A stretch of 64,000 bases of DNA, taken from assembly GCA_012517435.1 (NCBI GenBank), contig JAAYUY010000076.1, positions 1,609-65,608 on the forward strand, read 5' to 3'. Positions 1 through 64,000 of the stretch are shown here, piece by piece. The number at the start of each line of letters is the position of its first letter. Position 1 is the first letter of the stretch. The DNA is from Sphingobacteriales bacterium. Lineage in GTDB: Bacteria > Bacteroidota > Bacteroidia > CAILMK01 > JAAYUY01. The translations under genes were made by a program, and so were the position numbers. Below the pieces are notes generated by a model that was not told where the DNA came from, ran no database searches, and saw only the letters and a list, made by a program, of their open reading frames with translations.

Positions 1-200
1 TTGATACCTACCCATTGATTGCGTGAGTCGAGGAAAGCCGACCATGTCCCATAATCGCCCGTATTGGCCGGATTGATTAAAATCCTGTTCAGATGATACA
101 GATCATACACGGGAAGTTGCTGTGCCGACAGAGAAAGTGAAAAAAGCATGGCAACGATCCATAAGTTTATTATCCTGTTCTTTTTCATTGTTTTGTTCAT
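1..200 (-). CDS. PorP/SprF-family T9SS-associated outer-membrane protein, N-terminal fragment. The gene continues past the window start.
   Basis: Hand translation of the minus strand from the ATG at 198-200 gives MNKTMKKNRIINLWIVAMLFSLSLSAQQLPVYDLYHLNRILINPANTGDYGTWSAFLDSRNQWVGI with no stop before position 1. It shows a signal peptide followed by AQQxPxY, INPA and RxQWxG motifs, which match the conserved PorP/SprF N-terminus. The start lies 7 nt after the stop of the upstream type-B CTD gene. Confidence 0.6.
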   Translation of the reverse strand, partial: MNKTMKKNRIINLWIVAMLFSLSLSAQQLPVYDLYHLNRILINPANTGDYGTWSAFLDSRNQWVGI

Positions 201-207
201 TTAGCGG

Positions 208-2268
208 TTAACGTAAAATGGTTAAATATCCTGAATACACTTTATCGCTGTTATCAAACCTGATAAAGTAATAATAAGTGCCTTCAGGGACAGGATTTCC
301 TTTGTACATGCCATCCCAGTTGTCGGCATAGGCTTTCTGACGATAGACTTCCACTCCCCAGCGGTCGTAAATTACCACTTCATTATCGGAGTAGTATTTC
401 AGTCCGATATCCCAGATATCATTTGCTCCGTCACCGTTTGGTGTCAGCATGTTGACCAGATCAAGCGTATAATCAAGATTTACGGTAACTTTCAGTGACT
501 TTGTGTTTTTACATCCTTTAAGGTCTTCCCCGGTTACGGTATAGGTAATGGTTTGTAACGGAAGTGAAACAGGATCGGATTTAAAGGCATTGTCGAGATA
601 ATCGGGTGGCGACCACGAATAGGTATTTGCTCCCCACGCCAGTAAAGGTACGGGTTTTCCAAGGCTGACCGCAGTATCTTCAGGAGATACCATGATAACA
701 GGCAGTTCGTTTACAGTAACCATGATGCTGTCTTTGTTCACACAGCCATGATTGTCAAATACCAGTGCCCTGTATTTCCCGCTGTTTTTGGCAGTAATGG
801 TAAATGTGTTTTCCCCTGTGGACCATAATATGGTATTGATGGCCGGTGAAACGGTCAGGACAACACTGTCGTTCCGGCAAAACTCTGTCGGGCCTCCTGC
901 TGTGATGGTAACACTTGGCAATGCCCAGACATTCACGGCCTTCACAAAGGTGTCGCTGCAGGCAAAAATATTGGCCACAATCAGGCTTACCTGATAGGTG
1001 CCCGGTGACTGATACAGGTGTTTGGGGTTCTGGTTAATTTCCCCATGATTATCATCAAAATCCCAGTAATAATCTTTTATCGGGGCTCCGTTAGGTTGTG
1101 AGAGATTTTCAAAACTAACCGTGTTCCCGAGGCAGACGTCCTGGGCATTAAATCCGGCCGAAGGTGTTGGATGTATGGTTATATTCTTGGATATCATATC
1201 ATTACATCCGTATGCAGAGCTTCCTGAAAGCTCAATGGTATAGGTTCCGGCATCGTTGTAAACATGAACAGGGTTGGCAGCAGTAGAAGTGTTGCCATCT
1301 CCGAATTTCCACAAATATGTTTTTGCGTATGAAAAACTGTTGTCGATGTTAATATCGTATCCAACGCAGGTATTTGAAAAGGTGAAGTTAAGCGTAGGCC
1401 GTGGGGCTATCACCACCAGTTTGACCGTATCTTTTACACATCCCTTATCCGATTCCGATTTAACCTGAACCAGATAATTTCCCGGAGCAATAAAGCTGAG
1501 TCTGTTGTCAGGGCTGGTGGTTGTCTGCTCATAGAGCGGATCTCCGTCAAAGTTCCAGTAATACTTGCTGATGCTTCCGCCTGCAACTGAGGAAGTAACA
1601 GTAAATTCGGTGGTATCATGGAAACAGGTTTTATCGAAATTAAAGTCAACAACCGGCAACGGATTTACCTTAACAGTCTTTAAAACAGTTGAAATACAGC
1701 CACTATCTGTTATCACCATGAGGCCAACAGTATAGGAACCGGGAGTATTGAACAAACGGGACACATCGGTACCGGAAGAATCATCATAGATCAGGTCATT
1801 GTTAAAGTCCCATTTGTATTTGACAATGCTGCCGCCCGAAATGGTTGAAGTGCTTTTAAAGGTGTTGGCTTCGCCCAAACAGGCATCCGTGGCAGTAAAA
1901 CTAGCTACTGCCAGCGGATTGACTGTAATGGTTTTATAAGCGGTTGTAACAACGTTTAAACTACTCCGGATACGGATACCTACCGGATAACTGCCTGCAG
2001 AGGCAAACAGTTTGGTAACAACCGGTCCGGTGGCATCCGAAAAATTTCCGTCTGCATTAAAGTCCCATTCATACAGAACGATAGTTCCGGAGGTAACCGT
2101 TGAAGTACTTGTAAATTTAACAGCACTGCCATCGCATGCACTGGTATAGATAAAACTGGCTACATCACCAAAACTTTTGGTCATCATCAGGGCTGCTGCC
2201 AGTACCAGACTCAGGGTTTTCATTGCTTTTTTCATCGCTTTACTTTTTAAAAGTTTTACCATTCTCAT
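208..2268 (-). CDS. Secreted multi-PKD-domain protein with a T9SS type-B (gliding-motility-associated) C-terminal sorting domain
   Basis: 686-aa ORF. It has an N-terminal signal peptide (MKKAMKTLSLVLAAALMM) and five or six PKD-like repeats with WDFxxDG...GxYxV signatures. The C-terminal 80 aa (LTPNGDGANDIWDI...IYDRWGVEVY...WDG...P.GTYYYFIRF...GYLTILR) matches the type-B CTD consensus. The gene sits 3 nt downstream of the 9405-aa gene and 7 nt upstream of the PorP/SprF fragment. Confidence 0.9.
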   Translation of the reverse strand: MRMVKLLKSKAMKKAMKTLSLVLAAALMMTKSFGDVASFIYTSACDGSAVKFTSTSTVTSGTIVLYEWDFNADGNFSDATGPVVTKLFASAGSYPVGIRIRSSLNVVTTAYKTITVNPLAVASFTATDACLGEANTFKSTSTISGGSIVKYKWDFNNDLIYDDSSGTDVSRLFNTPGSYTVGLMVITDSGCISTVLKTVKVNPLPVVDFNFDKTCFHDTTEFTVTSSVAGGSISKYYWNFDGDPLYEQTTTSPDNRLSFIAPGNYLVQVKSESDKGCVKDTVKLVVIAPRPTLNFTFSNTCVGYDINIDNSFSYAKTYLWKFGDGNTSTAANPVHVYNDAGTYTIELSGSSAYGCNDMISKNITIHPTPSAGFNAQDVCLGNTVSFENLSQPNGAPIKDYYWDFDDNHGEINQNPKHLYQSPGTYQVSLIVANIFACSDTFVKAVNVWALPSVTITAGGPTEFCRNDSVVLTVSPAINTILWSTGENTFTITAKNSGKYRALVFDNHGCVNKDSIMVTVNELPVIMVSPEDTAVSLGKPVPLLAWGANTYSWSPPDYLDNAFKSDPVSLPLQTITYTVTGEDLKGCKNTKSLKVTVNLDYTLDLVNMLTPNGDGANDIWDIGLKYYSDNEVVIYDRWGVEVYRQKAYADNWDGMYKGNPVPEGTYYYFIRFDNSDKVYSGYLTILR

Positions 2269-2271
2269 TTT

Positions 2272-5200
2272 TTACCTCCTGAATATTTTATGTCTCAGCA
2301 CACCGTCTTTGGTCGTTATTTCAACCATGTAGAGGCCTTTCGCATAATTCATGAGGTCGATGCGGTGGCGATACTGTTTATCAAATACATCTCCTTTATA
2401 TTCGTCCATGACTGCCCCTTCGGAGTTAAGAACCCTGATATAGAGTTCTCCAATGTCCTGATTGGCTGTCATTTCCAGATTGACGTAATCGTCAGCAGGA
2501 TTGGGATAAATGACTACACCGATATACTGTCCTGAATTTTCATCACCAATGGATGTCGGATAAATATTGAGCTGTTTGGTGATTGTATCGCTTGTACAGC
2601 TATTGATAGCAATCAGTGTTACAGTGTATTTACCAGCTGCTTTATAGATATGTACCGGAGAATTGGCGGTGGAAGTTGATGCATCTCCAAAGTTCCATTG
2701 ATAAGATGTGGCATTCTTTGACTTATTGACAAATGATGCTGAATGGCTGTTGATGTACACATCAAAATCAGCTTCAGGAGGCAAGGTGTTGGAGCTGATG
2801 GTAATCAGCTTGCTCTGCAGGCAGAGTTTGCTGTCTTTTACCCAAATTTCATAGGTTCCGGATTTAAGATTGCTGAAAGTACCTGATGCCTGATAGTTGA
2901 CACCATCTTTCGAATAGGTGTAAGGTGCGGTACCACCTGCGCCACTTACCGTCAATGCACCGGTACCGTCATTCGGACAGTTTTCATTGGTGATGTTATC
3001 CACTTTAATGCTTAGTGGTGCGGAAGGTTCGCTGATGGTAACCTGCTGATCGGTCTGACAACCATTCTGGTCGATTACCGTAACCGTGTAAACTCCTTTC
3101 ACCAGATTGATAAAGTTGGAATCGCTGCGGTAATGTACTTTATCCAGCGTGAATTTATACGGTTTGACACCACCTGAGGCATGGACTGTAAGTTTTCCAC
3201 TGAAGTCGCCATAGCAGGCCACATCTGTCTTGTCGATGCTCTTGATGGTCAGTGCCTGTGCAGGCTCTGTGATGGTAAAGCTGACTGAATCAAGGCACAG
3301 GTTGGCATCTCTGATGTAGGCTTTGTAATTGCCTGCAGGGAGATTGTTGAAGTAACCACTGGCCTGGAAGGTAGTTCCGTTCAGGCTATACTGGTACAGT
3401 CCGGTTCCGCCTGTTCCTGTCAAAGATACACTTCCTGTTGAGCTACCCTTACAACTGACATTTGTTTTGGAAGCAACGGTTACATCGAGTGCAGCAATAG
3501 GCTCTGTAATGGTAACACCCTGGGATTCACTGCAGTTGTTGCCATCTTTGACGGAAACAATATAGTATCCTGCTTTCAGTCCGTTGAAGACATTGCCGGC
3601 CTGATAGGTCTTTCCGCCATCAGCAGAATACTGATAAGTACCGGTACCTCCTGTTGCTGTCAATGTAATGCTTCCGGTCATATCTCCCTTACATTTAACA
3701 TTGACTTTCGATACGGTAATGACAATCGGGTCAGGCTCTGTAATGACAAAACTGCCGGTATCCATGCATCCTCTCTGGTCTTTTGCAAAGACACTGTATG
3801 ACCCTTTGCCCAGCTTGACAAAATTACTGTCGTTCTGGTAAGTGGTTCCGTTCATTGAGAAGGAATAAGGACTGGTGCCTTTGTGTGCATGAACGGTGAT
3901 TTTACCGTCATTAAGCCCGGCACAGGTAATGTTGTAGGCATCAATGTTAATATCAGGTTTCGGATAAATGGTTACCGGAATGGTAAGGCTGTCGGAACAA
4001 CCATGATTGCTGGTGGCTACCAGTTTGACCTGATAGGTTCCGGCTGAAGCATACATTTTTGTTGCATGCATGGAAGTAGTGGTCGATCCGTCTCCGAAAT
4101 ACCATTTGTAAGTCAATACACCTGTATTGATGGAAGATGTATTGGTAAAGCTTGCCTGATTGCCATAACAAACATTGGCGGTTGTGAACGATACTGAAGG
4201 AGCATCGTAAACCGTTACTGATTTGGTAACGCTATCGGAACAGCCTTTATCAGAAACAGTAACCAGTTTTACCGTATAAGTGCCCGGAGCTGAATAGAGT
4301 TTGGTTGGATTAATGACAGTTGAACTTGAGCCATCGCCAAAATACCAGGTATGTGACATGGTACCGCTGCTGATGGTAGAGTTGTTGACAAAGCTGGCAC
4401 TGTGTTTATCGCAGACATTGGCCGTACTAAAGGAAACTTTCGGCATGGCATATACAGTGATGGTTTTGGTTGAGCTGTCTTTACATCCGTAATTGGAAGT
4501 GGCTACCAGTTTTACATTGTAGCTATTGGCAACAGAATAGGTATGGTTCGGGCTCATAACAGTGGAAGTAGCGCCATCGCCAAAGTTCCATGCAAACGAC
4601 ATTGATCCGGAAGTAATGGTTGAATTATTATAGAAGCTGGCAGAACTGCCTTCGCAAATATTGTTAAAGGTAAAGGATACCACAGGCATCGGGTAAACGG
4701 TTACCTGACTTGAGATGGTGGATACACAACCTTTATCGGAAGTAACTGTCAGTGTAACAGTGTAAGTTCCGGCAGCTGCATAAAGGTGGGCAGGACTGGT
4801 TTGCGTGGAGGTGGTGTTGTCTCCGAAATTCCACAAATAACTCATGGTACCACTGCTGATGGTACTGCTGTTGGTAAAGCTGGTGCTGGTACCGTAACAC
4901 ACATTGCTGGCACTGAATCCGGCAACCGGCAACGGATAAACAGTTACCTGCTTGCTTAAAGTATCAATACAACCTTTGTCAGTGGTTGCCTGCAACACAA
5001 CTGTAAAGGTACCACTGGCAGAATAGGTATGATAAGGACTTACATTATTGCTGCTGTTACCATCTCCAAATGTCCAGTAATAACTGTTGCTGCCACCCGA
5101 TACGGATGAGGTGTTTTTGAATTCAATGGCCGTTCCCTGACAATCATTATTGGCGGTAAAGCTGACTGTCGGCATTGGATAAACGGTTACACTTGAATTA

Positions 5201-8200
5201 TAAGTGGAAACACATCCTTTATCACTGGTAGCTTTCAGGCTTACGGAGTAAGTACCTGCCGAAGCATAGAGATAGCTCGGACTGGTGGAAGTTGAGGTAT
5301 TGCCATCTCCAAATGTCCAGTAATAGCTCATCGTGCCGGAGCTGATTGTACTCGTATTGTTAAATGAAACATACTGTCCGTCACAGACATTATTGGCACT
5401 AAAGCCTGCAACCGGCACCGGATTGACATTCACAGTCTTGACCACACTTGCCACACAACCCTTATCGCTGGTGATGACCAGTTCAACGCTGTATGTTCCA
5501 CTGGAGGCATAAGTATAGTTCGGGCTGACGTTGTTGGAAGTATTTCCATCTCCAAATTTCCAGAGATAACTCATTGATCCTGAAGAAATAGTTGAATTAT
5601 TGGAGAAGCTTACAGCATTGCCGTTACATACATCATTGGCAGTAAATGAAGCAACCGGCATCGGATTCACAGTAACTGTCTGAGTTATACTGTCTTTGCA
5701 GCCGTTTGATGTACTGACCACCAGTTTGACGGTATATGTACCGGCTGATGCATATTTATATTTAAAGCTTGTTGCTGTGCTTGTGTTTCCATCACCCAGA
5801 TACCACATATAATCCATGGTTCCTGAACTGATAGTGCTTGTATTGGTAAATACTGTTGAGTCACCTGAACAAACCGTTGTAGCGCTGAAGCCTGCATGTG
5901 GTGCAGGATAAACCACCACCTGTTTAATCAGACTGTCTTTACAGCCATTGTTGGTGGTTGCTATCAGTTTTACGTCAAATGTTCCTGAACCAGTATAGGT
6001 ATGTGTCGGGCTGGTGTTGGCTGAAGTTGATCCATCACCAAAGTTCCAGCTATAGCTATTGGTACCGCTACTTACACCTGAATTATTGGTGAAGGAGACC
6101 TGATTACCTTCGCACACATTGGCAGCAGTGAAGCTGACCACCGGCATCGGATAGACTGTTACTGTCTTGCTGATGCTGTCTTTGCAGCCATTACCTGAGG
6201 TAACTACCAGTTTTACCGTATAAGTGCCTGCAGATGCATAGGTGTAAACCGGATCGGATGAGGTGCTGCTGTTGCCGTCTCCGAATGTCCAGACATAACT
6301 CATCGTGCCGCTGCTGATCGTGCTCGTGTTGGTGAAGCTGGTGGCTGTGCCTTTACAGACATCGCTGGCATTGAAGCCTGCCACAGGCTGCGGATACACT
6401 TCTACGGTCTTCACCAGACTGTCCACACATCCATTATTGGTAGTGGCTATCAGTTTTACACTGTATGTGCCACTGGCTGAATAGGTATAATTAGGACTGG
6501 TATTATTCGAGGTGTTGCCATCTCCGAAATTCCACAGATAGCTGTTACTACCGCTGCTTACACTTGAGCTATTGACAAAGTTCACAGCCTTGCCGTTGCA
6601 GACATTGGCGGCTGTGAAGCTGACCACCGGCATCGGATAGACCGTTACTGTCTTGCTGATGCTGTCTTTGCAGCCATTAGCTGAGGTAACTACCAGTTTT
6701 ACCGTATAGGTGCCTGCAGATGCATAGGTGTAAACCGGATCGGATGAGGTACTGCTGTTGCCGTCTCCGAATGTCCAGACATAACTCATCGTGCCGCTGC
6801 TGATCGTGCTGGTATTGGTGAAGCTGGTGGCTGTGCCTTTACAGACATTGCCGGCATTGAAGCCTGCCACCGGCTGCGGATACACTTCTACGGTTTTCAC
6901 CAGACTATCCACACATCCATTGTTGGTAGTGGCTATCAGTTTTACACTGTATGTGCCACTGGCTGAATAGGTATAATTAGGACTGGTATTATTCGAGGTA
7001 TTGCCATCTCCGAAGTTCCACAGATAGCTGTTACTACCGCTGCTTACACTTGAGCTATTGACAAAGTTCACTGCCGTGCCGTTGCAGACATTGGCGGCTG
7101 TGAAGCTGACTACCGGCATCGGATAGACTGTTACCGTCTTGCTGATGCTGTCTTTGCAGCCATTATCTGAGGTAACTACCAGTTTTACCGTATAGCTGCC
7201 TGCAGATGCATAGGTGTAAACCGGATCGGATGAGGTGCTGCTGTTGCCGTCTCCGAATGTCCAGACATAACTCATTGTGCCGCTGCTGATCGTGCTGGTA
7301 TTGGTAAAGCTGGTGGCTGTGCCTTTACAGACATTGCCGGCATTGAAGCCTGCCACCGGCACCGGATAGGCGGTTATTGTCGAAATGGCTGTATCTTTAC
7401 AACCCTTGTCCGAAGTGGATATCAGGGTAACAGTATAAGTATTTGCAGTAGTATAGGTATGTAACGGATTGACCGAAGTTGATGAGGTATAATCTCCGAA
7501 GTCCCAGACATGGGTTAAGGTGCCGGAACTTACAGTTGAAGTATTGCTGAAGCTAATGGATTTTCCGGTACAGTTGTCGGTAGCACTGAAGGCAGATACT
7601 GGTTTTGGATAAATACTGATTGATTTGACCGTTGAATCCTTACATCCGAAGTTGCTTGTGGCTACAAGGGTAACATTGTAGCTGCCATCAGCATTGTAAT
7701 AATGACTGGGTGATGCAGTCGTGCTGCTGCTTCCGTCTCCGAAATTCCAATTACTGGTAAACGTTCCGCTGGTGATATAGGTAATATTGTTAAAGCTTGC
7801 ATTCTGGCCATAGCAAACGTCATTGAGGGTGAAGTTAACAATCGGATTCGGATATATGGTCACGTTATAGGTGAATACATCTGTACAGTTATTGTCAGTT
7901 ATCACTGTTAAGGTTACCACATAAGTACCTGAAGACTGATAGAGATGTTTCGGGTGCTGAACTGTTGAAGAATCACCATCGCCAAAGCTCCAGATATAAC
8001 TCATGGTTCCTGAAGAAAGGGTCGAAGTATTGGTAAACACAGTAGAATCGCCAAAGCAATTGTTATTGACAGTGAAGGAAGCTACCGGCAGCGGTGTAAC
8101 CTTAACAACAGAAACTGCTGTGTCGCGGCAACTGTAATTGGAAGTAACTATTAACTGAACGGTATAATTACCTGCCGAATTATAAAGATGAACCGGGTTC

Positions 8201-11200
8201 TTAACTATAACTGCCCCACTGCCATCTCCCATGTTCCACAGATAAGAGGTAATGCTGCCACTGCTTACACTTGAAGAATTGTAGAAGTTAATGGCCTGAT
8301 TGACACATCCTGCATCATGCGTAAATACAGCATCAGGTTTCGGATATACTGTCAATGTTTTGACAACTGTATCCTTACACCCTTTATCGGTTGTTTCAAC
8401 CAGCATAACATTGTAATTGCCTGATACAGCGTATTTATGCTTCGGATGCTGGTCAGTTGAGTTATAGGTATCAGCAAAGTCCCAGTAATGAGTAGCAATG
8501 CTTCCTCCTGAAATGGTGCTGAGGTTGGTAAAGGCAAGGGTATCATCCAGACAGGCATTGGCTACACTGAAGTCAACACTGCTCTGCGGATGGACGGTAA
8601 TCTGTTTTGTCAGTGAATCTGTACATCCATTGTTGGTGGTCGTAATCAGTTTAACATCATAAGTTCCTGCAGAAGCATAAACTTTACCTGTTGGATTTTG
8701 CAGGGTTGAGCTGCTACCATCTCCAAATGTCCATGCAAATCCGGTAACTGATCCTGATGAAACAGTCGAACCGTCTGTGAAATCAAAGCTGTTGCCTTTC
8801 AGACATTGCTTGTCGTTGTTGATGCTGAAGCTGACTGTTGTTTGCGGATCTACCGTAACTGAGCTGCTGGCAGAATCCAAACAGCCATTATTGGTGGTAA
8901 CAATCAGTTTTACAGTGTAAGTGCCGGCTGAAGTATATACCTTGGTCGGATGCTGGGTGGTGGCATTGCTGCCATCTCCAAATGTCCAGTTCCAGTTGGT
9001 AATGCTACCGGAACTAACCGTTGAAATATCTGTAAAGCTGAAGCTATTGCCGCTCAGACATTGTTTATCGTCATTGATATTAAATCCGGCTGTTGATTGC
9101 GGATAAACAACAACATTCTTAATAACTGAATCAATACAACCTTTATCGGTAGTAACCATCAGTTTGACTGAATAGGTTCCGGCTGCAGAATAGCTATGTG
9201 TCGGGTTTTGAGATGATGATACATTTCCGTCTCCGAAACTCCATGACCATCCGGTTATACTTCCCGAACTGACTGTAGAATTATCTGTAAAGCTAAAGCT
9301 GTTGCCACTCAGGCATTGCTTGTCGTCATTAATGCTGAAGTCGGCAGCAGATTGCGGATAAACGGTAACGGATTTACTGACAGAATCCTGACATCCGTTG
9401 TCTGTTGTTACAATCAGTTTCACCGTATATGTTCCGGCAGAAGTATAGGAATGGGTTGGATTCTGAGTTGTTGAGGTTCCTCCGTCTCCGAAGTTCCAGT
9501 TCCAGGCAGAAATGCTACCTGAACTGACCGTTGAAAGATCAGCAAAGCTAAAGCTATTGCCACTCAGACACTGTTTATCGTTGTTGATACTGTAATCAGC
9601 CACAGATTGCGGGAATACAATCACTTGTTTGACTATGGTATCTTTACATCCGTTGTCAGTCGTTACAATCAGGGTAACGTCAAAGGTGTCAGGTACGGAA
9701 TAGGTCTTTCCTGAAGGATTTTGTGCAGTTGATGTGGTTCCGTCACCAAAATTCCAATCGTATGATACAATAGAACCTGAACTGACTGTACTGGTATTTG
9801 TAAAGCTGAAGCTGTGACCACTGTAACATTGTTTGTCATCGTTAATGGTGAAGTCAGCCATTGGTTTGGGATAAACAGTAACTGTTTTTACAACGGTATC
9901 TTTACCACCAGTATTAGTGGTTACAATAAGCTGAACATCATAGGTTCCTGATGCAGAATATTGATGGGTCGGATGCTGAAGGGTTGATGTAGTTCCATCG
10001 TCAAAGTCCCAGTGATGTGAAACAAATGTTTGTCCCGGAGGTGCATAACTGGTATTGGTAAAGGTGGTTGTAAAGCCGTAACATTCGTTGGTATAGTTAA
10101 AGTTTGCACCCGGCTTCGGATAAATAATCAACTGATTGACCTGAGTATCTTTACAACCGTAGTCAGAGACAACAATCTGAGATACATAGAAGGTATCATA
10201 GGTCAGGTATTTATGTTTTGGATTTTGCAGGGTGCTGTTTGTTCCATCATCAAAATCATAATAGAACCCGACAATTGATCCACTTGTGATAGTTGAGGAG
10301 TCGGAGAACTGAACAGTATCGTCAATACTTGAATTCGGGGCATAGAAATCGGCTACCGGTTTCGGATAAACGGTAATGTTATTGGTTGTAGAGTCTTGAC
10401 AACCATTGTTGGTTGTAACTATCAGTTTTATGGTGTAATTGCCCGGGTTGCTGTAAATGTGGCTTCCATTAGTGGATGAACTGGTGTTGCCATCTCCGAA
10501 ATTCCAGAGGCTGGCGGTTATTGAACCACTTGAAACCGTACTGGTGTTGAATGTAGTTGCAGGATTTTCACGACAGGTATTTCCTGTAGTAAAAGATGCC
10601 ACCGGCTGTACATCTACGGTAACTTGTTTGGTAATGCTGTCTTTACAGCCATTGTTCGTGGTAACTACCAGTTTTACATTATATGTTCCGGCTGTACTGT
10701 ATGTCTTGGCAGGAGGATTCTGACTGGTGGAAGTCGTTCCGTCTCCAAAGGTCCAGTAATAGCTCGTAATCGTGCCTGATGACACTGATGAATTATCAGT
10801 ATAGGTAAAGCTGTTGCCACTCAGACATTGCTTATTGTCATCTATGGTAAAGTCAGCTACAGGCTGAGGATCGACTGTTACCTGTTTCGTGATGCTGTCT
10901 TTACAGCCATTGTTCGTGGTTGCCACGAGCTTGACATTGTATGTGCCGGCTAAGCTGTAGCTGATTCCTGACGGATTCTGGCTGGTCGAAGTGTTCCCAT
11001 TGCCAAAGGTCCAGCTCCAGCCACTGACACTGCCGCTTGATACGGTGCTGCCATCGGTAAAGCTGAAACTGTTTCCGCTCAGACATTGCTTGTCGTCAGC
11101 TATGCTGAAGTCGGCTACCGGCTGCGGATCGACTGTTACCTGTTTCGTGATGCTGTCTTTACAGCCGTTGTTCGTGGTAACTACCAATTTGACATTATAT

Positions 11201-14200
11201 GTTCCGGCTGTGCTGTATGTCTTGGCAGGTGGATTCTGACTGGTGGAAGTCGTTCCGTCTCCAAAAGTCCAGTAATAGCTCGTAATGGTACCTGATGTTA
11301 CTGAAGAGTTATCTGTATAGGTAAAGCTGTTGCCACTCAGACATTGTTTATTGTCATCTATGGTAAAGTCAGCTACAGGCTGCGGATCGACTGTTACCTG
11401 TTTCGTGATGCTGTCTTTACAGCCATTGTTCGTGGTTGCCACCAGTTTTACATTATAAGTACCGGCTAAGCTGTAGGTGATTCCTGACGGATTCTGGCTG
11501 GTCGAAGTGTTCCCATTGCCAAAGGTCCAGCTCCAGCCACTGACACTGCCACTCGATACGGTGCTGCCATCGGTAAAGCTGAAGCTGTTTCCGCTCAGAC
11601 ACTGCTTGTCGTCAGCTATGCTGAAGTCGGCTACCGGCTGCGGATCGACTGTTACCTGTTTCGTGATGCTGTCTTTACAGCCGTTGTTCGTGGTAACTAC
11701 CAGTTTTACATTATATGTTCCGGCTGTACTGTATGTCTTGGCAGGAGGATTCTGACTGGTGGAAGTCGTTCCGTCTCCAAATGTCCAGTAATAGCTCGTA
11801 ATCGTGCCTGATGACACTGATGAATTATCAGTATAGGTAAAGCTGTTGCCACTCAGACATTGTTTATTGTCATCTATGGTAAAGTCTGCTACCGGCTGCG
11901 GATCGACTGTTACCTGTTTCGTAATGCTGTCTTTACAGCCGTTGTTGGTCGTTGCTACCAACTTGACATTGTAAGTACCAGCTACACTATAGGTGATTCC
12001 TGACGGATTCTGGCTGGTCGATGTGTTCCCGTTGCCAAATGTCCAGCTCCAGCCACTGACACTGCCACTCGACACGGTGCTGCCATCGGTAAAGCTGAAA
12101 CTGTTACCGCTCAGACATTGCTTGTCGTCAGCTATGCTGAAGTCGGCTACCGGCTGCGGATCGACTGTTACCTGTTTCGTGATGCTGTCTTTACAGCCAT
12201 TGTTGGTCGTTGCCACCAGCTTGACATTGTATGTGCCGGCTGCACTATAGGTGATTCCTGATGGATTCTGGCTGGTCGAAGTATTCCCATTGCCAAAGGT
12301 CCAGCTCCAGCCACTGACACTGCCGCTCGATACGGTGCTGCCATCGGTAAAGCTGTAACTGTTACCGCTCAGACACTGCTTGTCGTCAGCTATGCTGAAG
12401 TCGGCTACCGGCTGCGGATCGACTGTTACCTGTTTCGTAATACTGTCTTTACAACCGTTGTTCGTGGTAACTACCAGTTTTACATCATAAGTACCGGCTA
12501 AGCTGTAGCTGATTCCTGATGGATTCTGGCTGGTCGAAGTGTTCCCATTGCCAAAAGTCCAGCTCCAGCTTGCAATGCTGCCACTCGACACGGTGCTGCC
12601 ATCGGTAAAGCTGAAGCTGTTCCCGCTCAGACACTGCTTGTCATCAGCTATGCTAAAGCCGGCCACCGGATTCGGATTGGGAGCTATCGTAGCTGTTGCC
12701 GTATCATTGCTGGCATCCGGGTCATTTTGCCCGTTTGGCTTATAGCTGACAGCTACAATATTTTCATTTGATGTAAAGTTATGAATACCAATACTGAATG
12801 TAATACTACTATCGGTCGGTAAGGAGCCTGTCCAGTAATAAGTAGTCTTGGGCACACCGTTGACGCTCCACCTGATGCTATCCTTGGTCAGGTAATTGGC
12901 TCCGTTGTTTTTCAGGGTAACATATACAGCATAATTGCCCGGACAACCCGGAGTGGCAGTAACAGAGACCAGTTGTGCATCATTTTCACGGCCTTCATCG
13001 GCTCCGATATATGGAGCAGAGGTGCTTCTGGTGGCTCCGTCAATATCCGTTGTAACAAAAGAAGTTACCGGGGTACCAGCCTTCATGGTATCTGTTTTTA
13101 CATGAAGATCGGTATTGCTGACAAAATACGGATTTTTGCTGATTGAATTCTGATCAAGGCCGGAGGCTGAATTCCATGTGGCCAGACTTGAATAGTTTGT
13201 GGAATTATAATATACCAGGTCGCTGCCTGTCGTACGAAGGTTATTGTAGTCAAACTGTGTTATGGTAGCTACAGAAGACATCGGGATATAAACTGCATAT
13301 CCTCCTCCGCTGTTGTTGAAAATATTGTTTTTGAAATAAAGACCTGAAGTGGTGGCATACAGGTATAATGCGGAGCTGTTGTTGGCTCCGGTGGTAATGT
13401 TTACTGAATTGTAGTAATAATCTGTATAATGCGAATTGTAGGAATAAATCCCATAATGAGTATATGAAGTACTGCTATTAGTGATTGAAACAAAGTTGTT
13501 GGCTACAAGGTTACGGTTGGCTGCGGTATTGTTGTCTCCGTTAAAGTAATAGAGATAAATTCCATAAGCAGTGTTAAGTCCCTGAAGCTGAATTTTATTG
13601 TTCTGTATCTGGGTCTTGGTGGTTCCGTTGACATAATAAACACTGGAGAAATAAATACCGTATTTGAAATTGGATGAATTGATATCAATGATATTGTTGT
13701 TGAACTTATTCCCGTAATAGCAGTTGATAGCATATATACCATAAGAAGCTACATTGATGGAATTGTAACTTACATCAGAAGTATAGGCTATCTGATTGAT
13801 ATTAATACCGTAAAAACCTACAACTGGTGAAGATATGGTATTATTGGTGATGGAAATACCTCTTTGCTGATTGACATTAATACCCTGATAGGTAAAGTTT
13901 TTAATGGTATTGTAATCAATCTTGTTCCCATAAACGACCGGATAACTATATCCATTCATCACCACACCGTTATAGCCATTTTCAATGGTATTGTATTGAA
14001 CCTCATCATATTGGCAATAGTTTCCTGAACCGGTTCCGACAAAAGAAACCACATCAGAATTGTTTCCATTCACGCTGGTCGAACTGCTAATAATATGGTT
14101 ATATTTTATTTTGACATAATTGGCTGAGTTGGTGGCGTAAATAACCCTGTTATACGTATTGGAAGTATTGCGGATGGTCAGGTACTGGAAGGTAATGTAA

Positions 14201-17200
14201 TCGGTACCATTGAGGCTGATTACATAGTTGGTGGATGAAGTAGAGTTGCCGTATGTCAATATAACCTTTGAAGTATCATTATCTTCCGACTTGAAAGTAA
14301 TGGTATTGACAGCTGAAGCACCCGGAATCTGTCCGAGTTCAAACTGCTCGTTATAAGTTCCGGCTCTGACATTAAAGGTTACCGGCCCGCGCACACCGCA
14401 GTTATTAAGGAAAAATGCAGCATCGGAGAAGGTGGCAAAATTGGGGGAAGTACCACCAATGGTATAATTACCGGACAATGCGGCACAAATGTAGCCTGTG
14501 GCTGTATCATTGGCGGGTTTGTTGTCTGTCGTGGCATTTGGTTCACTGGTGTTGGCCACAATGGTATAGAGAATACCATCTGAAACACTCACATTTCCAA
14601 GACTTTGCGTTGCGGTTTGTCCGCTTGTCAGTGAGCCGCCCCATGCTTGCTGGCTCTGAGCCGTACCATTGACTTTCCAATTGACTTTTGCACTGGTCAA
14701 GGTATTCAGACCATAGTTTTTAATGGTTGCTGAAATGCTCTTGGTACCAGGGGCATATGGCGGTGTAGGACCTGTAATGGCATACACGCCTGCATCATTG
14801 TTGACAGGCACTGTACCTGAAATATTAATATCATCAAAGATAACTGCTTCATTACCTAACTGATAACGTGATTTATAGGAAAATTTAAGTTGCGTGGTAC
14901 CTGATACCGATTGCCCTGCATTCCGTAATACATCACTGATACTTGCAGAAGCATTTTTCCATGTCATATCGCCAGCACGATTGGCACTGATATCATATAA
15001 TAAAACCCATGGTGTAGAAGGATCATTATTTCCTCTTACCCAAACTCCATCTTCAGCAGAATATTGGCGATACATCTGATACATGTACCAGAAAGAAATA
15101 TCCAGGTCAGTAGCTCCAACATAGTTGCTGAGATTCAGGGTAAGAATCAGATTACCAACTGCCCAGCTATTGAAAACAGCATTATCGATCAATGCAGCAT
15201 AAGCGCCTCCGGTCGTGTGATTATAAACCGAACCTGCATTCATTTGCAGACGCGACTGATCAGTGGGTGCAGGAACTGATTCAAACTGCCATTCTTCCAA
15301 TCCACTTCCATTGAGCGGCCTTGTTGAAGCGGTGTAGGTATATGGTGTTGTGGCGGTTTCAAAATCTTCACTATACGGCAAGGTAAGCGGCAACATATTG
15401 ACCATTCGGCTTCCTGTCGGATTTTGATCTGTTGTCGGATACAAAGAACCATTGACAGAAATACTGTTTGCTTTTATTTTGGCATCTACTGTATTAAACC
15501 AGACTGCATTCGAAGTAATGTCATAGGTGATCCAGAGATATGTTGTTGAATTGCCCGGTAAATCATAATTAATAGAATTCCATTTCACTGAGCCTCCGGA
15601 AAGTACTTTTCCCGTACCAACAGGAACGGCTGTTGAGAAGGTTGGCGTTGTGGTCCGGAACAACCTGACCGTGTCAATATCGCTGTTTGAAGTATTGACG
15701 GCAGTAACCTCCAGTGAATCAAGATAGAGGTTGCTGGTGGTTCCATTTACAACAAAGTCAAGCCTTAATACAGGATAATAGTTGGAATCCCTGTAAACAT
15801 CATCTGTCGAGGGCTGAACATATTCAATACGGCTGAGCACCTTATCATTGGTTATTTTTCTGAAGCCTGCAGGAGCAGTAACGGTATTTATTCTGGCCGT
15901 ATCATCAACGATAACCGTATCACATTCAGCATCAATGGTGTCGCCTATATTGGCTCCGCTCTTTACGTCATAAGCAAGCCAGAAATAGTTGGTACCTGCC
16001 TGGAGTTCCTGTGTTCCGGTAATGATAAACCGGCCATTGGGTGCACTGACCGTACTGCCAAACTGATTGGCAATGCTGAAATTATTACTGGTTCCTGTAT
16101 AGTACAATCTTGCATTTTGAATGTTGGTGGTGGGTGAATTGGTTCCGTTGGTGGTGAAAGAGAATTTGCTGGCAGAAATAGCACTATCCTCTCCGCTTGT
16201 AACAACCTGAATACCAAGAATCTGGTTGTAGGAAGAACCCGGAGTCACATTGCTGGTAACACTTTGCGTGGTCGTGGAAGACACATATTTCATGGCCGGC
16301 CTGATTTCATCGGCACCAATAGTAGGTGTGGAAGTACTGCGGCTGTGTCCGTCAATATCTGTATTGACATAAGTAACCGGGGTTCCTGCATTGAGCTGGG
16401 TGTTCCATGTATGCAGGTCATTTGCACTCCAGAACGATGGATTGTAGTTTTTGGAATTGGCTTCGAATGGTGTTACTGCTGTCTGCCAGTTGGCAAAACT
16501 GGTATAGGATGAACCATTCAGATAGCCAATATAGGTTCCGGTAGCATATATGTTATTGTAATCAGAAGCCTGAGGAACATAGCTGGAAGCAATATATACA
16601 GCATAACCTCCGCCTGTATTGGAAGCTATATTGTTGTAGAAATAATTGTAAGTGTTTGTTGATGAGTGATTAAAATACAAGGCGGCAGAAGAGGTGGAAC
16701 CATTGCGGATGCTGATGCTGTTGTGAATAAAATCTGTATTGTTACAGCTGGTGTACTGCACTCCGTAACAGGTTCCCGTACCGTTGTACAGCGAAACAAA
16801 GTTATTGGCAATCAACCATCTGTATTCTACACTTGAACCATTACCCTGTAAACTGTTCATGTATATACCTACAGAAGTTGAAGAAGAGGTTGTTCCCTTT
16901 AATATCACCTTGTTCCTCAACACGGTGGGTTTAACCATATTATCATTGTAGTAACAGCTTGTCAGATAGATACCTACCTGAACATAGGTGCTGTTGATGG
17001 TAATCTGGTTATCGTTTACCCTCGGGCCATAGTAACAGGAGGTGAAGTAAATACCGTACTTGGTATTTGAACTTCCATCGAGTAACACAGTGTTTCCGAT
17101 GGCTTCTGTCTGGTAATAACACTGGGTGATATAAATACCATAGTTTATATATGTATTGTTGGTTCTGACCGTATTGTAATCGGCTTTGGCAGCTTTCTGG

Positions 17201-20200
17201 TTGTAAATAAACACACCATAGTAGTAGAAACTATCAACAAGGTTGTAATTGAATACATTGCCTTCGGAATAGCTCGGGGAATAGCCACCCCACCTGAAGC
17301 CATAAGAACCGTATTTCACCACATTATAGGTAAATGTATTAAAGGTGCAATGTGTGCTTTGTGATGTATAATAAGAATAGACAACTGCATTGGCATCACT
17401 TGTATTGGTGGAATAATAACCAATAAAGATATTGGAGGTGAAGGTATTGTAGTTGGCCTGGTTGGTCAGGTCAACGACTCTTGAATAGGTAGTACCAAGG
17501 GCTTTGATGGTCATTTTCCGGATGATGATATAATCAGCTCCGTCAAGCTTAATGGTATAATTGGCAGTGCTTAAAGTAGCGGAATATTGCAGTGTAACCT
17601 TTGTACTGTCATTGCTTTCACTCTGGAAAGTAATGGTATTGGTAGCCGAAGAACCGGTGATGGATGGAATAACCACCTGCTCGGTATAAACACCATTTCT
17701 GACATTAAAGACGACAGGGCCGCAAATACCCTGCGTGCTTAAAGCAGTTACAGCTGCGTTAAATGAAGCGAAATCAGGACTTGTGCCGCCAATCGTGTAG
17801 GTCCCGCTCATCCCCCTGTAAATATTATTCCCATAAACCGTATCATTTCCTGTTTGAGTCTCAGCATACTGTCCGTTGAAATAAGAAACATATACCTTGA
17901 AATTGTAGGCTGTATTTGTACTCAAAGTGTATTGTCCGATAACAACCTGTGCGGTATCTCCGAAACTGAGATTTCCTGTCCATGCATAAGGTGTTTGTGC
18001 CACCCCGTTAACAGTCCACCTGATGGTATCACTGGTAAGCGCTGCAGTTCCAAAGTTTTTGATGGTTACTTTTACATCGGCCGTAGCGGCACAACTCGGA
18101 TGAACCGGGCTAAGAATTGCAATAATTCCGGCATCTCTGGCGATGGGTTTCAATTCATAGGCTCCTATGGTCGGAGTGTAACGGGTACTGTCGAAAATAT
18201 CGGTAGAAATGCCTAGTCCGGTAACTCCGCGGTTGAGTGAATAATTGGAATGGCTTAAATCGGTGTTGCTGACAAATCCCGGATCAATATTGACTGAATT
18301 GGCATCCCAGCCTGAGCCAGCCTGCCAGGCACTTAGCGTGGTATAGTTTGTTCCATTGTTGCATAAGTACAATGAATTGGTATAGAGATCATTATAATCG
18401 CAGGATGCTACATAATCATTGGGTGACAAATAAATAGCATAGCTGTTTTTGTTTACAACAATATTGTTTTTGACATTGTTATAGTAATTGCTGCTTCCGG
18501 ATAAATACAAACCTGCATTGGAAGTTGTATTTGATGGTCCTGCCTGAACATTTACGCTGTTGTGATAAATGTTGACGTATTGACTTGAATATACAGCAAG
18601 TCCGTAAACTGCACTCGAAGTATTGCTCCCGTAAATAGAGATGTAGTTGTTAAACACAGCGAAAGGCACAGATGAATTACCAGAACAACTGTTCATATAC
18701 AAGCCGTAATCACTACCAGGTCCTTTCAGGAAGATTCTGTTTCTCGAAATTTCGGAGCCAGTGCTACCTGTCGAAGTATTGCTGTTAATCAGATAAATTC
18801 CATATTCACCGGTTATAAGCGACCTGCTTCTGATCAGGTTTCTCTGAATTTTTATATCATACTGATAATAAGAATATATCCCGTAAGTGTAGAAGGAATC
18901 AATGGTATTACTGATGAAGGCATTTCTGTATTCGTAAGGGGAAGCATCTCCAAACCAGTAGATGGCATAGGAGCCATATTTGATGGTGTTCCCCTGAATG
19001 GTAATATCGTTACAGGTATTGGCCCCTGAAGAATAATTATAGATAACGGTATAGATATCACTGGACGACAGGAATGTCGAACCGTAAATCTTGTTGTTCA
19101 GAATGGTAATACTATCATTGTTTCCTTTAAACTCAATTACTCTTCCGTAAGCCGAAGAGCTGGTCTGGATTTTAAGGCCTTTAATGGTGATACATTTGGC
19201 ACCATTGAACCGTAAGACATAATTGGTCAGAGAGGATGACGGAGCATAGGTCAAAACGGCATCATAGGTATTTGCCGGATCGTTCTGGAAAGTAACCGAG
19301 CGGGACTGGATAGCACCAGGAATGGCTGGTATTTCAATCTGTTCATAATAAGTACCCTGGCGTACATTAAAGACAACATTTCCGCAAACACCATAGGTAA
19401 CCAAAGCATTGACGGCTTCAGTAAAGCTGGAATAATCGGGTGAACTGCCACCGATGGTATAGGTGCCGCTTAAGCCTGTTCTGATTCCTGCTGAAGTGCT
19501 TGTGTCGTTTGTCGGATTGCCATCTGCCTGCGTACCGTTGAAATAGGAAGGATAAGCCTTGATTGTATAGCTGTTTCCGGCTGTGAAACTATAGGCTCCT
19601 ATGTTCACATTGGCCGTCTGGCCTGAAGCCAGTGAGCCTGTCCATGCATAAGGTGTCTGAGCTGTACCGTTGATGCTCCAGCGGATGGTATCACTGGTCA
19701 GTGTTGTGCTACCAAAGTTTTTAAGGGTAACGGTAACATTCCCTGTCAGGGCACATAAGGGCACTACCGGATTCAGGATGGCTGTAATTCCGGCATCATA
19801 GGCCGGCTGAATGTATTCATAAGCACCCACTGTCGGGCTGATCCTTGTGGTTCCGAATATATCGGTAGTAACACCCGTCCCTGTAACGCCAAAATTCATG
19901 GTTGAACTATAATGCCTTAAATCGGTATTTGAATAAAATGACGGATCAAGATCCTTTGAATGATCATCCCATGGGGAATTGAGAATCCACTGGCTTAAAG
20001 AAGACTGATAGCCATAAGTCCCTGAATAAATGAAATAGTTACCATTGGTATAATAATCATTGTAATCACAGGCTGAAAGATAGTTGTCGGGATACAGATA
20101 CAAAGCTAACCCCTGATTTTTATGAACACCAATGTTATTAACAAATTCATTGTATTGACTGCTGCTTCCATACAGATAATAACAGGCTGAAGCAGACGAG

Positions 20201-23200
20201 TTTGCCTGACCGGCCAGCAGGTTAACCGAGTTGTGATATAATTTGTTGTAACTACTGTAATATAAATAAATACCATAAGTGGTACTGGTAGTCCCTCCTG
20301 TGATGGATACAAAGTTATTGTTAACCGGAATAGCCTTTGTTGAATTTGAACGGCAATAATTCATATATATGCCATAGTTTGTCTGGGTCGAGCGTAACAT
20401 GATATTGTTACCGGTAATGGCAAGGGATGTATCGCAATAATAAAGGTAAAGTCCATATTCCGTACTGTAAACGCCACGGCTCCTCAGGGTGTTTTTATCC
20501 AAAGTCAGGTAGCAATGGTAATAGAAATACATCCCCATATAGTAGAATGAATCCAGGGTGTTACCGGTGAAATTATTTGTCCTTTCAGGATCAGAGGTGG
20601 AATTACCCATCAGGTAAACGCCATAGGATCCATATTTCATCGTATTGTTGGTGATATTGGAACGGTGTAACTGATTGCCTGATGTTCCATACAGCAATGC
20701 CAGATTGGTAGAAGCCCAGTTTCCTGATGCAGCATTTCCGGTACCTTCTATCCAGTTGCTGTCGAGGGTGAGATATTCATTAGCACCGGTAAAATTAAAT
20801 ACAGTTCCGTAAATGGTGCTTGTATTGATAAATTTAATCTTCTTGAACGTAATATAACTGGTTGCATTGAACCTGACAATCCAGTTGGTGCTTCCTGTTC
20901 CGGCATAGGTAAGTACCGGCATCTGGGAGTTGCTGTAATCAGAACGGAAGGTAACTGTATTGGATGAAGAAATACCTGAAATGGCTGGTATTGTAATTTG
21001 CTCATTATAGGTTCCCTGCCTGACCAGGAAGGTTACCGGCCCGCATACTCCATAAGTCTGAAGTGCAGTTACTGCTTCGGTGAAGGAGGAGAAGGTCGGG
21101 CTGACGCCACCGATGGTCAGTGTGCCGCTAAGTTTCTGCAATATTCTGTTCTTGTACAGATCATTGGAAGTATTGTTATCCGTGCTGTTGTTGGGGTCTT
21201 CTGTCCATGCATACAGGGTATCTCCGTAATTCATGTTGATACTTCCTGCAAATGCATAATCGTAATAGCCATTCGAAAGAATAGTGGTAACAACTTTAAC
21301 TGATGTAACAGTACCGTTGTAATTCACTTTGTATTTTACCCACACGGAATCAATGGTAGCTGTTCCGTAGTTTTTGATTCTGACAGTTGGGGTAACACTT
21401 CCCGGACAAACTGCCGATGAGGGGCTGACAATGGCTGAAATACCTGCATCCAGTGTGGCTACATTATATTCATCAGCACCCGGATCAGGAGTTGAAGCAT
21501 TTCTGCTTTCATTGTCGATGTCGTCTGCAACTAACCATGACAAACCTACTCCTTTATTATTCATGTTGGTATTTGACGCATGAAGATTGGTGGAAGAGAC
21601 AAAATTTGGATTGTAGTTTACTGCACTTGAATCTTTGGCTGTGGCTGTTTTCCATGCAGCAAGGTCTGTTCTGGCTCCTCCCCAATAACCCAGGTAGGTT
21701 CCAGTTGTATAATAGTTGTTATTGTTCATCCATCTGATTGCAGTATTGGTGCTGTAATAAGCACAATATCCCGCTGCAGTATTCACAAAATTGTTGTTTA
21801 CCACATCCACACTATTGGTAACCTGAACACCGGTTACATAAAATGCATAATATGATGATGATGATGATGCGACATGTATGGTATTGTGTACAAAATCAGT
21901 ATAGCCCGGGGATGAAAAATATACAGCATAAGCATAACCAGAAGGATTATTGGTCAGACTGATAAAGTTATTGGCTATCAGGTTTTTGTACGTCATGCTG
22001 TTTCCCCATCCTGAAATATAATATAAACCGTATTGATATATATAATAACTGCTATTTCCTATCAACCTGACATTGTTTTTCAGTACGGTACTCTTTTGTG
22101 AACCGTAAGCAGAATCCATGCTTTGCAGATAAATACCATATTGATAATAAGCAGTTGTTGTTCCTGTATAAGTCAGGGTGATGTCGTTTTTGTTTACCTG
22201 ATTCCCGCTGTAGGGATAGTACAAACTGATGCCATATTGATAATAAGTTCCGCTGATGGATATGGTATTGTTGTTAAACTGATTACCAAAATAGGAATAA
22301 TATGAATAAATACCGTATCCCGTTGAGGTTGTTCCTGTTGTGGTAATAGTGTTATTATTCACCTGGCATCCGTAATAAAAATAATATGTATAAATGGGAT
22401 AATAAGCAGCCGCAGAGGGGGACTGCAAAATATTGTTATTAATTTTTATTCCTCTCTGGTTGTAAGCATAAATGCCATAATAGTAAAAGTCTTTGCAAAC
22501 ATTGTATTCAATTACATTGTTCCATGTATAAAGATTCAGTGAGGCATTGGTATAACCATTCAGGTAAATACTTGCGGAACCGTTTTCAATTCTGTTGTAA
22601 CGGATGGTAACATTCTGAACCCTGTAATTGGCCATTGAGCCGTCTGAATAAATGACAGCATAGCCTGTTCCGCTGCTTGTCGTGGAAACACCTACCAGGC
22701 GGTTGTTCAGAATATATATTGAATCTGTTCCGTTGGCAATATCTATGACTCTGTTGTATCCGCTTGTGGAGTTGTTCCAGATGGTCAAATAGCGAAGAAT
22801 AATATGGCTGGTATTGAAAAGTTGTACAATGTACTGCCCGTATTGTGTGGTAGCGTCATAATAAATAGTTACCTTGGAACTGTCGAGGGCTTCCGACTGG
22901 AAGGTGATGGTATTGGTAGCAGAGGCTCCTGAAATGGCTGGAATGCTGAACTGTTCGGTATAGGTGCCATTTCTGGCATTGAATACCACAGGCCCGCACA
23001 CACCATTGGCTATCAGGGCATTTACTGCAGCTGTAAAGGTCGGATAGTCCGGAGAAGTTCCGCCTATGGTATAATTTCCACTCATTCCCCGCTGTATGCC
23101 GGTAACGTTCAGGGTATCGTTACCGGGATTAATATCTGCTATGGTTCCATTGATGTAAGAATGATATACTTTGAAAGTATAACTGCTTCCTGTATTGATA

Positions 23201-26200
23201 TTGTATGTTCCAAGTACCACCTGTTCTGTATCTCCCGGTATCAGTAGTCCGGTCCATGCCACCGGTGTCTGGCTTACTCCGTTCACTTCCCAGCGAATGG
23301 TGTCGCTGGTAATGTTGTAAGTTCCCAGATTCTTTATTACCACCTTAACTGTCTGCGAAGTTGAACAGATTGGTTTGACAGGTGACAGCAGTTGTGTCAC
23401 ACTCAGATCATAACCACTTGATGGTTTTTCATAGGCTCCGATGGTAGGAGCAATTCTTGCAGAATCAAAAATATCAACTGTTATACCCAGTCCGCCAACA
23501 CCTACATTCAGGTTATTGTTGTTGTGTCGGAGATCGGTATTGCTATAGAAACCCGGAACCTCAACAATGGAATGGGCATCCTGCAGCGTTCCGGCTCTCC
23601 ATTGCGAAATGGTATTGTAAAATGTGGAATTGGCATATCCGATAAAGGTTGCATAGAAACAGTTATAATCGCTTGCTGATACATAATCTATCGGGCTCAG
23701 ATACATGCAAATGCTGTTGCCATTGTATAAAATATTGTTTTTTACGATATTGTTGGAATTAGTACTTCCTGATAAATACATACAGGTGTTACCTGTTGTT
23801 CCTGCTGAGCCAACCACAATGTTTATGCTGTTGTGGTAATATTTGTGCCATGTACAACCAGATGAGTAAATACCATAGTTTGACCCTGTACTTGTGCCGG
23901 TATGTGATATGAAGTTATTGGCAATCAGACCGGGGGATGATAGTGTCCCGATGCCCTGGATGATATACATCCCATAATTCGTGCTGGTGGACCTGACCTG
24001 TACGTTATTTTGGGTAATTTCCAGTGCATTGTAACAATAATAAGCATAAATTCCATATTCAGTGCTGTATGCCCCCATTCCTCTTATTGTGTTTTTATTG
24101 ATTTTCAGGTTGCTCTGATAATAATTATATAACCCATAATAATAGAAGGAGTCAATCAGGTTGCCGGTAATTTCATTGGCTTCTTCCATATCAGACGAAC
24201 TGACTCCATAGGTATAAATACTATAAGAGCCATATTTAATCACATTATTCTTGATTTTATTGTAATTTGCCTTATTGGCAGTAGAAGTATTGTGATAAAC
24301 AACTGCCTGTGATGTTGATGTAGTTGAACCAATATATCCGTATAAATAGCAGCTTTCAACGGTATTATAATTTGTCAGTCCCTGGAATACAACTACATTT
24401 GCGTAGGTTGTCCCCAATGCATAGAGTTTCATTCCTTTCCATGTTACATAATCTGCTTCATAAAAGCGAAGTACCCAGTTATCGCCTGTTCCTGTAGCTG
24501 AATAGTTAATAATAACCGGATTGGTATTGGCCGGGTCAGGCTGGAAGACAATATAATTGGTAAGCGAAGCACCGTTGATTTGCGGAATGGTAATCTGAGT
24601 ATTGTAAGTTCCTTCTCTGACATAAAAAATAGTCGGGCCGCAAACACCCTTGTTGGTGAGATCTGTAATGGCATCATTAAAGGTAGCATAATCGGGGCTT
24701 GACCCTCCGATGGTATAAATGCCGCTCATCCCTAACTGGGCAATAGTTACAACAGCAGTAGCAGTATCATTATAAATATTCGGGTCTGTCTGAGTGTTGT
24801 TGATGACCTTGCCTACCCAAGCCTTGACGGTGTAGGTTTGTGAGACGGTAAATGAATAAGTTCCGATGGTAACATTTGTGCTGTTTCCGGAAGCCAGTGT
24901 ACCACTCCATACATAAGGAGTTTGTGCAGTTCCGTTTACCGACCAGAAAATGGTATCATGGGTTAATGTCTGTAAACCATAGTTGTTAAGGGTAACAATA
25001 ACGGAAGAACCGCAGAAAGGAACAGATGGAGACACGATGGCTGAAATACCGGCATCATAGGAAGGTGTTTTGTATTCATAAGCCCCAACTGTAGGTGTAA
25101 CCCTCACAGTATCATAGATATCTGTGGTAATTCCAAGTCCGGTTTCCCCGAAATTCATGGCATTGCTGAAATGCATAGGACTGTTGACCCATGGGAACTG
25201 CGGGTCAACACTCATTGAATTGGCATCCTGCAGGGAGGTGGATTGCCAGTTGCTCAGGGTGTTGCAGTTGGTACCTCCCCAGTTTCCGAGAATGGTTCCA
25301 TTTGTATAGAAGTCATTATAGTTGCTGCTGGTAAATGTGGCGGTAGATGCCGTATAAATGCAATAACCCGATGATTTGTTGACAAGAAGATTATTCCTCA
25401 GTTTTATGGTATTGTTGGTAATTGGTGTAGAGAAATACATACAGACATTGGAAGTAGAAGATGGTCCGGCATAATTTACCACAGAATTGTGGTAGAAATT
25501 GACATAGTTGGTGTAATAAACATAAAAACCGTAAGCTGTTCCGGTGCCACCGTTAATTGAAACAAAGTTGTTGGCTACCGTATGGGTGTTTGCTAAATCT
25601 GTTCGGCAATAATACATATAAACACCATAAGAAGTATTTGATGAAGTCCGGGTGTGAATTATCTGATTTTGCTGAACACTCACCAGGGTATCACAGTAAT
25701 ATAAATCCAGACCATACAACGTAGTAGCAGATGGCCCGCCTCTGACAATATTTTTATTAATCGTGGTTTTTCTGTTGTAATATAACCACAATCCTTCCTG
25801 ATAGAAAGAGTCAATCAGGTTACCGGATATATTGTTCAGGTATTCATACGTACTTTGAGAGGTACTGTTTCCATACAGATAAATACCATAAGATCCATAT
25901 TTAATGGTATTATTGGTAATGTTGGTATATTCTGTATTGTTCCCGGAACCTGAAAGGTCATAGATAACCGCATAATTGCTTCCGGTACTGGTGGAATAAA
26001 GTCCCTGAAAGATATTGCTGTCGAGGGTAATGTATTTGTTGTTCCCCTGAAATTTTACAACATTTGCATAACCAGTTACAGAATTATTTATTATTTTCAG
26101 TTTCTTTACGGTAATATAATTTGCCCCATTGAACATGATCACATAAGGAAAGCTTGAAGTTCCTGCATAATAAATTACAGGAGTAGTGCTGTTGGCCGGA

Positions 26201-29200
26201 TCAGGGCGGAAAGTTATGGTATTGGTTGGTGAAGCTCCGATAATATTAGTAAAGGCAAACTGCTCGTTGTAGGTGCCCGACCTGACATAGAACACAACAG
26301 GACCACACACGCCACCTGCATTCAAATCACTGACGGCTTCTGTAAAAGTAGCATAATCCGGTGAAGTACCTCCAATGGTATAAGTACCTGTCAAACTCAA
26401 TGTAGCTTTAACTTTTTTCAGGTCATTGGATGTATTTCCGTCAGAGGCACTGTTTGGATTTTCTGTCCATGCATATACACTGTCTCCTTTTGTAAGAGTA
26501 AGCACACCAACTGTAACATCCAGCGTATTGTACGAAGGTACTGAAATTGAGCTCAGGCTGTAAGTAGTAACCGTACCATTGTAGTTTTTCTTAAACTTGA
26601 CATCCACAGAGGTCAATGTTGAGGTACCATAATTGTAAATCCTTACTTTTACAGAGTCGGTACCCGGGCAGGAAGGATCGGAGGAAGAGGGTTTTAAAAT
26701 GTCTGTTACCCCTGCATCATTGGCATAAGGCGTGAATTCATCGGCTCCGATATCCGGTGTGGAAGCATGACGGCTTTCTCCGTCAATATCATCTGATACC
26801 GAAGTAACCGGTGTACCCGATGCATTCAGATTGCTGTTCACCGTGTGGAGATCATAGGTGGTGAAATAATATGGATTGACTGATTTTGAGTTTGCATCCA
26901 GCGAGGTTCCGGAATTCCATGAAGAAAGAGTCCCGTAACTGGTTCCATTGTAGTACCCCAGATTGGTGCCTGTAGCGTAAAAATTATTGTAATTACTCGT
27001 ATTTACTGTCGTGCTGGATGAGTAATACATGGCATAACCGCCTCCGGTATTCGACACACAGTTGTTTTTTACGTCATGATATGCCGATGAGGATGTGAGG
27101 TACAAACCATAACTACTGCTCGTTACTCCCGTAATATTTACACTGTTGTAATATATTTCCGAATAAGTTCCGGCATCATAAATCATATAGGTAGAGCCCG
27201 TTCCAATGGCTTGAGAAACAAAATTATTCGCAATTAATGATTTCTTGGTTGATGAGTTGGATCCACTTCTGTAAATACCATAATTGGTATTGGTGGAATT
27301 GTTTCCTTTCAGCGTTATTTTATTCTTTACAATTTCATTTATGGTCGAACCGCTATTGTCATAATAACTGGAAGCATAAATACCATACTGAGTGCTTGTC
27401 CCTTCTATGATTATTTCATTTCCATTGGTCTGGTTATTGGTATATGCTGAGTTGTAATAAATCCCATATTTGGTTCCGCTTCCGCCATTATAGATGTAAT
27501 TATTGTTTACTTTATTTCCAGTATTAAAATTAGTACCATAAAAACCATAGGCGGTAGAGGAAGTTGTCAGGTTAATGTTATTCCCGATAACCTCAGCATT
27601 CTGGCAACCGGAATTGTTGAAATAAATCCCATAATAGGTTGTTGAACTGGAGGAAGTAATACGATTGTATCTGATTTTCGCATAATTTTGATAATACATG
27701 TAAAAACCATACTGATACTGATTTTTAACCACATTGCTGTCAAAGGTATTATACTGGCAATAACTGCTGCTATAACCATAAAAGTAAACAGCGTAGGTGG
27801 CACCATCAAAAATGCAGTATTTAGAGGTGATTGACCCGGAATTGGAAGAGGCTGCCGTGGAATACAGATACCAGATGGCCCAATCGGTAGAAGCAGTAGT
27901 GGTTTGATTAGCCAGAAAACGGCAACTTTGAAACACCAGACTATCTGCTTTGGAGGCAAACTCAATCACCCTGCCCCGGCCGGTGGAGGTATTCTGAAAG
28001 GTAATCTGTTTGAAGGTAATATGGCTGCATCCGTTAAGTTTCAGGACATAGTTGTCTGTAGCCGTGGCATTATTGCTTAAAATGACCTTTGAACTGTCGC
28101 CTGAGTATGACCTGAAGAGAATAGTATTGGAGGTCGAAGCTCCCGGAATATTATTGATGGTGTAGTATCCGTTGTATGTCCCGTCATAAATTTCAAACAC
28201 AACGGCTGCATTCACACCTCTGCCGTTCAGATCGTTAATGGCTGCTGTTACAGAAGTATAATTGCGCGGTCCGGTGGTATTTGGGTCTATGGTATAGGTT
28301 CCGTTCATGGGCTCTGTAATCAGCCTTTCTCCTGTCGGATTCGATACCACAGGATATTTTGTCAGAATAGTTCCTGACGAATCAATGATGATGGTATCAA
28401 TGGTCCCGTCAATATAATCCCCGAGGCTTGCTGCAGTTACCACATCATAAGCCAGCCAGAAATAATTGGTTCCTGCGAGCAATGCCTGCGAACCGCTGAC
28501 AGAAAAGGTGTTGGTTATCGTATTCAGTGTTGAACCAAACTGAGTAGTGGTTGAAAAGGTAGAATCGTTTCCTGTATAGTAAACCCTTGCATTTTCCACA
28601 TCGCTCAGCGAAGTTGTTCCGCTGGAGGTAAATGCCAGCCGCTTGAGGATAAGCGGATTTGAACAGCCTGTGGTAATTATCTTCACGCCTAATACTTCGT
28701 TTTTAACCGAATTAGGCACTACCACCCCAAGATTGCTGTGAAATCCTGTTGCATAATTCATGGCATGAGCCGAAGGATTGTCGTCTGCACCGGCAAAAGC
28801 AGGCAAGGCACGGCAATTTCCGTCTATATCCGTAGTAATTCCATATAAAGACTGAACTATTTTCAATGAAGTATTGGAAGTATGCAGATCGCTGGTACTC
28901 GTAAAGGAAGGATTTACGTTTATTGAATTGGCATCATTGTTATTAAAGTTGTTTTTCCATGTTGCAAGGGTGCTTTTTGTTACACTGTTCAGATAACCCA
29001 TCTGTGCACTGCCGGTATAGTAAAAATTATTGTAATCGCAGGAAGTAATATTGGTAGAAGCATAAGAACTGGAAACAATCATAGCATAACCGGTACCTGA
29101 TTTTGAAATATTGTTATTTAAAAATCTTATATCCAGATAACTTGAACTGGTAGAGGTAGGTATATAAACTGCCGCACACGAAGTTGCTGAAGAGCCTGAA

Positions 29201-30489
29201 CAGGTATTGTTCACACTGTTAAACATGAAATCTGTGTAACCGCAGGAAGTCAAATAAACACTGTATATGGTTGAACCTGTACCGTTGGCTGTGGCAACAA
29301 AGTTATTATACACCTTGTTCCTTGCCGATGCAGTACCATAGCAGCTTGATAAATATAAACTATAACTTGTACCAGTAGTTGCTCCTTTACAATAAATTTT
29401 ATTACCTGAAATATTGGTGGTTAGGCTGCCGTTTGTGCCAGTAGCACTCGAAACATATATCCCGTATTGCGTGCCGGTACCTCCTGCAGAAACTTCTACG
29501 ATATTATTTTGAATCTGTGGTCCGTTGTAAGTACTTGATAAATACATACCATAAGTCGTAGAAGAGGAGGTTACATTAACATTATTGCCGGTAATAGTTG
29601 AATAATAATTGCTGGAGCCATAAATTCCATATAATGTTGATGAACTTGTTATATTGACAGTATTGTTGGAAATAATGGCATAATAGGAATAATAGACATA
29701 TATACCATACCTTGTAGTAGTTGCACCGGTATAGCTAATATTATTACCCGTAATTACAGAGTAGTAAAAAGGATAATAATGATAAATTCCATAATAATAA
29801 AAACCACCTATCTTGTTTCCTATTAATGAATCATAGGATGCATTGTATGAAGTAGAGCTCGCATAATATAAATAAAAACCAGAATAACCATTATTGACTA
29901 CATTGTATTTAAAAGCATTTCCCTGAAATTTACCACTTGAACTGACAGTAGCTCCAATTGATACTACTCCGTAATTTGCTCCGGAGGTAGTGGTTGTAGC
30001 TCTTTGAAGAATACAGTTTTCAATTTTGATATAATTGGTACCATACGTACTACTTGGATTAAACCTTACGGCATTCCCGGTCCCTGTACTGGTATTTACG
30101 ATTTTTATCCATTTAAACCGGTAATACTGAACATTACCTGTAGAAGGTGTAAATTGAACGGTAGCAGTGGTACTCGAATCGGTCAAAGTTACCTTTGTAC
30201 TGTCCATGCTCTGACTGACAAAAGTAATCATATTGGATGCAGAAGCTCCTGTTACATCCCGAAGGGTAATCGCTTCATTATAGGTTCCGTCTCGCACGAC
30301 AAAGGTAACACCACCCGTACCAACACCTTTGCTATTCAGGTCGGATATGGCTGCTGTAAAAGTGGCATAATCAGGGCTGGTGCCTCCGATGGTCTTCGTT
30401 CCGGTCAGGGCCTGGCCCCGGCTTTCCGTTACTGAAAACAGTACTGTAACTGCAATAAATACAATGAAATTCAATACGGCTCTTTTCAT
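2272..30489 (-). CDS. Giant (9405 aa) T9SS-secreted cell-surface adhesin-like protein. It has nine beta-helix/CARDB supermodules, BACON/Ig-like domains, a MAM-like jelly-roll domain, about 33 PKD domains, five SprB repeats and a type-A C-terminal sorting domain.
   Basis: Uninterrupted 28,218-nt ORF. The signal peptide is MKRAVLNFIVFIAVTVLFSVTESRGQ. The N-terminal part shows periodic NxxYGIY beta-helix rungs, PDIGADE-type linkers and CARDB-like Ig domains. It is followed by long arrays with the WxFGDG...GxYxVxL PKD signature. The C-terminus (YPNPADDYVNLEM...GLYMVEITTKDGVLRHKIFRR) is a Por_Secre_tail-type CTD. Confidence 0.93.
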   Translation of the reverse strand: MKRAVLNFIVFIAVTVLFSVTESRGQALTGTKTIGGTSPDYATFTAAISDLNSKGVGTGGVTFVVRDGTYNEAITLRDVTGASASNMITFVSQSMDSTKVTLTDSSTTATVQFTPSTGNVQYYRFKWIKIVNTSTGTGNAVRFNPSSTYGTNYIKIENCILQRATTTTSGANYGVVSIGATVSSSGKFQGNAFKYNVVNNGYSGFYLYYASSTSYNASYDSLIGNKIGGFYYYGIYHYYPFYYSVITGNNISYTGATTTRYGIYVYYSYYAIISNNTVNITSSSTLYGIYGSSNYYSTITGNNVNVTSSSTTYGMYLSSTYNGPQIQNNIVEVSAGGTGTQYGIYVSSATGTNGSLTTNISGNKIYCKGATTGTSYSLYLSSCYGTASARNKVYNNFVATANGTGSTIYSVYLTSCGYTDFMFNSVNNTCSGSSATSCAAVYIPTSTSSSYLDIRFLNNNISKSGTGYAMIVSSSYASTNITSCDYNNFYYTGSAQMGYLNSVTKSTLATWKNNFNNNDANSINVNPSFTSTSDLHTSNTSLKIVQSLYGITTDIDGNCRALPAFAGADDNPSAHAMNYATGFHSNLGVVVPNSVKNEVLGVKIITTGCSNPLILKRLAFTSSGTTSLSDVENARVYYTGNDSTFSTTTQFGSTLNTITNTFSVSGSQALLAGTNYFWLAYDVVTAASLGDYIDGTIDTIIIDSSGTILTKYPVVSNPTGERLITEPMNGTYTIDPNTTGPRNYTSVTAAINDLNGRGVNAAVVFEIYDGTYNGYYTINNIPGASTSNTILFRSYSGDSSKVILSNNATATDNYVLKLNGCSHITFKQITFQNTSTGRGRVIEFASKADSLVFQSCRFLANQTTTASTDWAIWYLYSTAASSNSGSITSKYCIFDGATYAVYFYGYSSSYCQYNTFDSNVVKNQYQYGFYMYYQNYAKIRYNRITSSSSTTYYGIYFNNSGCQNAEVIGNNINLTTSSTAYGFYGTNFNTGNKVNNNYIYNGGSGTKYGIYYNSAYTNNQTNGNEIIIEGTSTQYGIYASSYYDNSGSTINEIVKNKITLKGNNSTNTNYGIYRSGSNSSTKKSLIANNFVSQAIGTGSTYMIYDAGTYSEIYYNSVNITGVTSSSYGLYLTSSSAYHDVKNNCVSNTGGGYAMYYSSSTTVNTSNYNNFYATGTNLGYYNGTSYGTLSSWNSGTSLDANSKSVNPYYFTTYDLHTVNSNLNASGTPVTSVSDDIDGESRHASTPDIGADEFTPYANDAGVTDILKPSSSDPSCPGTDSVKVRIYNYGTSTLTSVDVKFKKNYNGTVTTYSLSSISVPSYNTLDVTVGVLTLTKGDSVYAWTENPNSASDGNTSNDLKKVKATLSLTGTYTIGGTSPDYATFTEAVSDLNAGGVCGPVVFYVRSGTYNEQFAFTNIIGASPTNTITFRPDPANSTTPVIYYAGTSSFPYVIMFNGANYITVKKLKIINNSVTGYANVVKFQGNNKYITLDSNIFQGLYSTSTGSNYAVIYDLSGSGNNTEYTNITNNTIKYGSYGIYLYGNSTSQSTYEYLNNISGNLIDSFYQEGLWLYYNRKTTINKNIVRGGPSATTLYGLDLYYCDTLVSVQQNQIIHTRTSSNTSYGVYMYYCRTDLANTHTVANNFVSINGGTGTAYGFYVYYTNYVNFYHNSVVNYAGPSSTSNVCMYFSTPITNNTIKLRNNLLVNKSSGYCIYTASTATFTSSNYNDFYTNGTILGNWGGTNCNTLSNWQSTSLQDANSMSVDPQFPWVNSPMHFSNAMNFGETGLGITTDIYDTVRVTPTVGAYEYKTPSYDAGISAIVSPSVPFCGSSVIVTLNNYGLQTLTHDTIFWSVNGTAQTPYVWSGTLASGNSTNVTIGTYSFTVSQTYTVKAWVGKVINNTQTDPNIYNDTATAVVTIAQLGMSGIYTIGGSSPDYATFNDAITDLTNKGVCGPTIFYVREGTYNTQITIPQINGASLTNYIVFQPDPANTNPVIINYSATGTGDNWVLRFYEADYVTWKGMKLYALGTTYANVVVFQGLTNYNTVESCYLYGYIGSTTSTSQAVVYHNTSTANKANYNKIKNNVIKYGSYSIYTYGVSSSDMEEANEITGNLIDSFYYYGLYNYYQSNLKINKNTIRGMGAYSTEYGIYAYYCYNALEITQNNVQVRSTSTNYGMYIIQGIGTLSSPGLIANNFISHTGTSTGSNYGIYSSGCTWHKYYHNSINIVVGSAGTTGNTCMYLSGSTNSNNIVKNNILYNGNSICMYLSPIDYVSASDYNCFYATFIGYANSTFYNTISQWRAGTLQDAHSIVEVPGFYSNTDLRHNNNNLNVGVGGLGITVDIFDSARIAPTIGAYEKPSSGYDLSVTQLLSPVKPICSTSQTVKVVIKNLGTYNITSDTIRWEVNGVSQTPVAWTGLLIPGDTEQVVLGTYNINTGSSYTFKVYHSYINGTIADINPGNDTLNVTGIQRGMSGNYTIGGTSPDYPTFTAAVNALIANGVCGPVVFNARNGTYTEQFSIPAISGASATNTITFQSEALDSSKVTIYYDATTQYGQYIVQLFNTSHIILRYLTIWNNSTSGYNRVIDIANGTDSIYILNNRLVGVSTTSSGTGYAVIYSDGSMANYRVQNVTIRYNRIENGSASIYLNGYTNASLNLYTWNNVIEYNVCKDFYYYGIYAYNQRGIKINNNILQSPSAAAYYPIYTYYFYYGCQVNNNTITTTGTTSTGYGIYSYYSYFGNQFNNNTISISGTYYQYGISLYYPYSGNQVNKNDITLTYTGTTTAYYQYGIYLQSMDSAYGSQKSTVLKNNVRLIGNSSYYIYQYGLYYISGWGNSMTYKNLIANNFISLTNNPSGYAYAVYFSSPGYTDFVHNTIHVASSSSSYYAFYVTGVQVTNSVDVVNNNFVNTAAGYCAYYSTNTAIRWMNNNNYYTTGTYLGYWGGARTDLAAWKTATAKDSSAVNYNPNFVSSTNLHASNTNMNNKGVGLSWLVADDIDNESRNASTPDPGADEYNVATLDAGISAIVSPSSAVCPGSVTPTVRIKNYGTATIDSVWVKYKVNYNGTVTSVKVVTTILSNGYYDYAFAGSINMNYGDTLYAWTEDPNNSTDNNTSNDLYKNRILQKLSGTLTIGGVSPTFSSFTEAVTALQTYGVCGPVTFLVRQGTYNEQITIPAISGISSSNTVTFRSDYSNSQMPVLTYAGTGSTNWIVRFNATSYITFKKIKFINTSTIYGTVFNFTGANEYLTLDSNWIEGTGNAASGNWASTNLALLYGTSGNQLHRSNITNNTMKYGSYGVYLMGNSTSDPERTNNFTGNTLDSFYYMGMYFYYHCYLTLDKNTLRSRGVYSTEYGLYLYYCDTSLAITGNNIMLRSTQTNYGIYMNYCRSNSTKAIPVNNNFVSITGGTTSTTYGIYLYYSSYNKLYHNSVNLLAGQANSSASACYYLYGSSSQYNEFVNNIGVHKNQGLALYLYPDNYLSACDYNDYYTNGNYFIYSGTYGYQSSLSQWILNSPWDDHSKDLDPSFYSNTDLRHYSSTMNFGVTGTGVTTDIFGTTRISPTVGAYEYIQPAYDAGITAILNPVVPLCALTGNVTVTLKNFGSTTLTSDTIRWSINGTAQTPYAWTGSLASGQTANVNIGAYSFTAGNSYTIKAYPSYFNGTQADGNPTNDTSTSAGIRTGLSGTYTIGGSSPDYSSFTEAVNALVTYGVCGNVVFNVRQGTYYEQIEIPAIPGAIQSRSVTFQNDPANTYDAVLTYAPSSSLTNYVLRFNGAKCITIKGLKIQTSSSAYGRVIEFKGNNDSITILNNKIYGSTFLSSSDIYTVIYNYSSGANTCNDITIQGNTIKYGSYAIYWFGDASPYEYRNAFISNTIDSFYTYGIYSYYQYDIKIQRNLIRSRSLITGEYGIYLINSNTSTGSTGSEISRNRIFLKGPGSDYGLYMNSCSGNSSVPFAVFNNYISIYGSNTSSAVYGLAVYSSQYVNIYHNSVNVQAGPSNTTSNAGLYLSGSSNYYNNVKNNIVVNKNSYAIYLSPNDYVASCDYNDLYTNSLYLCNNGTNYTTLSAWQAGSGWDANSVNIDPGFVSNTDLSHSNYSLNRGVTGLGISTDIFDSTRYTPTIGAYELKPIARDAGIIAILSPVHPSCAATADVKVTIKNFGTAALTSDTIRWTVNGVAQTPYAWTGNLSFGDTAQVVIGQYTLSTNTAYNFKVYVSYFNGQYAETQTGNDTVYGNNIYRGMSGTYTIGGTSPDFASFNAAVTALSTQGICGPVVFNVRNGVYTEQVVIPSITGSSATNTITFQSESNDSTKVTLQYSATLSTANYTIKLDGADYIIIRKMTIKALGTTYSRVVDLTNQANYNTFTSNIFIGYYSTNTSDANAVVYSYYTSQSTHCTFNTFTYNVVKYGSYGFRWGGYSPSYSEGNVFNYNLVDSFYYYGVFIYNQKAAKADYNTVRTNNTYINYGIYITQCYYQTEAIGNTVLLDGSSNTKYGIYFTSCYYGPRVNDNQITINSTYVQVGIYLTSCYYNDNMVKPTVLRNKVILKGTTSSSTSVGIYMNSLQGNGSSVEYRWLIANNFVSLYNGTGTCYGVQYTSCNNTDFIHNSISIRNGSTSSAALYFNHSSTNTYNYFYNNIASNTGGGYAVYIASSYVPQASDYNNIYATGTYIGYLNGSSYTSFANWQTAVTPFEANSKNYNPSFWSANDLHTWNTQLNAGTPVTYVNTDIDGHSRSTSTPTIGADEIRPAMKYVSSTTTQSVTSNVTPGSSYNQILGIQVVTSGEDSAISASKFSFTTNGTNSPTTNIQNARLYYTGTSNNFSIANQFGSTVSAPNGRFIITGTQELQAGTNYFWLAYDVKSGANIGDTIDAECDTVIVDDTARINTVTAPAGFRKITNDKVLSRIEYVQPSTDDVYRDSNYYPVLRLDFVVNGTTSNLYLDSLEVTAVNTSNSDIDTVRLFRTTTPTFSTAVPVGTGKVLSGGSVKWNSINYDLPGNSTTYLWITYDITSNAVWFNTVDAKIKANSISVNGSLYPTTDQNPTGSRMVNMLPLTLPYSEDFETATTPYTYTASTRPLNGSGLEEWQFESVPAPTDQSRLQMNAGSVYNHTTGGAYAALIDNAVFNSWAVGNLILTLNLSNYVGATDLDISFWYMYQMYRQYSAEDGVWVRGNNDPSTPWVLLYDISANRAGDMTWKNASASISDVLRNAGQSVSGTTQLKFSYKSRYQLGNEAVIFDDINISGTVPVNNDAGVYAITGPTPPYAPGTKSISATIKNYGLNTLTSAKVNWKVNGTAQSQQAWGGSLTSGQTATQSLGNVSVSDGILYTIVANTSEPNATTDNKPANDTATGYICAALSGNYTIGGTSPNFATFSDAAFFLNNCGVRGPVTFNVRAGTYNEQFELGQIPGASAVNTITFKSEDNDTSKVILTYGNSTSSTNYVISLNGTDYITFQYLTIRNTSNTYNRVIYATNSANYVKIKYNHIISSSTSVNGNNSDVVSFVGTGSGNYCQYDEVQYNTIENGYNGVVMNGYSYPVVYGNKIDYNTIKNFTYQGINVNQQRGISITNNTISSPVVGFYGININQIAYTSDVSYNSINVASYGIYAINCYYGNKFNNNIIDINSSNFKYGIYFSSVYYVNGTTKTQIQNNKIQLQGLNTAYGIYLYYFNGDNNTAANRNLVANNFVSITNSSTSYTHYGIYSYNSHYTDYYYNSVNITTGANNSSALYLYATTSGLYFKNNIFNNSGGGYAVYIPMSSVATITQFDYNNLRTTGSDLVYYNSTNYSSLATWNSASGLDQNSISKNPYFVSNTDLHVKTDTMKAGTPVTSFVTTDIDGATRSTSAPYIGADEGRENDAQLVSVTATPGCPGNYAVYVTLKNNGANYLTKDSIRWSVNGVPKTTYYWTGSLPTDSSITFSIGIHNFTSNENIVAVSYKPNGQNDPDASNDTATATIAPNPNPVAGFSIADDKQCLSGNSFSFTDGSTVSSGSIASWSWTFGNGNTSTSQNPSGISYSLAGTYDVKLVVTTNNGCKDSITKQVTVDPQPVADFSIADDKQCLSGNSYSFTDGSTVSSGSVSGWSWTFGNGNTSTSQNPSGITYSAAGTYNVKLVATTNNGCKDSITKQVTVDPQPVADFSIADDKQCLSGNSFSFTDGSTVSSGSVSGWSWTFGNGNTSTSQNPSGITYSVAGTYNVKLVATTNNGCKDSITKQVTVDPQPVADFTIDDNKQCLSGNSFTYTDNSSVSSGTITSYYWTFGDGTTSTSQNPPAKTYSTAGTYNVKLVVTTNNGCKDSITKQVTVDPQPVADFSIADDKQCLSGNSFSFTDGSTVSSGSVSGWSWTFGNGNTSTSQNPSGITYSLAGTYNVKLVATTNNGCKDSITKQVTVDPQPVADFTIDDNKQCLSGNSFTYTDNSSVTSGTITSYYWTFGDGTTSTSQNPPAKTYSTAGTYNVKLVVTTNNGCKDSITKQVTVDPQPVADFSIADDKQCLSGNSFSFTDGSTVSSGSVSGWSWTFGNGNTSTSQNPSGISYSLAGTYNVKLVATTNNGCKDSITKQVTVDPQPVADFTIDDNKQCLSGNSFTYTDNSSVSSGTITSYYWTFGDGTTSTSQNPPAKTYSTAGTYNVKLVVTTNNGCKDSITKQVTVDVQPVASFTTGNTCRENPATTFNTSTVSSGSITASLWNFGDGNTSSSTNGSHIYSNPGNYTIKLIVTTNNGCQDSTTNNITVYPKPVADFYAPNSSIDDTVQFSDSSTITSGSIVGFYYDFDDGTNSTLQNPKHKYLTYDTFYVSQIVVSDYGCKDTQVNQLIIYPKPGANFNYTNECYGFTTTFTNTSYAPPGQTFVSHHWDFDDGTTSTLQHPTHQYSASGTYDVQLIVTTNTGGKDTVVKTVTVYPKPMADFTINDDKQCYSGHSFSFTNTSTVSSGSIVSYDWNFGDGTTSTAQNPSGKTYSVPDTFDVTLIVTTDNGCKDTIVKQVIVFPQSVADYSINNDKQCLSGNSFSFADLSTVSSGSISAWNWNFGDGGTSTTQNPTHSYTSAGTYTVKLIVTTDNGCQDSVSKSVTVYPQSAADFSINDDKQCLSGNSFSFTDNSTVSSGSITGWSWSFGDGNVSSSQNPTHSYSAAGTYSVKLMVTTDKGCIDSVIKNVVVYPQSTAGFNINDDKQCLSGNSFSFTDISTVSSGSITNWNWTFGDGSNATTQHPTKVYTSAGTYTVKLIVTTNNGCLDSASSSVTVDPQTTVSFSINNDKQCLKGNSFDFTDGSTVSSGSVTGFAWTFGDGSSSTLQNPTGKVYASAGTYDVKLITTTNNGCTDSLTKQITVHPQSSVDFSVANACLDDTLAFTNLSTISGGSIATHYWDFADTYNSTDQHPKHKYAVSGNYNVMLVETTDKGCKDTVVKTLTVYPKPDAVFTHDAGCVNQAINFYNSSSVSSGSITSYLWNMGDGSGAVIVKNPVHLYNSAGNYTVQLIVTSNYSCRDTAVSVVKVTPLPVASFTVNNNCFGDSTVFTNTSTLSSGTMSYIWSFGDGDSSTVQHPKHLYQSSGTYVVTLTVITDNNCTDVFTYNVTIYPNPIVNFTLNDVCYGQNASFNNITYITSGTFTSNWNFGDGSSSTTASPSHYYNADGSYNVTLVATSNFGCKDSTVKSISIYPKPVSAFSATDNCTGKSISFSNTSTVSSGTLTHVWDFGDYTSSTSVNPLHTYTTANTYTVTLISTSDKGCKDTAISTITAYPVPVAGFNAGNVCKGTATSFTNTSTISSGTMSYVWTFGDGNSSTSSDPVYTYASAGSYTVKLVVTSDNGCKDSISKTVTVYPMPVVSFTAANVCNGTAVNFVNSSSVSSGSNSYLWNFGDGNTSNNTSPNYTYSASGTYSVKLIATTNNGCVDSLVKTVEVYPQPVAGFNAGNVCKGTATSFTNTSTISSGTMSYVWTFGDGNSSTSSDPVYTYASAGTYTVKLVVTSANGCKDSISKTVTVYPMPVVSFTAANVCNGKAVNFVNSSSVSSGSNSYLWNFGDGNTSNNTSPNYTYSASGTYSVKLIATTNNGCVDSLVKTVEVYPQPVAGFNASDVCKGTATSFTNTSTISSGTMSYVWTFGDGNSSTSSDPVYTYASAGTYTVKLVVTSGNGCKDSISKTVTVYPMPVVSFTAANVCEGNQVSFTNNSGVSSGTNSYSWNFGDGSTSANTSPTHTYTGSGTFDVKLIATTNNGCKDSLIKQVVVYPAPHAGFSATTVCSGDSTVFTNTSTISSGTMDYMWYLGDGNTSTATSFKYKYASAGTYTVKLVVSTSNGCKDSITQTVTVNPMPVASFTANDVCNGNAVSFSNNSTISSGSMSYLWKFGDGNTSNNVSPNYTYASSGTYSVELVITSDKGCVASVVKTVNVNPVPVAGFSANNVCDGQYVSFNNTSTISSGTMSYYWTFGDGNTSTSTSPSYLYASAGTYSVSLKATSDKGCVSTYNSSVTVYPMPTVSFTANNDCQGTAIEFKNTSSVSGGSNSYYWTFGDGNSSNNVSPYHTYSASGTFTVVLQATTDKGCIDTLSKQVTVYPLPVAGFSASNVCYGTSTSFTNSSTISSGTMSYLWNFGDNTTSTQTSPAHLYAAAGTYTVTLTVTSDKGCVSTISSQVTVYPMPVVSFTFNNICEGSSASFYNNSTITSGSMSFAWNFGDGATSTVMSPNHTYSVANSYNVKLVATSNYGCKDSSTKTITVYAMPKVSFSTANVCDKHSASFVNNSTISSGTMSHTWYFGDGSSSTVINPTKLYSAPGTYTVKLVTVSDKGCSDSVTKSVTVYDAPSVSFTTANVCYGNQASFTNTSSINTGVLTYKWYFGDGSTTTSMHATKMYASAGTYQVKLVATSNHGCSDSLTIPVTIYPKPDINIDAYNITCAGLNDGKITVHAHKGTSPYSFSMNGTTYQNDSNFVKLGKGSYSVFAKDQRGCMDTGSFVITEPDPIVITVSKVNVKCKGDMTGSITLTATGGTGTYQYSADGGKTYQAGNVFNGLKAGYYIVSVKDGNNCSESQGVTITEPIAALDVTVASKTNVSCKGSSTGSVSLTGTGGTGLYQYSLNGTTFQASGYFNNLPAGNYKAYIRDANLCLDSVSFTITEPAQALTIKSIDKTDVACYGDFSGKLTVHASGGVKPYKFTLDKVHYRSDSNFINLVKGVYTVTVIDQNGCQTDQQVTISEPSAPLSIKVDNITNENCPNDGTGALTVSGAGGTAPYTYSKDGVNYQASGTFSNLKSGTYEIWVKDSKLCLQSKLITISSNTLPPEADFDVYINSHSASFVNKSKNATSYQWNFGDASTSTANSPVHIYKAAGKYTVTLIAINSCTSDTITKQLNIYPTSIGDENSGQYIGVVIYPNPADDYVNLEMTANQDIGELYIRVLNSEGAVMDEYKGDVFDKQYRHRIDLMNYAKGLYMVEITTKDGVLRHKIFRR
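2275..2530 (-). other. T9SS type-A C-terminal sorting domain (Por secretion tail) of the 9405-aa protein
   Basis: The last ~85 aa read ...IYPNPADDYVNLEMTANQDIGELYIRVLNSEGAVMDEYKGDVFDKQYRHRIDLMNYAKGLYMVEITTKDGVLRHKIFRR. The coordinates are approximate. Confidence 0.8.
2790..3965 (-). other. Five tandem SprB repeats near the C-terminus of the 9405-aa protein
   Basis: Five ~80-aa units have the CxG.xDG.I...GG..PY.YS pattern. One example is NITCAGLNDGKITVHAHKGTSPYSFSMNGTTYQ. The coordinates are estimated from residue counts. Confidence 0.6.
6105..7385 (-). repeat. In-frame tandem DNA repeat of 486-bp units (two PKD domains each), about 2.6 near-identical copies
   Basis: The string ggc(g/a)gc(t/a)gtgaagctgac(c/t)accggcatcggatagac recurs at 6121, 6609 and 7096. 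The protein shows ...YPQPVAGFNAGNVCKGTATSF...VKTVEV repeated with only a few substitutions. Confidence 0.85.
10612..12676 (-). repeat. In-frame tandem DNA repeat of eight 258-bp units (one PKD domain each). Two alternating variants in the order B A B A B A A A by ascending coordinate.
   Basis: The string ggctgcggatcgactgttacctgtttcgt recurs at exact 258-bp spacing, for example at 11120, 11378 and 11636. The protein units are near-identical (PQPVADFSIADDKQCLSGNSFSFTDGS... versus PQPVADFTIDDNKQCLSGNSFTYTDNS...). Identity is visibly above 95% between same-type copies. Confidence 0.9.
14795..15380 (-). other. MAM/cleaved-adhesin-like jelly-roll domain (choice-of-anchor-J-like) inside the 9405-aa protein
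   Basis: The segment runs LPYSEDFETATTPY...GWxx...FWYMYQ...VIFDDINISG. YSEDFE at the domain start is typical of this fold family in Bacteroidota surface proteins. The assignment comes from motif recall only. Confidence 0.4.
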
Positions 30490-30581
30490 ATACTTGAATT
30501 TAAAAATTTTACAAATGAAAATGGTGTTCCTTTTACCGGAAACACCTGATGACTGAAGTGATTGGGAACTATTTTCCCACA

Positions 30582-30598
30582 GGAGTAAAATTTACTCC
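30582..30598. promoter_or_regulatory. Perfect 17-bp palindrome ggagtaaaAtttactcc, a candidate operator or hairpin
   Basis: Read directly: 8 nt, a centre A, then the exact reverse complement. It lies ~95 bp upstream of the giant gene ATG, on the leader/promoter side. An adjacent 6-bp-stem hairpin tgggaa-ctatt-ttccca sits at 30563-30579. Confidence 0.35.
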
Positions 30599-30672
30599 AG
30601 CGAGCTATCAAACCTTGGATGTGACCTGACATCCTTTCTTTTTTCATTTTCTTCAACTTTTTTCCCAAGTCA

Positions 30673-30775
30673 AAGTGAAGTGAGTTTTAAAATACTACCG
30701 GGAGGTAGAGCGCGTCTTTTATCGGAGGTGTATCGTTTGTCTTATAGGCATTCTATTTTAAAAATCACTTCACTT
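30673..30775. promoter_or_regulatory. 21-bp inverted repeat pair flanking a 61-bp spacer
   Basis: aagtgaagtgagttttaaaat at 30673-30693 and attttaaaaatcacttcactt at 30755-30775 are reverse complements with one mismatch. The spacer contains an inner hairpin ctacc-ggga-ggtag. Confidence 0.35.
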
Positions 30776-30992
30776 AATTACATTCCAGCATTGTTTTAAT
30801 ACGCAATATTAATACGTTATCAACAATTGTGAAAAAAAATTTTTTTTATTTTTCTAAAAAAAATCAAACTAATTTAACGATTTGAATTTCAATATTTTAT
30901 AAATTCCGGAGTAATTTTTCAGACAAAAATTCCCGGCAAGGTCAGATAAAATATTGAGGAGATAAAAAAATTTACAATCATAGGAGAATTGT

Positions 30993-31000
30993 TAGCTTTG
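30993..31000 (+). promoter_or_regulatory. Candidate Bacteroidota sigma-A -7 box (TAGCTTTG, matching TAnnTTTG) for trkA
   Basis: Exact match to the TAnnTTTG consensus, 26 nt upstream of the trkA ATG. No clean TTTG -33 element is seen. Confidence 0.3.
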
Positions 31001-31025
31001 TTGTCTGGTAAAATTTCATTTAAAG

Positions 31026-32369
31026 ATGAATATAGTAATTTCCGGAGCAGGGGCTGTAGGTTTATATCTGGCAAAAATGCTGGTAGAAAATGATCATAAT
31101 GTTACACTTATTGATAAAAACGAGGAGAGGTTACGCATAGCATCCGCCCATCTGGATATTTTGACTTATTGCGGCTCATCTTCGCTGATATCGGTTCAGA
31201 AAGAAGCCAATATTCCTGATTGTGATCTTTTAATTGCAGTTACCAACGAACAGGATGCTAACTTTCTGACCTGCATTTTAGGGAAAAAATCAGGAGCCAA
31301 AACCACCATCGCCCGCATCAACAACCTCGAATATCTGGAAAAATCTGAACAAGAGATGTATCAGTCATTTGGCGTTGACACCATGATATTTCCCGAGCTC
31401 ATAGCCGCCAATGAAATAGTTGCCCTGATCAGGCAAAGTGCTGCCACCGAAATCGTATCCTTTTGTAATGACAAGTTGATTCTGATGCAGTTAAGGATTG
31501 AAGAGGATGCTGAAGTAAAAGGAAAAACCCTTCGTGAAATTATTGAAAAAGACCCTACCATCGACTACCGTGCCGTGGCTATTCAGCGTAACAATAAAAC
31601 CATCATGCCTTCCGGAAAAGATGTTTTCATCCCGGGTGATGAGGTTTTTGTGGTTACCAAAAAGGAAAAAATTGATAAATTGCTTAAAATAAGCGGATCG
31701 AAAAATTTCCACATTCGCAATATTATGCTCATTGGGGCTTCTGAAGTAGGTATTCTGGCTGCCAGGGAACTCGAGCAGGATTATCATGTCAAGCTGATTG
31801 AAAAAAGAGCTGATATTTGCCAGAAATTAGCCGGAGAACTCAAACATACATTAATTATTAATGCAGACGGTCATGAGCTGAACACCCTGAAAGATGAGGG
31901 TCTGGAAGAAATGGATGCTTTTATATCGGTTACGGAAAATACGGAAGCCAATATATTTTTCTGCCTGCTTGCCAAACGCAACGGTGCCAAAAAAACCATT
32001 GCCCTGATTGAAGATACCGAATTTATTGAGATTTCTCATGATATTGGGGTAGATACCATCATCAACAAAAAACTGATTGCTGCCAGCCATATTCACCGCT
32101 ATACGCTTGAAGCCGAGGTGGTTGCCTCCAAATGTCTGAACAGTGTGGAGGCCGATGTTTTTGAGTTTATCGTTAAAAAAGGTTCTCGCATTACTTCCAA
32201 AAAGGTCAGTGAGCTGAATTTCCCTGAAAATGCCATTTTAGGCGGCTATATCCGAAATGGGGAAAGCTATATTGTGAAAGGCGATACTCAACTTCAGGAA
32301 GGCGACCATGTGGTGGTCTTTTCTGTTCCTTCTGTCATTCATAAAGTCGAACAGTTTTTTTCAATATAA
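31026..32369 (+). CDS. trkA: Trk-system K+ uptake protein TrkA, a NAD-binding regulatory subunit with two RCK_N/RCK_C pairs
   Basis: 447 aa. Both halves begin with a Rossmann GxGxxG motif (MNIVISGAGAVGLYLAKML... and IMLIGASEVGILAAREL...). The duplicated architecture and length are typical of TrkA. Confidence 0.9.
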   Translation: MNIVISGAGAVGLYLAKMLVENDHNVTLIDKNEERLRIASAHLDILTYCGSSSLISVQKEANIPDCDLLIAVTNEQDANFLTCILGKKSGAKTTIARINNLEYLEKSEQEMYQSFGVDTMIFPELIAANEIVALIRQSAATEIVSFCNDKLILMQLRIEEDAEVKGKTLREIIEKDPTIDYRAVAIQRNNKTIMPSGKDVFIPGDEVFVVTKKEKIDKLLKISGSKNFHIRNIMLIGASEVGILAARELEQDYHVKLIEKRADICQKLAGELKHTLIINADGHELNTLKDEGLEEMDAFISVTENTEANIFFCLLAKRNGAKKTIALIEDTEFIEISHDIGVDTIINKKLIAASHIHRYTLEAEVVASKCLNSVEADVFEFIVKKGSRITSKKVSELNFPENAILGGYIRNGESYIVKGDTQLQEGDHVVVFSVPSVIHKVEQFFSI

Positions 32370-32375
32370 TCAGTC

Positions 32376-33824
32376 ATGTTAAAATCTCGCCTGATTATCA
32401 ATCTTTTAAGCCGGATTCTTATACTGGAAAGCATACTGATGGCTACTTCATTAAGCTTTTCAGCCTATTACGGGTACAGTGATTTCAAAGCCATTGCCCT
32501 TTCTTCGCTGATCACCTTTTCATGCGGTATCTTTTTGTTTTTTGTTACCAGAAAAACTGAATACAATGCCACCAAAAGAGAAGGCTACCTGATTGTCAGC
32601 CTTGGCTGGATTATTATTTCCTTGTTTGGCACACTGCCATACATCCTCAGCGGAGCCATTCCCGACTTTACTGATGCTTTTTTTGAAACCATGTCGGGCT
32701 TTACCACCACAGGAGCCTCTATTCTGACAGATATTGAAAAGATTCCCAAAGGAATACTATTCTGGCGTGCCATGACTCACTGGATCGGGGGAATGGGTAT
32801 TATTGTACTGACTGTAGCCATCATGCCCTTTCTGGGAGTTGGCGGGTTTCAGCTTTTTGCCGCTGAAGTACCGGGTATTTCAAAAGATAAACTCCATCCC
32901 CGGATTACCGAAACAGCCAAAAGACTTTGGGGACTTTATGCCCTTTTCACCTTAGCTGAAACCATTCTTCTTGTCCTTGGCGGCATGAACCTCCACGAAT
33001 CATTATGCCATTCTTTTGCCACCATGGCTACCGGTGGCTTCTCTACCCGAAATGCCAGCGCTGCTGCATTTTCTCCCTATATTCAGTATGTATTTATTGT
33101 CTTTATGTTTATTGCCGGAATAAATTTTACCCTTTCCTATCTCGCTGTCATCAAAGGTGATGTTAAAAAACTGTTTAAGGACGATGAATTCAAATTTTAC
33201 TCCACCTTTATTCTTTTATCGGCCTTTGTCATTGTTGTAGTTCTGGCCGTATTGCAACACCACGGAGTGGAGGAATCTTTCAGAAATGCTTTGTTTACGG
33301 TCGTTTCCATCATCACTACTACTGGCTTTGTCAATTGTAACTATGAAAACTGGGGTATTTTCGGGATGATGCTTGTGTTTATTTTAATGTTTATCGGTGG
33401 TTCATCAGGCTCCACGGGCGGCTCTGTCAAGTGTATCCGCCATCTTTTGTTGATAAGAAATGCCTCTCTCGAATTTAAAAGACTTGTCCATCCGCGAGCC
33501 GTTCTACCTGTCAGATATAACCAGCAAAGCGTTTCAAAAGATACCATTTCGCATGTCCTTGCCTTTTTCTTTTTATATGTGATTATCTTTATCGTCTCTT
33601 CTCTCCTGATGGTAGCTTTTGGCAGCGATATTGAAACCTCAATGGGATCTGTCGCTGCAACACTCGGAAATGTAGGCCCGGGTATCGGCCATGTAGGACC
33701 TGTAGAAAACTACGCCCATTTAAACATCGAATCCAAATGGCTTCTTTCTTTCGACATGTTGGTCGGACGTCTTGAATTGTTTACCGTCCTGATTATTTTC
33801 AGTAAAGCCTTCTGGAAAAAATAA
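32376..33824 (+). CDS. trkH: Trk-system K+ uptake transmembrane protein TrkH
   Basis: 482-aa polytopic membrane protein. It has TrkH/KtrB-family selectivity-filter-like motifs (MSGFTTTGASIL, MATGGFSTRNAS, GGSSGSTGGSVK). Its start is 6 nt after the trkA stop. Confidence 0.88.
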   Translation: MLKSRLIINLLSRILILESILMATSLSFSAYYGYSDFKAIALSSLITFSCGIFLFFVTRKTEYNATKREGYLIVSLGWIIISLFGTLPYILSGAIPDFTDAFFETMSGFTTTGASILTDIEKIPKGILFWRAMTHWIGGMGIIVLTVAIMPFLGVGGFQLFAAEVPGISKDKLHPRITETAKRLWGLYALFTLAETILLVLGGMNLHESLCHSFATMATGGFSTRNASAAAFSPYIQYVFIVFMFIAGINFTLSYLAVIKGDVKKLFKDDEFKFYSTFILLSAFVIVVVLAVLQHHGVEESFRNALFTVVSIITTTGFVNCNYENWGIFGMMLVFILMFIGGSSGSTGGSVKCIRHLLLIRNASLEFKRLVHPRAVLPVRYNQQSVSKDTISHVLAFFFLYVIIFIVSSLLMVAFGSDIETSMGSVAATLGNVGPGIGHVGPVENYAHLNIESKWLLSFDMLVGRLELFTVLIIFSKAFWKK

Positions 33825-33888
33825 ATTTGCATATCTGATTTAATTCTCAATTTTGATTCGAAATTAAAATGCTACTTTTTGCAAAATA

Positions 33889-35646
33889 ATGAAGTATTTT
33901 TCAGGCTCGGGCTTCAGGAATTTTCTTTTAAAATTCAATATTGTTTTTTCTCTGATTGTAATAACCACGCAGTTATATGATTTTGGATACCCTTCATCCC
34001 TGTACGGCCAGAAAAATATCCATACCTTTTACCAGATTGCAGCCATTGTTTACCTGCTCAACTTCATCGGTGAACTGATTTCTGAAAGATTGTTACTGTT
34101 GAGAATACTCAGGGAAAATCCGCTGAAATTTGCTTTTCATATACTCGGATTAATTGTTTTAATGGTTTCGTTTTCGAATGTAAGCATTTTGATTCAGGAC
34201 CTCGGATTTATATCTTCAAATCTGAATATCGAAACGGCTCTGATCGTATTTTTAAATGCCTATCTACTCCTAAATTCATTGATTATTATCGTTAAACTTA
34301 GAGAAAACTGGCTTTTTGTCTCTGCTAATCCATCAAAGGTTCTGTTTTTTTCCTTCGGTATTTTAATACTGACAGGGACATTGCTTTTAAAACTGCCAGC
34401 TTGTTCAAATTATCATCTTAGCTGGCCGGATGCTTTGTTTACCGCTACTTCAGCAGTTTGTGTAACAGGCCTTTCAACCATCAATATTGCTTATGCTCTG
34501 ACTTTTAAAGGGCAAATAATCTTAATGCTTTTAATTCAGGCTGGTGGGCTTAGTATTATTACTCTTACAACTTTTATCGCTTTGTTTTTCAGAAGGGGAT
34601 TTAAATTGAAAGACCAATTATTACTCCAATACATGTTTTCAGATGAAAATATCAGTTTTATAGAAAACATACTTAAAATTATCATTGGTGTCACTTTAAT
34701 TATAGAGACTTTTGGTGCCATATCATTTTTCTTTTCATGGCAGTATCTTCATCTTTCTTCAGGGCGACGCTTATTTCATGCTGTTTTTCACGCAGTCAGT
34801 GCTTATTGTAATGCAGGCTTTTCCGTTTTCCCTAATGGTTTTGAAGAAAATTTTCTCTCAACCAGTTATCCTACCCTAATTACAGCTATGATTCTTATTA
34901 TTCTTGGAGGAATTGGCTTTTATACCATCAGTGATATATTCAAATTTGAGCATAAAGAACATTTTAACATCCGGCCAAAAGGGCTTAGGCTACAAACACG
35001 AATCATTTTATCAGGAACAGGCATTCTTATTATTACAGGAGCCGTTTTAATCTGGTTTTTTCAATACCCGGAATGGAAAAATCTTCCGGTCGGACAACAA
35101 ATCATTTATTCATTATTCAACAGTGTTACCAGCAGAACAGCAGGATTCAGCTGTTACCCTGTTTCTAAAATGGCTATACCATCAGCGTTGATTATCATTT
35201 TGCTGATGTTTATAGGGGCATCACCCAATGGTACTGCTGGAGGTATAAAAATCACTACATTTTATACGGTAATATTAGCATTTTTCTCCTTTTCCCGTGG
35301 AAAAGAACGAGTAACTTCCGGCTGGAATACTATTCCTATGACCCTTGTCAGGAAGGCTTTTATTGTTTTTTTTGCCTCCATTTCTTTAATTTTTATTGCT
35401 GTATTGCTGATTTCATCTGTTGAAAAAAAAGACTTTTTTGACATTTTATTCGAAACAGTCAGTGCTTTTGGAACCGTTGGGTTGAGTAGGGGTATCACCC
35501 CTTTTCTGACAGATTTTAGCAAAATCGTCTTGGTGTGTGTGATGTATTTAGGCAGGGTTGGCCTTTACTCACTGGCCATTGCTGTTACAGATGAATTGGG
35601 ATCAAATGCATATAAATTTCCTGAAACAAGTTTAATGATTGGTTAA
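33889..35646 (+). CDS. TrkH/KtrB-family cation (K+) transporter membrane subunit with an N-terminal transmembrane extension
   Basis: 585-aa polytopic membrane protein. It has TrkH/KtrB motifs (TGLSTI, GASPNGTAGGIKITTF, FGTVGLSRG) plus ~150 extra N-terminal residues with additional transmembrane helices. Confidence 0.85.
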   Translation: MKYFSGSGFRNFLLKFNIVFSLIVITTQLYDFGYPSSLYGQKNIHTFYQIAAIVYLLNFIGELISERLLLLRILRENPLKFAFHILGLIVLMVSFSNVSILIQDLGFISSNLNIETALIVFLNAYLLLNSLIIIVKLRENWLFVSANPSKVLFFSFGILILTGTLLLKLPACSNYHLSWPDALFTATSAVCVTGLSTINIAYALTFKGQIILMLLIQAGGLSIITLTTFIALFFRRGFKLKDQLLLQYMFSDENISFIENILKIIIGVTLIIETFGAISFFFSWQYLHLSSGRRLFHAVFHAVSAYCNAGFSVFPNGFEENFLSTSYPTLITAMILIILGGIGFYTISDIFKFEHKEHFNIRPKGLRLQTRIILSGTGILIITGAVLIWFFQYPEWKNLPVGQQIIYSLFNSVTSRTAGFSCYPVSKMAIPSALIIILLMFIGASPNGTAGGIKITTFYTVILAFFSFSRGKERVTSGWNTIPMTLVRKAFIVFFASISLIFIAVLLISSVEKKDFFDILFETVSAFGTVGLSRGITPFLTDFSKIVLVCVMYLGRVGLYSLAIAVTDELGSNAYKFPETSLMIG

Positions 35647-35649
35647 TAT

Positions 35650-36339
35650 ATGAGCAAAACACAAAAATACGTTTTAATTGGCATGGGTGCTTTTGGCCAG
35701 GAAATAGCCTATACCCTGAAAGAGTACAATGCTGAGCTTATTATTATCGATAAAAATGCAGATACTGTCGCACAACTCAAACGCGATGGTTTTCCATTTG
35801 TCGTCCAACTCGACTCAACAGACGGCTTTTCACTTGAAAAATTTGTCTCTCCTGACGATATTGTCGTCCTTTCTATGGGCGAATCTTTTGAAGATAATAT
35901 CGTTACGGTTGGAATTCTGACCAGAATTGGTGTCAAAAAAATTTATACTCGTGCTACCCGGATTATTCATGAAGAAATTCTGAATCAGATGAAAAACACT
36001 ATTACTCTCTTCCCTGAACGTGAGGAAGGTAAACGGGTCGCTCTTAAACTGCTTTACAAAGAATTTTATTTAATTGAGGAAATTTCTCCGGGAATTTTTC
36101 TTTGTGAAATGGATGTCCCTGAATCATTTGTCGGCCAGACAATTATAGAACTTGATGTCAGAAACAAATATGGAATTAATATCATCGGACTGAAAAAGCA
36201 TTCTGAGGATAATGAAGGTCTCATTTCCTCTGAAATGCAGGTTATTGGTTTTGAAAAAGTAATACTTGAAAAAAATCATATACTTGCCTTTCTGGCTAAT
36301 GAGAAAAATATGGCTCAGATGTTAAAGCATAAATTCTGA
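35650..36339 (+). CDS. KtrA/TrkA-like RCK-domain K+ transport regulatory subunit
   Basis: 229 aa. The N-terminal Rossmann motif is VLIGMGAFGQEIAYTL, and a TrkA_C-type C-terminal domain follows. The start is 3 nt after the KtrB-like gene stop. Confidence 0.85.
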   Translation: MSKTQKYVLIGMGAFGQEIAYTLKEYNAELIIIDKNADTVAQLKRDGFPFVVQLDSTDGFSLEKFVSPDDIVVLSMGESFEDNIVTVGILTRIGVKKIYTRATRIIHEEILNQMKNTITLFPEREEGKRVALKLLYKEFYLIEEISPGIFLCEMDVPESFVGQTIIELDVRNKYGINIIGLKKHSEDNEGLISSEMQVIGFEKVILEKNHILAFLANEKNMAQMLKHKF

Positions 36340-36389
36340 AATAACTTTTTCGCCTGATCCTTGCTATTTACTGATTATCTTAGGTTTAC

Positions 36390-39300
36390 CTAATATCCCT
36401 GCTGTATTTTAAATACCCGTTCAACCCAGATTTTGTTGTTAACATTCAGTCGGATGAAATAGATCCCGCCTGCCAGGCCTTCATCACCGAAAGCATATTC
36501 ATAACGCCCTGCCGGTAAGGCAGTATTGACCAGCACTTCGACTTCTTTACCATAAGCATCGTAAACACCCAGCTTTACATTTGAAAAGCTGTTAAGGTCG
36601 AAACGTATATTGGTGGATTGTTTAAACGGATTAGGATATACCAGCATTTTAAAACGTGCCTGATAAAGCTCTTCTTCACTCAGACAATTTGTAATTACTG
36701 CCGTATCAATCACATAGTTGTAACAACCATTATTTGAAATCACCAGCATAATGACGGGGTATTTTCCGTTGGCATTGTATTTATGAACCACTTTATGCCC
36801 TGAGGAAGTATCATTATCGCCAAAGCTCCAGTAGAAGGTGTTCAGGGTGTCGCCACCTGCCAAAAAGGTAGCCTCTCCGTTGCTGCCGTAAACAATGGTA
36901 AATTTAGCTTCGGGCAAAGGATATATTTCAATGGTTTTATACGCTGTATCTGCACATCCCTCATTGCTTACCGCTTCGAGGCTGATGGTATAAAATCCTG
37001 CCGTATCGTAAATATGTTCAGGATGCTGGCTTACCGACTGATGCTGGTCGCCAAAATCCCAGTTCCATGCGCTGATATATGCCGGACTATCCACAACCGA
37101 TTGATCCGTAAACCTGACCGTATCGCCCGCACAGCTGTTTTTTGTGTCAAATCCGGCAACCGGCATTTTCCAGATAAACACATCACGATAAGCGGAATCG
37201 GCACAGCCAAATCCTGATACAGCCTTTAGTTTTACTGCAAAATATCCGGTAGTGTCATAACTAAATACAGGATTTTTTACATGAGACACATATTTCGGAT
37301 CCGAAGTATTTTCTCCGGCAAAATACCAGGTAAACCGGAGAGTGTCTCCGATGACTGAACTCAGGTTGCTGAATTTAAACTTATTATCCCTGAAACATTG
37401 CTCGTTGTCATCTACATTGAAGCCGGCAACAGGCATTTTAACTACCACCACATATTTCATGACAGTATCGGAACATCCAAGATTACTTTCTGCCATCAGC
37501 CATACATGATAATTCCCTGCCATTTGATAAAAATGGCTTGTATTGACAGCTGTGGAAGTATCTCCGTCACCGAAAGACCAGATAAACTTCATGTTTCCGC
37601 TTTGAATGTAAGATGAATTACTGAAAACAAACAGGTTATTACTGAAACACTGGCTGTCGCTGTTCACCGAGAATGAGAGCTGAGGAGACGGGAACACATA
37701 GACTTCTTTAATCAGCGAATCTGTACAGCCAAGATTTGAAGTTGCCGTCAGTTTTACCGAAAAGGTATCTGCATTCAGGTAAATGTGGCTTGTGTTGGTT
37801 GAAGTTGAAGTATAGGCATCTCTGAAATCCCATAAATAGGTCATACTGCCGGAATTGATTTTCGACTGGTTGGTAAATACAAAATGATTGTGTTTAAAGC
37901 ATTGCATACTGTCGTTGATCACGAAATCCAACTGCGGGCTTGGCCAGATATATGTCTGACTAACAAAGGTATCGGCACAATTCTGAATGGAAATGGCTAT
38001 TAGTTTTACTGTAAATATTCCGTCCCTGTTATACTGATAAACGGGATGGGTGGCTGATGAAATGTTGCTGTCGCCAAAATCCCATGAGAATACCATATTT
38101 CCGGTATTCAGCGAAGATTGATTGGTGAAAACAAACTGATTCCCTGTCAGACACTGGTCTGTATCGTTTATTGCAAATTTTACGGAAGGCATTTCGTAAA
38201 CATATACTGTTGCTGATGAAACATCTGTACAGTTTTTATCAGAAACTGCAGTCAGTTCGACCAGATAATTACCATAAGCCGTATATGAATGCTGAGGATT
38301 GGTCTGAACGGAAGTAGTATTATCACCAAACTTCCATTGATAGCTCAGATTTCCGTAAGCCAATGCTGACTGATTGGTAAAGTCAAACTGATTGCCTTTC
38401 TGACACTGGTCTGTGTCATTAATTGTAAAGGTACTTGTTGGAGAAGGATAGACATAAACGGTCCGGATGGCAGAGTCTCCACAGTTTTTGTCTGAAATAG
38501 CCACCAGCCTGACAGAAAAAGTGTCGGCTGCAGAATAAGTGTGAGAATCATGGGTTTGAACAGATGTTGACCCGTCACCGAAATACCATTTGTAAGTAGA
38601 AAGGCCTTGTGCCAGCGTGGTCTGATTGGTCATTACAAAATTATTTCCGTTAAAACACTGGTCAGTGTCGTTCACCTTGAATGAGACAATCGGATTGGGA
38701 TTGACGGTTACTGTTTTTATCAGGCTATCAGGACAGTTTTTATCAGTTATGACCAATAGTTTGACATCAAAAGAGCCATAGGAAGTGTACTGTTTTGAAG
38801 GATTCGGCAAGGTGCCGGTGCTGTTGTCGCCAAATGACCAAAACTGGCTGAGTGTTCCGCTGCTCACCGTTGAGTTGTTGGTAAAACTGAACTGATTACC
38901 TGCCAGACATTGAACATCATTGTTGATGCTGAAGTTGGCCACCGGACTCGGATGGACGGTAACCGTTTTGGTCAGCGAATCCTTACAGCCATAGTTCGAG
39001 GTGGCTATCAGTTTCACCTGATAAGTGCCTGCAGCGGTATAGCTATGCTGTGGCGAAGTTTGGGCTGAGGTGCTGTTGTCTCCGAAGTTCCATAAATAAG
39101 TCAGTGTTCCGCTGCCTATGCCGGATTGATTGGTAAAGCTGAAACTGTTCCCATTTTTACATTGCTCTGTATTGTTGATGGCAAAGGCAACTGATGGATT
39201 TGCCCTGACATTCAGCGTTTTGGTTGTAGAGTCCTTGCAACCCTTGTCGGAGATAAGCAATAGTTTCACCGTATAAGAACCAAAACCGGCATACGAGTGA

Positions 39301-42300
39301 CTGGGGCTGGTCTGCGTGGAGCTGCTGTTGTCTCCGAAATCCCAGAGATTTGCAAAAGTTCCTGAACTGATGGAGGAAGTGTTTGTAAACACAAAATTAT
39401 TGTTCGTAAAACATTGTGAATCAGCATTTACACCAAACGAAGCCACCGGACTCGGATGGACGGTAACCGTTTTGGTCAGCGAGTCCTTACAGCCATAGTT
39501 CGAGGTGGCTATCAGCTTCACCTGATAAGTGCCTGCAGCGGTATAGCTATGCTGTGGTGAAGTTTGTGCTGAGGTGCTGTTGTCTCCGAAGTTCCATAAA
39601 TAAGTCAGTGTTCCGCTGCCGATGTTGGATTGATTGGTAAAGCTGAAACTGTTCCCATTTTTACATTGCTCTGTATTGTTGATGGCAAAAGAAACAGATG
39701 GATTTGCCCTGACATTCAGCGTTTTGGTTGTAGAATCCTTGCAACCCTTGTCGGAGATAAGCAATAGTTTCACCGTATAAGAACCAAAACCGGCATACGA
39801 GTGACTGGGGCTGGTCTGCGTGGAGCTGCTGTTGTCTCCGAAATCCCAGAGATTTGTAAACGTTCCTGAACTGATGGAGGAAGTGTTTGTAAACACAAAA
39901 TTATTGTTCGTAAAACATTGTGAATCAGCATTTACGCTAAACGAAGCCACCGGACTCGGATGGACGGTAACCGTTTTGGTCAGCGAGTCTTTACAGCCAT
40001 AGTTCGAGGTGGCTATCAGCTTTACCTGATAAGTGCCTGCAGCGGCATAGCTATGCTGTGGTGAAGTTTGTGCGGAGGTGCTGTTGTCTCCGAAGTTCCA
40101 TAAATAAGTCAGTGTTCCGCTGCCTATGCCGGATTGATTGGTAAAGCTGAAACTGTTCCCATTTTTACATTGCTCTGTATTGTTGATGGCAAAAGAAACA
40201 GATGGATTTGCCCTGACATAGACTGTTTTTGTCAGGCTGTCCTTACAACCAAAATCAGAAGTAACAACAAGCTTCACTATGAAAGAATCTGCTGTTGCAT
40301 AGCTATGTGAAGGATGCTGTTGGGTGGAAGTAGTGTTATCCCCAAAATCCCAACGATAGGTTATATTTCCGGAACTGATGGTCGATGAATTTGTAAAACT
40401 GAAATTATTTCCTGTCAGGCATTGCTCGGCAGTGTTGACACTGAACTGAACAGCAGGCTGCGGAAATACACGGATATTTTCAGTTACCGAATCAATACAG
40501 GCTTCATTGCTGATGGCTTTCAGCTTGACGGAATAAGTGTTGGCCGAGCTATAAGATTTTGAAGGACTTACAGAGGTCGAAGTGTCTCCGTTTCCGAAAT
40601 TCCAGAGATATGTCAAAGTTCCGCTACCGATTGAAGAATTGTTGGTAAACTTAAACGAATTTCCGCTCAGGCATTGGCTGTCGTTGTCAATGGTGAAGGA
40701 AGCAACAGGCATTTCAAAGACAGAAACTGTTTTTGTGACCGAATCCATACAGCCTTTGTCGGAAGTAATAATCTGACGGATATAATGAATACCTTTTGAA
40801 GTAAAAGATGTTGACGGATGCTGGCTGTTCGAAGTGGCTGAATTGTCGAAACGCCAGAGATAACTCATGCTTCCTGAGGCTATTTTGCTGGTATCGGTCA
40901 TCACAAAGTTATTGCCTGATAAGCATTGCCCGGTATCATTGATGGTAAAACCGGGCTGAGGCATGGGATAAACGTTAATGGTTTTATAGCTCGAATCGGA
41001 GCAGGAAGCATCGGAAGTAGCAATGAGCCACACATTGAAATTACCATGGGTGGTATAGGAATGGGTGGCTGTATCAGCAGTAGCAGTAGTGCCATCACCA
41101 AAACGCCACAGGCGGGTATAATTTCCACTGCTTAAGGTTGAAGTATTGTAAAAGTTGAAAGTGTTGCCATACAGACAATTTCCGGTAACAGGTGCTGAAA
41201 ATGAAACTACCGGAGTCGGATTGACCGTAACCATGACACTATCCGTATTCACACAGCCAAAGGAATCCTTCACCACAAGTTGATAAGCGGTGGTGGTGGT
41301 GGGAGAAGCTACCGGATTGCTGGCAGAATCGTCATTAAGCGTAGTGTAAGGCCGCCATGAATAGATATAGGGAGCTTTGGTTCCGCTGGCAGTGGGTGAT
41401 CCCCCGATAGTAACACTCTTACCGGAACAAATAGTTTTATCATTTCCTGCATTTGCAACAGGCAGGTTGAGAATCGGGAAATAATCGCTGAAACTCAGGC
41501 CTGCATCATTCAACGCATTGGTGATCAATATTCTGTAGTATTTTCCACTCACAATACTATCAGGCATTTCCCAGGTGTAAGTTGAATCGGTTATATCGAT
41601 GCCATTGGCAATAGGGACATAAGTTCTGCCACTGTCGGCTGTATATTTAATATTAATTAATGGTACTTCCACTTTTCGCCAGGCTATTGTTATGTCGGTA
41701 CCTTTACAATAAGCTGATAAGCTATCTGGTTTTACAATCATCTGGAAAGGCTTTATTTTGATGGTTGCCTCTCCTGTAGTTTTGGCTGCTTCCTTATTTC
41801 CCACATTGTCTTTTGCCCTTGTATAAAACCTGTATTCATTGCCATATTCACCCGAAAATATGGTAAAAGTATCGGCAATATCTTTTTTATACAGTGAGAA
41901 ATTTGAGCTGTTTTCAGAAACGTACAGATCATAGGTTTTGACACCTGAACCTTTGTTGTCGTCAGAACCTTTCCATGTAACCACCACTGAAGCCGTATCG
42001 ACTGAAGGAGGCAGGCTGTCCACCTTACTGTCGGGTGCTCCGGCATCAAACACATTGGCCCATGTATTGGTATAGATCGGGCTGTGAATATCGAATACAA
42101 TTTTGGCCTGAGCCTTAACGGTATCACTTGTTTTTACGGTTGTTTTCGGGAAAATATAAAAGCTGACAAATCCTTCTCCTCTATGGGTAATGCTGTCGTT
42201 GACGGGCAAAAAACCTTTGGAGGGATCGCTTGGCGGAAGACCATTATCAGGCCCGATGGATTCAAAAATCCAGAAAGCTTCTCCTTTTGTCGGGTCAATA

Positions 42301-44996
42301 CCAGCAATAAAATCGACATAAACGCCCAGAGAATCTTTCACATCAATCCGGGTGGCATAGCTTGTTTTATTAGCAGGAGCCTGAAAGGTAAAATCCCCGA
42401 AGCCAAAGTCTTTCAGCCGGAAAGTGTACATATCCATTTTGGGATCGAAGGGAAGCGTTACTATCACTCTCTGGGCAGGTGCGGAAGCAAATTTAGGATC
42501 GTTTTCAAAACGGACATTGTAATAAAGCGGGTCTGATTTACTGACGAAATGTTCAGGGCCAAAGCCTTCAGGGCCTGTAATATCGTTGGGGTCGCGTGAA
42601 CAAAGGATGGGAATAAACCAGACAAAGGTAGCTCCTGAAGCTTTACAACCATTGTCATCCACCACATCACAACGGTAAATACCTGTGGCACTGACCACCA
42701 GGGTCTGATTCGGCCAGCTATAGGTATAAGGGGCAGTTCCACCTGAAGCAACTGCCGTCAGGGTAACCGTTGGGTTTCCATCCTGCACACAGAAAGGAAT
42801 CACAGCCGGGCCTCCGAGAATATTTACATTTATTGGCAGGGGTTCTTCCACTGTCGTATCAGCATACCCTTTACACCCTCTGGCATCCTGTGCCATTACC
42901 TTGTAATATCCTGCCGGTACCGGAGCAAGGGTCTGTGTCCGTGCTCCTCCATAATTCCACAAATATGCAGAATATGGCAGTTCTCCCGAATGTGGTATGG
43001 CTTTAACCACGCCTGAAACATCACCGTGACATTTTATATCCTGCTTGGTAATGCCGACATAGGTCAATGAGTCAAAATTGAAATAATGTGCTTTATCGCT
43101 CTGTGAAGGGGTACTTGGTGTCCATGTTCCATTGCTGTTCAGCTTAGGAATATTGTTCCCCGACAGATTTGCCTGATTCTGAAATCCAAAAATATCCTGA
43201 TTGTAAAGGTCTTTTCCCGTAATAAAAAGTTTATGCTTTTTGTAAGTATGACCGGCTACCTTATCCACCGGAATGGTAAATTCCCATTTGGTCAGGGTAT
43301 CGGTGGCGGTATTCTTTTCTTCGGAATAACTCAGGGAAGGCACTTCGAGTTTGACACTTTTCATGGGCTCAGTGAGGTAAATGACTACTCTCACCGGTTT
43401 GTTACAAACAGCCACTGTATCCCTAATCAACTGATATTCATACCGGTTATTGGCAGACGACCAGTTCCACCGTGCATGATAAACCTTATTATTGTCTGCA
43501 TACACCTCCACTTCTCTGACCATTGGCCTGAAGTTTTGCACCATTACATTTTTGGTAAAAAAAGTATCATGTATCAGGTCACCAACCACTGCATAAACTT
43601 TATAAACCCCGTCAGGGAATTCCCATTCTCCCGGACTGCGGGCTTTATTGCCTGTGGGCCCTGCACCGTTCGACCATGTTTCCGTATTACGGGCATTGGT
43701 CGCCCACGACCTGCTATCATCAAGGTTTGTTTTTGAACCATTGAAACCGGAGGTATTGGTTAACAGCCATGTAAACCATTGCCAGAAATCATAGTCAGGA
43801 TCGGGCGTTACCGGTGGTTTTGAACGGTATGAATCCCAGGGAATAATCATTGCATTTAAAAGCGAATTTGATGTTTTATTGAAACTATCGCTTAAAAATT
43901 CATCACACTTAAATAACAAATAAGGAGAAGCAGCCGAACGAACAGTATCCACCCAGTTGTTGCCCACCTTTTTCCTGATATAATACCCCACCTTGTGTGG
44001 ATTTTGATAAAATCCGTTGGTGCTCATACGGTCCAGCAGCTCCCATTGAATATCCACTCTGTTGTAGGCTACAGTGTCAACAGTAGTATTGGTCCAGTTG
44101 CTGTCGAGCAGAAATTTAAAATACTTATTATCATCATTGGTATTCAGGGTAACAGGTTTATTGTTCCCGGGATCTTTGTCTTCATTCGATAAATACATTT
44201 GTAAAGCATGCCTTGTACCTGCCAGCATGGTAACACCATTTAACCAGCGGTGAAAATGAATATGATAACACTGGGTATTCCAGAAACTATCCACTATTTC
44301 ACCAATGGTATCTCCAGCCTTTATGGAAGTTCCAACGGTCAGGTATGGCCTGAGGTTTTTCATGTGGTTGTACTGGTAATATTGATTTACCCCGTTAATA
44401 AAAACCTGGACATTGATATATTTTCCGGTCTCTCCCTGTCCAAATGAAACAATCTGTCCGCTGAATGAGGCAATAACGGTTTCTGTCTTGTAATTATAGT
44501 CCCCGTTAATATCGACTCCTTCATGAAAATATTTATCCCCGCCTGCCATGATGGGTTGGTTAAAATTATGCATCAGATTACGGCTGGGACCGGTTTTAGC
44601 CTGATTCAATACAGGCCAGTATCTCTTAACATAAGTAAACTTTGTGCTCGAAGCGCTCCACACGCCTGCTTTTTTTACACCCATGTTAAAAGTAATGGTA
44701 TCTCCTTCCGAAAAATTAAAATTGTACCATTTACTGGTCAGATTTGAGGCTACTGTGCTGTCCCAATTGGAAAAATTACCCGAGTTTACTTTATATCTGA
44801 TCCGGTATGCCTGACACGGGGTATCCGCTGCCCATACAATAATAGCACTGTTATGGGAATAATCAGGTATAACAGATTTTATAACCGGCTGTGCCTTAAG
44901 ACTCATGGAGCCCGCCAGGAGGAATATTGTTAAAAGAAGATACTTCATCAAACAATTGTATTGAGCTTCTTTATACATTTTAGTTAATCCTTTCAT
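36390..44996 (-). CDS. Giant (2868 aa) T9SS-secreted surface protein. It has an FN3-like domain, an M23 peptidase domain, SprB repeats, an FN3 domain, 20-plus PKD domains and a type-A CTD.
   Basis: Uninterrupted ORF. The signal peptide is [20 protein letters not shown], so an alternative start at 44945 is possible. The C-terminus ([34 protein letters not shown]...[25 protein letters not shown]) matches the type-A CTD. The stop is convergent with ktrA-like. The annotated start lies 2 nt after the stop of the 340-aa gene. Confidence 0.92.
   Translation of the reverse strand: [2868 protein letters not shown]
38951..40217 (-). repeat. In-frame tandem DNA repeat of 504-bp units (two PKD domains each), about 2.5 near-identical copies
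   Basis: accggactcggatggacggtaaccgttttggtcagcga recurs at 38941, 39445 and 39949, an exact 504-bp period. The protein unit [24 protein letters not shown]...DSTTKTLNV repeats with a few substitutions. Confidence 0.88.
44219..44579 (-). other. M23 (LytM/lysostaphin-type) metallopeptidase domain within the 2868-aa protein
   Basis: Residues ~140-260. The HxxxD motif is HEGVD at 158-162 and the HxH motif is HIHFH at 244-248. They are ~82 aa apart, with a GDTIGEIV glycine-rich segment before HxH. This is the canonical M23 zinc-ligand arrangement. Confidence 0.65.
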
Positions 44997-44998
44997 AA

Positions 44999-46021
44999 TT
45001 ACCTGTTTAATTGAAGTTTAACCAATTGCTTCCCCGTCCTCAGCAGAATTTTATCCTTCCCTTCAAAAACTGCCATCCGGTAGGGTTCCCAGAATGGCGA
45101 CTCATTTATCTCAATTTCTGAAATCAGTTTTCCGTCTTTCAGGCTGATAGCCGACAGGTGATAGACGTTTCCCGAACCTAATGAAACAACAATAAAGTAA
45201 TCCTTATCAGCAGAAATGGTGATGGGATATCTGCTGAAGGTTTTGCCGGGCAGAACTCCTGAAAAAATAGGTTTTGCCCCATTATTTATGCTATAGAGTT
45301 TCCAGCCGTTTTCTTCTGTCACAATAAACTGTTTTTCGGAAATAAATTCAATTCCGCCAACACTCAGCGTATGATTCAGGCTGAAAAGTTTAGCTCCTTT
45401 ATCATCGTAAAAATCCGTAATAAAACTCATGCTTTCCTCTTTGAGGTAAGTGACAGCCATCAGTTCTCCACCGGGAGAAAGATTGACGGCCTGCGGAATG
45501 CAGTCTTCCATCCTGATTTCCCACTGAATATTCCCGTTTTTATCAACTTTCTTCAGGTATGGCAGGGAGTGAATGCTATCGATGTCCACATGGGCAAAGG
45601 CATAAAAATCACCTCCTGCAGAAGCAGCCACGGCATAAGGTGCATGACCTATTACTCCGACATTTTTAATCCAGTTCCCGTTTGTTTTTAAAACATGAAG
45701 TTCAAGGTTGTAATCTGTGTAAAAACCAGGTTCTTCTCCGTAATTAAATAATCTTTCAGCCTCCGGAACCACGATAAACATCCCAAGGGGTTTTTGTATT
45801 TCCATCCGCTGATTGTTGTAAGTAACAAATAACTCAGCCGGTTTTTCCACATAAAAATATCCTTCGAAACTTCCCGTAATAATTCCCTTGTTATCAGGCA
45901 GGTCGTTGATATTGTAATTCCTTGTGTAAGACACAGAAGATAAAATACGAAATCCGTTTTCCTGCGCTAAAACAAGGTGTGTCGAAAATACGGATAATAC
46001 TATCAAAATCCATTTATTCAT
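44999..46021 (-). CDS. Hypothetical secreted protein (340 aa) with beta-propeller-like (PQQ/BamB-like) repeats
   Basis: The signal peptide is MNKWILIVLSVFSTHLVLAQ. Several repeated strand motifs are present (GxxYAFAHVD, NGNIQWEI, ENGWKLYSI, GNVYHLSAISLKDGKLISEI). The stop is 2 nt before the start of the 2868-aa gene. The start is 23 nt after the stop of the 5482-aa gene. Confidence 0.75.
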   Translation of the reverse strand: MNKWILIVLSVFSTHLVLAQENGFRILSSVSYTRNYNINDLPDNKGIITGSFEGYFYVEKPAELFVTYNNQRMEIQKPLGMFIVVPEAERLFNYGEEPGFYTDYNLELHVLKTNGNWIKNVGVIGHAPYAVAASAGGDFYAFAHVDIDSIHSLPYLKKVDKNGNIQWEIRMEDCIPQAVNLSPGGELMAVTYLKEESMSFITDFYDDKGAKLFSLNHTLSVGGIEFISEKQFIVTEENGWKLYSINNGAKPIFSGVLPGKTFSRYPITISADKDYFIVVSLGSGNVYHLSAISLKDGKLISEIEINESPFWEPYRMAVFEGKDKILLRTGKQLVKLQLNR

Positions 46022-46044
46022 GATCGTCTTTTTTATCAGATTAA

Positions 46045-49000
46045 CTATTTAATTTCAGGCAACATGATCTGGAAGCCAAGACCGGCAGTTGACTTTGTAT
46101 AAATCAGGACAGAGCCGTAAGCACCCGGTCGAATGACCCATTGCGGGCCGTTCAGCTCCTTGAGCATAAAGGTCAGTTCGGTCTTTTTATTCTCAAGATC
46201 CGGAACACTCATTCCGACAGGCGCCAGAGCAAGACTTTTCAGGATAATGGTAGGCACATCAATATCTGTATTACCCACGTTGGCAAAATCGAGCGACATG
46301 GCCGTAATCGCAGAAGGCCTGACGTTGGCTGGTTTTGAAATACTGACCTGAAGGTCGGATGCCACTCCATTTACAATTTCAAAGCCCTTTATCAGTTTTG
46401 CCGTATCAGGCTTACTTGTTTTGATGGCTACCACATCATATTTGCCCAGCTTCGCACCCGCAAGGTTGTAGGTAACGAAAACCTTTGTCGGGTCAACATA
46501 AACAAGGGTGTCAGGCTCATAGACGGCACTGTCGTTTTGTAAAATAACCGTCATGGTGGTATCGAATTTACTTCCGCTGACAATTACGGTTACTTTCCCT
46601 GTATTTCCACCCTGGTTGGCACTGATTCCCCTGACTTCAAAATGAAGAATTTTCGCCATTAACCCTATTTTCTGCATGCTCCCTACCATCGTATAGCCGT
46701 AAACCATGATATAATAAGTACTGTCTTCCAGTGATGGCACTATTATTTCCTGATTGCCGTGGAAAGGCTCTGAATATGCATAATCGTAAACATTTCGGGT
46801 CGGTACCTTCAGATAACTGAGATACAACTCATTATCACCATTAACAGAATCACCGTACAGATTTAGTAACAGCGTTTCGGATTTCAGGGTATCGTGGCTT
46901 TCGAGTTTGAAATAGACCTCTGAATTATCATAAAGTGTATCGTAGGTCATGGTGTACCATGGCAGGTTCTGCACATTGACCTTCATGGTATCCACAGAAA
47001 TTTTTTCATTGTTGTTGTCATTGGTCTCATTGATGTTAGTAAGTATATCCGTCCTGACAATCACATAATAATAACCCAGCGTAACCCCTTTCAGTTGTTT
47101 TGTCATATTCTTTGAAACCTCCGTGTTGGGCGACAATCCGATGGTGTACTGATTCGTTCCGAACAATACGTCATTGACATCCCACTGATTGTCTTTTGAA
47201 ATATAAATGGCATCCCTGATGTAGCCTGTGGCGGGATTGATACCTGTATTTTTGATTTTGTAGGTAATGGTTGCTGATTTACCTGCAACGGCATTGAGTG
47301 GAAATCCGATATGAGAAACAATCAGGTCGCAGGGTGGAGCGGCAGTAATGGATATGGGGGCGCCCATGATGTTGTTGTCTTCTCCGTTATGCTCGTATTC
47401 TGCATCTGTGGCATCTGTTTTCAGTAAAATAATGCGGTTACCGGTGATATTTGAAGGTAAAAAGACCTGCTGACTCTGGTTGTAAGACGAGTTCACCGCC
47501 AATGAGGACGTTCGTTGAAAACTTCCTAGTAAGACATCGCTGCCGTCAATAGTAAAGTCAGCCGACAGATATATTCTGTCTTCAAAGGTAACACTGGTTG
47601 CTGCCTGCCCCTGATTTTTAACAGTCCACGTCACGGTAACGGGCTGTCCGGAGGTTCCGGTAGCTGGCGAATTGACAGATGTGGGTTTCAGGTCGGGTGT
47701 GAGGGTAAGCTTGATAAATATTTTCTTCATCTTATTCTGTGCGTCTGTCCTCGCCCGGTAATTATTGCTCAGGTTGACATCGTTGTTGTTGTTGTTTTCA
47801 TCCGTTACCACCAACAGGTAATAATTTCCTGTTATTCCGTTGGGCAGAGTCACATTAATGTTTTTCGTGTATGAAGCATTGGCTGCCAGCTGGGTTGTCA
47901 TGTCTTCACGGTTGATCAGGATGTCGGTGGCAGGGCTCCAGATGGAATCAGTTGAAAGATAGACCGCATTTTTGTAAGACGGAGCTAAACTCTTCCCCTG
48001 ACCATTGTTTTTAACCGAATAGGCAATGGCAAATGTTTTTCCTGAAGAGCCGGTGTCTCCGCAGGTTACATTGTAGATCATGAAATCAACCGGAGGATAG
48101 GCTTTGATATAAATAGGACGGAAAGAAGAGTTGTTGCTGTTTGAGGTATGCTCATAAATCTTGTCTTCATAATCTGTATAAACATGCAGGTAATATATTC
48201 CTGCAGTCAGGTTTGTTGCCAGTCCGGCCATGGTGGTGATATTGTAGGAATCACTGACGGCAAGCGAAGTTGGCCTGATCACATCTTTAAGTAAACTTGC
48301 TGTTGAAGAATTAAATACCGAGTCTTTTGAAATAAACACATTGTCTTTCCAAGATGAACCGGTAGCAGTAGCAGTTCCTTTGTTGGTAACCGTGAAATGA
48401 ACCGTTATCGGATCACCTGCTGTGGCAGTGTCGGGAGCTGATATTTCAACTACCTGAAGGTCAGGCCATGGGGACAAGGTAACCGTTATGGATGTATCGG
48501 CTTTTTTAGTGTTATTGTTTTCTCCCCCTGCTTCAAAGACATTATTGACTGCATCGGTGGCAATATACAGATAGTAAACACCTGAATATCCGTTGGGAAT
48601 GGTAATATTTGACGTTAACAGGTATTCATTGTTCACATTCATGCTTACAGAAGCAATGGTAATTTCCTGCAGAAATACTGCAGTGGAAGAATTGAATGTT
48701 GAATAAGGGGAAATATAGATTTTGTCTTTCCAGCCTCTGTTGATAATTTTTCCCGGGCCTGTGTTTTTATCTTTCCATTTGATATTAATGCTTGTTCCTG
48801 AATAGGCAGTTGCCGGATTTGAAATCCATGAAACTGTCAGGTCAGGCGATTTGATATAAATGGAATCGGGATCAGAAACATTGTTGTTTTCATAAGTGTA
48901 TTCATAAACACTGTTAAAACAGTCAGTTTTAACAAAAATGTAATATTTTCCGTTAATTCCTGTAGGAATGGTTATATTGCCCGGCAAAGTATCTGTCTGG

Positions 49001-52000
49001 CCGGGAGACAGGTCTTGTGAATGATAACGGGTGGCAAGCAGGATTGACCCTGATTCACTGAAAGTGCGGGAGGCAGAAATATAAATTTTATCATACCAGG
49101 AGCTTTCCGGATCATTTCCTCCCTGATTTTTAAGGTAATAGCTCATGCCAAGGGTTTCGTTATTGCTGGCACTGTCGGGGACATCTGTTCCGGTAACAAC
49201 CAGATCTGGCGGAGGAGTCAGAATGATTGAAATAGCATCACTTCTTTTCACATTGTTGTTTTCCCATGCATGCTCATATTCACTGTTGAAATAGTCCGTT
49301 TTAACAAAAATATAATAGGTCCCGAATATAGCATTGGGAATTGATACGGTTTTAGCTGCATTATACGTGCTGTTGACCAGCAACTGTCCATTATGATATA
49401 CATTTCCGAGATAATAACAATTGGCCGGATCAAAGGTGGTATCCTGTCCCAGATAAAGTGCATCGTACCAGTAATTGGTTACAGTGTTGCCGGTTCCCTT
49501 GTTCTGCACTGTCCATGAAACATTGGCATTTGTACCACTGTAAATCGTGTTTGGACGCACAATCGAAATGACCTGAAGGTCCGGAGGCGGAGTCAGTTGT
49601 ATCTGAAGGGTTGAGGAATTATAACCTTTATTATTGTTTTCATTTGACTCAGTCAGGGCAGAAAATTTATCGGTGATAAGGATAACGTAATAATTGCCCG
49701 ATAGTCCCTGCGGAATGGTGAATGTTTCCGTCTGATTATAGCTCACTCCGGATCCGAGTGAACTGAGATTGCTGACAGCTCCCAGATAAAAATCAACATT
49801 TTCATCCAGGTTGGTGTCTGATGATAAATAAGCTACATCAAACCATTCCGTGGAAAGGGTGCTGCCTGTTCCGGTATTTTTTATCTGCCACGACACATTG
49901 AAAGTCTGTCCTGAATATGCAGTCGAAGGTACCGTTACACTATTGACAATCAGGTCGGGGAGATACCTGACCGTAAATTTCTGAATATTTCCGGCAGTCT
50001 GACAGAATATACTCTTTGCCACAATCTGCCATTTATAAGTTTTGCCATATTGTAGGCTACCGTTGTAGGTGTAGGTAATCTGTGTAATGTTGGCAACCGT
50101 TGGGCTTACGGGTTTATTTTCCGTTTCAGGCCAGATATACAGATCATAACTGTTGGCTCCTGAGGCCGGAGACCATGAAAATGTTACCGGCAGGGCTACA
50201 TTCTGTGCAGTATCAACGGGCAGCATATTGCTGATGGCTCCCGGATAAGGATAATTGCTGAAATTATAGATAAAGGTATCATTTGAATGAATAGTATCTC
50301 CGCTGAGATTGGTCCAGCAAATCAGGGTATGATTTCCCTGCGTTGAAATATTCAGTACGGTATCGAATTTATATACATAGCTGCTTCCCTTTGGTATGGT
50401 AAGCGAACCAATATTCCTGACTACCACCTGCTGATTGTCGAATTTGTAATAAACATTGAAGTTGCTCTGTGACTGACCGCCAAAATTCTGGATTTTGACC
50501 CTGACGGTATCGCTTGACAGTCCGCACCCTGAAACAGGAGCTATAACAGCCGAAATCCCGACATCATGACTGACATAAGTAAACTCATCGGCTCCGATAT
50601 CAGGATAATTGGTATTACGGTTTTGATTGTCAATATCCTTTGTGATCCCTGTCACCGGAACAGCTGCACTGTCGAGTAATACCTGCGAAATGTGCAGATC
50701 GGTAGTGCTGTAAAACAAAGGATCCAATGATTTTGAATTATTATCCTGTCCGCTTGCCGACCTCCATGCTGACAAATCTGTTCGGTTTCCGCCCCAGTAA
50801 CCGAGAACAGATCCTGCAGAATAATGGTCGTTGTAATTCGAGTAAACAATAGCCGAAGTATTACTGATATAACAGGCATAACCTCCTCCGGTATTGGCAA
50901 AAATATTATTTTGCAAAACCACATTGGCATTGCCGTTTTCAACAAACAAAGCCCTGCTCCCTGTATGCGTATTACTGACGTTTATCGAATTGTAAATGAA
51001 ATCGGTATAGTCACAGAAGTTCATCACAACAGCAGAGGAAGAAGCAGTTCCTCCCAGTTGAAAGAAGTTGTTATAGATCTTCATTTTATTTGAAGAAGAA
51101 CCGTCTGCATCATACAATTGAAGGGAATAAGCTGATTTTTCAGAGCTGATTTTATTACCATAAATTTTCGGGCCATTGTTGGCTGTATTGATTGATATAG
51201 CTCCCTGGTAATTATTTACAGATGAAGAAAAGGTGTTGAAGGCTATCACCGGCTCACTTTGTCCATACAGAAAGACACCGGAAACAGACTGATTTTCAAA
51301 TATATTTCCGTAAATATAGGTTCCGCTTTCGTAAGACCCTGACAATCCGTATAGGCGAATGCCAAAACTTCCGTTATTAAATACATTGTAGCTGAATTCA
51401 TTTCCAATATCATTGTCTCCTGAAGAATATACATTGCTGAAGAAGTCGGAGGAATTAGTGGTTGAAACGCCTTCAAATCGGCAATTCCGGAACTTGTTAT
51501 AGTTGGCACCACCAAGGAGTTCAACGCCCCTTGCATAATAATTATGAATGGGCTGGAAGGTCATTTTCTTAAAGGTAACATAATCTGCACCGTTAAGCCT
51601 GAGTACATAGTTGTCTGAACTGTTGCCCTGATAGGTCAGGGTTACCAGATTGCTGTCGTTTCCTTCAGATTGAAAAGTAATCTGATTAACCGATGAACTT
51701 CCGGGAATTTGTCCGATGGATAGCTGTTCGTTGTAAACTCCTGTCCTGACATTAAACACAACCGCACCTACCACCCCGCCAAGATTCAGGATGTTGGCTG
51801 CTGCACCAAAACTAATAAAGTCAGGATTGCTGCCGCCAATGGTATAAGTCCCGCTTAAAGCTGCATAGAGATTCAGGGTTCTTGCCGTATCATTGGTATT
51901 CAGCGAGTCTCTGACACCATTCGGATTATAGGTATAGGCAACCAGGTTATAGGCAATGACTGTTTTAAATATATAATTACCAATGACTACCGTATCGTAT

Positions 52001-55000
52001 CTGCCTGGCAAAATGCTACCGCTCCAGCTCTTTGGCGTTTGAGAAATTCCATTGACCGACCATTTGATGGTTACTGTGGTAAGCGTATCGTATCCGAAAT
52101 TTTTCAATAAAACCTTCACCGGCAGGGTATCAGCAGGAAATGGAACAGCTGGATCGATAAAGCTCACAATACCAGCGTCATCGGAATAAGGTGCTTCAAA
52201 TTCATCCGCACCAATATCGGGTTTGCTGGCATGTCGTGTTTCTCCGTCAATATCCGCTGTTATGCCTGCAATTGGAGTACCTGCTTCGTTCAGCGTGATT
52301 TCACGAACATGTAAATCTGAATTTGAAACATATTGCGGATCTACTGAAATGGATGTTGCATCCAGACCAGTGGCACTTTTCCATGCTGCAAGGCTGCTGA
52401 TGTTACCGTTGTAATAAGCCAGATAATTTCCTTTTGAATAAATATTATTATATCCGGATGTAATTCCACTGGCAGTGCTGATATAATAAGCATACCCTGC
52501 TCCCCTGTTCACAATATTATTGTTTAACAAATTGATATTGTTTACACTATACAGATACAACGCCCGGCTGCCCGTTGCTGAGCCTGAAGTTATATTAATG
52601 TTGTTGAAATAAACATTGTGGTAAGACGAGTAATACAAATACAAACCTGTCGGATTAGATGTATTTCCGCCCACATAAATAAAATTGTTGTAAATATTTC
52701 CCTTGTAAGTTGATGTCCCATTGCTGTTGGATAAATAAATCCCAAAATACCCTGCCGGAACACTGATTTTATTACCCGCTATTTTGGTGGCATTCCGGCA
52801 ATCATACAGATAAACACCTATCGAATAGGAATAATAGGAAGACAGGTTGATAACATTGTTTTCAATTATCAGCCCGTCATGATAATAAGCATAAATGCCG
52901 TAATAAACAGCATTCTGAATGATGTTGCCCTTAATCTGTACTCCCGTTGAACCGGATGAACTGCTTCCAATAAGATAAACTCCGAAACTCCCATATTGAA
53001 TAACATTGTTCAGCAGGTTCAGGTGATGATTATTCCCTCCCTGAATATTAAACACACTGTAACTTGTAGAAGTAACATTACCGTTATACCCCTGAACCAC
53101 ATTGCCGGAGAATGTATTGTAAACGGCATCATTTGAAACCTGTATAACCGTACCGTAATATCCGGATGAGGCGGTTGTCCGTATGGTCATTTTTCTGAAG
53201 GTAATATAATCTGCTCCATCCAGATAAAGTGTGTAGTTATCATTATCGGTGTTCCAGCTAAGGAAAACCTGTGTACTGTCGCCAGACTCTGACTGGAATA
53301 CCACACTCCTTGACGACAAAGTTCCCGGGTATGAATTGATTTTCACCCGCTCGGTATAAATGCCGTTCCTGACATTAAAGATAACATTTCCTAAAATGCC
53401 GCCATTGTTTAAAATATTTACTGCATCGGAAAAGCTGTTAAAATCGGGTGAACTCCCGCCAATGGTGTAGGTTCCGTTCAATGCAGCATAAAGAACTGCC
53501 GATAACATTGTGTCGTTGGTATTAAAGGAGTCTGCATTTCCGTTTGGATTCACGGAATAAACTTTTATCTGGTAAGCTGTACCAATATTGAAATCAAATT
53601 TTCCGATGGTAACTGTATCTGAATTCCCGGTCAGCAGACTGCCCGACCAGTTATAGTCATTTTGACTGACTCCGTTTACTTTCCATTTGATGGTAACGGA
53701 TTTCAGCGTATCAGCGCCATAATTGGTAAGAACGACCCTCACCAGATTGGTATCAGCCGGAAATGGCACTGTCGGTGAGACAATGTCGTTGATTCCGGCA
53801 TCATCCTGAAGTGGCGGAGTAAATTCGTCAGCACCAATATCAGGGCGGGTGTTGTCGCGTGGCTCACCGTCTATGTCAACTGTAACTTCAGCTATGGGTG
53901 TTGCGGCTTTGTTTAAGGCTACCTCCTGAACATGTAAATCATTATTACTGTTGAACAAGGGATCTTTGGAAATAGAATTTGCATCTTTTCCGCTGGCTGC
54001 CTTCAGACCTGTCAGGGTGCTGATGTTTCCGTTCCAATAGGCGAGATAGGTGCCTCCTGTGTAAAAATTGTTGTAGTTGCTGGTACTGATAGTCGAAGTA
54101 CTGCTCACATAATATGCATAACCGGTTTTACAGGAAAATATATTATTTACCACATTAACATTTGAACCACCATAAATATAAAACGCATCACTTGAAGAAC
54201 TTGTATGATAAACATTAATGGAGTTGTAATAAAAATTACTGTAATAAGTATAGTAATTATACATTCCATAACCATAGGTATAAGTTCCGTTTATCGCAAT
54301 AAAATTGTTGGCAATCAGATTATACTCATTGGAGTTCCCCTGAACATTATATAAATACAATCCAAAGCCATCATTCTGGATGATTCTGTTGCCGGTAATA
54401 ACCGTCCGGTTGTAGCAATAATCAAGCTCTATACTCTCCATGTAATTATACGTTGAAGCCTGAAGGTTAATATAATTGTCTTTAATCACCAGATAACTCT
54501 GATTATATGCATAAATAGCGATATAACTGATGGAGTCAATTACATTCTTTTCAATTAAAGTGTTTTGCTGGTATCCTGAAGGTCCATATAGCCAAATTGC
54601 TGAAGCACCTTTCCGGATTACATTACCTGAAATGGTCAGATTATTTACGATCTGATAATTGTTGAATATCAGGAAATTATCGGATGATGTACTGCTATAA
54701 TTCGAACCGATAATAAGATTGTTTTTTAAAGAACAGTTCAAAGCATTGTTTGTAAGTTCGATTACCCTGCCATAAGAGCCATTTAATGCCTTGAGGGTCA
54801 TGTACCTGAATGTCAGATAATCGGCTCCGTTAAACCTGATCGTATAATTATTTGAAGAATTAGAGGAATACTGAAGTACGACTTTGGTACTATCCAGACT
54901 TTCCGACTGAAAAATGATAGTATTACTTGCTGAAGTCCCAGTAATTTCCGTAATATCGAGCTGTTCGGTATAAACTCCGTTTCTGACATTAAACACGACA

Positions 55001-58000
55001 TTGCCCAGTATTCCCCCCAGTTTCAGGGAATTGACTGCGCTCGTAAATGACGTAAAATCAGGGTTGCTGCCTCCTATGGTATAAACCCCGGAAAGTGCAG
55101 GCGACAGGTTGGGTACAACGATTGAATCATTTATCAAATTGTTATCTGTCAATCCATTGGGTAAAGTTGTCCATGCCTGTATCTGGTAAGTTGTCCCAAG
55201 ACTGAAAATAGCGTTTCCGATAATAACATAAACAGTGTCAGCACTTTTCAGACTTCCTGACCAGTAATATGGTGTTTGGGTTACTCCATTGATTTTCCAG
55301 TTGATGGTTACGCTTTTCAGGGTATCACTTCCATAATTCCTTAACCTGACCGTTACGGCATAGGTATCTGCCACAAAAGGTTTGACCGGATTGAGTAAGG
55401 CAACAAGGCCGGCATCATTTGAAGGAGGAGTAAATTCATCGGCTCCGATATCGGGAGTTACACTGTTTCTTGTCTCATTGTCAATATCTTTGGTTATTCC
55501 ACTGACCGGGCTGGCGGCTGCATTCAGGGTAATTTCTGAAACATGAAGATCTGTACTGGAATAAAATAACGGATCTATCGAAACAGAATGGTTGTCATAA
55601 CCTGAGGAAGAATTCCACGATGCCAGATCTGTTTTACTGTTCCCTCCCCAATATGCAAGATATTGCCCTTTGGCATACAGATTATTGTAATCAGAATATA
55701 CGAGTGAGTAATTAGAGTAGGCATAAATGGCATAGCCATCACCTTTATTGCATAGAATATTGTTCTTTAGTCTGTTGTTGCCGCCATAATATAATCCAAT
55801 ACAATATCCACTTGAGTTGCTTGTATTTGTAATGTTTATATTGTTGTAGTAAAAATTAACGTAATAACTACCATAGCAATAAATTCCTCTGCCACTCGAA
55901 CTACCTGTGATGGAAATAAAGTTGTTGTAGATACTAACCGGAATTGCATTAGTCCCCTCGCAATAATAGAGCGTTACACCATAGCCCTGAAAGCCAATCT
56001 GAATCTTGTTTTCAGAAATCCTTACCTCCTCGTTGCAATAATATAAATACATTCCGTAGGTATAGTTTGCTGAGGAGGTAGCGATATAGTTTCCGCTTAT
56101 CTGAGGAGATGTCTGATAATACAAAAATAATCCGGCATAATACATATTGTCAAAAGTATTATTAAGGATAACAGTGCCTTTCATTCTCTCTGAATAGTTT
56201 TTTCCACTGATCAGTAAGCCAAAGCTGCCGTTTTTCAGTACATTACTGATATACTGATTATCATTACAGTTGTCGTAACTAATGTAAATCAGTGCATCGT
56301 AATCTGACGTTGAATTGATCGAAGGTCTGATGATAATATTGTTTAAAATTGAATTGTTGGAAGCGCTGTTAACCATTTTAATGACCCTGCCATAATAAGA
56401 ATTCAGGCTCTTGAGCGTCAGCTTTTTAAATGTGATAAACCTGGCACCATTAAGCAATATGACATAGTTGTAATCATAATTTGTACTGTTGTATTGAAGA
56501 ATCACCTTTGTACTGTCATAGCTGTACGACTGGAATGTGATGGTTTTCTCGGCAGAAACACCATCAATATTACCGATAACAATTTGTTCCGTATAAGTCC
56601 CGTCTTTTACTCTGAATATTACAGATCCTGAAATTCCATTCGTCATAAGGCTGTCAACAGCCTCCGTAAAACTGGCAAATGAATCCGTTGAAGATGACCC
56701 GATGGTATAAATGCCGTTTAATGGATTTTTTGCTGTCAGGCTGATGCTTAGGGTATCATTCAGTTTATTGCCATCGATGCTGTTGTTGGGATTTTTTGTC
56801 CAGATTTTTATATTATGAGTTCCCCAGCTCAGATAGGCAGTACCTATGGTTACGGCTATTGCTGTATCCCCTTCCGGTAACGAACCACTCCAGTTGTAGG
56901 CAGTTTTTGAAGTCCCGTCAATTTGCCATTCTACTGTAACTGATTTGAGTGTATCGCTTGCAAAGTTTTTTATGGAAACTTTAAATGTTCTGCTTCCCTT
57001 CTGACATGGACTGCCAGGCTCATCAAGAGCAATGATACCGGCATCCAGGTTGGGAGGGGTAAATTCATCGGCACCAATATCTGAATTTAACGTATCGCGG
57101 GCATCTCCGTCAATATCTATATCAACTTCTGCAACCGGTTGTGCCTTTCCATTGATGTTTTTACTGAATGAATGCAGGTCGGTAGCAGAAAAATATTCCG
57201 GATCTGCTGAAATACTGTTTGAATCCATTGATGTAACGGATTGCCATGCAGACAGATTTGTTATCTGTGAACTGAAAAAGCCGAGATAGCTGCCGTTGGT
57301 TTTCAGATTATTATAATCGCTTGTGAATGTATTGGCCATGGAACAGTAATAGGCATATCCACCGGCATTGTTGATGAAATTATTATTCTTCACCCGGTTG
57401 TTATAGTAAGTATAGGTGGATATATAAAATGCATAGCTGTAATTATAGTATCCGGTAATATTTACGCTATTATAAAAAACATCTGAATACTGGTTGTATG
57501 CACTGTAAATACCATAGCTGCTGTTTCCATTTGCATTGATGATTATGAAATTATTGGCAACCAGTACTCTCCGGTCTGATTGTCCTGTAGCATTATAAAT
57601 ATATATTCCATATCCTCCTGATGAGTTCCTGGCTATAATCTTATTTTTGATGATCTTTGAGGAATATCTGATAGAGTAGAGATAAATTCCGTAATAATAA
57701 TATGTTGTGTTGGTCTCAAAAGTATTTCCTTCGATAAGTATTCCGTCATGTCTTTCATTATAAATTCCAATGTAATACTGGTTTAAAAAAACATTGTTCT
57801 TAATGACCATTCCACTTTCATAATTGCTCCCGTACCAGTATAATCCCATGCTCCCATTCACAAACAGATTACCGATAAATATAAAATTGCTGTCGATCGA
57901 AGCATCCGAATATATTAACGCCCTGTCATTTGAAGTTGATGTGTTATTGCTCCCTTCAAATATGCAATTTTGGAATTGGTTGTCTGAGGAGTAATTGTCA

Positions 58001-61000
58001 ACCACTATCACCCTGCTATAGCTTGTATTCGGGTTTAAGAAAGTCATTTTATAAAAACGAAAATATTTTGCCCCTGACATTTTTATCACATAATTGTCAG
58101 TGTATGAGGATGGTGTGTAAGTAAGTTTTACTGCCGTACTGTCGTTTGCAGAAGATATGAAGGTAATGGTATTCACCGCTGAACTTCCACTTATATAGGG
58201 AATGCTTATTTGTTCCGTATAGGTCCCGGAATTGACAATAAATACCACCGGCCCGCAAATACCATAAGCAATCAGGCTATCAACCGCACTTTTAAAACCC
58301 GGAAAGCTGGCTCCGCTACCGCCAATGGTAAAGGTATCACAAAGATACGAGAACTTGACTGTAACCAATTGGGTGTCATTATTCTTATTTCCATCGGTTG
58401 TATTGTTTGGATTTTTTGTCCATGCTTTAATGGTATAGGTTCCTGTAGAAAAGGTAAAATTGCCAAGACTCAGATTGCTGACTGACTGGTTTGGAGGTAA
58501 GGTTCCACTCCAGTTATAGGTTGTTTGTGAAGTTCCGTTTATTTTCCATTCAATACTTACATTTTTAAGCGTATCTGTCCCGTGATTTTTAAGCGTAACT
58601 TTCACTGCATACTGGCCATTTTTATTTGTTCCTGAAGGGTCGGTAATGGCAATGATGCCGGCATCATTGGCTGGAGGTACAAATTCATCGGCTCCAATAT
58701 CGGGTGTCGTGGTATGACGTGTTTCATCATCAATGTCTTTGGTAACATTGGCAACAGGCAATGCTTTTCCATCCAGGGCAAGATTTGATATATGGAGGTC
58801 GGAATTGGACACAAAATCGGGAAATACTGATACAGAATGAAGATCTTTCCCTGATGATGACTGCCAGGCTGACAGGTTATTTTTGGGCGTTCCAAGATAG
58901 TTTCCCAGATTAGTTCCTGTAGTGTAATAATTATTATGATCGCTTGAATCGGGCGAGACTCCTTCAAATTGTACTGCAAAAGAACCTGTCTGATTACAGA
59001 TATTATTGTTCAACAGAATATTTCCGGTATTCGACTGCCAACTATTATAATAAAGGCCGGCTCCTGATGAATAGGTCCCTTTCAGATTGACACTGTTGTA
59101 AAATATCTGCTGATAATAACAGCTGTTAATATAAATTCCGTAAACATTATTGCTACTATTACCCAGATAAATGAAATTATTGGCAATCAAACCTTTTTTC
59201 GAACTACTTCCATTGCAGTAATAAAGAATTAAACCCATTCCTCCTCCACAGTAAGGAGCTTGAATTTTATTTGATAAAATACTTGATTCATTATCACAAC
59301 TGTATAAGTAAAAGCCATAAAAATTGGAATAATTTGTTACAGTCGAGATAAAATTTTTCTCAAAAACGGGAGAATTTTGATTGTAGGCCAAAAAACCAAT
59401 ATAATAAGGATCCTGAATAACATTAGAAATAAACCTGTTGTTATCGGGTTTTATTGAGGTTGTGGAATACAAATAGAATCCGATTGATCCGTTCAAAATA
59501 AGGTTATTGCTGAACAAATTATTTTCGCTTGACTCATTTCCTGTATCATATATATAAACAACCGTCATATTGTTACTTGTAGATGTCGTATTATAACCGG
59601 TCAGGCAACAGTTTTTAATCTGGTTATGACATGCTCCGTTGTTTAGCCAAACCACTCTTGAATAGTAGGAGGAGGTGTTTTTAATGGTAACATTTTTAAA
59701 AATGATATAGTCGGCTCCGTCAAGCATTAAAACATAATTACTGGAGGAATAGTAAGGGGCATAAGTTATGATGACGGTAGATGAATCGCCTGAAACAGAT
59801 TCAAAGGTTATGGTATTGGTAGATGAAGCCCCCATGATGGATGGTATATACACCTGTTCATTATAGGTACCGGAAGCTATTTTGAAAACCACAGGCCCGC
59901 TGACTCCGCAGCGGTTTATCAGAGCATTGACAGCCGCAGTCAGAGAAGAAAAAGAGTCTCCCGGGTTCGGGCCAATGGTATAAGTACCGTTCAAAGGAAT
60001 ACACGACTGAAATGTTATTTCCTGTGTGTCGTTTGGGGCAAATTGATCTGTCTGGGTGTTGGGGTTTTTCGTCCATGCCTTCAGGGTGTGAGTCCCAAGC
60101 GAAACAGACACATTCCCAAGTGTAATTAGCGAGGAAGTATCTCCCGATTTAAGGCTACCTGACCAGTTATAGGTTGTCCCTGAATTACCATCATATTTCC
60201 AGTCGATTTGAGCTGATTTGATGGTATCGGCACCAAAATTCCTGAATCTAACTTTAACGGCTGTATTTCCCGGGTATGCGGGTGTAACAGGCTGATCTAT
60301 TGTTAAAATTCCAACATCCACACTGTTTAAATCAAATTCATCTGCTCCGATATCAGGCAAACTGGATGAACGGTTTTCCTGATCAATATCTATCGCTACA
60401 CCGGCAAAGGGTTTTGCTTTTCCATTCAGGTTAATATCTTTCAGGTGAAGATTACTGGCACTGAAAAACTGTGGTAAAACAGACAAGCTGTGTGAGTCTT
60501 GTTTGGTCGTTGAAATCCAGCTGGTTAAGTTTATAATATTAGTTGCCCAGTAGCCCAACCTGCTGCCGGTAGTAAAAAGATTGTTGTAATCTGATGAAAT
60601 GCCGGAAGTATTGCTGCAATAGATCGAATATCCGTTTGCCTGATTTACTGAGATATTATTCCTGAATGTACAGTTTGAAAAATTGCTCCCTGAATAATAA
60701 AACCCAAAACTGTTACTGTAATTTCCGGTAATGTTGATGCTGTTATAGACAATATCCTGATACTCGCTGTAATAATGATAAATACCATAGGCATTGTTAT
60801 TTACCGAAGGAATATGAATAAAATTATTTGCTGTCAGACAATGTAAGGCAGAGTCGCCATAGCACATATCCAGAAAAATACCATACCCTCCTGAGGTTGC
60901 ATCAGGTAATAAGATACTGTTTCCTGAATTGACAAATCCCTCTGTGCAAAAATACAGGTAAATTCCATAAAACGTGACGGATGTCGATGATTCGATCAGA

Positions 61001-62493
61001 TTGTATTTAATCTCATGATGTGACTGATTTTCAAGAAAAATTCCGAAATAATACTGCTCTTTAAAATGATTACCGATGAATTTATTGTAGCTCTCATCGT
61101 CAACACCTCCATAAAAACAAACTCCGTAAGAACCATATAAAAAATAATTCTGCAGAAACGTATTGCTGGTATCTGTTTCATCATCTGAATAAACAATGGC
61201 AAAGTCTTCGGAAAAGTTGAAAGCCTGGGTGCTTTGCAACTGATTGTTCTGAAAAATATTATTGCATGCTCCTCCGGTCAGATACACGGTCCGGGCATAA
61301 TTGGTTCCGTTTGCCCTGAAAGAAATTCTTTCAAATCTGATATAATCGGCCCCATCCAGCATGACCACATAATTGTTTTCCAAATCGCTGGCAGAATAAA
61401 CTATTTTCACCTTACTGCTATCGCTGACGGCTGATTTAAAAGTAATGGTATTCGAAGAAGAAGCTCCCTGGATAGCAGGAATTCTGATGTGTTCATTATA
61501 AGTTCCGGTGTCTGCCACAAAAGTAACAGGTCCGTTTACCCCGCAGCTCACCAACCTTTGAACTGCCGCTGTAAAGTTTGGGAAGGAATCGGTGGCATCA
61601 GGTCCGATTGTGTATGTACCGCTCAATGCATTGCATACGTAAAAGCTGTAAATAAAGGTGTCGTTGTTCTTATTGCTGTCATTGACATTGTTGGGATTTT
61701 TTGTCCATGCTTTTATCGTATGGGCACCAACCGGGAAATGATGATTCCCCAGCAAAAGTTGGGAAGATGTCTGTCCGGTTGCGAGGCTTCCTGTCCAGCT
61801 GTAGCCGGTTTTATTGCTGGTATCTGCTTTCCAGTCAATTCCCGCACTTTTCAAAGTATCCAATCCATAATTTTTGATTCTTGCTTTGATGTTAACTGTA
61901 CCCGGCCTGACCGGCACTGCAGGTGAATCAACCGATATGACACCCGCATCATGATGATAGGGAACAACCAACTCGACCGAATAATCTTCCACCTCACCCC
62001 ATGAAAAAACTCCGCAGGAGTTGTGACTTCCCTGATAACGGCAACGGATTCTTAACACGGTTTTTCCTTTATAAGTTAATCCGACTGGTACATTTATCGT
62101 AAATGAAGACGGGCTGGTGCTTTTACTCCCCAGATATTCATTCGCATCCGTAAAATCTTTATCGTTGTTCCAGTCGATATAGGCATCAAAATAATCACCA
62201 TTGTAATGATTACCATTGTAAACTGTCAGGGTATAGCTATTCCCTGCAGTCAATACTGTTAAAATATTTGTGTAATCAGAATAGCCGGATATGCCATTGC
62301 TGCCAAGTCCGCAACCAGAGGATTTGCTGATGGTGTTTAATTCAACCTTTGAAATATATTCATCACAATTGCTCGCCCCTGCTGAACAATAAGTCTGGGA
62401 TTTCAGGCTGAGAGGAATTTGTAAAACGACAAACAGCATTAAATATTGCCAAAAATGATGATGCTTTTTTAGCTGCAATGTACCCATATACAA
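46045..62493 (-). CDS. Giant (5482 aa) cell-surface protein. It has an N-terminal GEVED-motif domain, seven beta-helix/CARDB supermodules, an FN3-like domain, eight tandem CARDB domains, a PPC-like (pre-peptidase C-terminal-like) domain and an IPT-like end. No recognisable T9SS CTD.
   Basis: Uninterrupted 16,449-nt ORF. The N-terminal hydrophobic signal is MLFVVLQIPLSLKSQ, and ...SCGVFSWGEVEDYSVELV lies at residue ~170. Seven modules carry PDIGADEF linkers. CARDB units are separated by PPPDL motifs. The C-terminus ...GLGFQIMLPEIK lacks type-A and type-B CTD signatures. Confidence 0.92.
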   Translation of the reverse strand: MYMGTLQLKKHHHFWQYLMLFVVLQIPLSLKSQTYCSAGASNCDEYISKVELNTISKSSGCGLGSNGISGYSDYTNILTVLTAGNSYTLTVYNGNHYNGDYFDAYIDWNNDKDFTDANEYLGSKSTSPSSFTINVPVGLTYKGKTVLRIRCRYQGSHNSCGVFSWGEVEDYSVELVVPYHHDAGVISVDSPAVPVRPGTVNIKARIKNYGLDTLKSAGIDWKADTSNKTGYSWTGSLATGQTSSQLLLGNHHFPVGAHTIKAWTKNPNNVNDSNKNNDTFIYSFYVCNALSGTYTIGPDATDSFPNFTAAVQRLVSCGVNGPVTFVADTGTYNEHIRIPAIQGASSSNTITFKSAVSDSSKVKIVYSASDLENNYVVMLDGADYIRFERISFRANGTNYARTVYLTGGACNNIFQNNQLQSTQAFNFSEDFAIVYSDDETDTSNTFLQNYFLYGSYGVCFYGGVDDESYNKFIGNHFKEQYYFGIFLENQSHHEIKYNLIESSTSVTFYGIYLYFCTEGFVNSGNSILLPDATSGGYGIFLDMCYGDSALHCLTANNFIHIPSVNNNAYGIYHYYSEYQDIVYNSINITGNYSNSFGFYYSGSNFSNCTFRNNISVNQANGYSIYCSNTSGISSDYNNLFTTGSRLGYWATNIINLTSWISTTKQDSHSLSVLPQFFSASNLHLKDINLNGKAKPFAGVAIDIDQENRSSSLPDIGADEFDLNSVDVGILTIDQPVTPAYPGNTAVKVRFRNFGADTIKSAQIDWKYDGNSGTTYNWSGSLKSGDTSSLITLGNVSVSLGTHTLKAWTKNPNTQTDQFAPNDTQEITFQSCIPLNGTYTIGPNPGDSFSSLTAAVNALINRCGVSGPVVFKIASGTYNEQVYIPSIMGASSTNTITFESVSGDSSTVIITYAPYYSSSNYVLMLDGADYIIFKNVTIKNTSSYYSRVVWLNNGACHNQIKNCCLTGYNTTSTSNNMTVVYIYDTGNESSENNLFSNNLILNGSIGFYLYSTTSIKPDNNRFISNVIQDPYYIGFLAYNQNSPVFEKNFISTVTNYSNFYGFYLYSCDNESSILSNKIQAPYCGGGMGLILYYCNGSSSKKGLIANNFIYLGNSSNNVYGIYINSCYYQQIFYNSVNLKGTYSSGAGLYYNSWQSNTGNILLNNNICNQTGSFAVQFEGVSPDSSDHNNYYTTGTNLGNYLGTPKNNLSAWQSSSGKDLHSVSVFPDFVSNSDLHISNLALDGKALPVANVTKDIDDETRHTTTPDIGADEFVPPANDAGIIAITDPSGTNKNGQYAVKVTLKNHGTDTLKNVSIEWKINGTSQTTYNWSGTLPPNQSVSNLSLGNFTFSTGTYTIKAWTKNPNNTTDGNKNNDTQLVTVKFSYLCDTFTIGGSGASFPGFKSAVDSLIAYGICGPVVFIVNSGTYTEQISIPYISGSSAVNTITFISSANDSTAVKLTYTPSSYTDNYVIKMSGAKYFRFYKMTFLNPNTSYSRVIVVDNYSSDNQFQNCIFEGSNNTSTSNDRALIYSDASIDSNFIFIGNLFVNGSMGLYWYGSNYESGMVIKNNVFLNQYYIGIYNERHDGILIEGNTFETNTTYYYYGIYLYSIRYSSKIIKNKIIARNSSGGYGIYIYNATGQSDRRVLVANNFIIINANGNSSYGIYSAYNQYSDVFYNSVNITGYYNYSYAFYISTYTYYNNRVKNNNFINNAGGYAYYCSMANTFTSDYNNLKTNGSYLGFFSSQITNLSAWQSVTSMDSNSISADPEYFSATDLHSFSKNINGKAQPVAEVDIDIDGDARDTLNSDIGADEFTPPNLDAGIIALDEPGSPCQKGSRTFKVSIKNFASDTLKSVTVEWQIDGTSKTAYNWSGSLPEGDTAIAVTIGTAYLSWGTHNIKIWTKNPNNSIDGNKLNDTLSISLTAKNPLNGIYTIGSSSTDSFASFTEAVDSLMTNGISGSVIFRVKDGTYTEQIVIGNIDGVSAEKTITFQSYSYDSTKVILQYNSTNYDYNYVILLNGARFITFKKLTLKSLNSYYGRVIKMVNSASNNSILNNIIIRPSINSTSDYDALIYISYDNCNDNQYISNVLKNGSFGLLISGKNYSERMKGTVILNNTFDNMYYAGLFLYYQTSPQISGNYIATSSANYTYGMYLYYCNEEVRISENKIQIGFQGYGVTLYYCEGTNAIPVSIYNNFISITGSSSGRGIYCYGSYYVNFYYNNINITNTSNSSGYCIGLYYGGNNRLKNNILCNKGDGYAIYAYSNYSLVYSDYNNLYAKGQYLAYWGGNSKTDLASWNSSSGYDNHSVSIDPLFYSSTDLHVSEITLNAAASPVSGITKDIDNETRNSVTPDIGADEFTPPSNDAGLVALLNPVKPFVADTYAVTVRLRNYGSDTLKSVTINWKINGVTQTPYYWSGSLKSADTVYVIIGNAIFSLGTTYQIQAWTTLPNGLTDNNLINDSIVVPNLSPALSGVYTIGGSNPDFTSFTSAVNSLKLGGILGNVVFNVRNGVYTEQLDITEITGTSASNTIIFQSESLDSTKVVLQYSSNSSNNYTIRFNGADYLTFRYMTLKALNGSYGRVIELTNNALNCSLKNNLIIGSNYSSTSSDNFLIFNNYQIVNNLTISGNVIRKGASAIWLYGPSGYQQNTLIEKNVIDSISYIAIYAYNQSYLVIKDNYINLQASTYNYMESIELDYCYNRTVITGNRIIQNDGFGLYLYNVQGNSNEYNLIANNFIAINGTYTYGYGMYNYYTYYSNFYYNSINVYHTSSSSDAFYIYGGSNVNVVNNIFSCKTGYAYYVSSTSTISTSNYNNFYTGGTYLAYWNGNISTLTGLKAASGKDANSISKDPLFNSNNDLHVQEVALNKAATPIAEVTVDIDGEPRDNTRPDIGADEFTPPLQDDAGINDIVSPTVPFPADTNLVRVVLTNYGADTLKSVTIKWKVNGVSQNDYNWSGSLLTGNSDTVTIGKFDFNIGTAYQIKVYSVNPNGNADSFNTNDTMLSAVLYAALNGTYTIGGSSPDFNSFSDAVNILNNGGILGNVIFNVRNGIYTERVKINSYPGTLSSRSVVFQSESGDSTQVFLSWNTDNDNYTLYLDGADYITFRKMTIRTTASSGYYGTVIQVSNDAVYNTFSGNVVQGYNGNVTSTSYSVFNIQGGNNHHLNLLNNVIQYGSFGVYLIGSSSSGSTGVQIKGNIIQNAVYYGIYAYYHDGLIIENNVINLSSYYSYSIGVYLYDCRNATKIAGNKISVPAGYFGIYLSNSNGTSTYKGNIYNNFIYVGGNTSNPTGLYLYYSSYHNVYFNNINITSGSATGSRALYLYSVNNINLLNNNIVNRGAGYAYYISTASGITSGYNNIYSKGNYLAYYNGNISSLAAWKSATGLDATSISVDPQYVSNSDLHVREITLNEAGTPIAGITADIDGETRHASKPDIGADEFEAPYSDDAGIVSFIDPAVPFPADTLPVKVLLKNFGYDTLTTVTIKWSVNGISQTPKSWSGSILPGRYDTVVIGNYIFKTVIAYNLVAYTYNPNGVRDSLNTNDTARTLNLYAALSGTYTIGGSNPDFISFGAAANILNLGGVVGAVVFNVRTGVYNEQLSIGQIPGSSSVNQITFQSEGNDSNLVTLTYQGNSSDNYVLRLNGADYVTFKKMTFQPIHNYYARGVELLGGANYNKFRNCRFEGVSTTNSSDFFSNVYSSGDNDIGNEFSYNVFNNGSFGIRLYGLSGSYESGTYIYGNIFENQSVSGVFLYGQSEPVIAFNTFSSSVNNYQGAISINTANNGPKIYGNKISSEKSAYSLQLYDADGSSSNKMKIYNNFFQLGGTASSSAVVMNFCDYTDFIYNSINVSNTHTGSRALFVENGNANVVLQNNIFANTGGGYACYISNTSAIVYSNYNDHYSAGSVLGYWGGNRTDLSAWRSASGQDNNSKSLDPLFYSTTDLHISQVLLDSAAVPVTGITKDIDNQNRNTNYPDIGADEFTYVSHDVGISAVIAPVSGCGLSSDTVRVKIQNFGGQSQSNFNVYYKFDNQQVVVRNIGSLTIPKGSSYVYKFDTVLNISTQGNHTLICWTNLSGDTIHSNDTFIYNFSNYPYPGAISNMLPVDTAQNVALPVTFSWSPASGANSYDLYIWPETENKPVSPTVANITQITYTYNGSLQYGKTYKWQIVAKSIFCQTAGNIQKFTVRYLPDLIVNSVTVPSTAYSGQTFNVSWQIKNTGTGSTLSTEWFDVAYLSSDTNLDENVDFYLGAVSNLSSLGSGVSYNQTETFTIPQGLSGNYYVILITDKFSALTESNENNNKGYNSSTLQIQLTPPPDLQVISIVRPNTIYSGTNANVSWTVQNKGTGNTVTNYWYDALYLGQDTTFDPANCYYLGNVYHNGQLLVNSTYNAAKTVSIPNAIFGTYYIFVKTDYFNSEYEHAWENNNVKRSDAISIILTPPPDLVVTGTDVPDSASNNETLGMSYYLKNQGGNDPESSWYDKIYISASRTFSESGSILLATRYHSQDLSPGQTDTLPGNITIPTGINGKYYIFVKTDCFNSVYEYTYENNNVSDPDSIYIKSPDLTVSWISNPATAYSGTSINIKWKDKNTGPGKIINRGWKDKIYISPYSTFNSSTAVFLQEITIASVSMNVNNEYLLTSNITIPNGYSGVYYLYIATDAVNNVFEAGGENNNTKKADTSITVTLSPWPDLQVVEISAPDTATAGDPITVHFTVTNKGTATATGSSWKDNVFISKDSVFNSSTASLLKDVIRPTSLAVSDSYNITTMAGLATNLTAGIYYLHVYTDYEDKIYEHTSNSNNSSFRPIYIKAYPPVDFMIYNVTCGDTGSSGKTFAIAYSVKNNGQGKSLAPSYKNAVYLSTDSIWSPATDILINREDMTTQLAANASYTKNINVTLPNGITGNYYLLVVTDENNNNNDVNLSNNYRARTDAQNKMKKIFIKLTLTPDLKPTSVNSPATGTSGQPVTVTWTVKNQGQAATSVTFEDRIYLSADFTIDGSDVLLGSFQRTSSLAVNSSYNQSQQVFLPSNITGNRIILLKTDATDAEYEHNGEDNNIMGAPISITAAPPCDLIVSHIGFPLNAVAGKSATITYKIKNTGINPATGYIRDAIYISKDNQWDVNDVLFGTNQYTIGLSPNTEVSKNMTKQLKGVTLGYYYVIVRTDILTNINETNDNNNEKISVDTMKVNVQNLPWYTMTYDTLYDNSEVYFKLESHDTLKSETLLLNLYGDSVNGDNELYLSYLKVPTRNVYDYAYSEPFHGNQEIIVPSLEDSTYYIMVYGYTMVGSMQKIGLMAKILHFEVRGISANQGGNTGKVTVIVSGSKFDTTMTVILQNDSAVYEPDTLVYVDPTKVFVTYNLAGAKLGKYDVVAIKTSKPDTAKLIKGFEIVNGVASDLQVSISKPANVRPSAITAMSLDFANVGNTDIDVPTIILKSLALAPVGMSVPDLENKKTELTFMLKELNGPQWVIRPGAYGSVLIYTKSTAGLGFQIMLPEIK

Positions 62494-62565
62494 ACATTTT
62501 AAAAATAATCAACTTAAAAAAAAAAAGATTAAGGACTCCAGTTCAAGAATACTTAACCCTTATAA

Positions 62566-63312
62566 CTATATTTTGTTTCCTGTATTCCTGATAAGCTGGT
62601 CGAGCTGAGTACCTAATTCTTCGGTTATCTTTGTCAGTTGATTCTTGGTGAGGGCAATCATGTCAATTAATTCAACCCTGGTGCGGTTAATTCTCGAATC
62701 CAGGGAGGCTTGAGACAACTGTACCTCTTTGGTAATCATGGGTTTAATTTCAGATTTCATCTTGCCGAAATCTTCCTTAGCCGATTCAAGCGCCTCATTG
62801 ACGGTTTCTTCAAGATAGGCCAGTTTGCTTATTTTTTTGTTCAGGATGAAAAACAAAATAATCTCTAAAACCAATAAAACGGCCAATCCGGCAAATGCCA
62901 GTAATACCATTCCCTTAACCATCGTCACACTTCCTCTGACAACTTCCAGGTCGTCATCCACTTTCTTTCTCAGGTCGCTGACCGTAAAAATGGTATTGCT
63001 GAGAGAATCAGAAGTCAGACTGACTTTGATGTTCATCGATTGCAAAACCTTTGTCAGTGTGTCAATGTTTGCTTTCAGGGCATCGAAATTATTATCTTTT
63101 GCATTAACTCGTGCACTCAGGGCACCTATTTGTCCCGAAATGCGGCTAAGTTTTTCACTCATTTCAGCCATGCTTGCATCATAATCTTTTTTTAAGACAT
63201 ATTGCGGGGGAGGTGTTTTTGGCGGTGTTTTCGGGGGAGTGGTTGTTTGTGCAAACAAGTTTGAAATCATGAATAATGCTACTAATGTGTAAACCAATCT
63301 TTTCATAGGCAA
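62566..63312 (-). CDS. Hypothetical membrane-anchored coiled-coil protein (248 aa) with a PPKT-repeat N-terminus
   Basis: The signal peptide is MKRLVYTLVALFMISNLFAQ, followed by TTTPPKTPPKTPPPQ. Heptad-rich segments are split by one internal transmembrane helix (MVKGMVLLAFAGLAVLLVLEIILFFIL). It is first in the operon, 72 nt upstream of the 5482-aa gene. Confidence 0.7.
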   Translation of the reverse strand: MPMKRLVYTLVALFMISNLFAQTTTPPKTPPKTPPPQYVLKKDYDASMAEMSEKLSRISGQIGALSARVNAKDNNFDALKANIDTLTKVLQSMNIKVSLTSDSLSNTIFTVSDLRKKVDDDLEVVRGSVTMVKGMVLLAFAGLAVLLVLEIILFFILNKKISKLAYLEETVNEALESAKEDFGKMKSEIKPMITKEVQLSQASLDSRINRTRVELIDMIALTKNQLTKITEELGTQLDQLIRNTGNKI

Positions 63313-63328
63313 GTTTTTTTTATGTTAA

Positions 63329-63336
63329 CAAATATA
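63329..63336 (-). promoter_or_regulatory. Candidate -7 box (TATATTTG on the minus strand, matching TAnnTTTG) for the 248-aa/5482-aa operon
   Basis: The plus strand reads caaatata at 63329-63336, which is an exact TAnnTTTG match on the coding strand ~17 nt upstream of the ATG at 63312. No clear -33 TTTG is seen. Confidence 0.3.
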
Positions 63337-63508
63337 CTACTCCTGATTTAAATTTTATGGCCAAAGTATAAAAATTTGAAAATCTGACAATATTAATTTG
63401 TGGCTAAATATACAAACTTTATTTATAAAAAAAGCAGGAAAAATTTTTTTTTGTTACTGTTCAGCTATCCCATTGTGTTTAATATCAATATTTTATATTT
63501 TCCTAAAA

Positions 63509-63536
63509 AGAAATAAACCGCTAATTCTCGCTAATG
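63509..63536. promoter_or_regulatory. Three direct repeats of CGCTAAT spaced 10-11 bp apart, a candidate transcription-factor binding array
   Basis: cgctaat occurs at 63509, 63519 and 63530, with helical-turn periodicity. It lies between the arginase-family stop (63624) and the 248-aa gene start (63312). The palindrome ttcgcgaa follows at 63538-63545. Confidence 0.3.
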
Positions 63537-63623
63537 AAACGCTAATTTTCGCGAAGATCAGCGGTCTAATCTGCGTTTATTCGCGGTAACAATAACAATT
63601 GGCAGCTGAACAGTAACTTTTTT

Positions 63624-64000
63624 TTATTTACTGTTTATCGCAAGGCCACAAAGTTTGTACAGTATTCTTGCCCCTGTAATCGCATCAATATCAGGGATCG
63701 GGCCAGGAGCTACCTCGCATAAATCAAAACCGATGATGGTTTTTTTCTGCTGAGAAAGTTTTTTTAACAGATACGAAACCTGATTAAAATCTAACCCACC
63801 CGGGACAGGTGTCCCCGTTCCCGGACAAAAAGAAAGATCAAGACCGTCAATATCAAAACTTACATAAACTTTATCAGGTAAACAGGAAACAATTTCATCA
63901 CATATTTTATCCCATGTTTTCCCCAGATACATTTCCGAAAAAATCCGGCTGCTTTCAAACCAATGAATAAAAGAATTTTCACAAGCAAGTTTTTTTTCCG
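63624..64000 (-). CDS. Arginase/agmatinase/formiminoglutamase-family protein, C-terminal portion. The gene begins beyond the window end.
   Basis: The reading frame stays open to position 64000 (hand-checked: ...EKKLACENSFIHWFESSRIFSEMYLGK...). SFDIDGLDLSFCPGTGTPVPGGL...GFDLCEVAP matches the arginase-family SxDxDxxDPxxxPGTGTPxxGGL...E motif. Confidence 0.75.
   Translation of the reverse strand, partial: EKKLACENSFIHWFESSRIFSEMYLGKTWDKICDEIVSCLPDKVYVSFDIDGLDLSFCPGTGTPVPGGLDFNQVSYLLKKLSQQKKTIIGFDLCEVAPGPIPDIDAITGARILYKLCGLAINSK

Follow-up and report, generated by a model that had tools for sequence, protein, structure and literature searches.

An M23 metallopeptidase-headed T9SS cargo protein and its conserved beta-propeller neighbour in a Sphingobacteriales bacterium

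Results

The locus and its features

In the window analysed here, a stretch of 64,000 nucleotides from a Sphingobacteriales bacterium, giant adhesin-like T9SS cargos form an island, and sorting domains of both type A and type B occur among them. We describe one of these cargos, a 2868-aa protein headed by an M23 metallopeptidase domain, together with the two genes that lie upstream of it on the same strand. Features are given below in the order in which they are read on that strand; the PKD boundaries are approximate and were taken from the translation.

46045-62493, minus strand: upstream giant of 5482 aa, with GEVED, beta-helix and 8 CARDB domains
44999-46021, minus strand: partner gene of 340 aa (NLJ06887.1, annotated hypothetical), signal peptide and predicted seven-bladed WD40-like beta-propeller
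36390-44996, minus strand: open reading frame (2868 aa) for the T9SS type A cargo with the M23 head
44892-44948, minus strand: probable Sec signal peptide (aa 17-35), identified by eye in the translation
44622-44891, minus strand: N-terminal domain of about 90 aa, aa 36-125, delimited from alignments
44211-44618, minus strand: M23 metallopeptidase domain, aa 127-262 (Pfam match aa 157-255, 44232-44528)
44511-44525, minus strand: HEGVD motif, aa 158-162, with the expected zinc ligands H158 (44523-44525) and D162 (44511-44513)
44364-44366, minus strand: H211 in the YNHM motif, counterpart of LytM His260 and lysostaphin His329
44256-44264, minus strand: HIH motif, with H245 (catalytic) and H247 (zinc ligand)
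43065-44210, minus strand: family-specific extension of about 380 aa, aa 263-644, predicted beta-sandwich domains
42597-43064, minus strand: two SprB repeats within aa 645-800 (38.6 bits, cut-off 28)
42042-42599, minus strand: DUF7619 region, about aa 800-985, common to 15 of 23 family members
36672-41129, minus strand: about 17 PKD domains forming a stalk, approximately aa 1290-2775
36408-36641, minus strand: T9SS type A C-terminal sorting domain, aa 2786-2863, from profile matches

The preliminary description had placed the M23 domain (44219-44579, aa 140-260) at the N-terminus of the protein. It does form the N-terminal head, but it is preceded by the signal peptide and by the domain of about 90 aa. 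Translation may begin at M17 instead of M1, the alignment of one homologue (P0005) beginning at aa 16. The 90-aa domain is FN3-like, judged by sequence pattern only, and has no Pfam match even at E<=1; it is kept in Bacteroidota-type members of the family and missing from short non-T9SS relatives. Behind the M23 domain comes the extension, for which sequence searches of Pfam, NCBIfam and PDB gave nothing and whose invariant positions include D275/P276, T413/N414, F460/D462 and E543/M545. Leading domain, M23 domain and beta-sandwich extension together make up a conserved N-terminal module covering the first ~644 aa. The description of the remainder as a T9SS cargo with a PKD/SprB stalk was borne out by profile matches to the PKD array, to the SprB repeats (significant when aa 645-800 were scanned alone) and to the type A sorting domain, which scored 29.8 bits against a cut-off of 27 with PF18962 and 28.5 bits against 23 with TIGR04183.

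The M23 domain and its catalytic residues

Pfam reports Peptidase_M23 at E 3.2e-9 (37.3 bits, cut-off 28.7), and on sequence grounds the assignment far exceeds a chance motif match. The family profile aligns with LytU, lysostaphin and LytM at E values of 4e-8 to 1e-6, its HeGvD, ynHl and HtHl motifs falling onto HYGVD, YMHL and HLHF of lysostaphin, and all five M23 catalytic residues (H158, D162, H211, H245 and H247) are in place and in register. The best sequence and profile matches of the head are peptidoglycan hydrolases, namely LytU, lysostaphin, LysTt72 and LytM. A high-confidence AF2 model has the M23 beta-sheet fold (pLDDT 89.8, pTM 0.88), and Foldseek superimposes it on LytM and lysostaphin with TM scores of 0.65-0.67; it also matches Csd3 and, among phage proteins, phi29 gp13, an internal protein of cyanophage A4 and LysTt72.

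An additional catalytic histidine about 30 residues before HxH, represented by LytM His260, is a criterion for M23 peptidases, and the role of this residue and of lysostaphin His329 is the activation of water (PMC9662197). H211 sits 34 residues ahead of H245 and aligns to the YMHL of lysostaphin. This third motif, YNHM, was not mentioned in the preliminary description. The Hx3D spacing of HEGVD is that of the M23B type and not of M23A (LasA, beta-lytic protease), LasA having Hx12D (PMC9662197).

A complete LytM/lysostaphin-type signature had been claimed from the sequence, and the claim holds for all five residues, as does the proposal that the domain is probably active, which we base on their presence and conservation. 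Several details needed correction. The distance between the two motifs had been put at ~82 aa, whereas H158 and H245 are 87 residues apart. The segment ahead of HxH, said to be glycine-rich, reads DSFWNTQCY, and the canonical glycine-rich GxTGxSTGP is absent. HIHFH occupies aa 245-249 (44250-44264), and residue 246, taken for a histidine, is isoleucine, so that the suggested H246A mutant should be H245A or H247A.

Two further properties set limits on the resemblance to characterised enzymes. Y156 lies two residues before H158, and of the 100 sequences aligned, the query among them, only 36 have tyrosine at that position; as far as the alignment can tell, the LytM oxyanion tyrosine (Tyr204) has no clearly conserved counterpart in the family. 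The M23 domain here has a pI of 8.05, in a family whose M23 domains are mostly acidic (median 5.5), unlike staphylolytic bacteriocin-type M23 enzymes, which are basic.

A widespread family with a common layout

An exhaustive search, clustered at 50% identity, recovered 193 clusters at E<1e-3, 31 of them at E<1e-30. Among 99 representatives sharing less than 50% identity with one another, 97 retain the H-D-H-H-H set, and H158, G160, D162, H211, H245 and H247 are invariant across 23 full-length relatives whose identity to the query is 21-62%. In 96 of the 99 representatives the module begins no further than 260 aa from the N-terminus, and the C-termini carry cell-anchoring or sorting devices. 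Among the 23 closest full-length proteins, 17 have Por_Secre_tail, 15 DUF7619 and 11 SprB. The combination of M23 domain and stalk, which had been called an unusual fusion, is thus the usual layout of a family that is conserved, unnamed and unstudied, and whose members bear generic names in public records. Of the 23 close relatives, only 7 give a Pfam M23 match, and this, together with the loop lacking GxTGxSTGP, suggests that specificity may differ from that of the characterised enzymes.

A conserved propeller gene and a preceding giant

The stop of the partner gene lies 2 nt from the start of the M23 open reading frame. A homologous propeller gene is found immediately upstream of the M23 gene, on the same strand, in 14 of 14 distinct related loci, with gaps of 2-24 nt at the nine junctions measured. 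Signal peptides are visible in every propeller copy read and no sorting domain was found in the propeller, so the product should remain periplasmic. One feature looked for in an effector-immunity pair, a conserved adjacent gene whose product is expected to reside in the compartment to be protected, is seen at all 14 loci.

Upstream of the propeller gene is the 5482-aa giant, which has a signal peptide and no T9SS sorting domain recognised by Pfam or NCBIfam. Its last ~1200 aa are conserved at this position in 10 of the 14 loci, where the order giant, propeller, M23 protein is kept with tight junctions; in the other 4 (L004, L005, L009 and L001/L016) the giant is absent and the propeller-M23 pair is retained. 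The conserved propeller and the giant preceding it are new findings on the context of this gene.

Discussion

We lean towards a reading in which the protein is a T9SS cargo bearing an active, divergent M23B zinc endopeptidase head that acts on peptidoglycan outside the producer, with the propeller as its periplasmic partner. It would be logical to assume, following what is known of T9SS biology, that Sec carries the protein across the inner membrane, that it folds in the periplasm, and that the T9SS translocon exports it, PorU removing the sorting domain before the protein is released or its new C-terminus is linked to surface lipopolysaccharide (PMC10202324). If linked, the enzyme would be carried at the far tip of a stalk that has about 25 Ig-like domains and, on a rough estimate, a length of the order of 100 nm. 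Type A cargo may also be released rather than tethered. From M23B chemistry, the head would be expected to hydrolyse peptide bonds of peptidoglycan, either in its stem peptides or in its cross-bridges, in the walls of neighbours or prey or in cell-wall debris, and the extension domains may help to bind this substrate. One point against this is that, in Gram-negative neighbours, the outer membrane would keep a tethered enzyme away from the peptidoglycan.

The weakest step in this scheme concerns the propeller, whose most likely role would be to bind the head as a dedicated partner during its transit through the producer's periplasm as an inhibitor, an immunity protein or a chaperone. Folding of T9SS cargo takes place in the periplasm, where proteolytic cargo is held inactive; gingipains are silenced there by a prodomain at their N-terminus (PMC10202324). 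In our case a separate conserved propeller gene would be the candidate for this task. Another precedent is the type VI pair Tse1-Tsi1 of Pseudomonas aeruginosa, also a peptidoglycan hydrolase with a co-encoded, signal-peptide-bearing, periplasmic beta-propeller-like protein: Tsi1, a partial beta-propeller, is the immunity protein that blocks Tse1 (PMC3391265). The enzyme family and secretion system are different, the hydrolase is injected rather than tethered, binding is putative in our case, and no sequence relation between Tsi1 and our propeller was detected. The conserved, signal-peptide-bearing propeller immediately upstream could be an immunity protein, and this would lend indirect support to the contact-dependent bacteriolytic weapon proposed in the preliminary description.

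An assembly role would fit as well as an immunity role, since the partner lies upstream and not downstream of the enzyme gene and the giant stands alongside in most loci. The propeller would then be an assembly or export factor that bridges the giant to the M23 protein or chaperones long cargos, all three products forming one surface structure. The conserved gene order, a giant with a signal peptide but no recognised sorting domain of its own, and the frequent use of WD40 propellers, BamB-like proteins included, as scaffolds all speak for this; the persistence of the propeller-M23 pair at the four loci without the giant speaks against it, and we regard it as possible but on the whole doubtful.

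Much the same can be said of a role in feeding rather than fighting, which we entertain tentatively without expecting it to be the answer. Here the head would degrade the peptidoglycan of dead cells or debris caught by the adhesive stalk, in a community where dead microbial biomass abounds. This would suit an island of giant adhesin-like cargos and the acidic M23 domains of the family, set against the basic bacteriocin type, and exposed sacculi require no breaching of an outer membrane. Feeding alone does not explain a strictly conserved partner gene, and it is compatible with antagonism, not exclusive of it.

It seems unlikely that the active head cuts protein instead of peptidoglycan, whether to mature or release the co-encoded giants or itself or to digest glycine-rich extracellular proteins. 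The M23A enzymes LasA and pseudoalterin do digest elastin, but the Hx3D spacing is of the other type from the Hx12D of LasA (PMC9662197), the best matches of the head are peptidoglycan hydrolases, and the enzyme and propeller are still there where the giant is absent. We consider it highly improbable that the M23 domain has degenerated into a non-catalytic binding module of the LytM type (like EnvC, NlpD, SpoIIQ or Csd2) and serves only as an adhesive or anchoring tip: no catalytic ligand is missing in the alignment to lysostaphin and LytM, and with all five residues present, aligned and kept across nearly all diverged representatives, this objection does not apply.

Comparison with known systems helps to place the protein. 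LytM, lysostaphin and LytU, the MEROPS M23B glycyl-glycine endopeptidases of staphylococci, share with it the fold, the five active-site residues, their order and the Hx3D spacing, at ~23-28% identity over roughly 120 aligned residues. They are small secreted or wall-bound Gram-positive enzymes with SH3b or pro-regions, whereas the protein here is a 2868-aa T9SS cargo with no GxTGxSTGP loop, an extension of ~380 aa and a co-encoded propeller. With T9SS type A cargos such as gingipains and Bacteroidota adhesins and hydrolases it shares the signal peptide, the PF18962/TIGR04183 domain and a stalk of several Ig-like domains that keeps the enzyme away from the C-terminal anchor; no M23 T9SS cargo turned up in the collection of papers searched. 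SprB, the gliding adhesin of Flavobacterium johnsoniae, is likewise giant, repetitive, T9SS-exported and furnished with SprB repeats, but its sorting domain is of type B. Cargos of that type rely on a PorP/SprF neighbour (PMC10202324). The protein described here differs from an SprB-type gliding adhesin in its type A domain, in a neighbour that is a propeller and not a PorP/SprF barrel, and in having only two SprB repeats; unlike SprB, it also bears an enzyme head.

Two more distant parallels are of interest. The GhpA grappling hooks of Aureispira, used in ixotrophic predation, are also T9SS-exported Bacteroidota surface structures that contact bacteria, but GhpA does no more than capture prey, which a T6SS is needed to kill (PMC12428579). 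The cargo described here itself carries a putative lytic enzyme, and the likeness drawn between the two is one of description. In phage tails and ejectosomes (phi29 gp13, cyanophage A4 internal protein, LysTt72) an M23 domain is mounted on a large delivery structure that opens a foreign wall locally; these proteins are viral and of other architecture, and the likeness is limited to the M23 domain.

The boldest form of our reading is a contact-dependent antibacterial cassette, in which a T9SS-exported peptidoglycan-lytic head tethered to the surface on a ~100 nm stalk would be paired with a dedicated periplasmic beta-propeller immunity protein that guards the producer as the folded enzyme passes through its periplasm, the sorting-domain-less giant perhaps belonging to the same apparatus. 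As a whole we consider this improbable at present, though if true it would represent a new kind of contact-dependent antibacterial system in Bacteroidota and their relatives.

The M23 head and its active site

On the minus strand, the stretch flagged in the preliminary description as an M23 metallopeptidase corresponds to residues 140-260 of the 2868-aa ORF 36390..44996, and the assignment was confirmed by Pfam, Peptidase_M23 scoring 37.3 bits at aa 157-255 against a gathering score of 28.7. The hallmarks of M23 enzymes are H(x)nD and HxH, with water activated by the first His of HxH and another His ~30 residues upstream (PMC9662197). The motifs located in this ORF are as follows.

HEGVD motif: aa 158-162, minus-strand ORF 36390..44996
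HIHFH motif: aa 245-249, minus-strand ORF 36390..44996
YNHM motif, source of H211: minus-strand ORF 36390..44996; missing from the motifs first listed

Some details needed correction: HEGVD and HIHFH lie 87 residues apart rather than ~82, residue 246, earlier taken for a His, is isoleucine, and the supposed glycine-rich segment before HxH reads DSFWNTQCY, not the GxTGxSTGP of canonical enzymes. Searched against the PDB, a profile of 20 relatives matched LytU, lysostaphin, LysTt72 and LytM (E 4e-8 to 1e-6), with the family's HeGvD, ynHl and HtHl in register with HYGVD, YMHL and HLHF. The register was taken from this family profile; a single-sequence phmmer search against the PDB placed HxxxD four residues off LytM. 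An AlphaFold2 model of aa 120-650 reached pLDDT 89.8 and pTM 0.88, and Foldseek aligned its first domain with LytM and lysostaphin at TM 0.65-0.67. With its Hx3D spacing the domain is a member of subfamily M23B, and the other M23 features tested were found as well; for the oxyanion tyrosine the candidate is Y156, two residues ahead of H158, at a position that is Tyr in only 36 of 100 aligned sequences (this one counted).

Beyond this head the protein carries 17 PKD stretches, DUF7619, a Kre9-like Ig domain and a C-terminal type A T9SS sorting domain (PF18962, 29.8 bits against 27; TIGR04183, 28.5 against 23); the whole is a type A T9SS cargo. SprB repeats are sub-threshold when the whole protein is scanned, and two copies become significant when aa 645-800 are scanned alone (38.6 bits against 28). 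Because the sorting domain is of type A and no PorP/SprF neighbour is present, the protein is not an SprB orthologue.

A divergent family of N-terminal enzyme heads

What had been described as an unusual fusion proved instead to belong to a conserved, unrecognised family. With the first 644 residues as query (the leading domain, M23 and a ~380-aa beta-sandwich extension), an exhaustive HMMER search returned 193 clusters at 50% identity with E<1e-3, 31 of them at E<1e-30. The best matches are mostly 1000-3100 aa long and align across all 644 residues from their own N-terminus. Our counts rest on the exhaustive search, since word-indexed searching is inadequate for this family and strongly under-reports it, yielding only 3-4 relatives from the single sequence and zero with the 20-sequence profile.

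H158, G160, D162, H211, H245 and H247 are invariant in the 23 closest full-length proteins, which frequently share the remaining architecture as well (Por_Secre_tail in 17/23, DUF7619 in 15/23, SprB repeats in 11/23). Pfam recognises M23 in only 7 of these 23, so the subfamily is very divergent. Among 99 representatives covering the M23 region, 97 retain H-D-H-H-H and 96 have the module at most 260 residues from the N-terminus. The earlier suggestion that the head is probably active is upheld as a prediction by active-site residues that are complete, in register with lysostaphin and this widely kept. We regard three points as established: the fold, an active site that is complete and strongly conserved, and the order of the domains together with the sorting signal.

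A type-A-like tail ends 24/99 representatives, a count to be read knowing that many representatives shorter than 900 aa are contig fragments; among those of at least 900 aa it is 22/40. The T9SS tail is absent from more distant relatives. Several of these (P0031, P0038, P0041, P0050 and P0051) bear hydrophobic/transmembrane or PEP-CTERM-like tails, read by eye, which suggest that the same enzyme head may be displayed via other anchoring routes in other phyla. P0004, a distant non-T9SS relative, has an SdrD B-like domain in its C-terminal region. The theme common to the family is an N-terminal enzyme head with an anchored or sorted C-terminus.

A propeller gene adjoins the M23 gene

The gene next to the M23 ORF is the following.

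44999..46021, minus strand: 340-aa propeller gene, its stop 2 nt before the M23 ORF start

Its product, NLJ06887.1 of the Sphingobacteriales MAG, is annotated 'hypothetical'. It is a propeller both by profile, the family profile matching a WD40 propeller at E 7e-35, and by structure prediction, for which cluster members served as input. A PorP/SprF anchor identity was considered for it and rejected, as it has no Pfam or NCBIfam match and is a propeller by profile and model. A signal peptide is present in every propeller copy read, and no sorting domain was found in any copy examined.

Using a 6-sequence alignment as query, we scanned genomes for related loci. In each of the seven genome loci a homologue of the propeller gene is found at this position and in this orientation, with gaps of 11-24 nt to the M23 gene, as it is in the metagenome locus L001, with a gap of 13 nt by called genes. 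It is likewise present in every metagenome locus where the relative reaches at least 30% identity and the upstream DNA suffices, bringing the total to 14 distinct loci, with Foetidibacter, Paraflavitalea, Niastella, a Calditrichaceae MAG and other Bacteroidota among the named sources. One contig (L009, JADCRZ010000038.1) is labelled as a Williamsia (actinobacterial) MAG and is probably mis-binned, since alongside the propeller gene it encodes MBE7173166.1, an M23-headed protein of T9SS type A. At another locus (L002 408-1466, JGI 3300086397) there is no propeller, and a 352-aa HEAT-repeat protein with a prepilin-like N-terminus is encoded directly upstream of P0004; this may be the propeller's counterpart there, though differently folded.

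The giant and the rest of the neighbourhood

The remaining features of the window are listed here.

46045-62493, minus strand: 5482-aa giant with signal peptide, GEVED, beta-helix/NosD and eight CARDB
62566-63312, minus strand: 248-aa protein whose only matches are weak and of coiled-coil type; lies upstream of the 5482-aa gene at a distance of 72 nt
31026-36339, plus strand: row of four potassium-uptake genes, two TrkA-like and two TrkH-like
2272-30489, minus strand: 9405-aa ORF, N-terminal part beta-helix/NosD and BNR-associated domains
208-2268, minus strand: 686-aa protein, five PKD domains and a T9SS sorting domain of type B (CHU_C / TIGR04131)

No sorting domain was found in the 5482-aa giant with Pfam and NCBIfam, even at E<=1 over its last 500 aa. 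In 10 of the 14 loci its last ~1200 aa are matched at 36-69% identity by the gene that directly precedes the propeller gene; in the other four the upstream neighbours are a T9SS cargo, an H+-pyrophosphatase, a penicillin-binding protein, and C25/C1 peptidases. As the pair occurs in 14/14 loci and the giant in 10/14, the strict unit is propeller plus M23 protein, and the common unit adds the giant. In L001 (1-8692, JGI 3300017991) the CARDB giant is replaced, two Peptidase_C25 (gingipain-like) genes and one gene combining Peptidase_C1 with a lectin preceding the pair, which hints at a neighbourhood of secreted-hydrolase type; a near-identical partner (99%) is found in the locus L016.

The 248-aa gene may be the first of a transcription unit with the 5482-aa gene. 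In its C-terminal part the 9405-aa ORF combines PKD and SprB repeats with a T9SS sorting domain of type A (43.5 bits), and the 686-aa gene lies directly downstream of it, so both sorting-domain types occur in the window, which is an island of giant T9SS cargos. The Trk gene row, on the opposite strand, splits two groups of giant-protein genes.

Discussion

In the T9SS route, cargo is exported by Sec, folds in the periplasm and passes the translocon, whereupon PorU cuts the sorting domain and the cargo is released or linked to surface lipopolysaccharide (PMC10202324). By analogy with this literature the M23 protein would follow the same path and, if linked to lipopolysaccharide, would hold its enzyme at the far end of the stalk. 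Judging from the chemistry of M23 enzymes, its substrate would be peptide bonds of peptidoglycan outside the producer. A folded wall-cutting enzyme in the producer's own periplasm would need control comparable to that on proteolytic cargo, which is held inactive in that compartment (PMC10202324), and we infer that the conserved periplasmic propeller is a candidate for exercising it. Tsi1, itself a partial propeller, offers a precedent: it blocks the peptidoglycan hydrolase Tse1 (PMC3391265). Were the M23 protein a contact-dependent weapon, the propeller would act as periplasmic immunity.

The propeller could equally be an assembly factor joining the tail-less giant to the tail-bearing M23 protein. 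The enzyme itself may serve either for killing or for scavenging cell-wall debris. Against killing, Gram-negative neighbours would be shielded by their outer membrane, and bacteriocin-type M23 enzymes are basic, unlike the mostly acidic M23 domains of this family (median pI 5.5); the present domain has a pI of 8.05, and pI gave no decisive hint to the target. A protein substrate is also possible, for example in maturation of the co-encoded giant, for which the unusual groove loop and the conserved cassette both speak. The conservation data essentially rule out that the M23 domain is a degenerate binding domain.

T9SS cargos are known as adhesins, proteases and glycan degraders. The literature searched describes M23 proteins with housekeeping roles, besides unrelated work, but none that is a T9SS cargo, and no peptidoglycan-cutting T9SS cargo or one with a dedicated partner. 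Among T9SS cargos the nearest functional analogy is the Aureispira grappling hook GhpA, whose role is limited to prey capture (PMC12428579), unlike the putative enzyme head here. The enzyme and the secretion route are already known; the literature searched does not describe the subfamily, its extension, the fixed partner gene or the cassette of three genes.

Current annotation hides the family, since its members bear generic RefSeq names ('Calx-beta domain-containing', 'MopE-related', 'T9SS type A sorting domain-containing') beside a 'hypothetical' partner. Since neither the ~380-aa extension nor the partner has a curated family, defining both would improve how roughly 190 clusters are annotated. 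The cultured carriers Foetidibacter luteolus YG09 (WP_153799392.1 with WP_153799393.1) and Paraflavitalea sp. CAU 1676 (WP_275832723.1 with WP_275832721.1) make the hypothesis directly testable. Were the head active on foreign walls, the general question would arise of how the wall of a T9SS producer is kept safe from lytic cargo that folds in its periplasm, and Bacteroidota would gain in this family a tethered lytic tool for antagonism, predation or the recycling of dead microbial biomass.

Follow-up and report, generated by a model that had tools for sequence, protein, structure and literature searches.

On the reverse strand of the window (the whole 64,000-nt stretch of Sphingobacteriales DNA analyzed here), a gene for a giant multidomain protein lies between a 248-aa gene upstream and a 340-aa gene downstream, beyond which follows a gene for a 2868-aa protein (Table 1). 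The reading frame of the original prediction exists, spanning 46045..62493 with 5482 codons counted from a TTG at 62493; the likelier ATG start, two codons in, gives 5480 aa, the length of ten near-identical database copies, each in independent assemblies. A plasmid search using the trk region gave no match.

Table 1. Features of the giant gene and its neighbors, in order of transcription
Feature	Residues	Position	Strand	Basis or remark
Upstream protein, putative coiled-coil membrane, 248 aa		62566..63312	(-)	weak coiled-coil matches
Giant CDS	5480 aa	46045..62487	(-)	likely start ATG at 62487; stop TAG 46045-46047
Sec-type signal peptide, putative (MGTLQLKKHHHFWQYLMLFVVLQIPLSLKSQ...)		62392..62487	(-)	read from sequence
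GEVED domain	101-173	61975..62193	(-)	PF20009, E 2.5e-14
Seven tandem ~540-aa modules	177-3971	50581..61965	(-)	motif spacing, 7-way alignment, Beta_helix and NosD matches
Extra CARDB-like domain and FN3-like stretch	3972-4179	49957..50580	(-)	CARDB match
Eight tandem CARDB domains	4180-5176	46966..49956	(-)	PF07705, eight stretches, E 1.5e-75
PPC-like domain	5194-5266	46696..46914	(-)	PF04151, E 4.5e-4, under curated cut-off
IPT/TIG-like domain	5282-5369	46387..46650	(-)	profile matches to PF01833-bearing proteins P0154-P0156
Terminal domain, Term	5370-5482 (last 113 aa)	46048..46386	(-)	AF2 pLDDT 93.4
Secreted protein, possible beta-propeller, 340 aa		44999..46021	(-)	sub-threshold DUF5711 match
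Candidate partner protein, 2868 aa		36390..44996	(-)	Pfam
Partner module	740-1095	41712..42779	(-)	DPNDITGP motif at 42570..42593, and DUF7619
Type-A T9SS CTD of partner		36429..36641	(-)	PF18962, E 7.5e-7

The giant gene is real and intact. Its product ends in ...GFQIMLPEIK-stop; a homologue at 61% identity has the same ...LP(K/E)IK-stop end, and a 341-aa gene comes next. A second in-frame stop (TGA) stands three codons past the TAG, which rules out read-through or frameshifting into the 340-aa gene. Truncation just short of a T9SS C-terminal sorting domain (CTD) through faulty sequencing or assembly, which the original prediction had named as a refuting case, or a pseudogene fragment, has a negligible chance of being correct: We found nothing in its favor, the stop is identical in the ten independent assemblies and shared by the 61%-identical homologue and 75 metagenome loci, and only 23 nt separate it from the next gene, whose 340-aa product has a signal peptide of its own and shows no CTD.

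The head begins with the predicted GEVED-like domain, confirmed by Pfam, followed by seven modules that are 37-47% identical to one another (7-way alignment). Each combines a CARDB-like Ig domain with a right-handed beta-helix and ends in DIGADEF. The seven-module region makes up about 70% of the giant and had been passed over in the original summary. The modules share 33-38% identity with those of a 9405-aa protein in the window that carries a type-A CTD, a paralogy suggesting that the giant's head can be T9SS cargo. An FN3-like domain had been proposed next, but no HMM matched at residues ~4090-4179 and the label stays unconfirmed. The eight tandem CARDB domains were recovered as described and open the part of the protein that is constant across its family. 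After them come a PPC-like domain, whose PF04151 match is weak although homologues show the same weak match, and the IPT-like domain, which the profile matches to PF01833 proteins support and which contains beta strands in an AF2 model of the last 257 aa (2-sequence alignment, pLDDT 32). The proteins giving those matches (P0154-P0156; IPT plus OmpA, ~445 aa) were set aside as partners, since the IPT domain is all that they share and none of them occurs in the loci.

The protein ends in a domain that we call Term, and no recognizable T9SS sorting domain was found, as originally claimed. Pfam and NCBIfam searches of the last 120, 200, and 400 aa returned no type-A or type-B CTD at E ≤ 10, and scans of 89 family tails against Por_Secre_tail, CHU_C, TIGR04183, and TIGR04131 gave zero matches (E ≤ 1 for the type-A models). 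Profile–profile comparison of the 89-sequence tail alignment with 16 type-A CTDs by hhalign yielded a probability of 0.3%. Together with the family-tail scans, this excludes a divergent type-A CTD as the identity of Term.

AF2 on the 89 tails models Term as a beta-sandwich of ~110 aa and about seven strands (pLDDT 93.4). The fold is a generic Ig-like one resembling the preceding CARDB domains, and the folds closest to it belong to CARDB, DUF11, and MG domains rather than to CTDs. The 89 tails matched no family in Pfam or NCBIfam, and a PDB sequence search with Term returned nothing. Conserved motifs N-x-G-N-x-D and L-R-P-G mark the alignment, in which one Asn is invariant and LRPG occurs in more than 90% of members, while the extreme C-terminal residues differ between members. 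Measured against the CLIPPER/DUF11 isopeptide models (PF01345/TIGR01451), the Term alignment lacks an invariant Lys to accompany its invariant Asn and thus gives no sign of an internal isopeptide triad. “CLIPPER” had also been considered as a hint of self-cleavage and was dropped, because the name denotes the isopeptide domain DUF11. On the modeled fold, Term appears to be an undescribed domain of the CARDB/DUF11 beta-sandwich type.

Term closes a constant base of ~1,300 aa, arranged as about eight CARDB domains, PPC, IPT, and Term. A profile of this base matches 346 clusters at E ≤ 1e-30, the window giant being the second-best match, and Term forms the C terminus in 150/150 relatives among the matches listed (match ends 0-8 aa from the protein end). 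All 102 full-length relatives have 7-10 CARDB copies before the terminal cassette (median 8), whereas their heads vary. Metagenome loci, collected with a Term motif pattern validated on the window, behave alike: 75 of 77 end at Term, with the stop 73-85 aa past the motif start. A word-indexed protein search returned fragments and short proteins only and missed the giant relatives. Annotations of members read just “hypothetical” or “CARDB domain-containing,” with one “subtilase family serine protease,” and the handful of source names available are all Bacteroidota names. The family is large, at hundreds of 50%-identity clusters, and consists of giant Bacteroidota proteins that look secreted yet have no CTD; Term itself is a domain family without annotation, for which genome annotators could build a model.

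The genes immediately flanking the giant had been proposed as its dedicated partners in a three-gene neighborhood, and that neighborhood is not conserved. The 248-aa upstream product does look like the coiled-coil membrane protein described, albeit on weak matches; no homologue lies upstream of the nine family members with 5′ ends available, so it was rejected as a conserved partner and probably lies outside the system. Downstream, the 340-aa gene adjoins the giant as stated, its designation as a propeller being provisional. Of 73 loci, 11 have a homologue in this position, and other clades have different genes in the slot; the product matched neither PorP/SprF nor any NCBIfam model, and a PDB sequence search with it returned nothing. 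By synteny, it is a clade-specific accessory.

The CTD-bearing proteins lie nearby. Por_Secre_tail matches confirm the type-A CTDs predicted for the neighboring giants (E 7.5e-7 for the 2868-aa and 3.1e-11 for the 9405-aa protein), and a 686-aa protein in the window has a type-B CTD match (E 1.8e-24). The 2868-aa gene starts 2 nt after the 340-aa gene, with no terminator-like site between these genes, and its product comprises a signal peptide, an M23 peptidase, an SprB repeat, a DPNDITGP-DUF7619 module, 17 PKD domains, and the type-A CTD.

This module recurs beside the family. Among loci with ≥6 kb of sequence past the giant, tblastn detects it downstream and in the same orientation in 23 of 24 (in the remaining one it is absent within the available sequence); among those with ≥4.5 kb, the figure is 29 of 31. 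The DPNDIxGP motif is invariant, and Por_Secre_tail was found in 10/10 partner tails tested. Looking up the association in reverse, from short DUF7619+CTD proteins on long contigs, recovered a CARDB giant ending in Term upstream in 4/4 cases (Term E 1e-17 to 1e-24), each with a gene for an Rhs toxin or Rhs protein in between. The pairing of giant and partner module is near-obligate. What lies between them varies by clade, from Ig/Cys-rich plus TSP3 genes to propeller-like or Rhs ones. An Rhs gene occurs in at least 13 sister loci; in many of the sister loci, the product encoded next after the giant is a secreted DUF6531+Rhs shell whose C-terminal toxin is variable, making a three-gene set. The cultured strain Siphonobacter sp. 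SORGH_AS_0500 carries this Rhs version (NHPP01000007.1, around 253-265 kb). No Rhs gene was found in this part of the window.

Gene fusions tie the components further. The two metagenome loci that do not end at Term, L068 and L006, encode the terminal cassette, a variable insert, and DPNDIxGP-DUF7619 in one frame; Term is internal there with its motifs kept, and the complete fusion, L068, ends in a type-A CTD. The insert spans 150-180 aa and is a PLA2-like domain in L068, whereas in L006 it consists of SprB-like repeats, so Term and the DPND module are not immediate chain neighbors. In L031 and L008, an Rhs shell is fused to the same DPNDIxGP-DUF7619 module. Synteny, fusions, and reverse look-ups thus point to the CTD-bearing 2868-aa protein, through this module, as the main partner. 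The predicted dependence on a dedicated, co-encoded partner therefore appears to stand, with that role moved from the small flanking proteins to a large one two genes downstream. Given the near-constant adjacency and the occasional fusion, giant and tag-bearing partner are probably one split surface machine.

On balance, and by a modest degree, we favor a model of a split surface complex associated with the T9SS, in which the giant provides the subunit without a CTD and uses its terminal cassette for docking rather than export. The variable head—here GEVED plus the seven Ig/beta-helix modules—would sit atop the family-constant base, and the terminal cassette, carrying no secretion signal, would be the face that docks onto the partner's DPNDIxGP-DUF7619 module. 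The presumably co-transcribed 2868-aa protein, with its M23 peptidase and type-A CTD, would take the docking role at this locus and supply T9SS targeting and surface anchorage, and the giant would reach and stay on the surface through it, by co-export or by capture after export. Physical docking, T9SS dependence, and the surface location of the giant are what we infer from this arrangement; synteny and fusions establish that the proteins are functionally linked but do not identify the contacting surfaces. We know of no established precedent for a protein without a CTD being exported in trans by the T9SS, and a targeted literature search found none; nor did searches that included DUF7619 and GEVED/CARDB/T9SS find a description of the giant/DUF7619 pairing or of T9SS hitchhiking.

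A bolder and distinctly more tentative extension would make these loci an undescribed, T9SS-coupled contact weapon or adhesion machine of Bacteroidota in three parts. The CARDB-stalk giant with its variable targeting head would be the first; the second would be a payload, namely an Rhs-encapsulated toxin at many loci, a PLA2-like domain at some, and possibly the M23 cell-wall peptidase in the present case; and the third, the DPNDIxGP-DUF7619-CTD protein, would be the sole T9SS-tagged part, carrying or capturing the other two, which lack a tag. If this were true, the T9SS would export CTD-less proteins in trans, and processing or cross-linking might take place at the invariant Asp-Pro motif.

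Giant and partner could instead act in the same process while the giant localizes independently—to the periplasm, through vesicles or lysis, or by another route—with Term as merely the last stalk domain. The linkage evidence, being functional only, would allow this, as would the generic Ig-like fold of Term and the clade-dependent genes between giant and partner. Yet Term is far better conserved than a generic stalk domain, the base architecture and CARDB count stay constant under variable heads, and fusions of both the giant and the Rhs type place the DUF7619-CTD part C-terminally. We consider this reading unlikely.

Somewhat less likely still is that Term, or the PPC-IPT-Term cassette, constitutes a third class of T9SS sorting signal, read by the translocon or a dedicated carrier, so that the giant is exported alone. 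Term is almost always C-terminal, shares the gross shape of a CTD at ~110 aa and about seven strands (PMC10994853, PMC11285876), and belongs to a family whose named members are all Bacteroidota by name; moreover, C-terminal signals of neither type A nor type B are reported for Flavobacterium johnsoniae in the part of PMC10994853 that cites Kulkarni et al. 2017. Such a signal is nevertheless hard to reconcile with the fusions, where Term is internal with its motifs kept and L068 ends in an ordinary type-A CTD, and this makes the new export signal suggested by the original prediction unlikely. The negligible profile similarity to CTDs, the closest folds, and the variable extreme C-terminal residues also weigh against it, as does the lack of a PorP/SprF match in the 340-aa protein.

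The favored docking model challenges the rule that T9SS cargo is defined by a C-terminal domain. It makes movement or anchoring in trans by the T9SS testable, a question already raised for TANFOR toxins (PMC7073777), and the sister loci link Rhs toxins to a T9SS-tagged partner in Bacteroidota.

Several known systems share part of this organization. Type-A CTD cargo (Por_Secre_tail), represented by the 9405-aa and 2868-aa neighbors and by P. gingivalis RgpB, likewise consists of multidomain Bacteroidota surface proteins with Sec signal peptides, and the giant's head modules have their counterparts in a bona fide CTD protein of the window; the giant differs in having no CTD by HMM, profile, or fold, the CTD standing on a separate, apparently co-transcribed protein. 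Type-B adhesins with a PorP/SprF-like carrier, such as SprB-SprF (PMC10994853 and its reference 14), similarly combine a giant with a small adjoining gene and anchorage by a second protein, but the giant has no CHU_C/TIGR04131 match, and the 340-aa protein has no PorP_SprF match and is not conserved across the family.

The TANFOR toxins of Bacteroidetes are large, CTD-less proteins with signal peptides, encoded beside T9SS substrates rich in SprB, Fn3, PKD, and CTD domains, and it has been proposed that they exploit the T9SS in some as yet unknown way (PMC7073777). The giant is likewise large and CTD-less, with a putative signal peptide and a T9SS substrate alongside. Its N-terminal 200 aa gave no NCBIfam match of any kind at E ≤ 10, so no TANFOR domain was detected there; it ends in Term rather than a toxin, and what ties it to a T9SS substrate is the specific pairing of cassette and DUF7619, which the fusions corroborate. 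Fibrillar adhesins built on Ig-like stalks, including CLIPPER/DUF11 and DUF7619 isopeptide domains (PMC12617251, PMC8286594), share the head–stalk layout and tandem Ig-like repeats, and DUF7619 is found here on the partner; the giant's own chain, however, has no anchor and no evident isopeptide triad in Term.

Rhs/ABC-type (Tc) toxin complexes resemble the many sister loci with an Rhs shell, a variable toxin, and a three-gene set; the window locus, by contrast, has no Rhs gene and no TcA-like pore or TcB-like domain, and its third component, a DUF7619 protein, bears a T9SS tag. In the gingipain–adhesin complexes of P. gingivalis (RgpA/Kgp/HagA), surface pieces are held together noncovalently and only one has a CTD-derived anchor, but those pieces are cleavage products of one exported polyprotein. 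At the present locus, the components come from separate genes with separate signal peptides, and only one of them carries a CTD.

The ORF of the giant protein stands as originally predicted. Its start is likely the ATG at 62487, two codons inside the TTG, which gives 5480 aa, a length shared by ten nearly identical database entries that stem from independent assemblies (annotated as "CARDB domain-containing protein [Bacteroidia bacterium]" or [quoted passage not shown]). The GEVED and eight CARDB domains listed in the original prediction were recovered with Pfam, whereas most of the protein, seven tandem modules with 37–47% mutual identity, had been missed; these share 33–38% identity over ~1900 aa with modules of the 9405-aa neighbor. 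The labels "FN3-like," for a domain of the giant, and "beta-propeller," for the 340-aa protein encoded next downstream, were without HMM confirmation.

Features of the window; amino acid ranges refer to the protein named
Feature	Position	Strand	Details
Giant ORF	46045..62493	minus	5482 codons counted from TTG
GEVED domain	giant aa 101–173		Pfam, E 2.5e-14
Seven tandem ~540-aa modules	giant aa 177–3971		each an Ig-like domain and a right-handed beta-helix ending in DIGADEF
Eight CARDB domains	giant		Pfam, E 1.5e-75
PPC domain	giant		weak Pfam match
Partner, 2868 aa	36390..44996	minus	two genes downstream of giant
M23 peptidase domain	44232..44528	minus	partner N-terminal region, E 7e-10
DPNDITGP and DUF7619 module	partner aa 740–1095		
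9405-aa neighbor	2272..30489	minus	Ig and beta-helix modules as in giant
686-aa protein	208..2268	minus	five PKD domains and type-B CHU_C sorting domain, E 1.8e-24; any PorP/SprF-like carrier would be past the window edge
Trk potassium-uptake cluster	31026..36339	plus	between two giant-gene loci, opposite strand; trkA named by NCBI; unrelated to the giant–partner finding
102-aa ORF	63624..63932	minus	arginase family match confined to the C-terminal part, E 5.7e-22; gene most likely runs past the window edge

The giant has no recognizable C-terminal T9SS sorting domain (CTD), as predicted. Pfam and NCBIfam scans of its last 120, 200, and 400 aa returned neither a type-A nor a type-B CTD (E ≤ 10), and none of 89 homologous tails, scanned singly, matched Por_Secre_tail, CHU_C, TIGR04183, or TIGR04131. 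When the profile of these 89 tails was compared with one built from 16 type-A CTDs, the window's two among them, the hhalign probability was 0.3%, so the terminal ~90 aa did not emerge as a divergent type-A CTD; both neighboring giants do carry Por_Secre_tail, as expected. AlphaFold2, run on the 89-sequence alignment, gave a small beta-sandwich plus a single short helix for the last 113 aa (pLDDT 93.4), and a Foldseek search against the PDB was consistent with this fold; likeness to the window's own CARDB domains was marginal (2%). On these HMM, profile, and fold results, the tail is predicted to be an Ig-like, CARDB/DUF11-type domain outside described families, and a hidden sorting domain is apparently absent.

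This tail defines a large family. An exhaustive HMMER search with the last 257 aa retrieved 3411 cluster representatives at E ≤ 0.001 (346 at E ≤ 1e-30), with source names, where given, of Bacteroidia, Sphingobacteriales, Bacteroidales, and Lewinellaceae. The complete domain match ended 0–8 residues from the C terminus in 150/150 of the matches listed. The C-terminal cassette is conserved: in all 102 full-length representatives, 7–10 CARDB domains (median 8) precede PPC, IPT, and the terminal domain. N-terminal heads vary, with beta-helix modules in 45/102 and GEVED in the window protein only. The family thus combines a constant base of ~1,300 aa with a variable head.

Metagenome loci were collected with a degenerate DNA pattern for the terminal-domain motif (N-x-G-N-x-D ... 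L/I-R-P-G), validated on the window. The ORF stopped 73–85 codons past the motif start in 75 of the 77 loci retrieved. Pairing with a downstream partner was near-obligate: a counterpart of the window's DPNDITGP–DUF7619 module followed on the same strand in 23/24 loci where 6 kb or more of sequence lay beyond the giant and in 29/31 where 4.5 kb or more did (nearly always at E 1e-64 or better), the motif DPN[DE]IxGPxG[YF]...FENDP was invariant across all modules found, and Por_Secre_tail was present in 10/10 partner tails tested. The genes separating giant and partner vary by clade. The first gene after the giant encodes an Ig/Cys-rich protein of ~400 aa in 41/73 loci (mostly with a thrombospondin-type-3-repeat protein of ~470 aa behind it), an Rhs protein in 9/73, the partner itself in 7/73, and other proteins in 5/73. 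A homologue of the 340-aa protein holds this place in 11/73, and the partner that comes next is similar at its N terminus to the M23-bearing partner of the window. A search of the upstream side of nine family members with available 5′ ends gave no homologue of the coiled-coil protein; the three-gene neighborhood pointed out originally is not generally conserved. The window's own giant, 340-aa, and partner genes are separated by 23 nt and 2 nt, with no terminator-like site seen between them.

A reverse search started from short DUF7619+CTD proteins (449–535 aa), picked solely because their contigs were long. Each of the four had a CARDB giant ending in the terminal domain upstream (E 1e-17 to 1e-24), with a secreted DUF6531+Rhs toxin protein encoded in between; one of the four comes from the cultured strain Siphonobacter sp. 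SORGH_AS_0500. The 9405-aa neighbor lacks the DPND–DUF7619 module and combines PKD repeats, SprB repeats, and a type-A CTD of its own in one chain.

The M23-bearing region recurs in partners of loci that also carry the 340-aa gene, and the M23 domain occupies the place of toxin-like payloads elsewhere. The partner has 2868 aa in the window, but sister assemblies in its 90% cluster encode 2700 aa, likely through PKD-repeat copy number variation. The ~470-aa proteins, largely thrombospondin type-3 calcium-binding repeats, lie between the Ig/Cys-rich protein and the DUF7619 partner (loci L010, L011, L013, L018, and about 25 others); by contig names, these loci look rumen-derived. PMC12617251 describes DUF7619 as CnaA-like, with a predicted internal isopeptide bond. 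Since the DPND–DUF7619 module also occurs in database proteins P0200, P0216, P0238, P0237, P0242, and P0261, named as candidate division KSB1, Pleurocapsales, and Gemmataceae, some with dockerin (PF00404), it may reach beyond Bacteroidota.

Family giants are directly followed by secreted DUF6531+Rhs proteins, variable in their C-terminal toxin regions, in loci L081–L084 (e.g., L081 4348..9075), L002, L036, L073, L048, L031, and L008, often with a short DUF7619+CTD gene next; by eye, these Rhs proteins showed no CTD of their own. A PLA2-like domain (PLA2G12/Phospholip_A2_3, E 1e-4 to 1e-3, below cut-off) occurs in the fusion protein of locus L068 (aa ~1510–1665), a relative of it makes up the toxin end (C-terminal ~190 aa) of Rhs protein L083 5462..9994, and P0209 combines DUF7619 with PLA2G12. 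A three-part T9SS-coupled weapon exporting tag-less subunits in trans is a possible, tentative reading.

The two exceptions among the 77 loci are in-frame fusions, matching the window's partner at E 1e-77 to 1e-80. L068 runs from CARDB array through PPC, IPT, and terminal domain, then through an insert of ~150 aa resembling PLA2 (E 1e-4, below cut-off) and DPNDITGP–DUF7619 to a type-A CTD; L006 runs from the cassette through SprB-like repeats to DPNEIKGP–DUF7619 and onward. In L031 and L008, an Rhs shell with a ~180-aa payload is fused to the DPND–DUF7619 module, with a CTD at the end of L031. Because fused chains exist, the gene-fusion ("Rosetta stone") argument suggests that the giant and the DUF7619–CTD protein are parts of one assembly; the CTD-bearing protein is the probable hub, given that giant and Rhs proteins alike occur as fusions on its N-terminal side. 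On the preferred reading, the giant would be exported by Sec and dock onto the partner via its C-terminal cassette, and the partner's CTD would provide T9SS-dependent surface display. Co-function of the two proteins with no dependence of the giant's localization on the partner is rather unlikely. A third class of T9SS signal in the giant's tail is less likely still, since the motifs of the terminal domain persist where it is internal, ahead of an ordinary CTD; for the same reason, it more likely serves as a surface for contact between subunits or domains than as a signal for export. Truncation by sequencing error before a CTD has negligible probability: the stop position is identical in ten assemblies and shared by a 61% identical homologue (C terminus ...LPKIK*, then a 341-aa gene), and a second in-frame stop lies three codons on. 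The gene is intact.

Targeted searches of a paper library, including DUF7619 and GEVED/CARDB/T9SS, found no description of the cassette, the giant–partner pairing, or T9SS hitchhiking. Because tests for defining features were negative, the giant is not counted among the type-A, type-B, CLIPPER, or TANFOR families. T9SS surface adhesins and the proposed TANFOR toxins come closest in working. TANFOR toxins are CTD-less and encoded beside SprB/Fn3/PKD/CTD substrates (PMC7073777), and the giant is likewise CTD-less beside a CTD-bearing protein; type-B cargo is held by a separate carrier (PMC10994853), much as the giant would be held by its partner.
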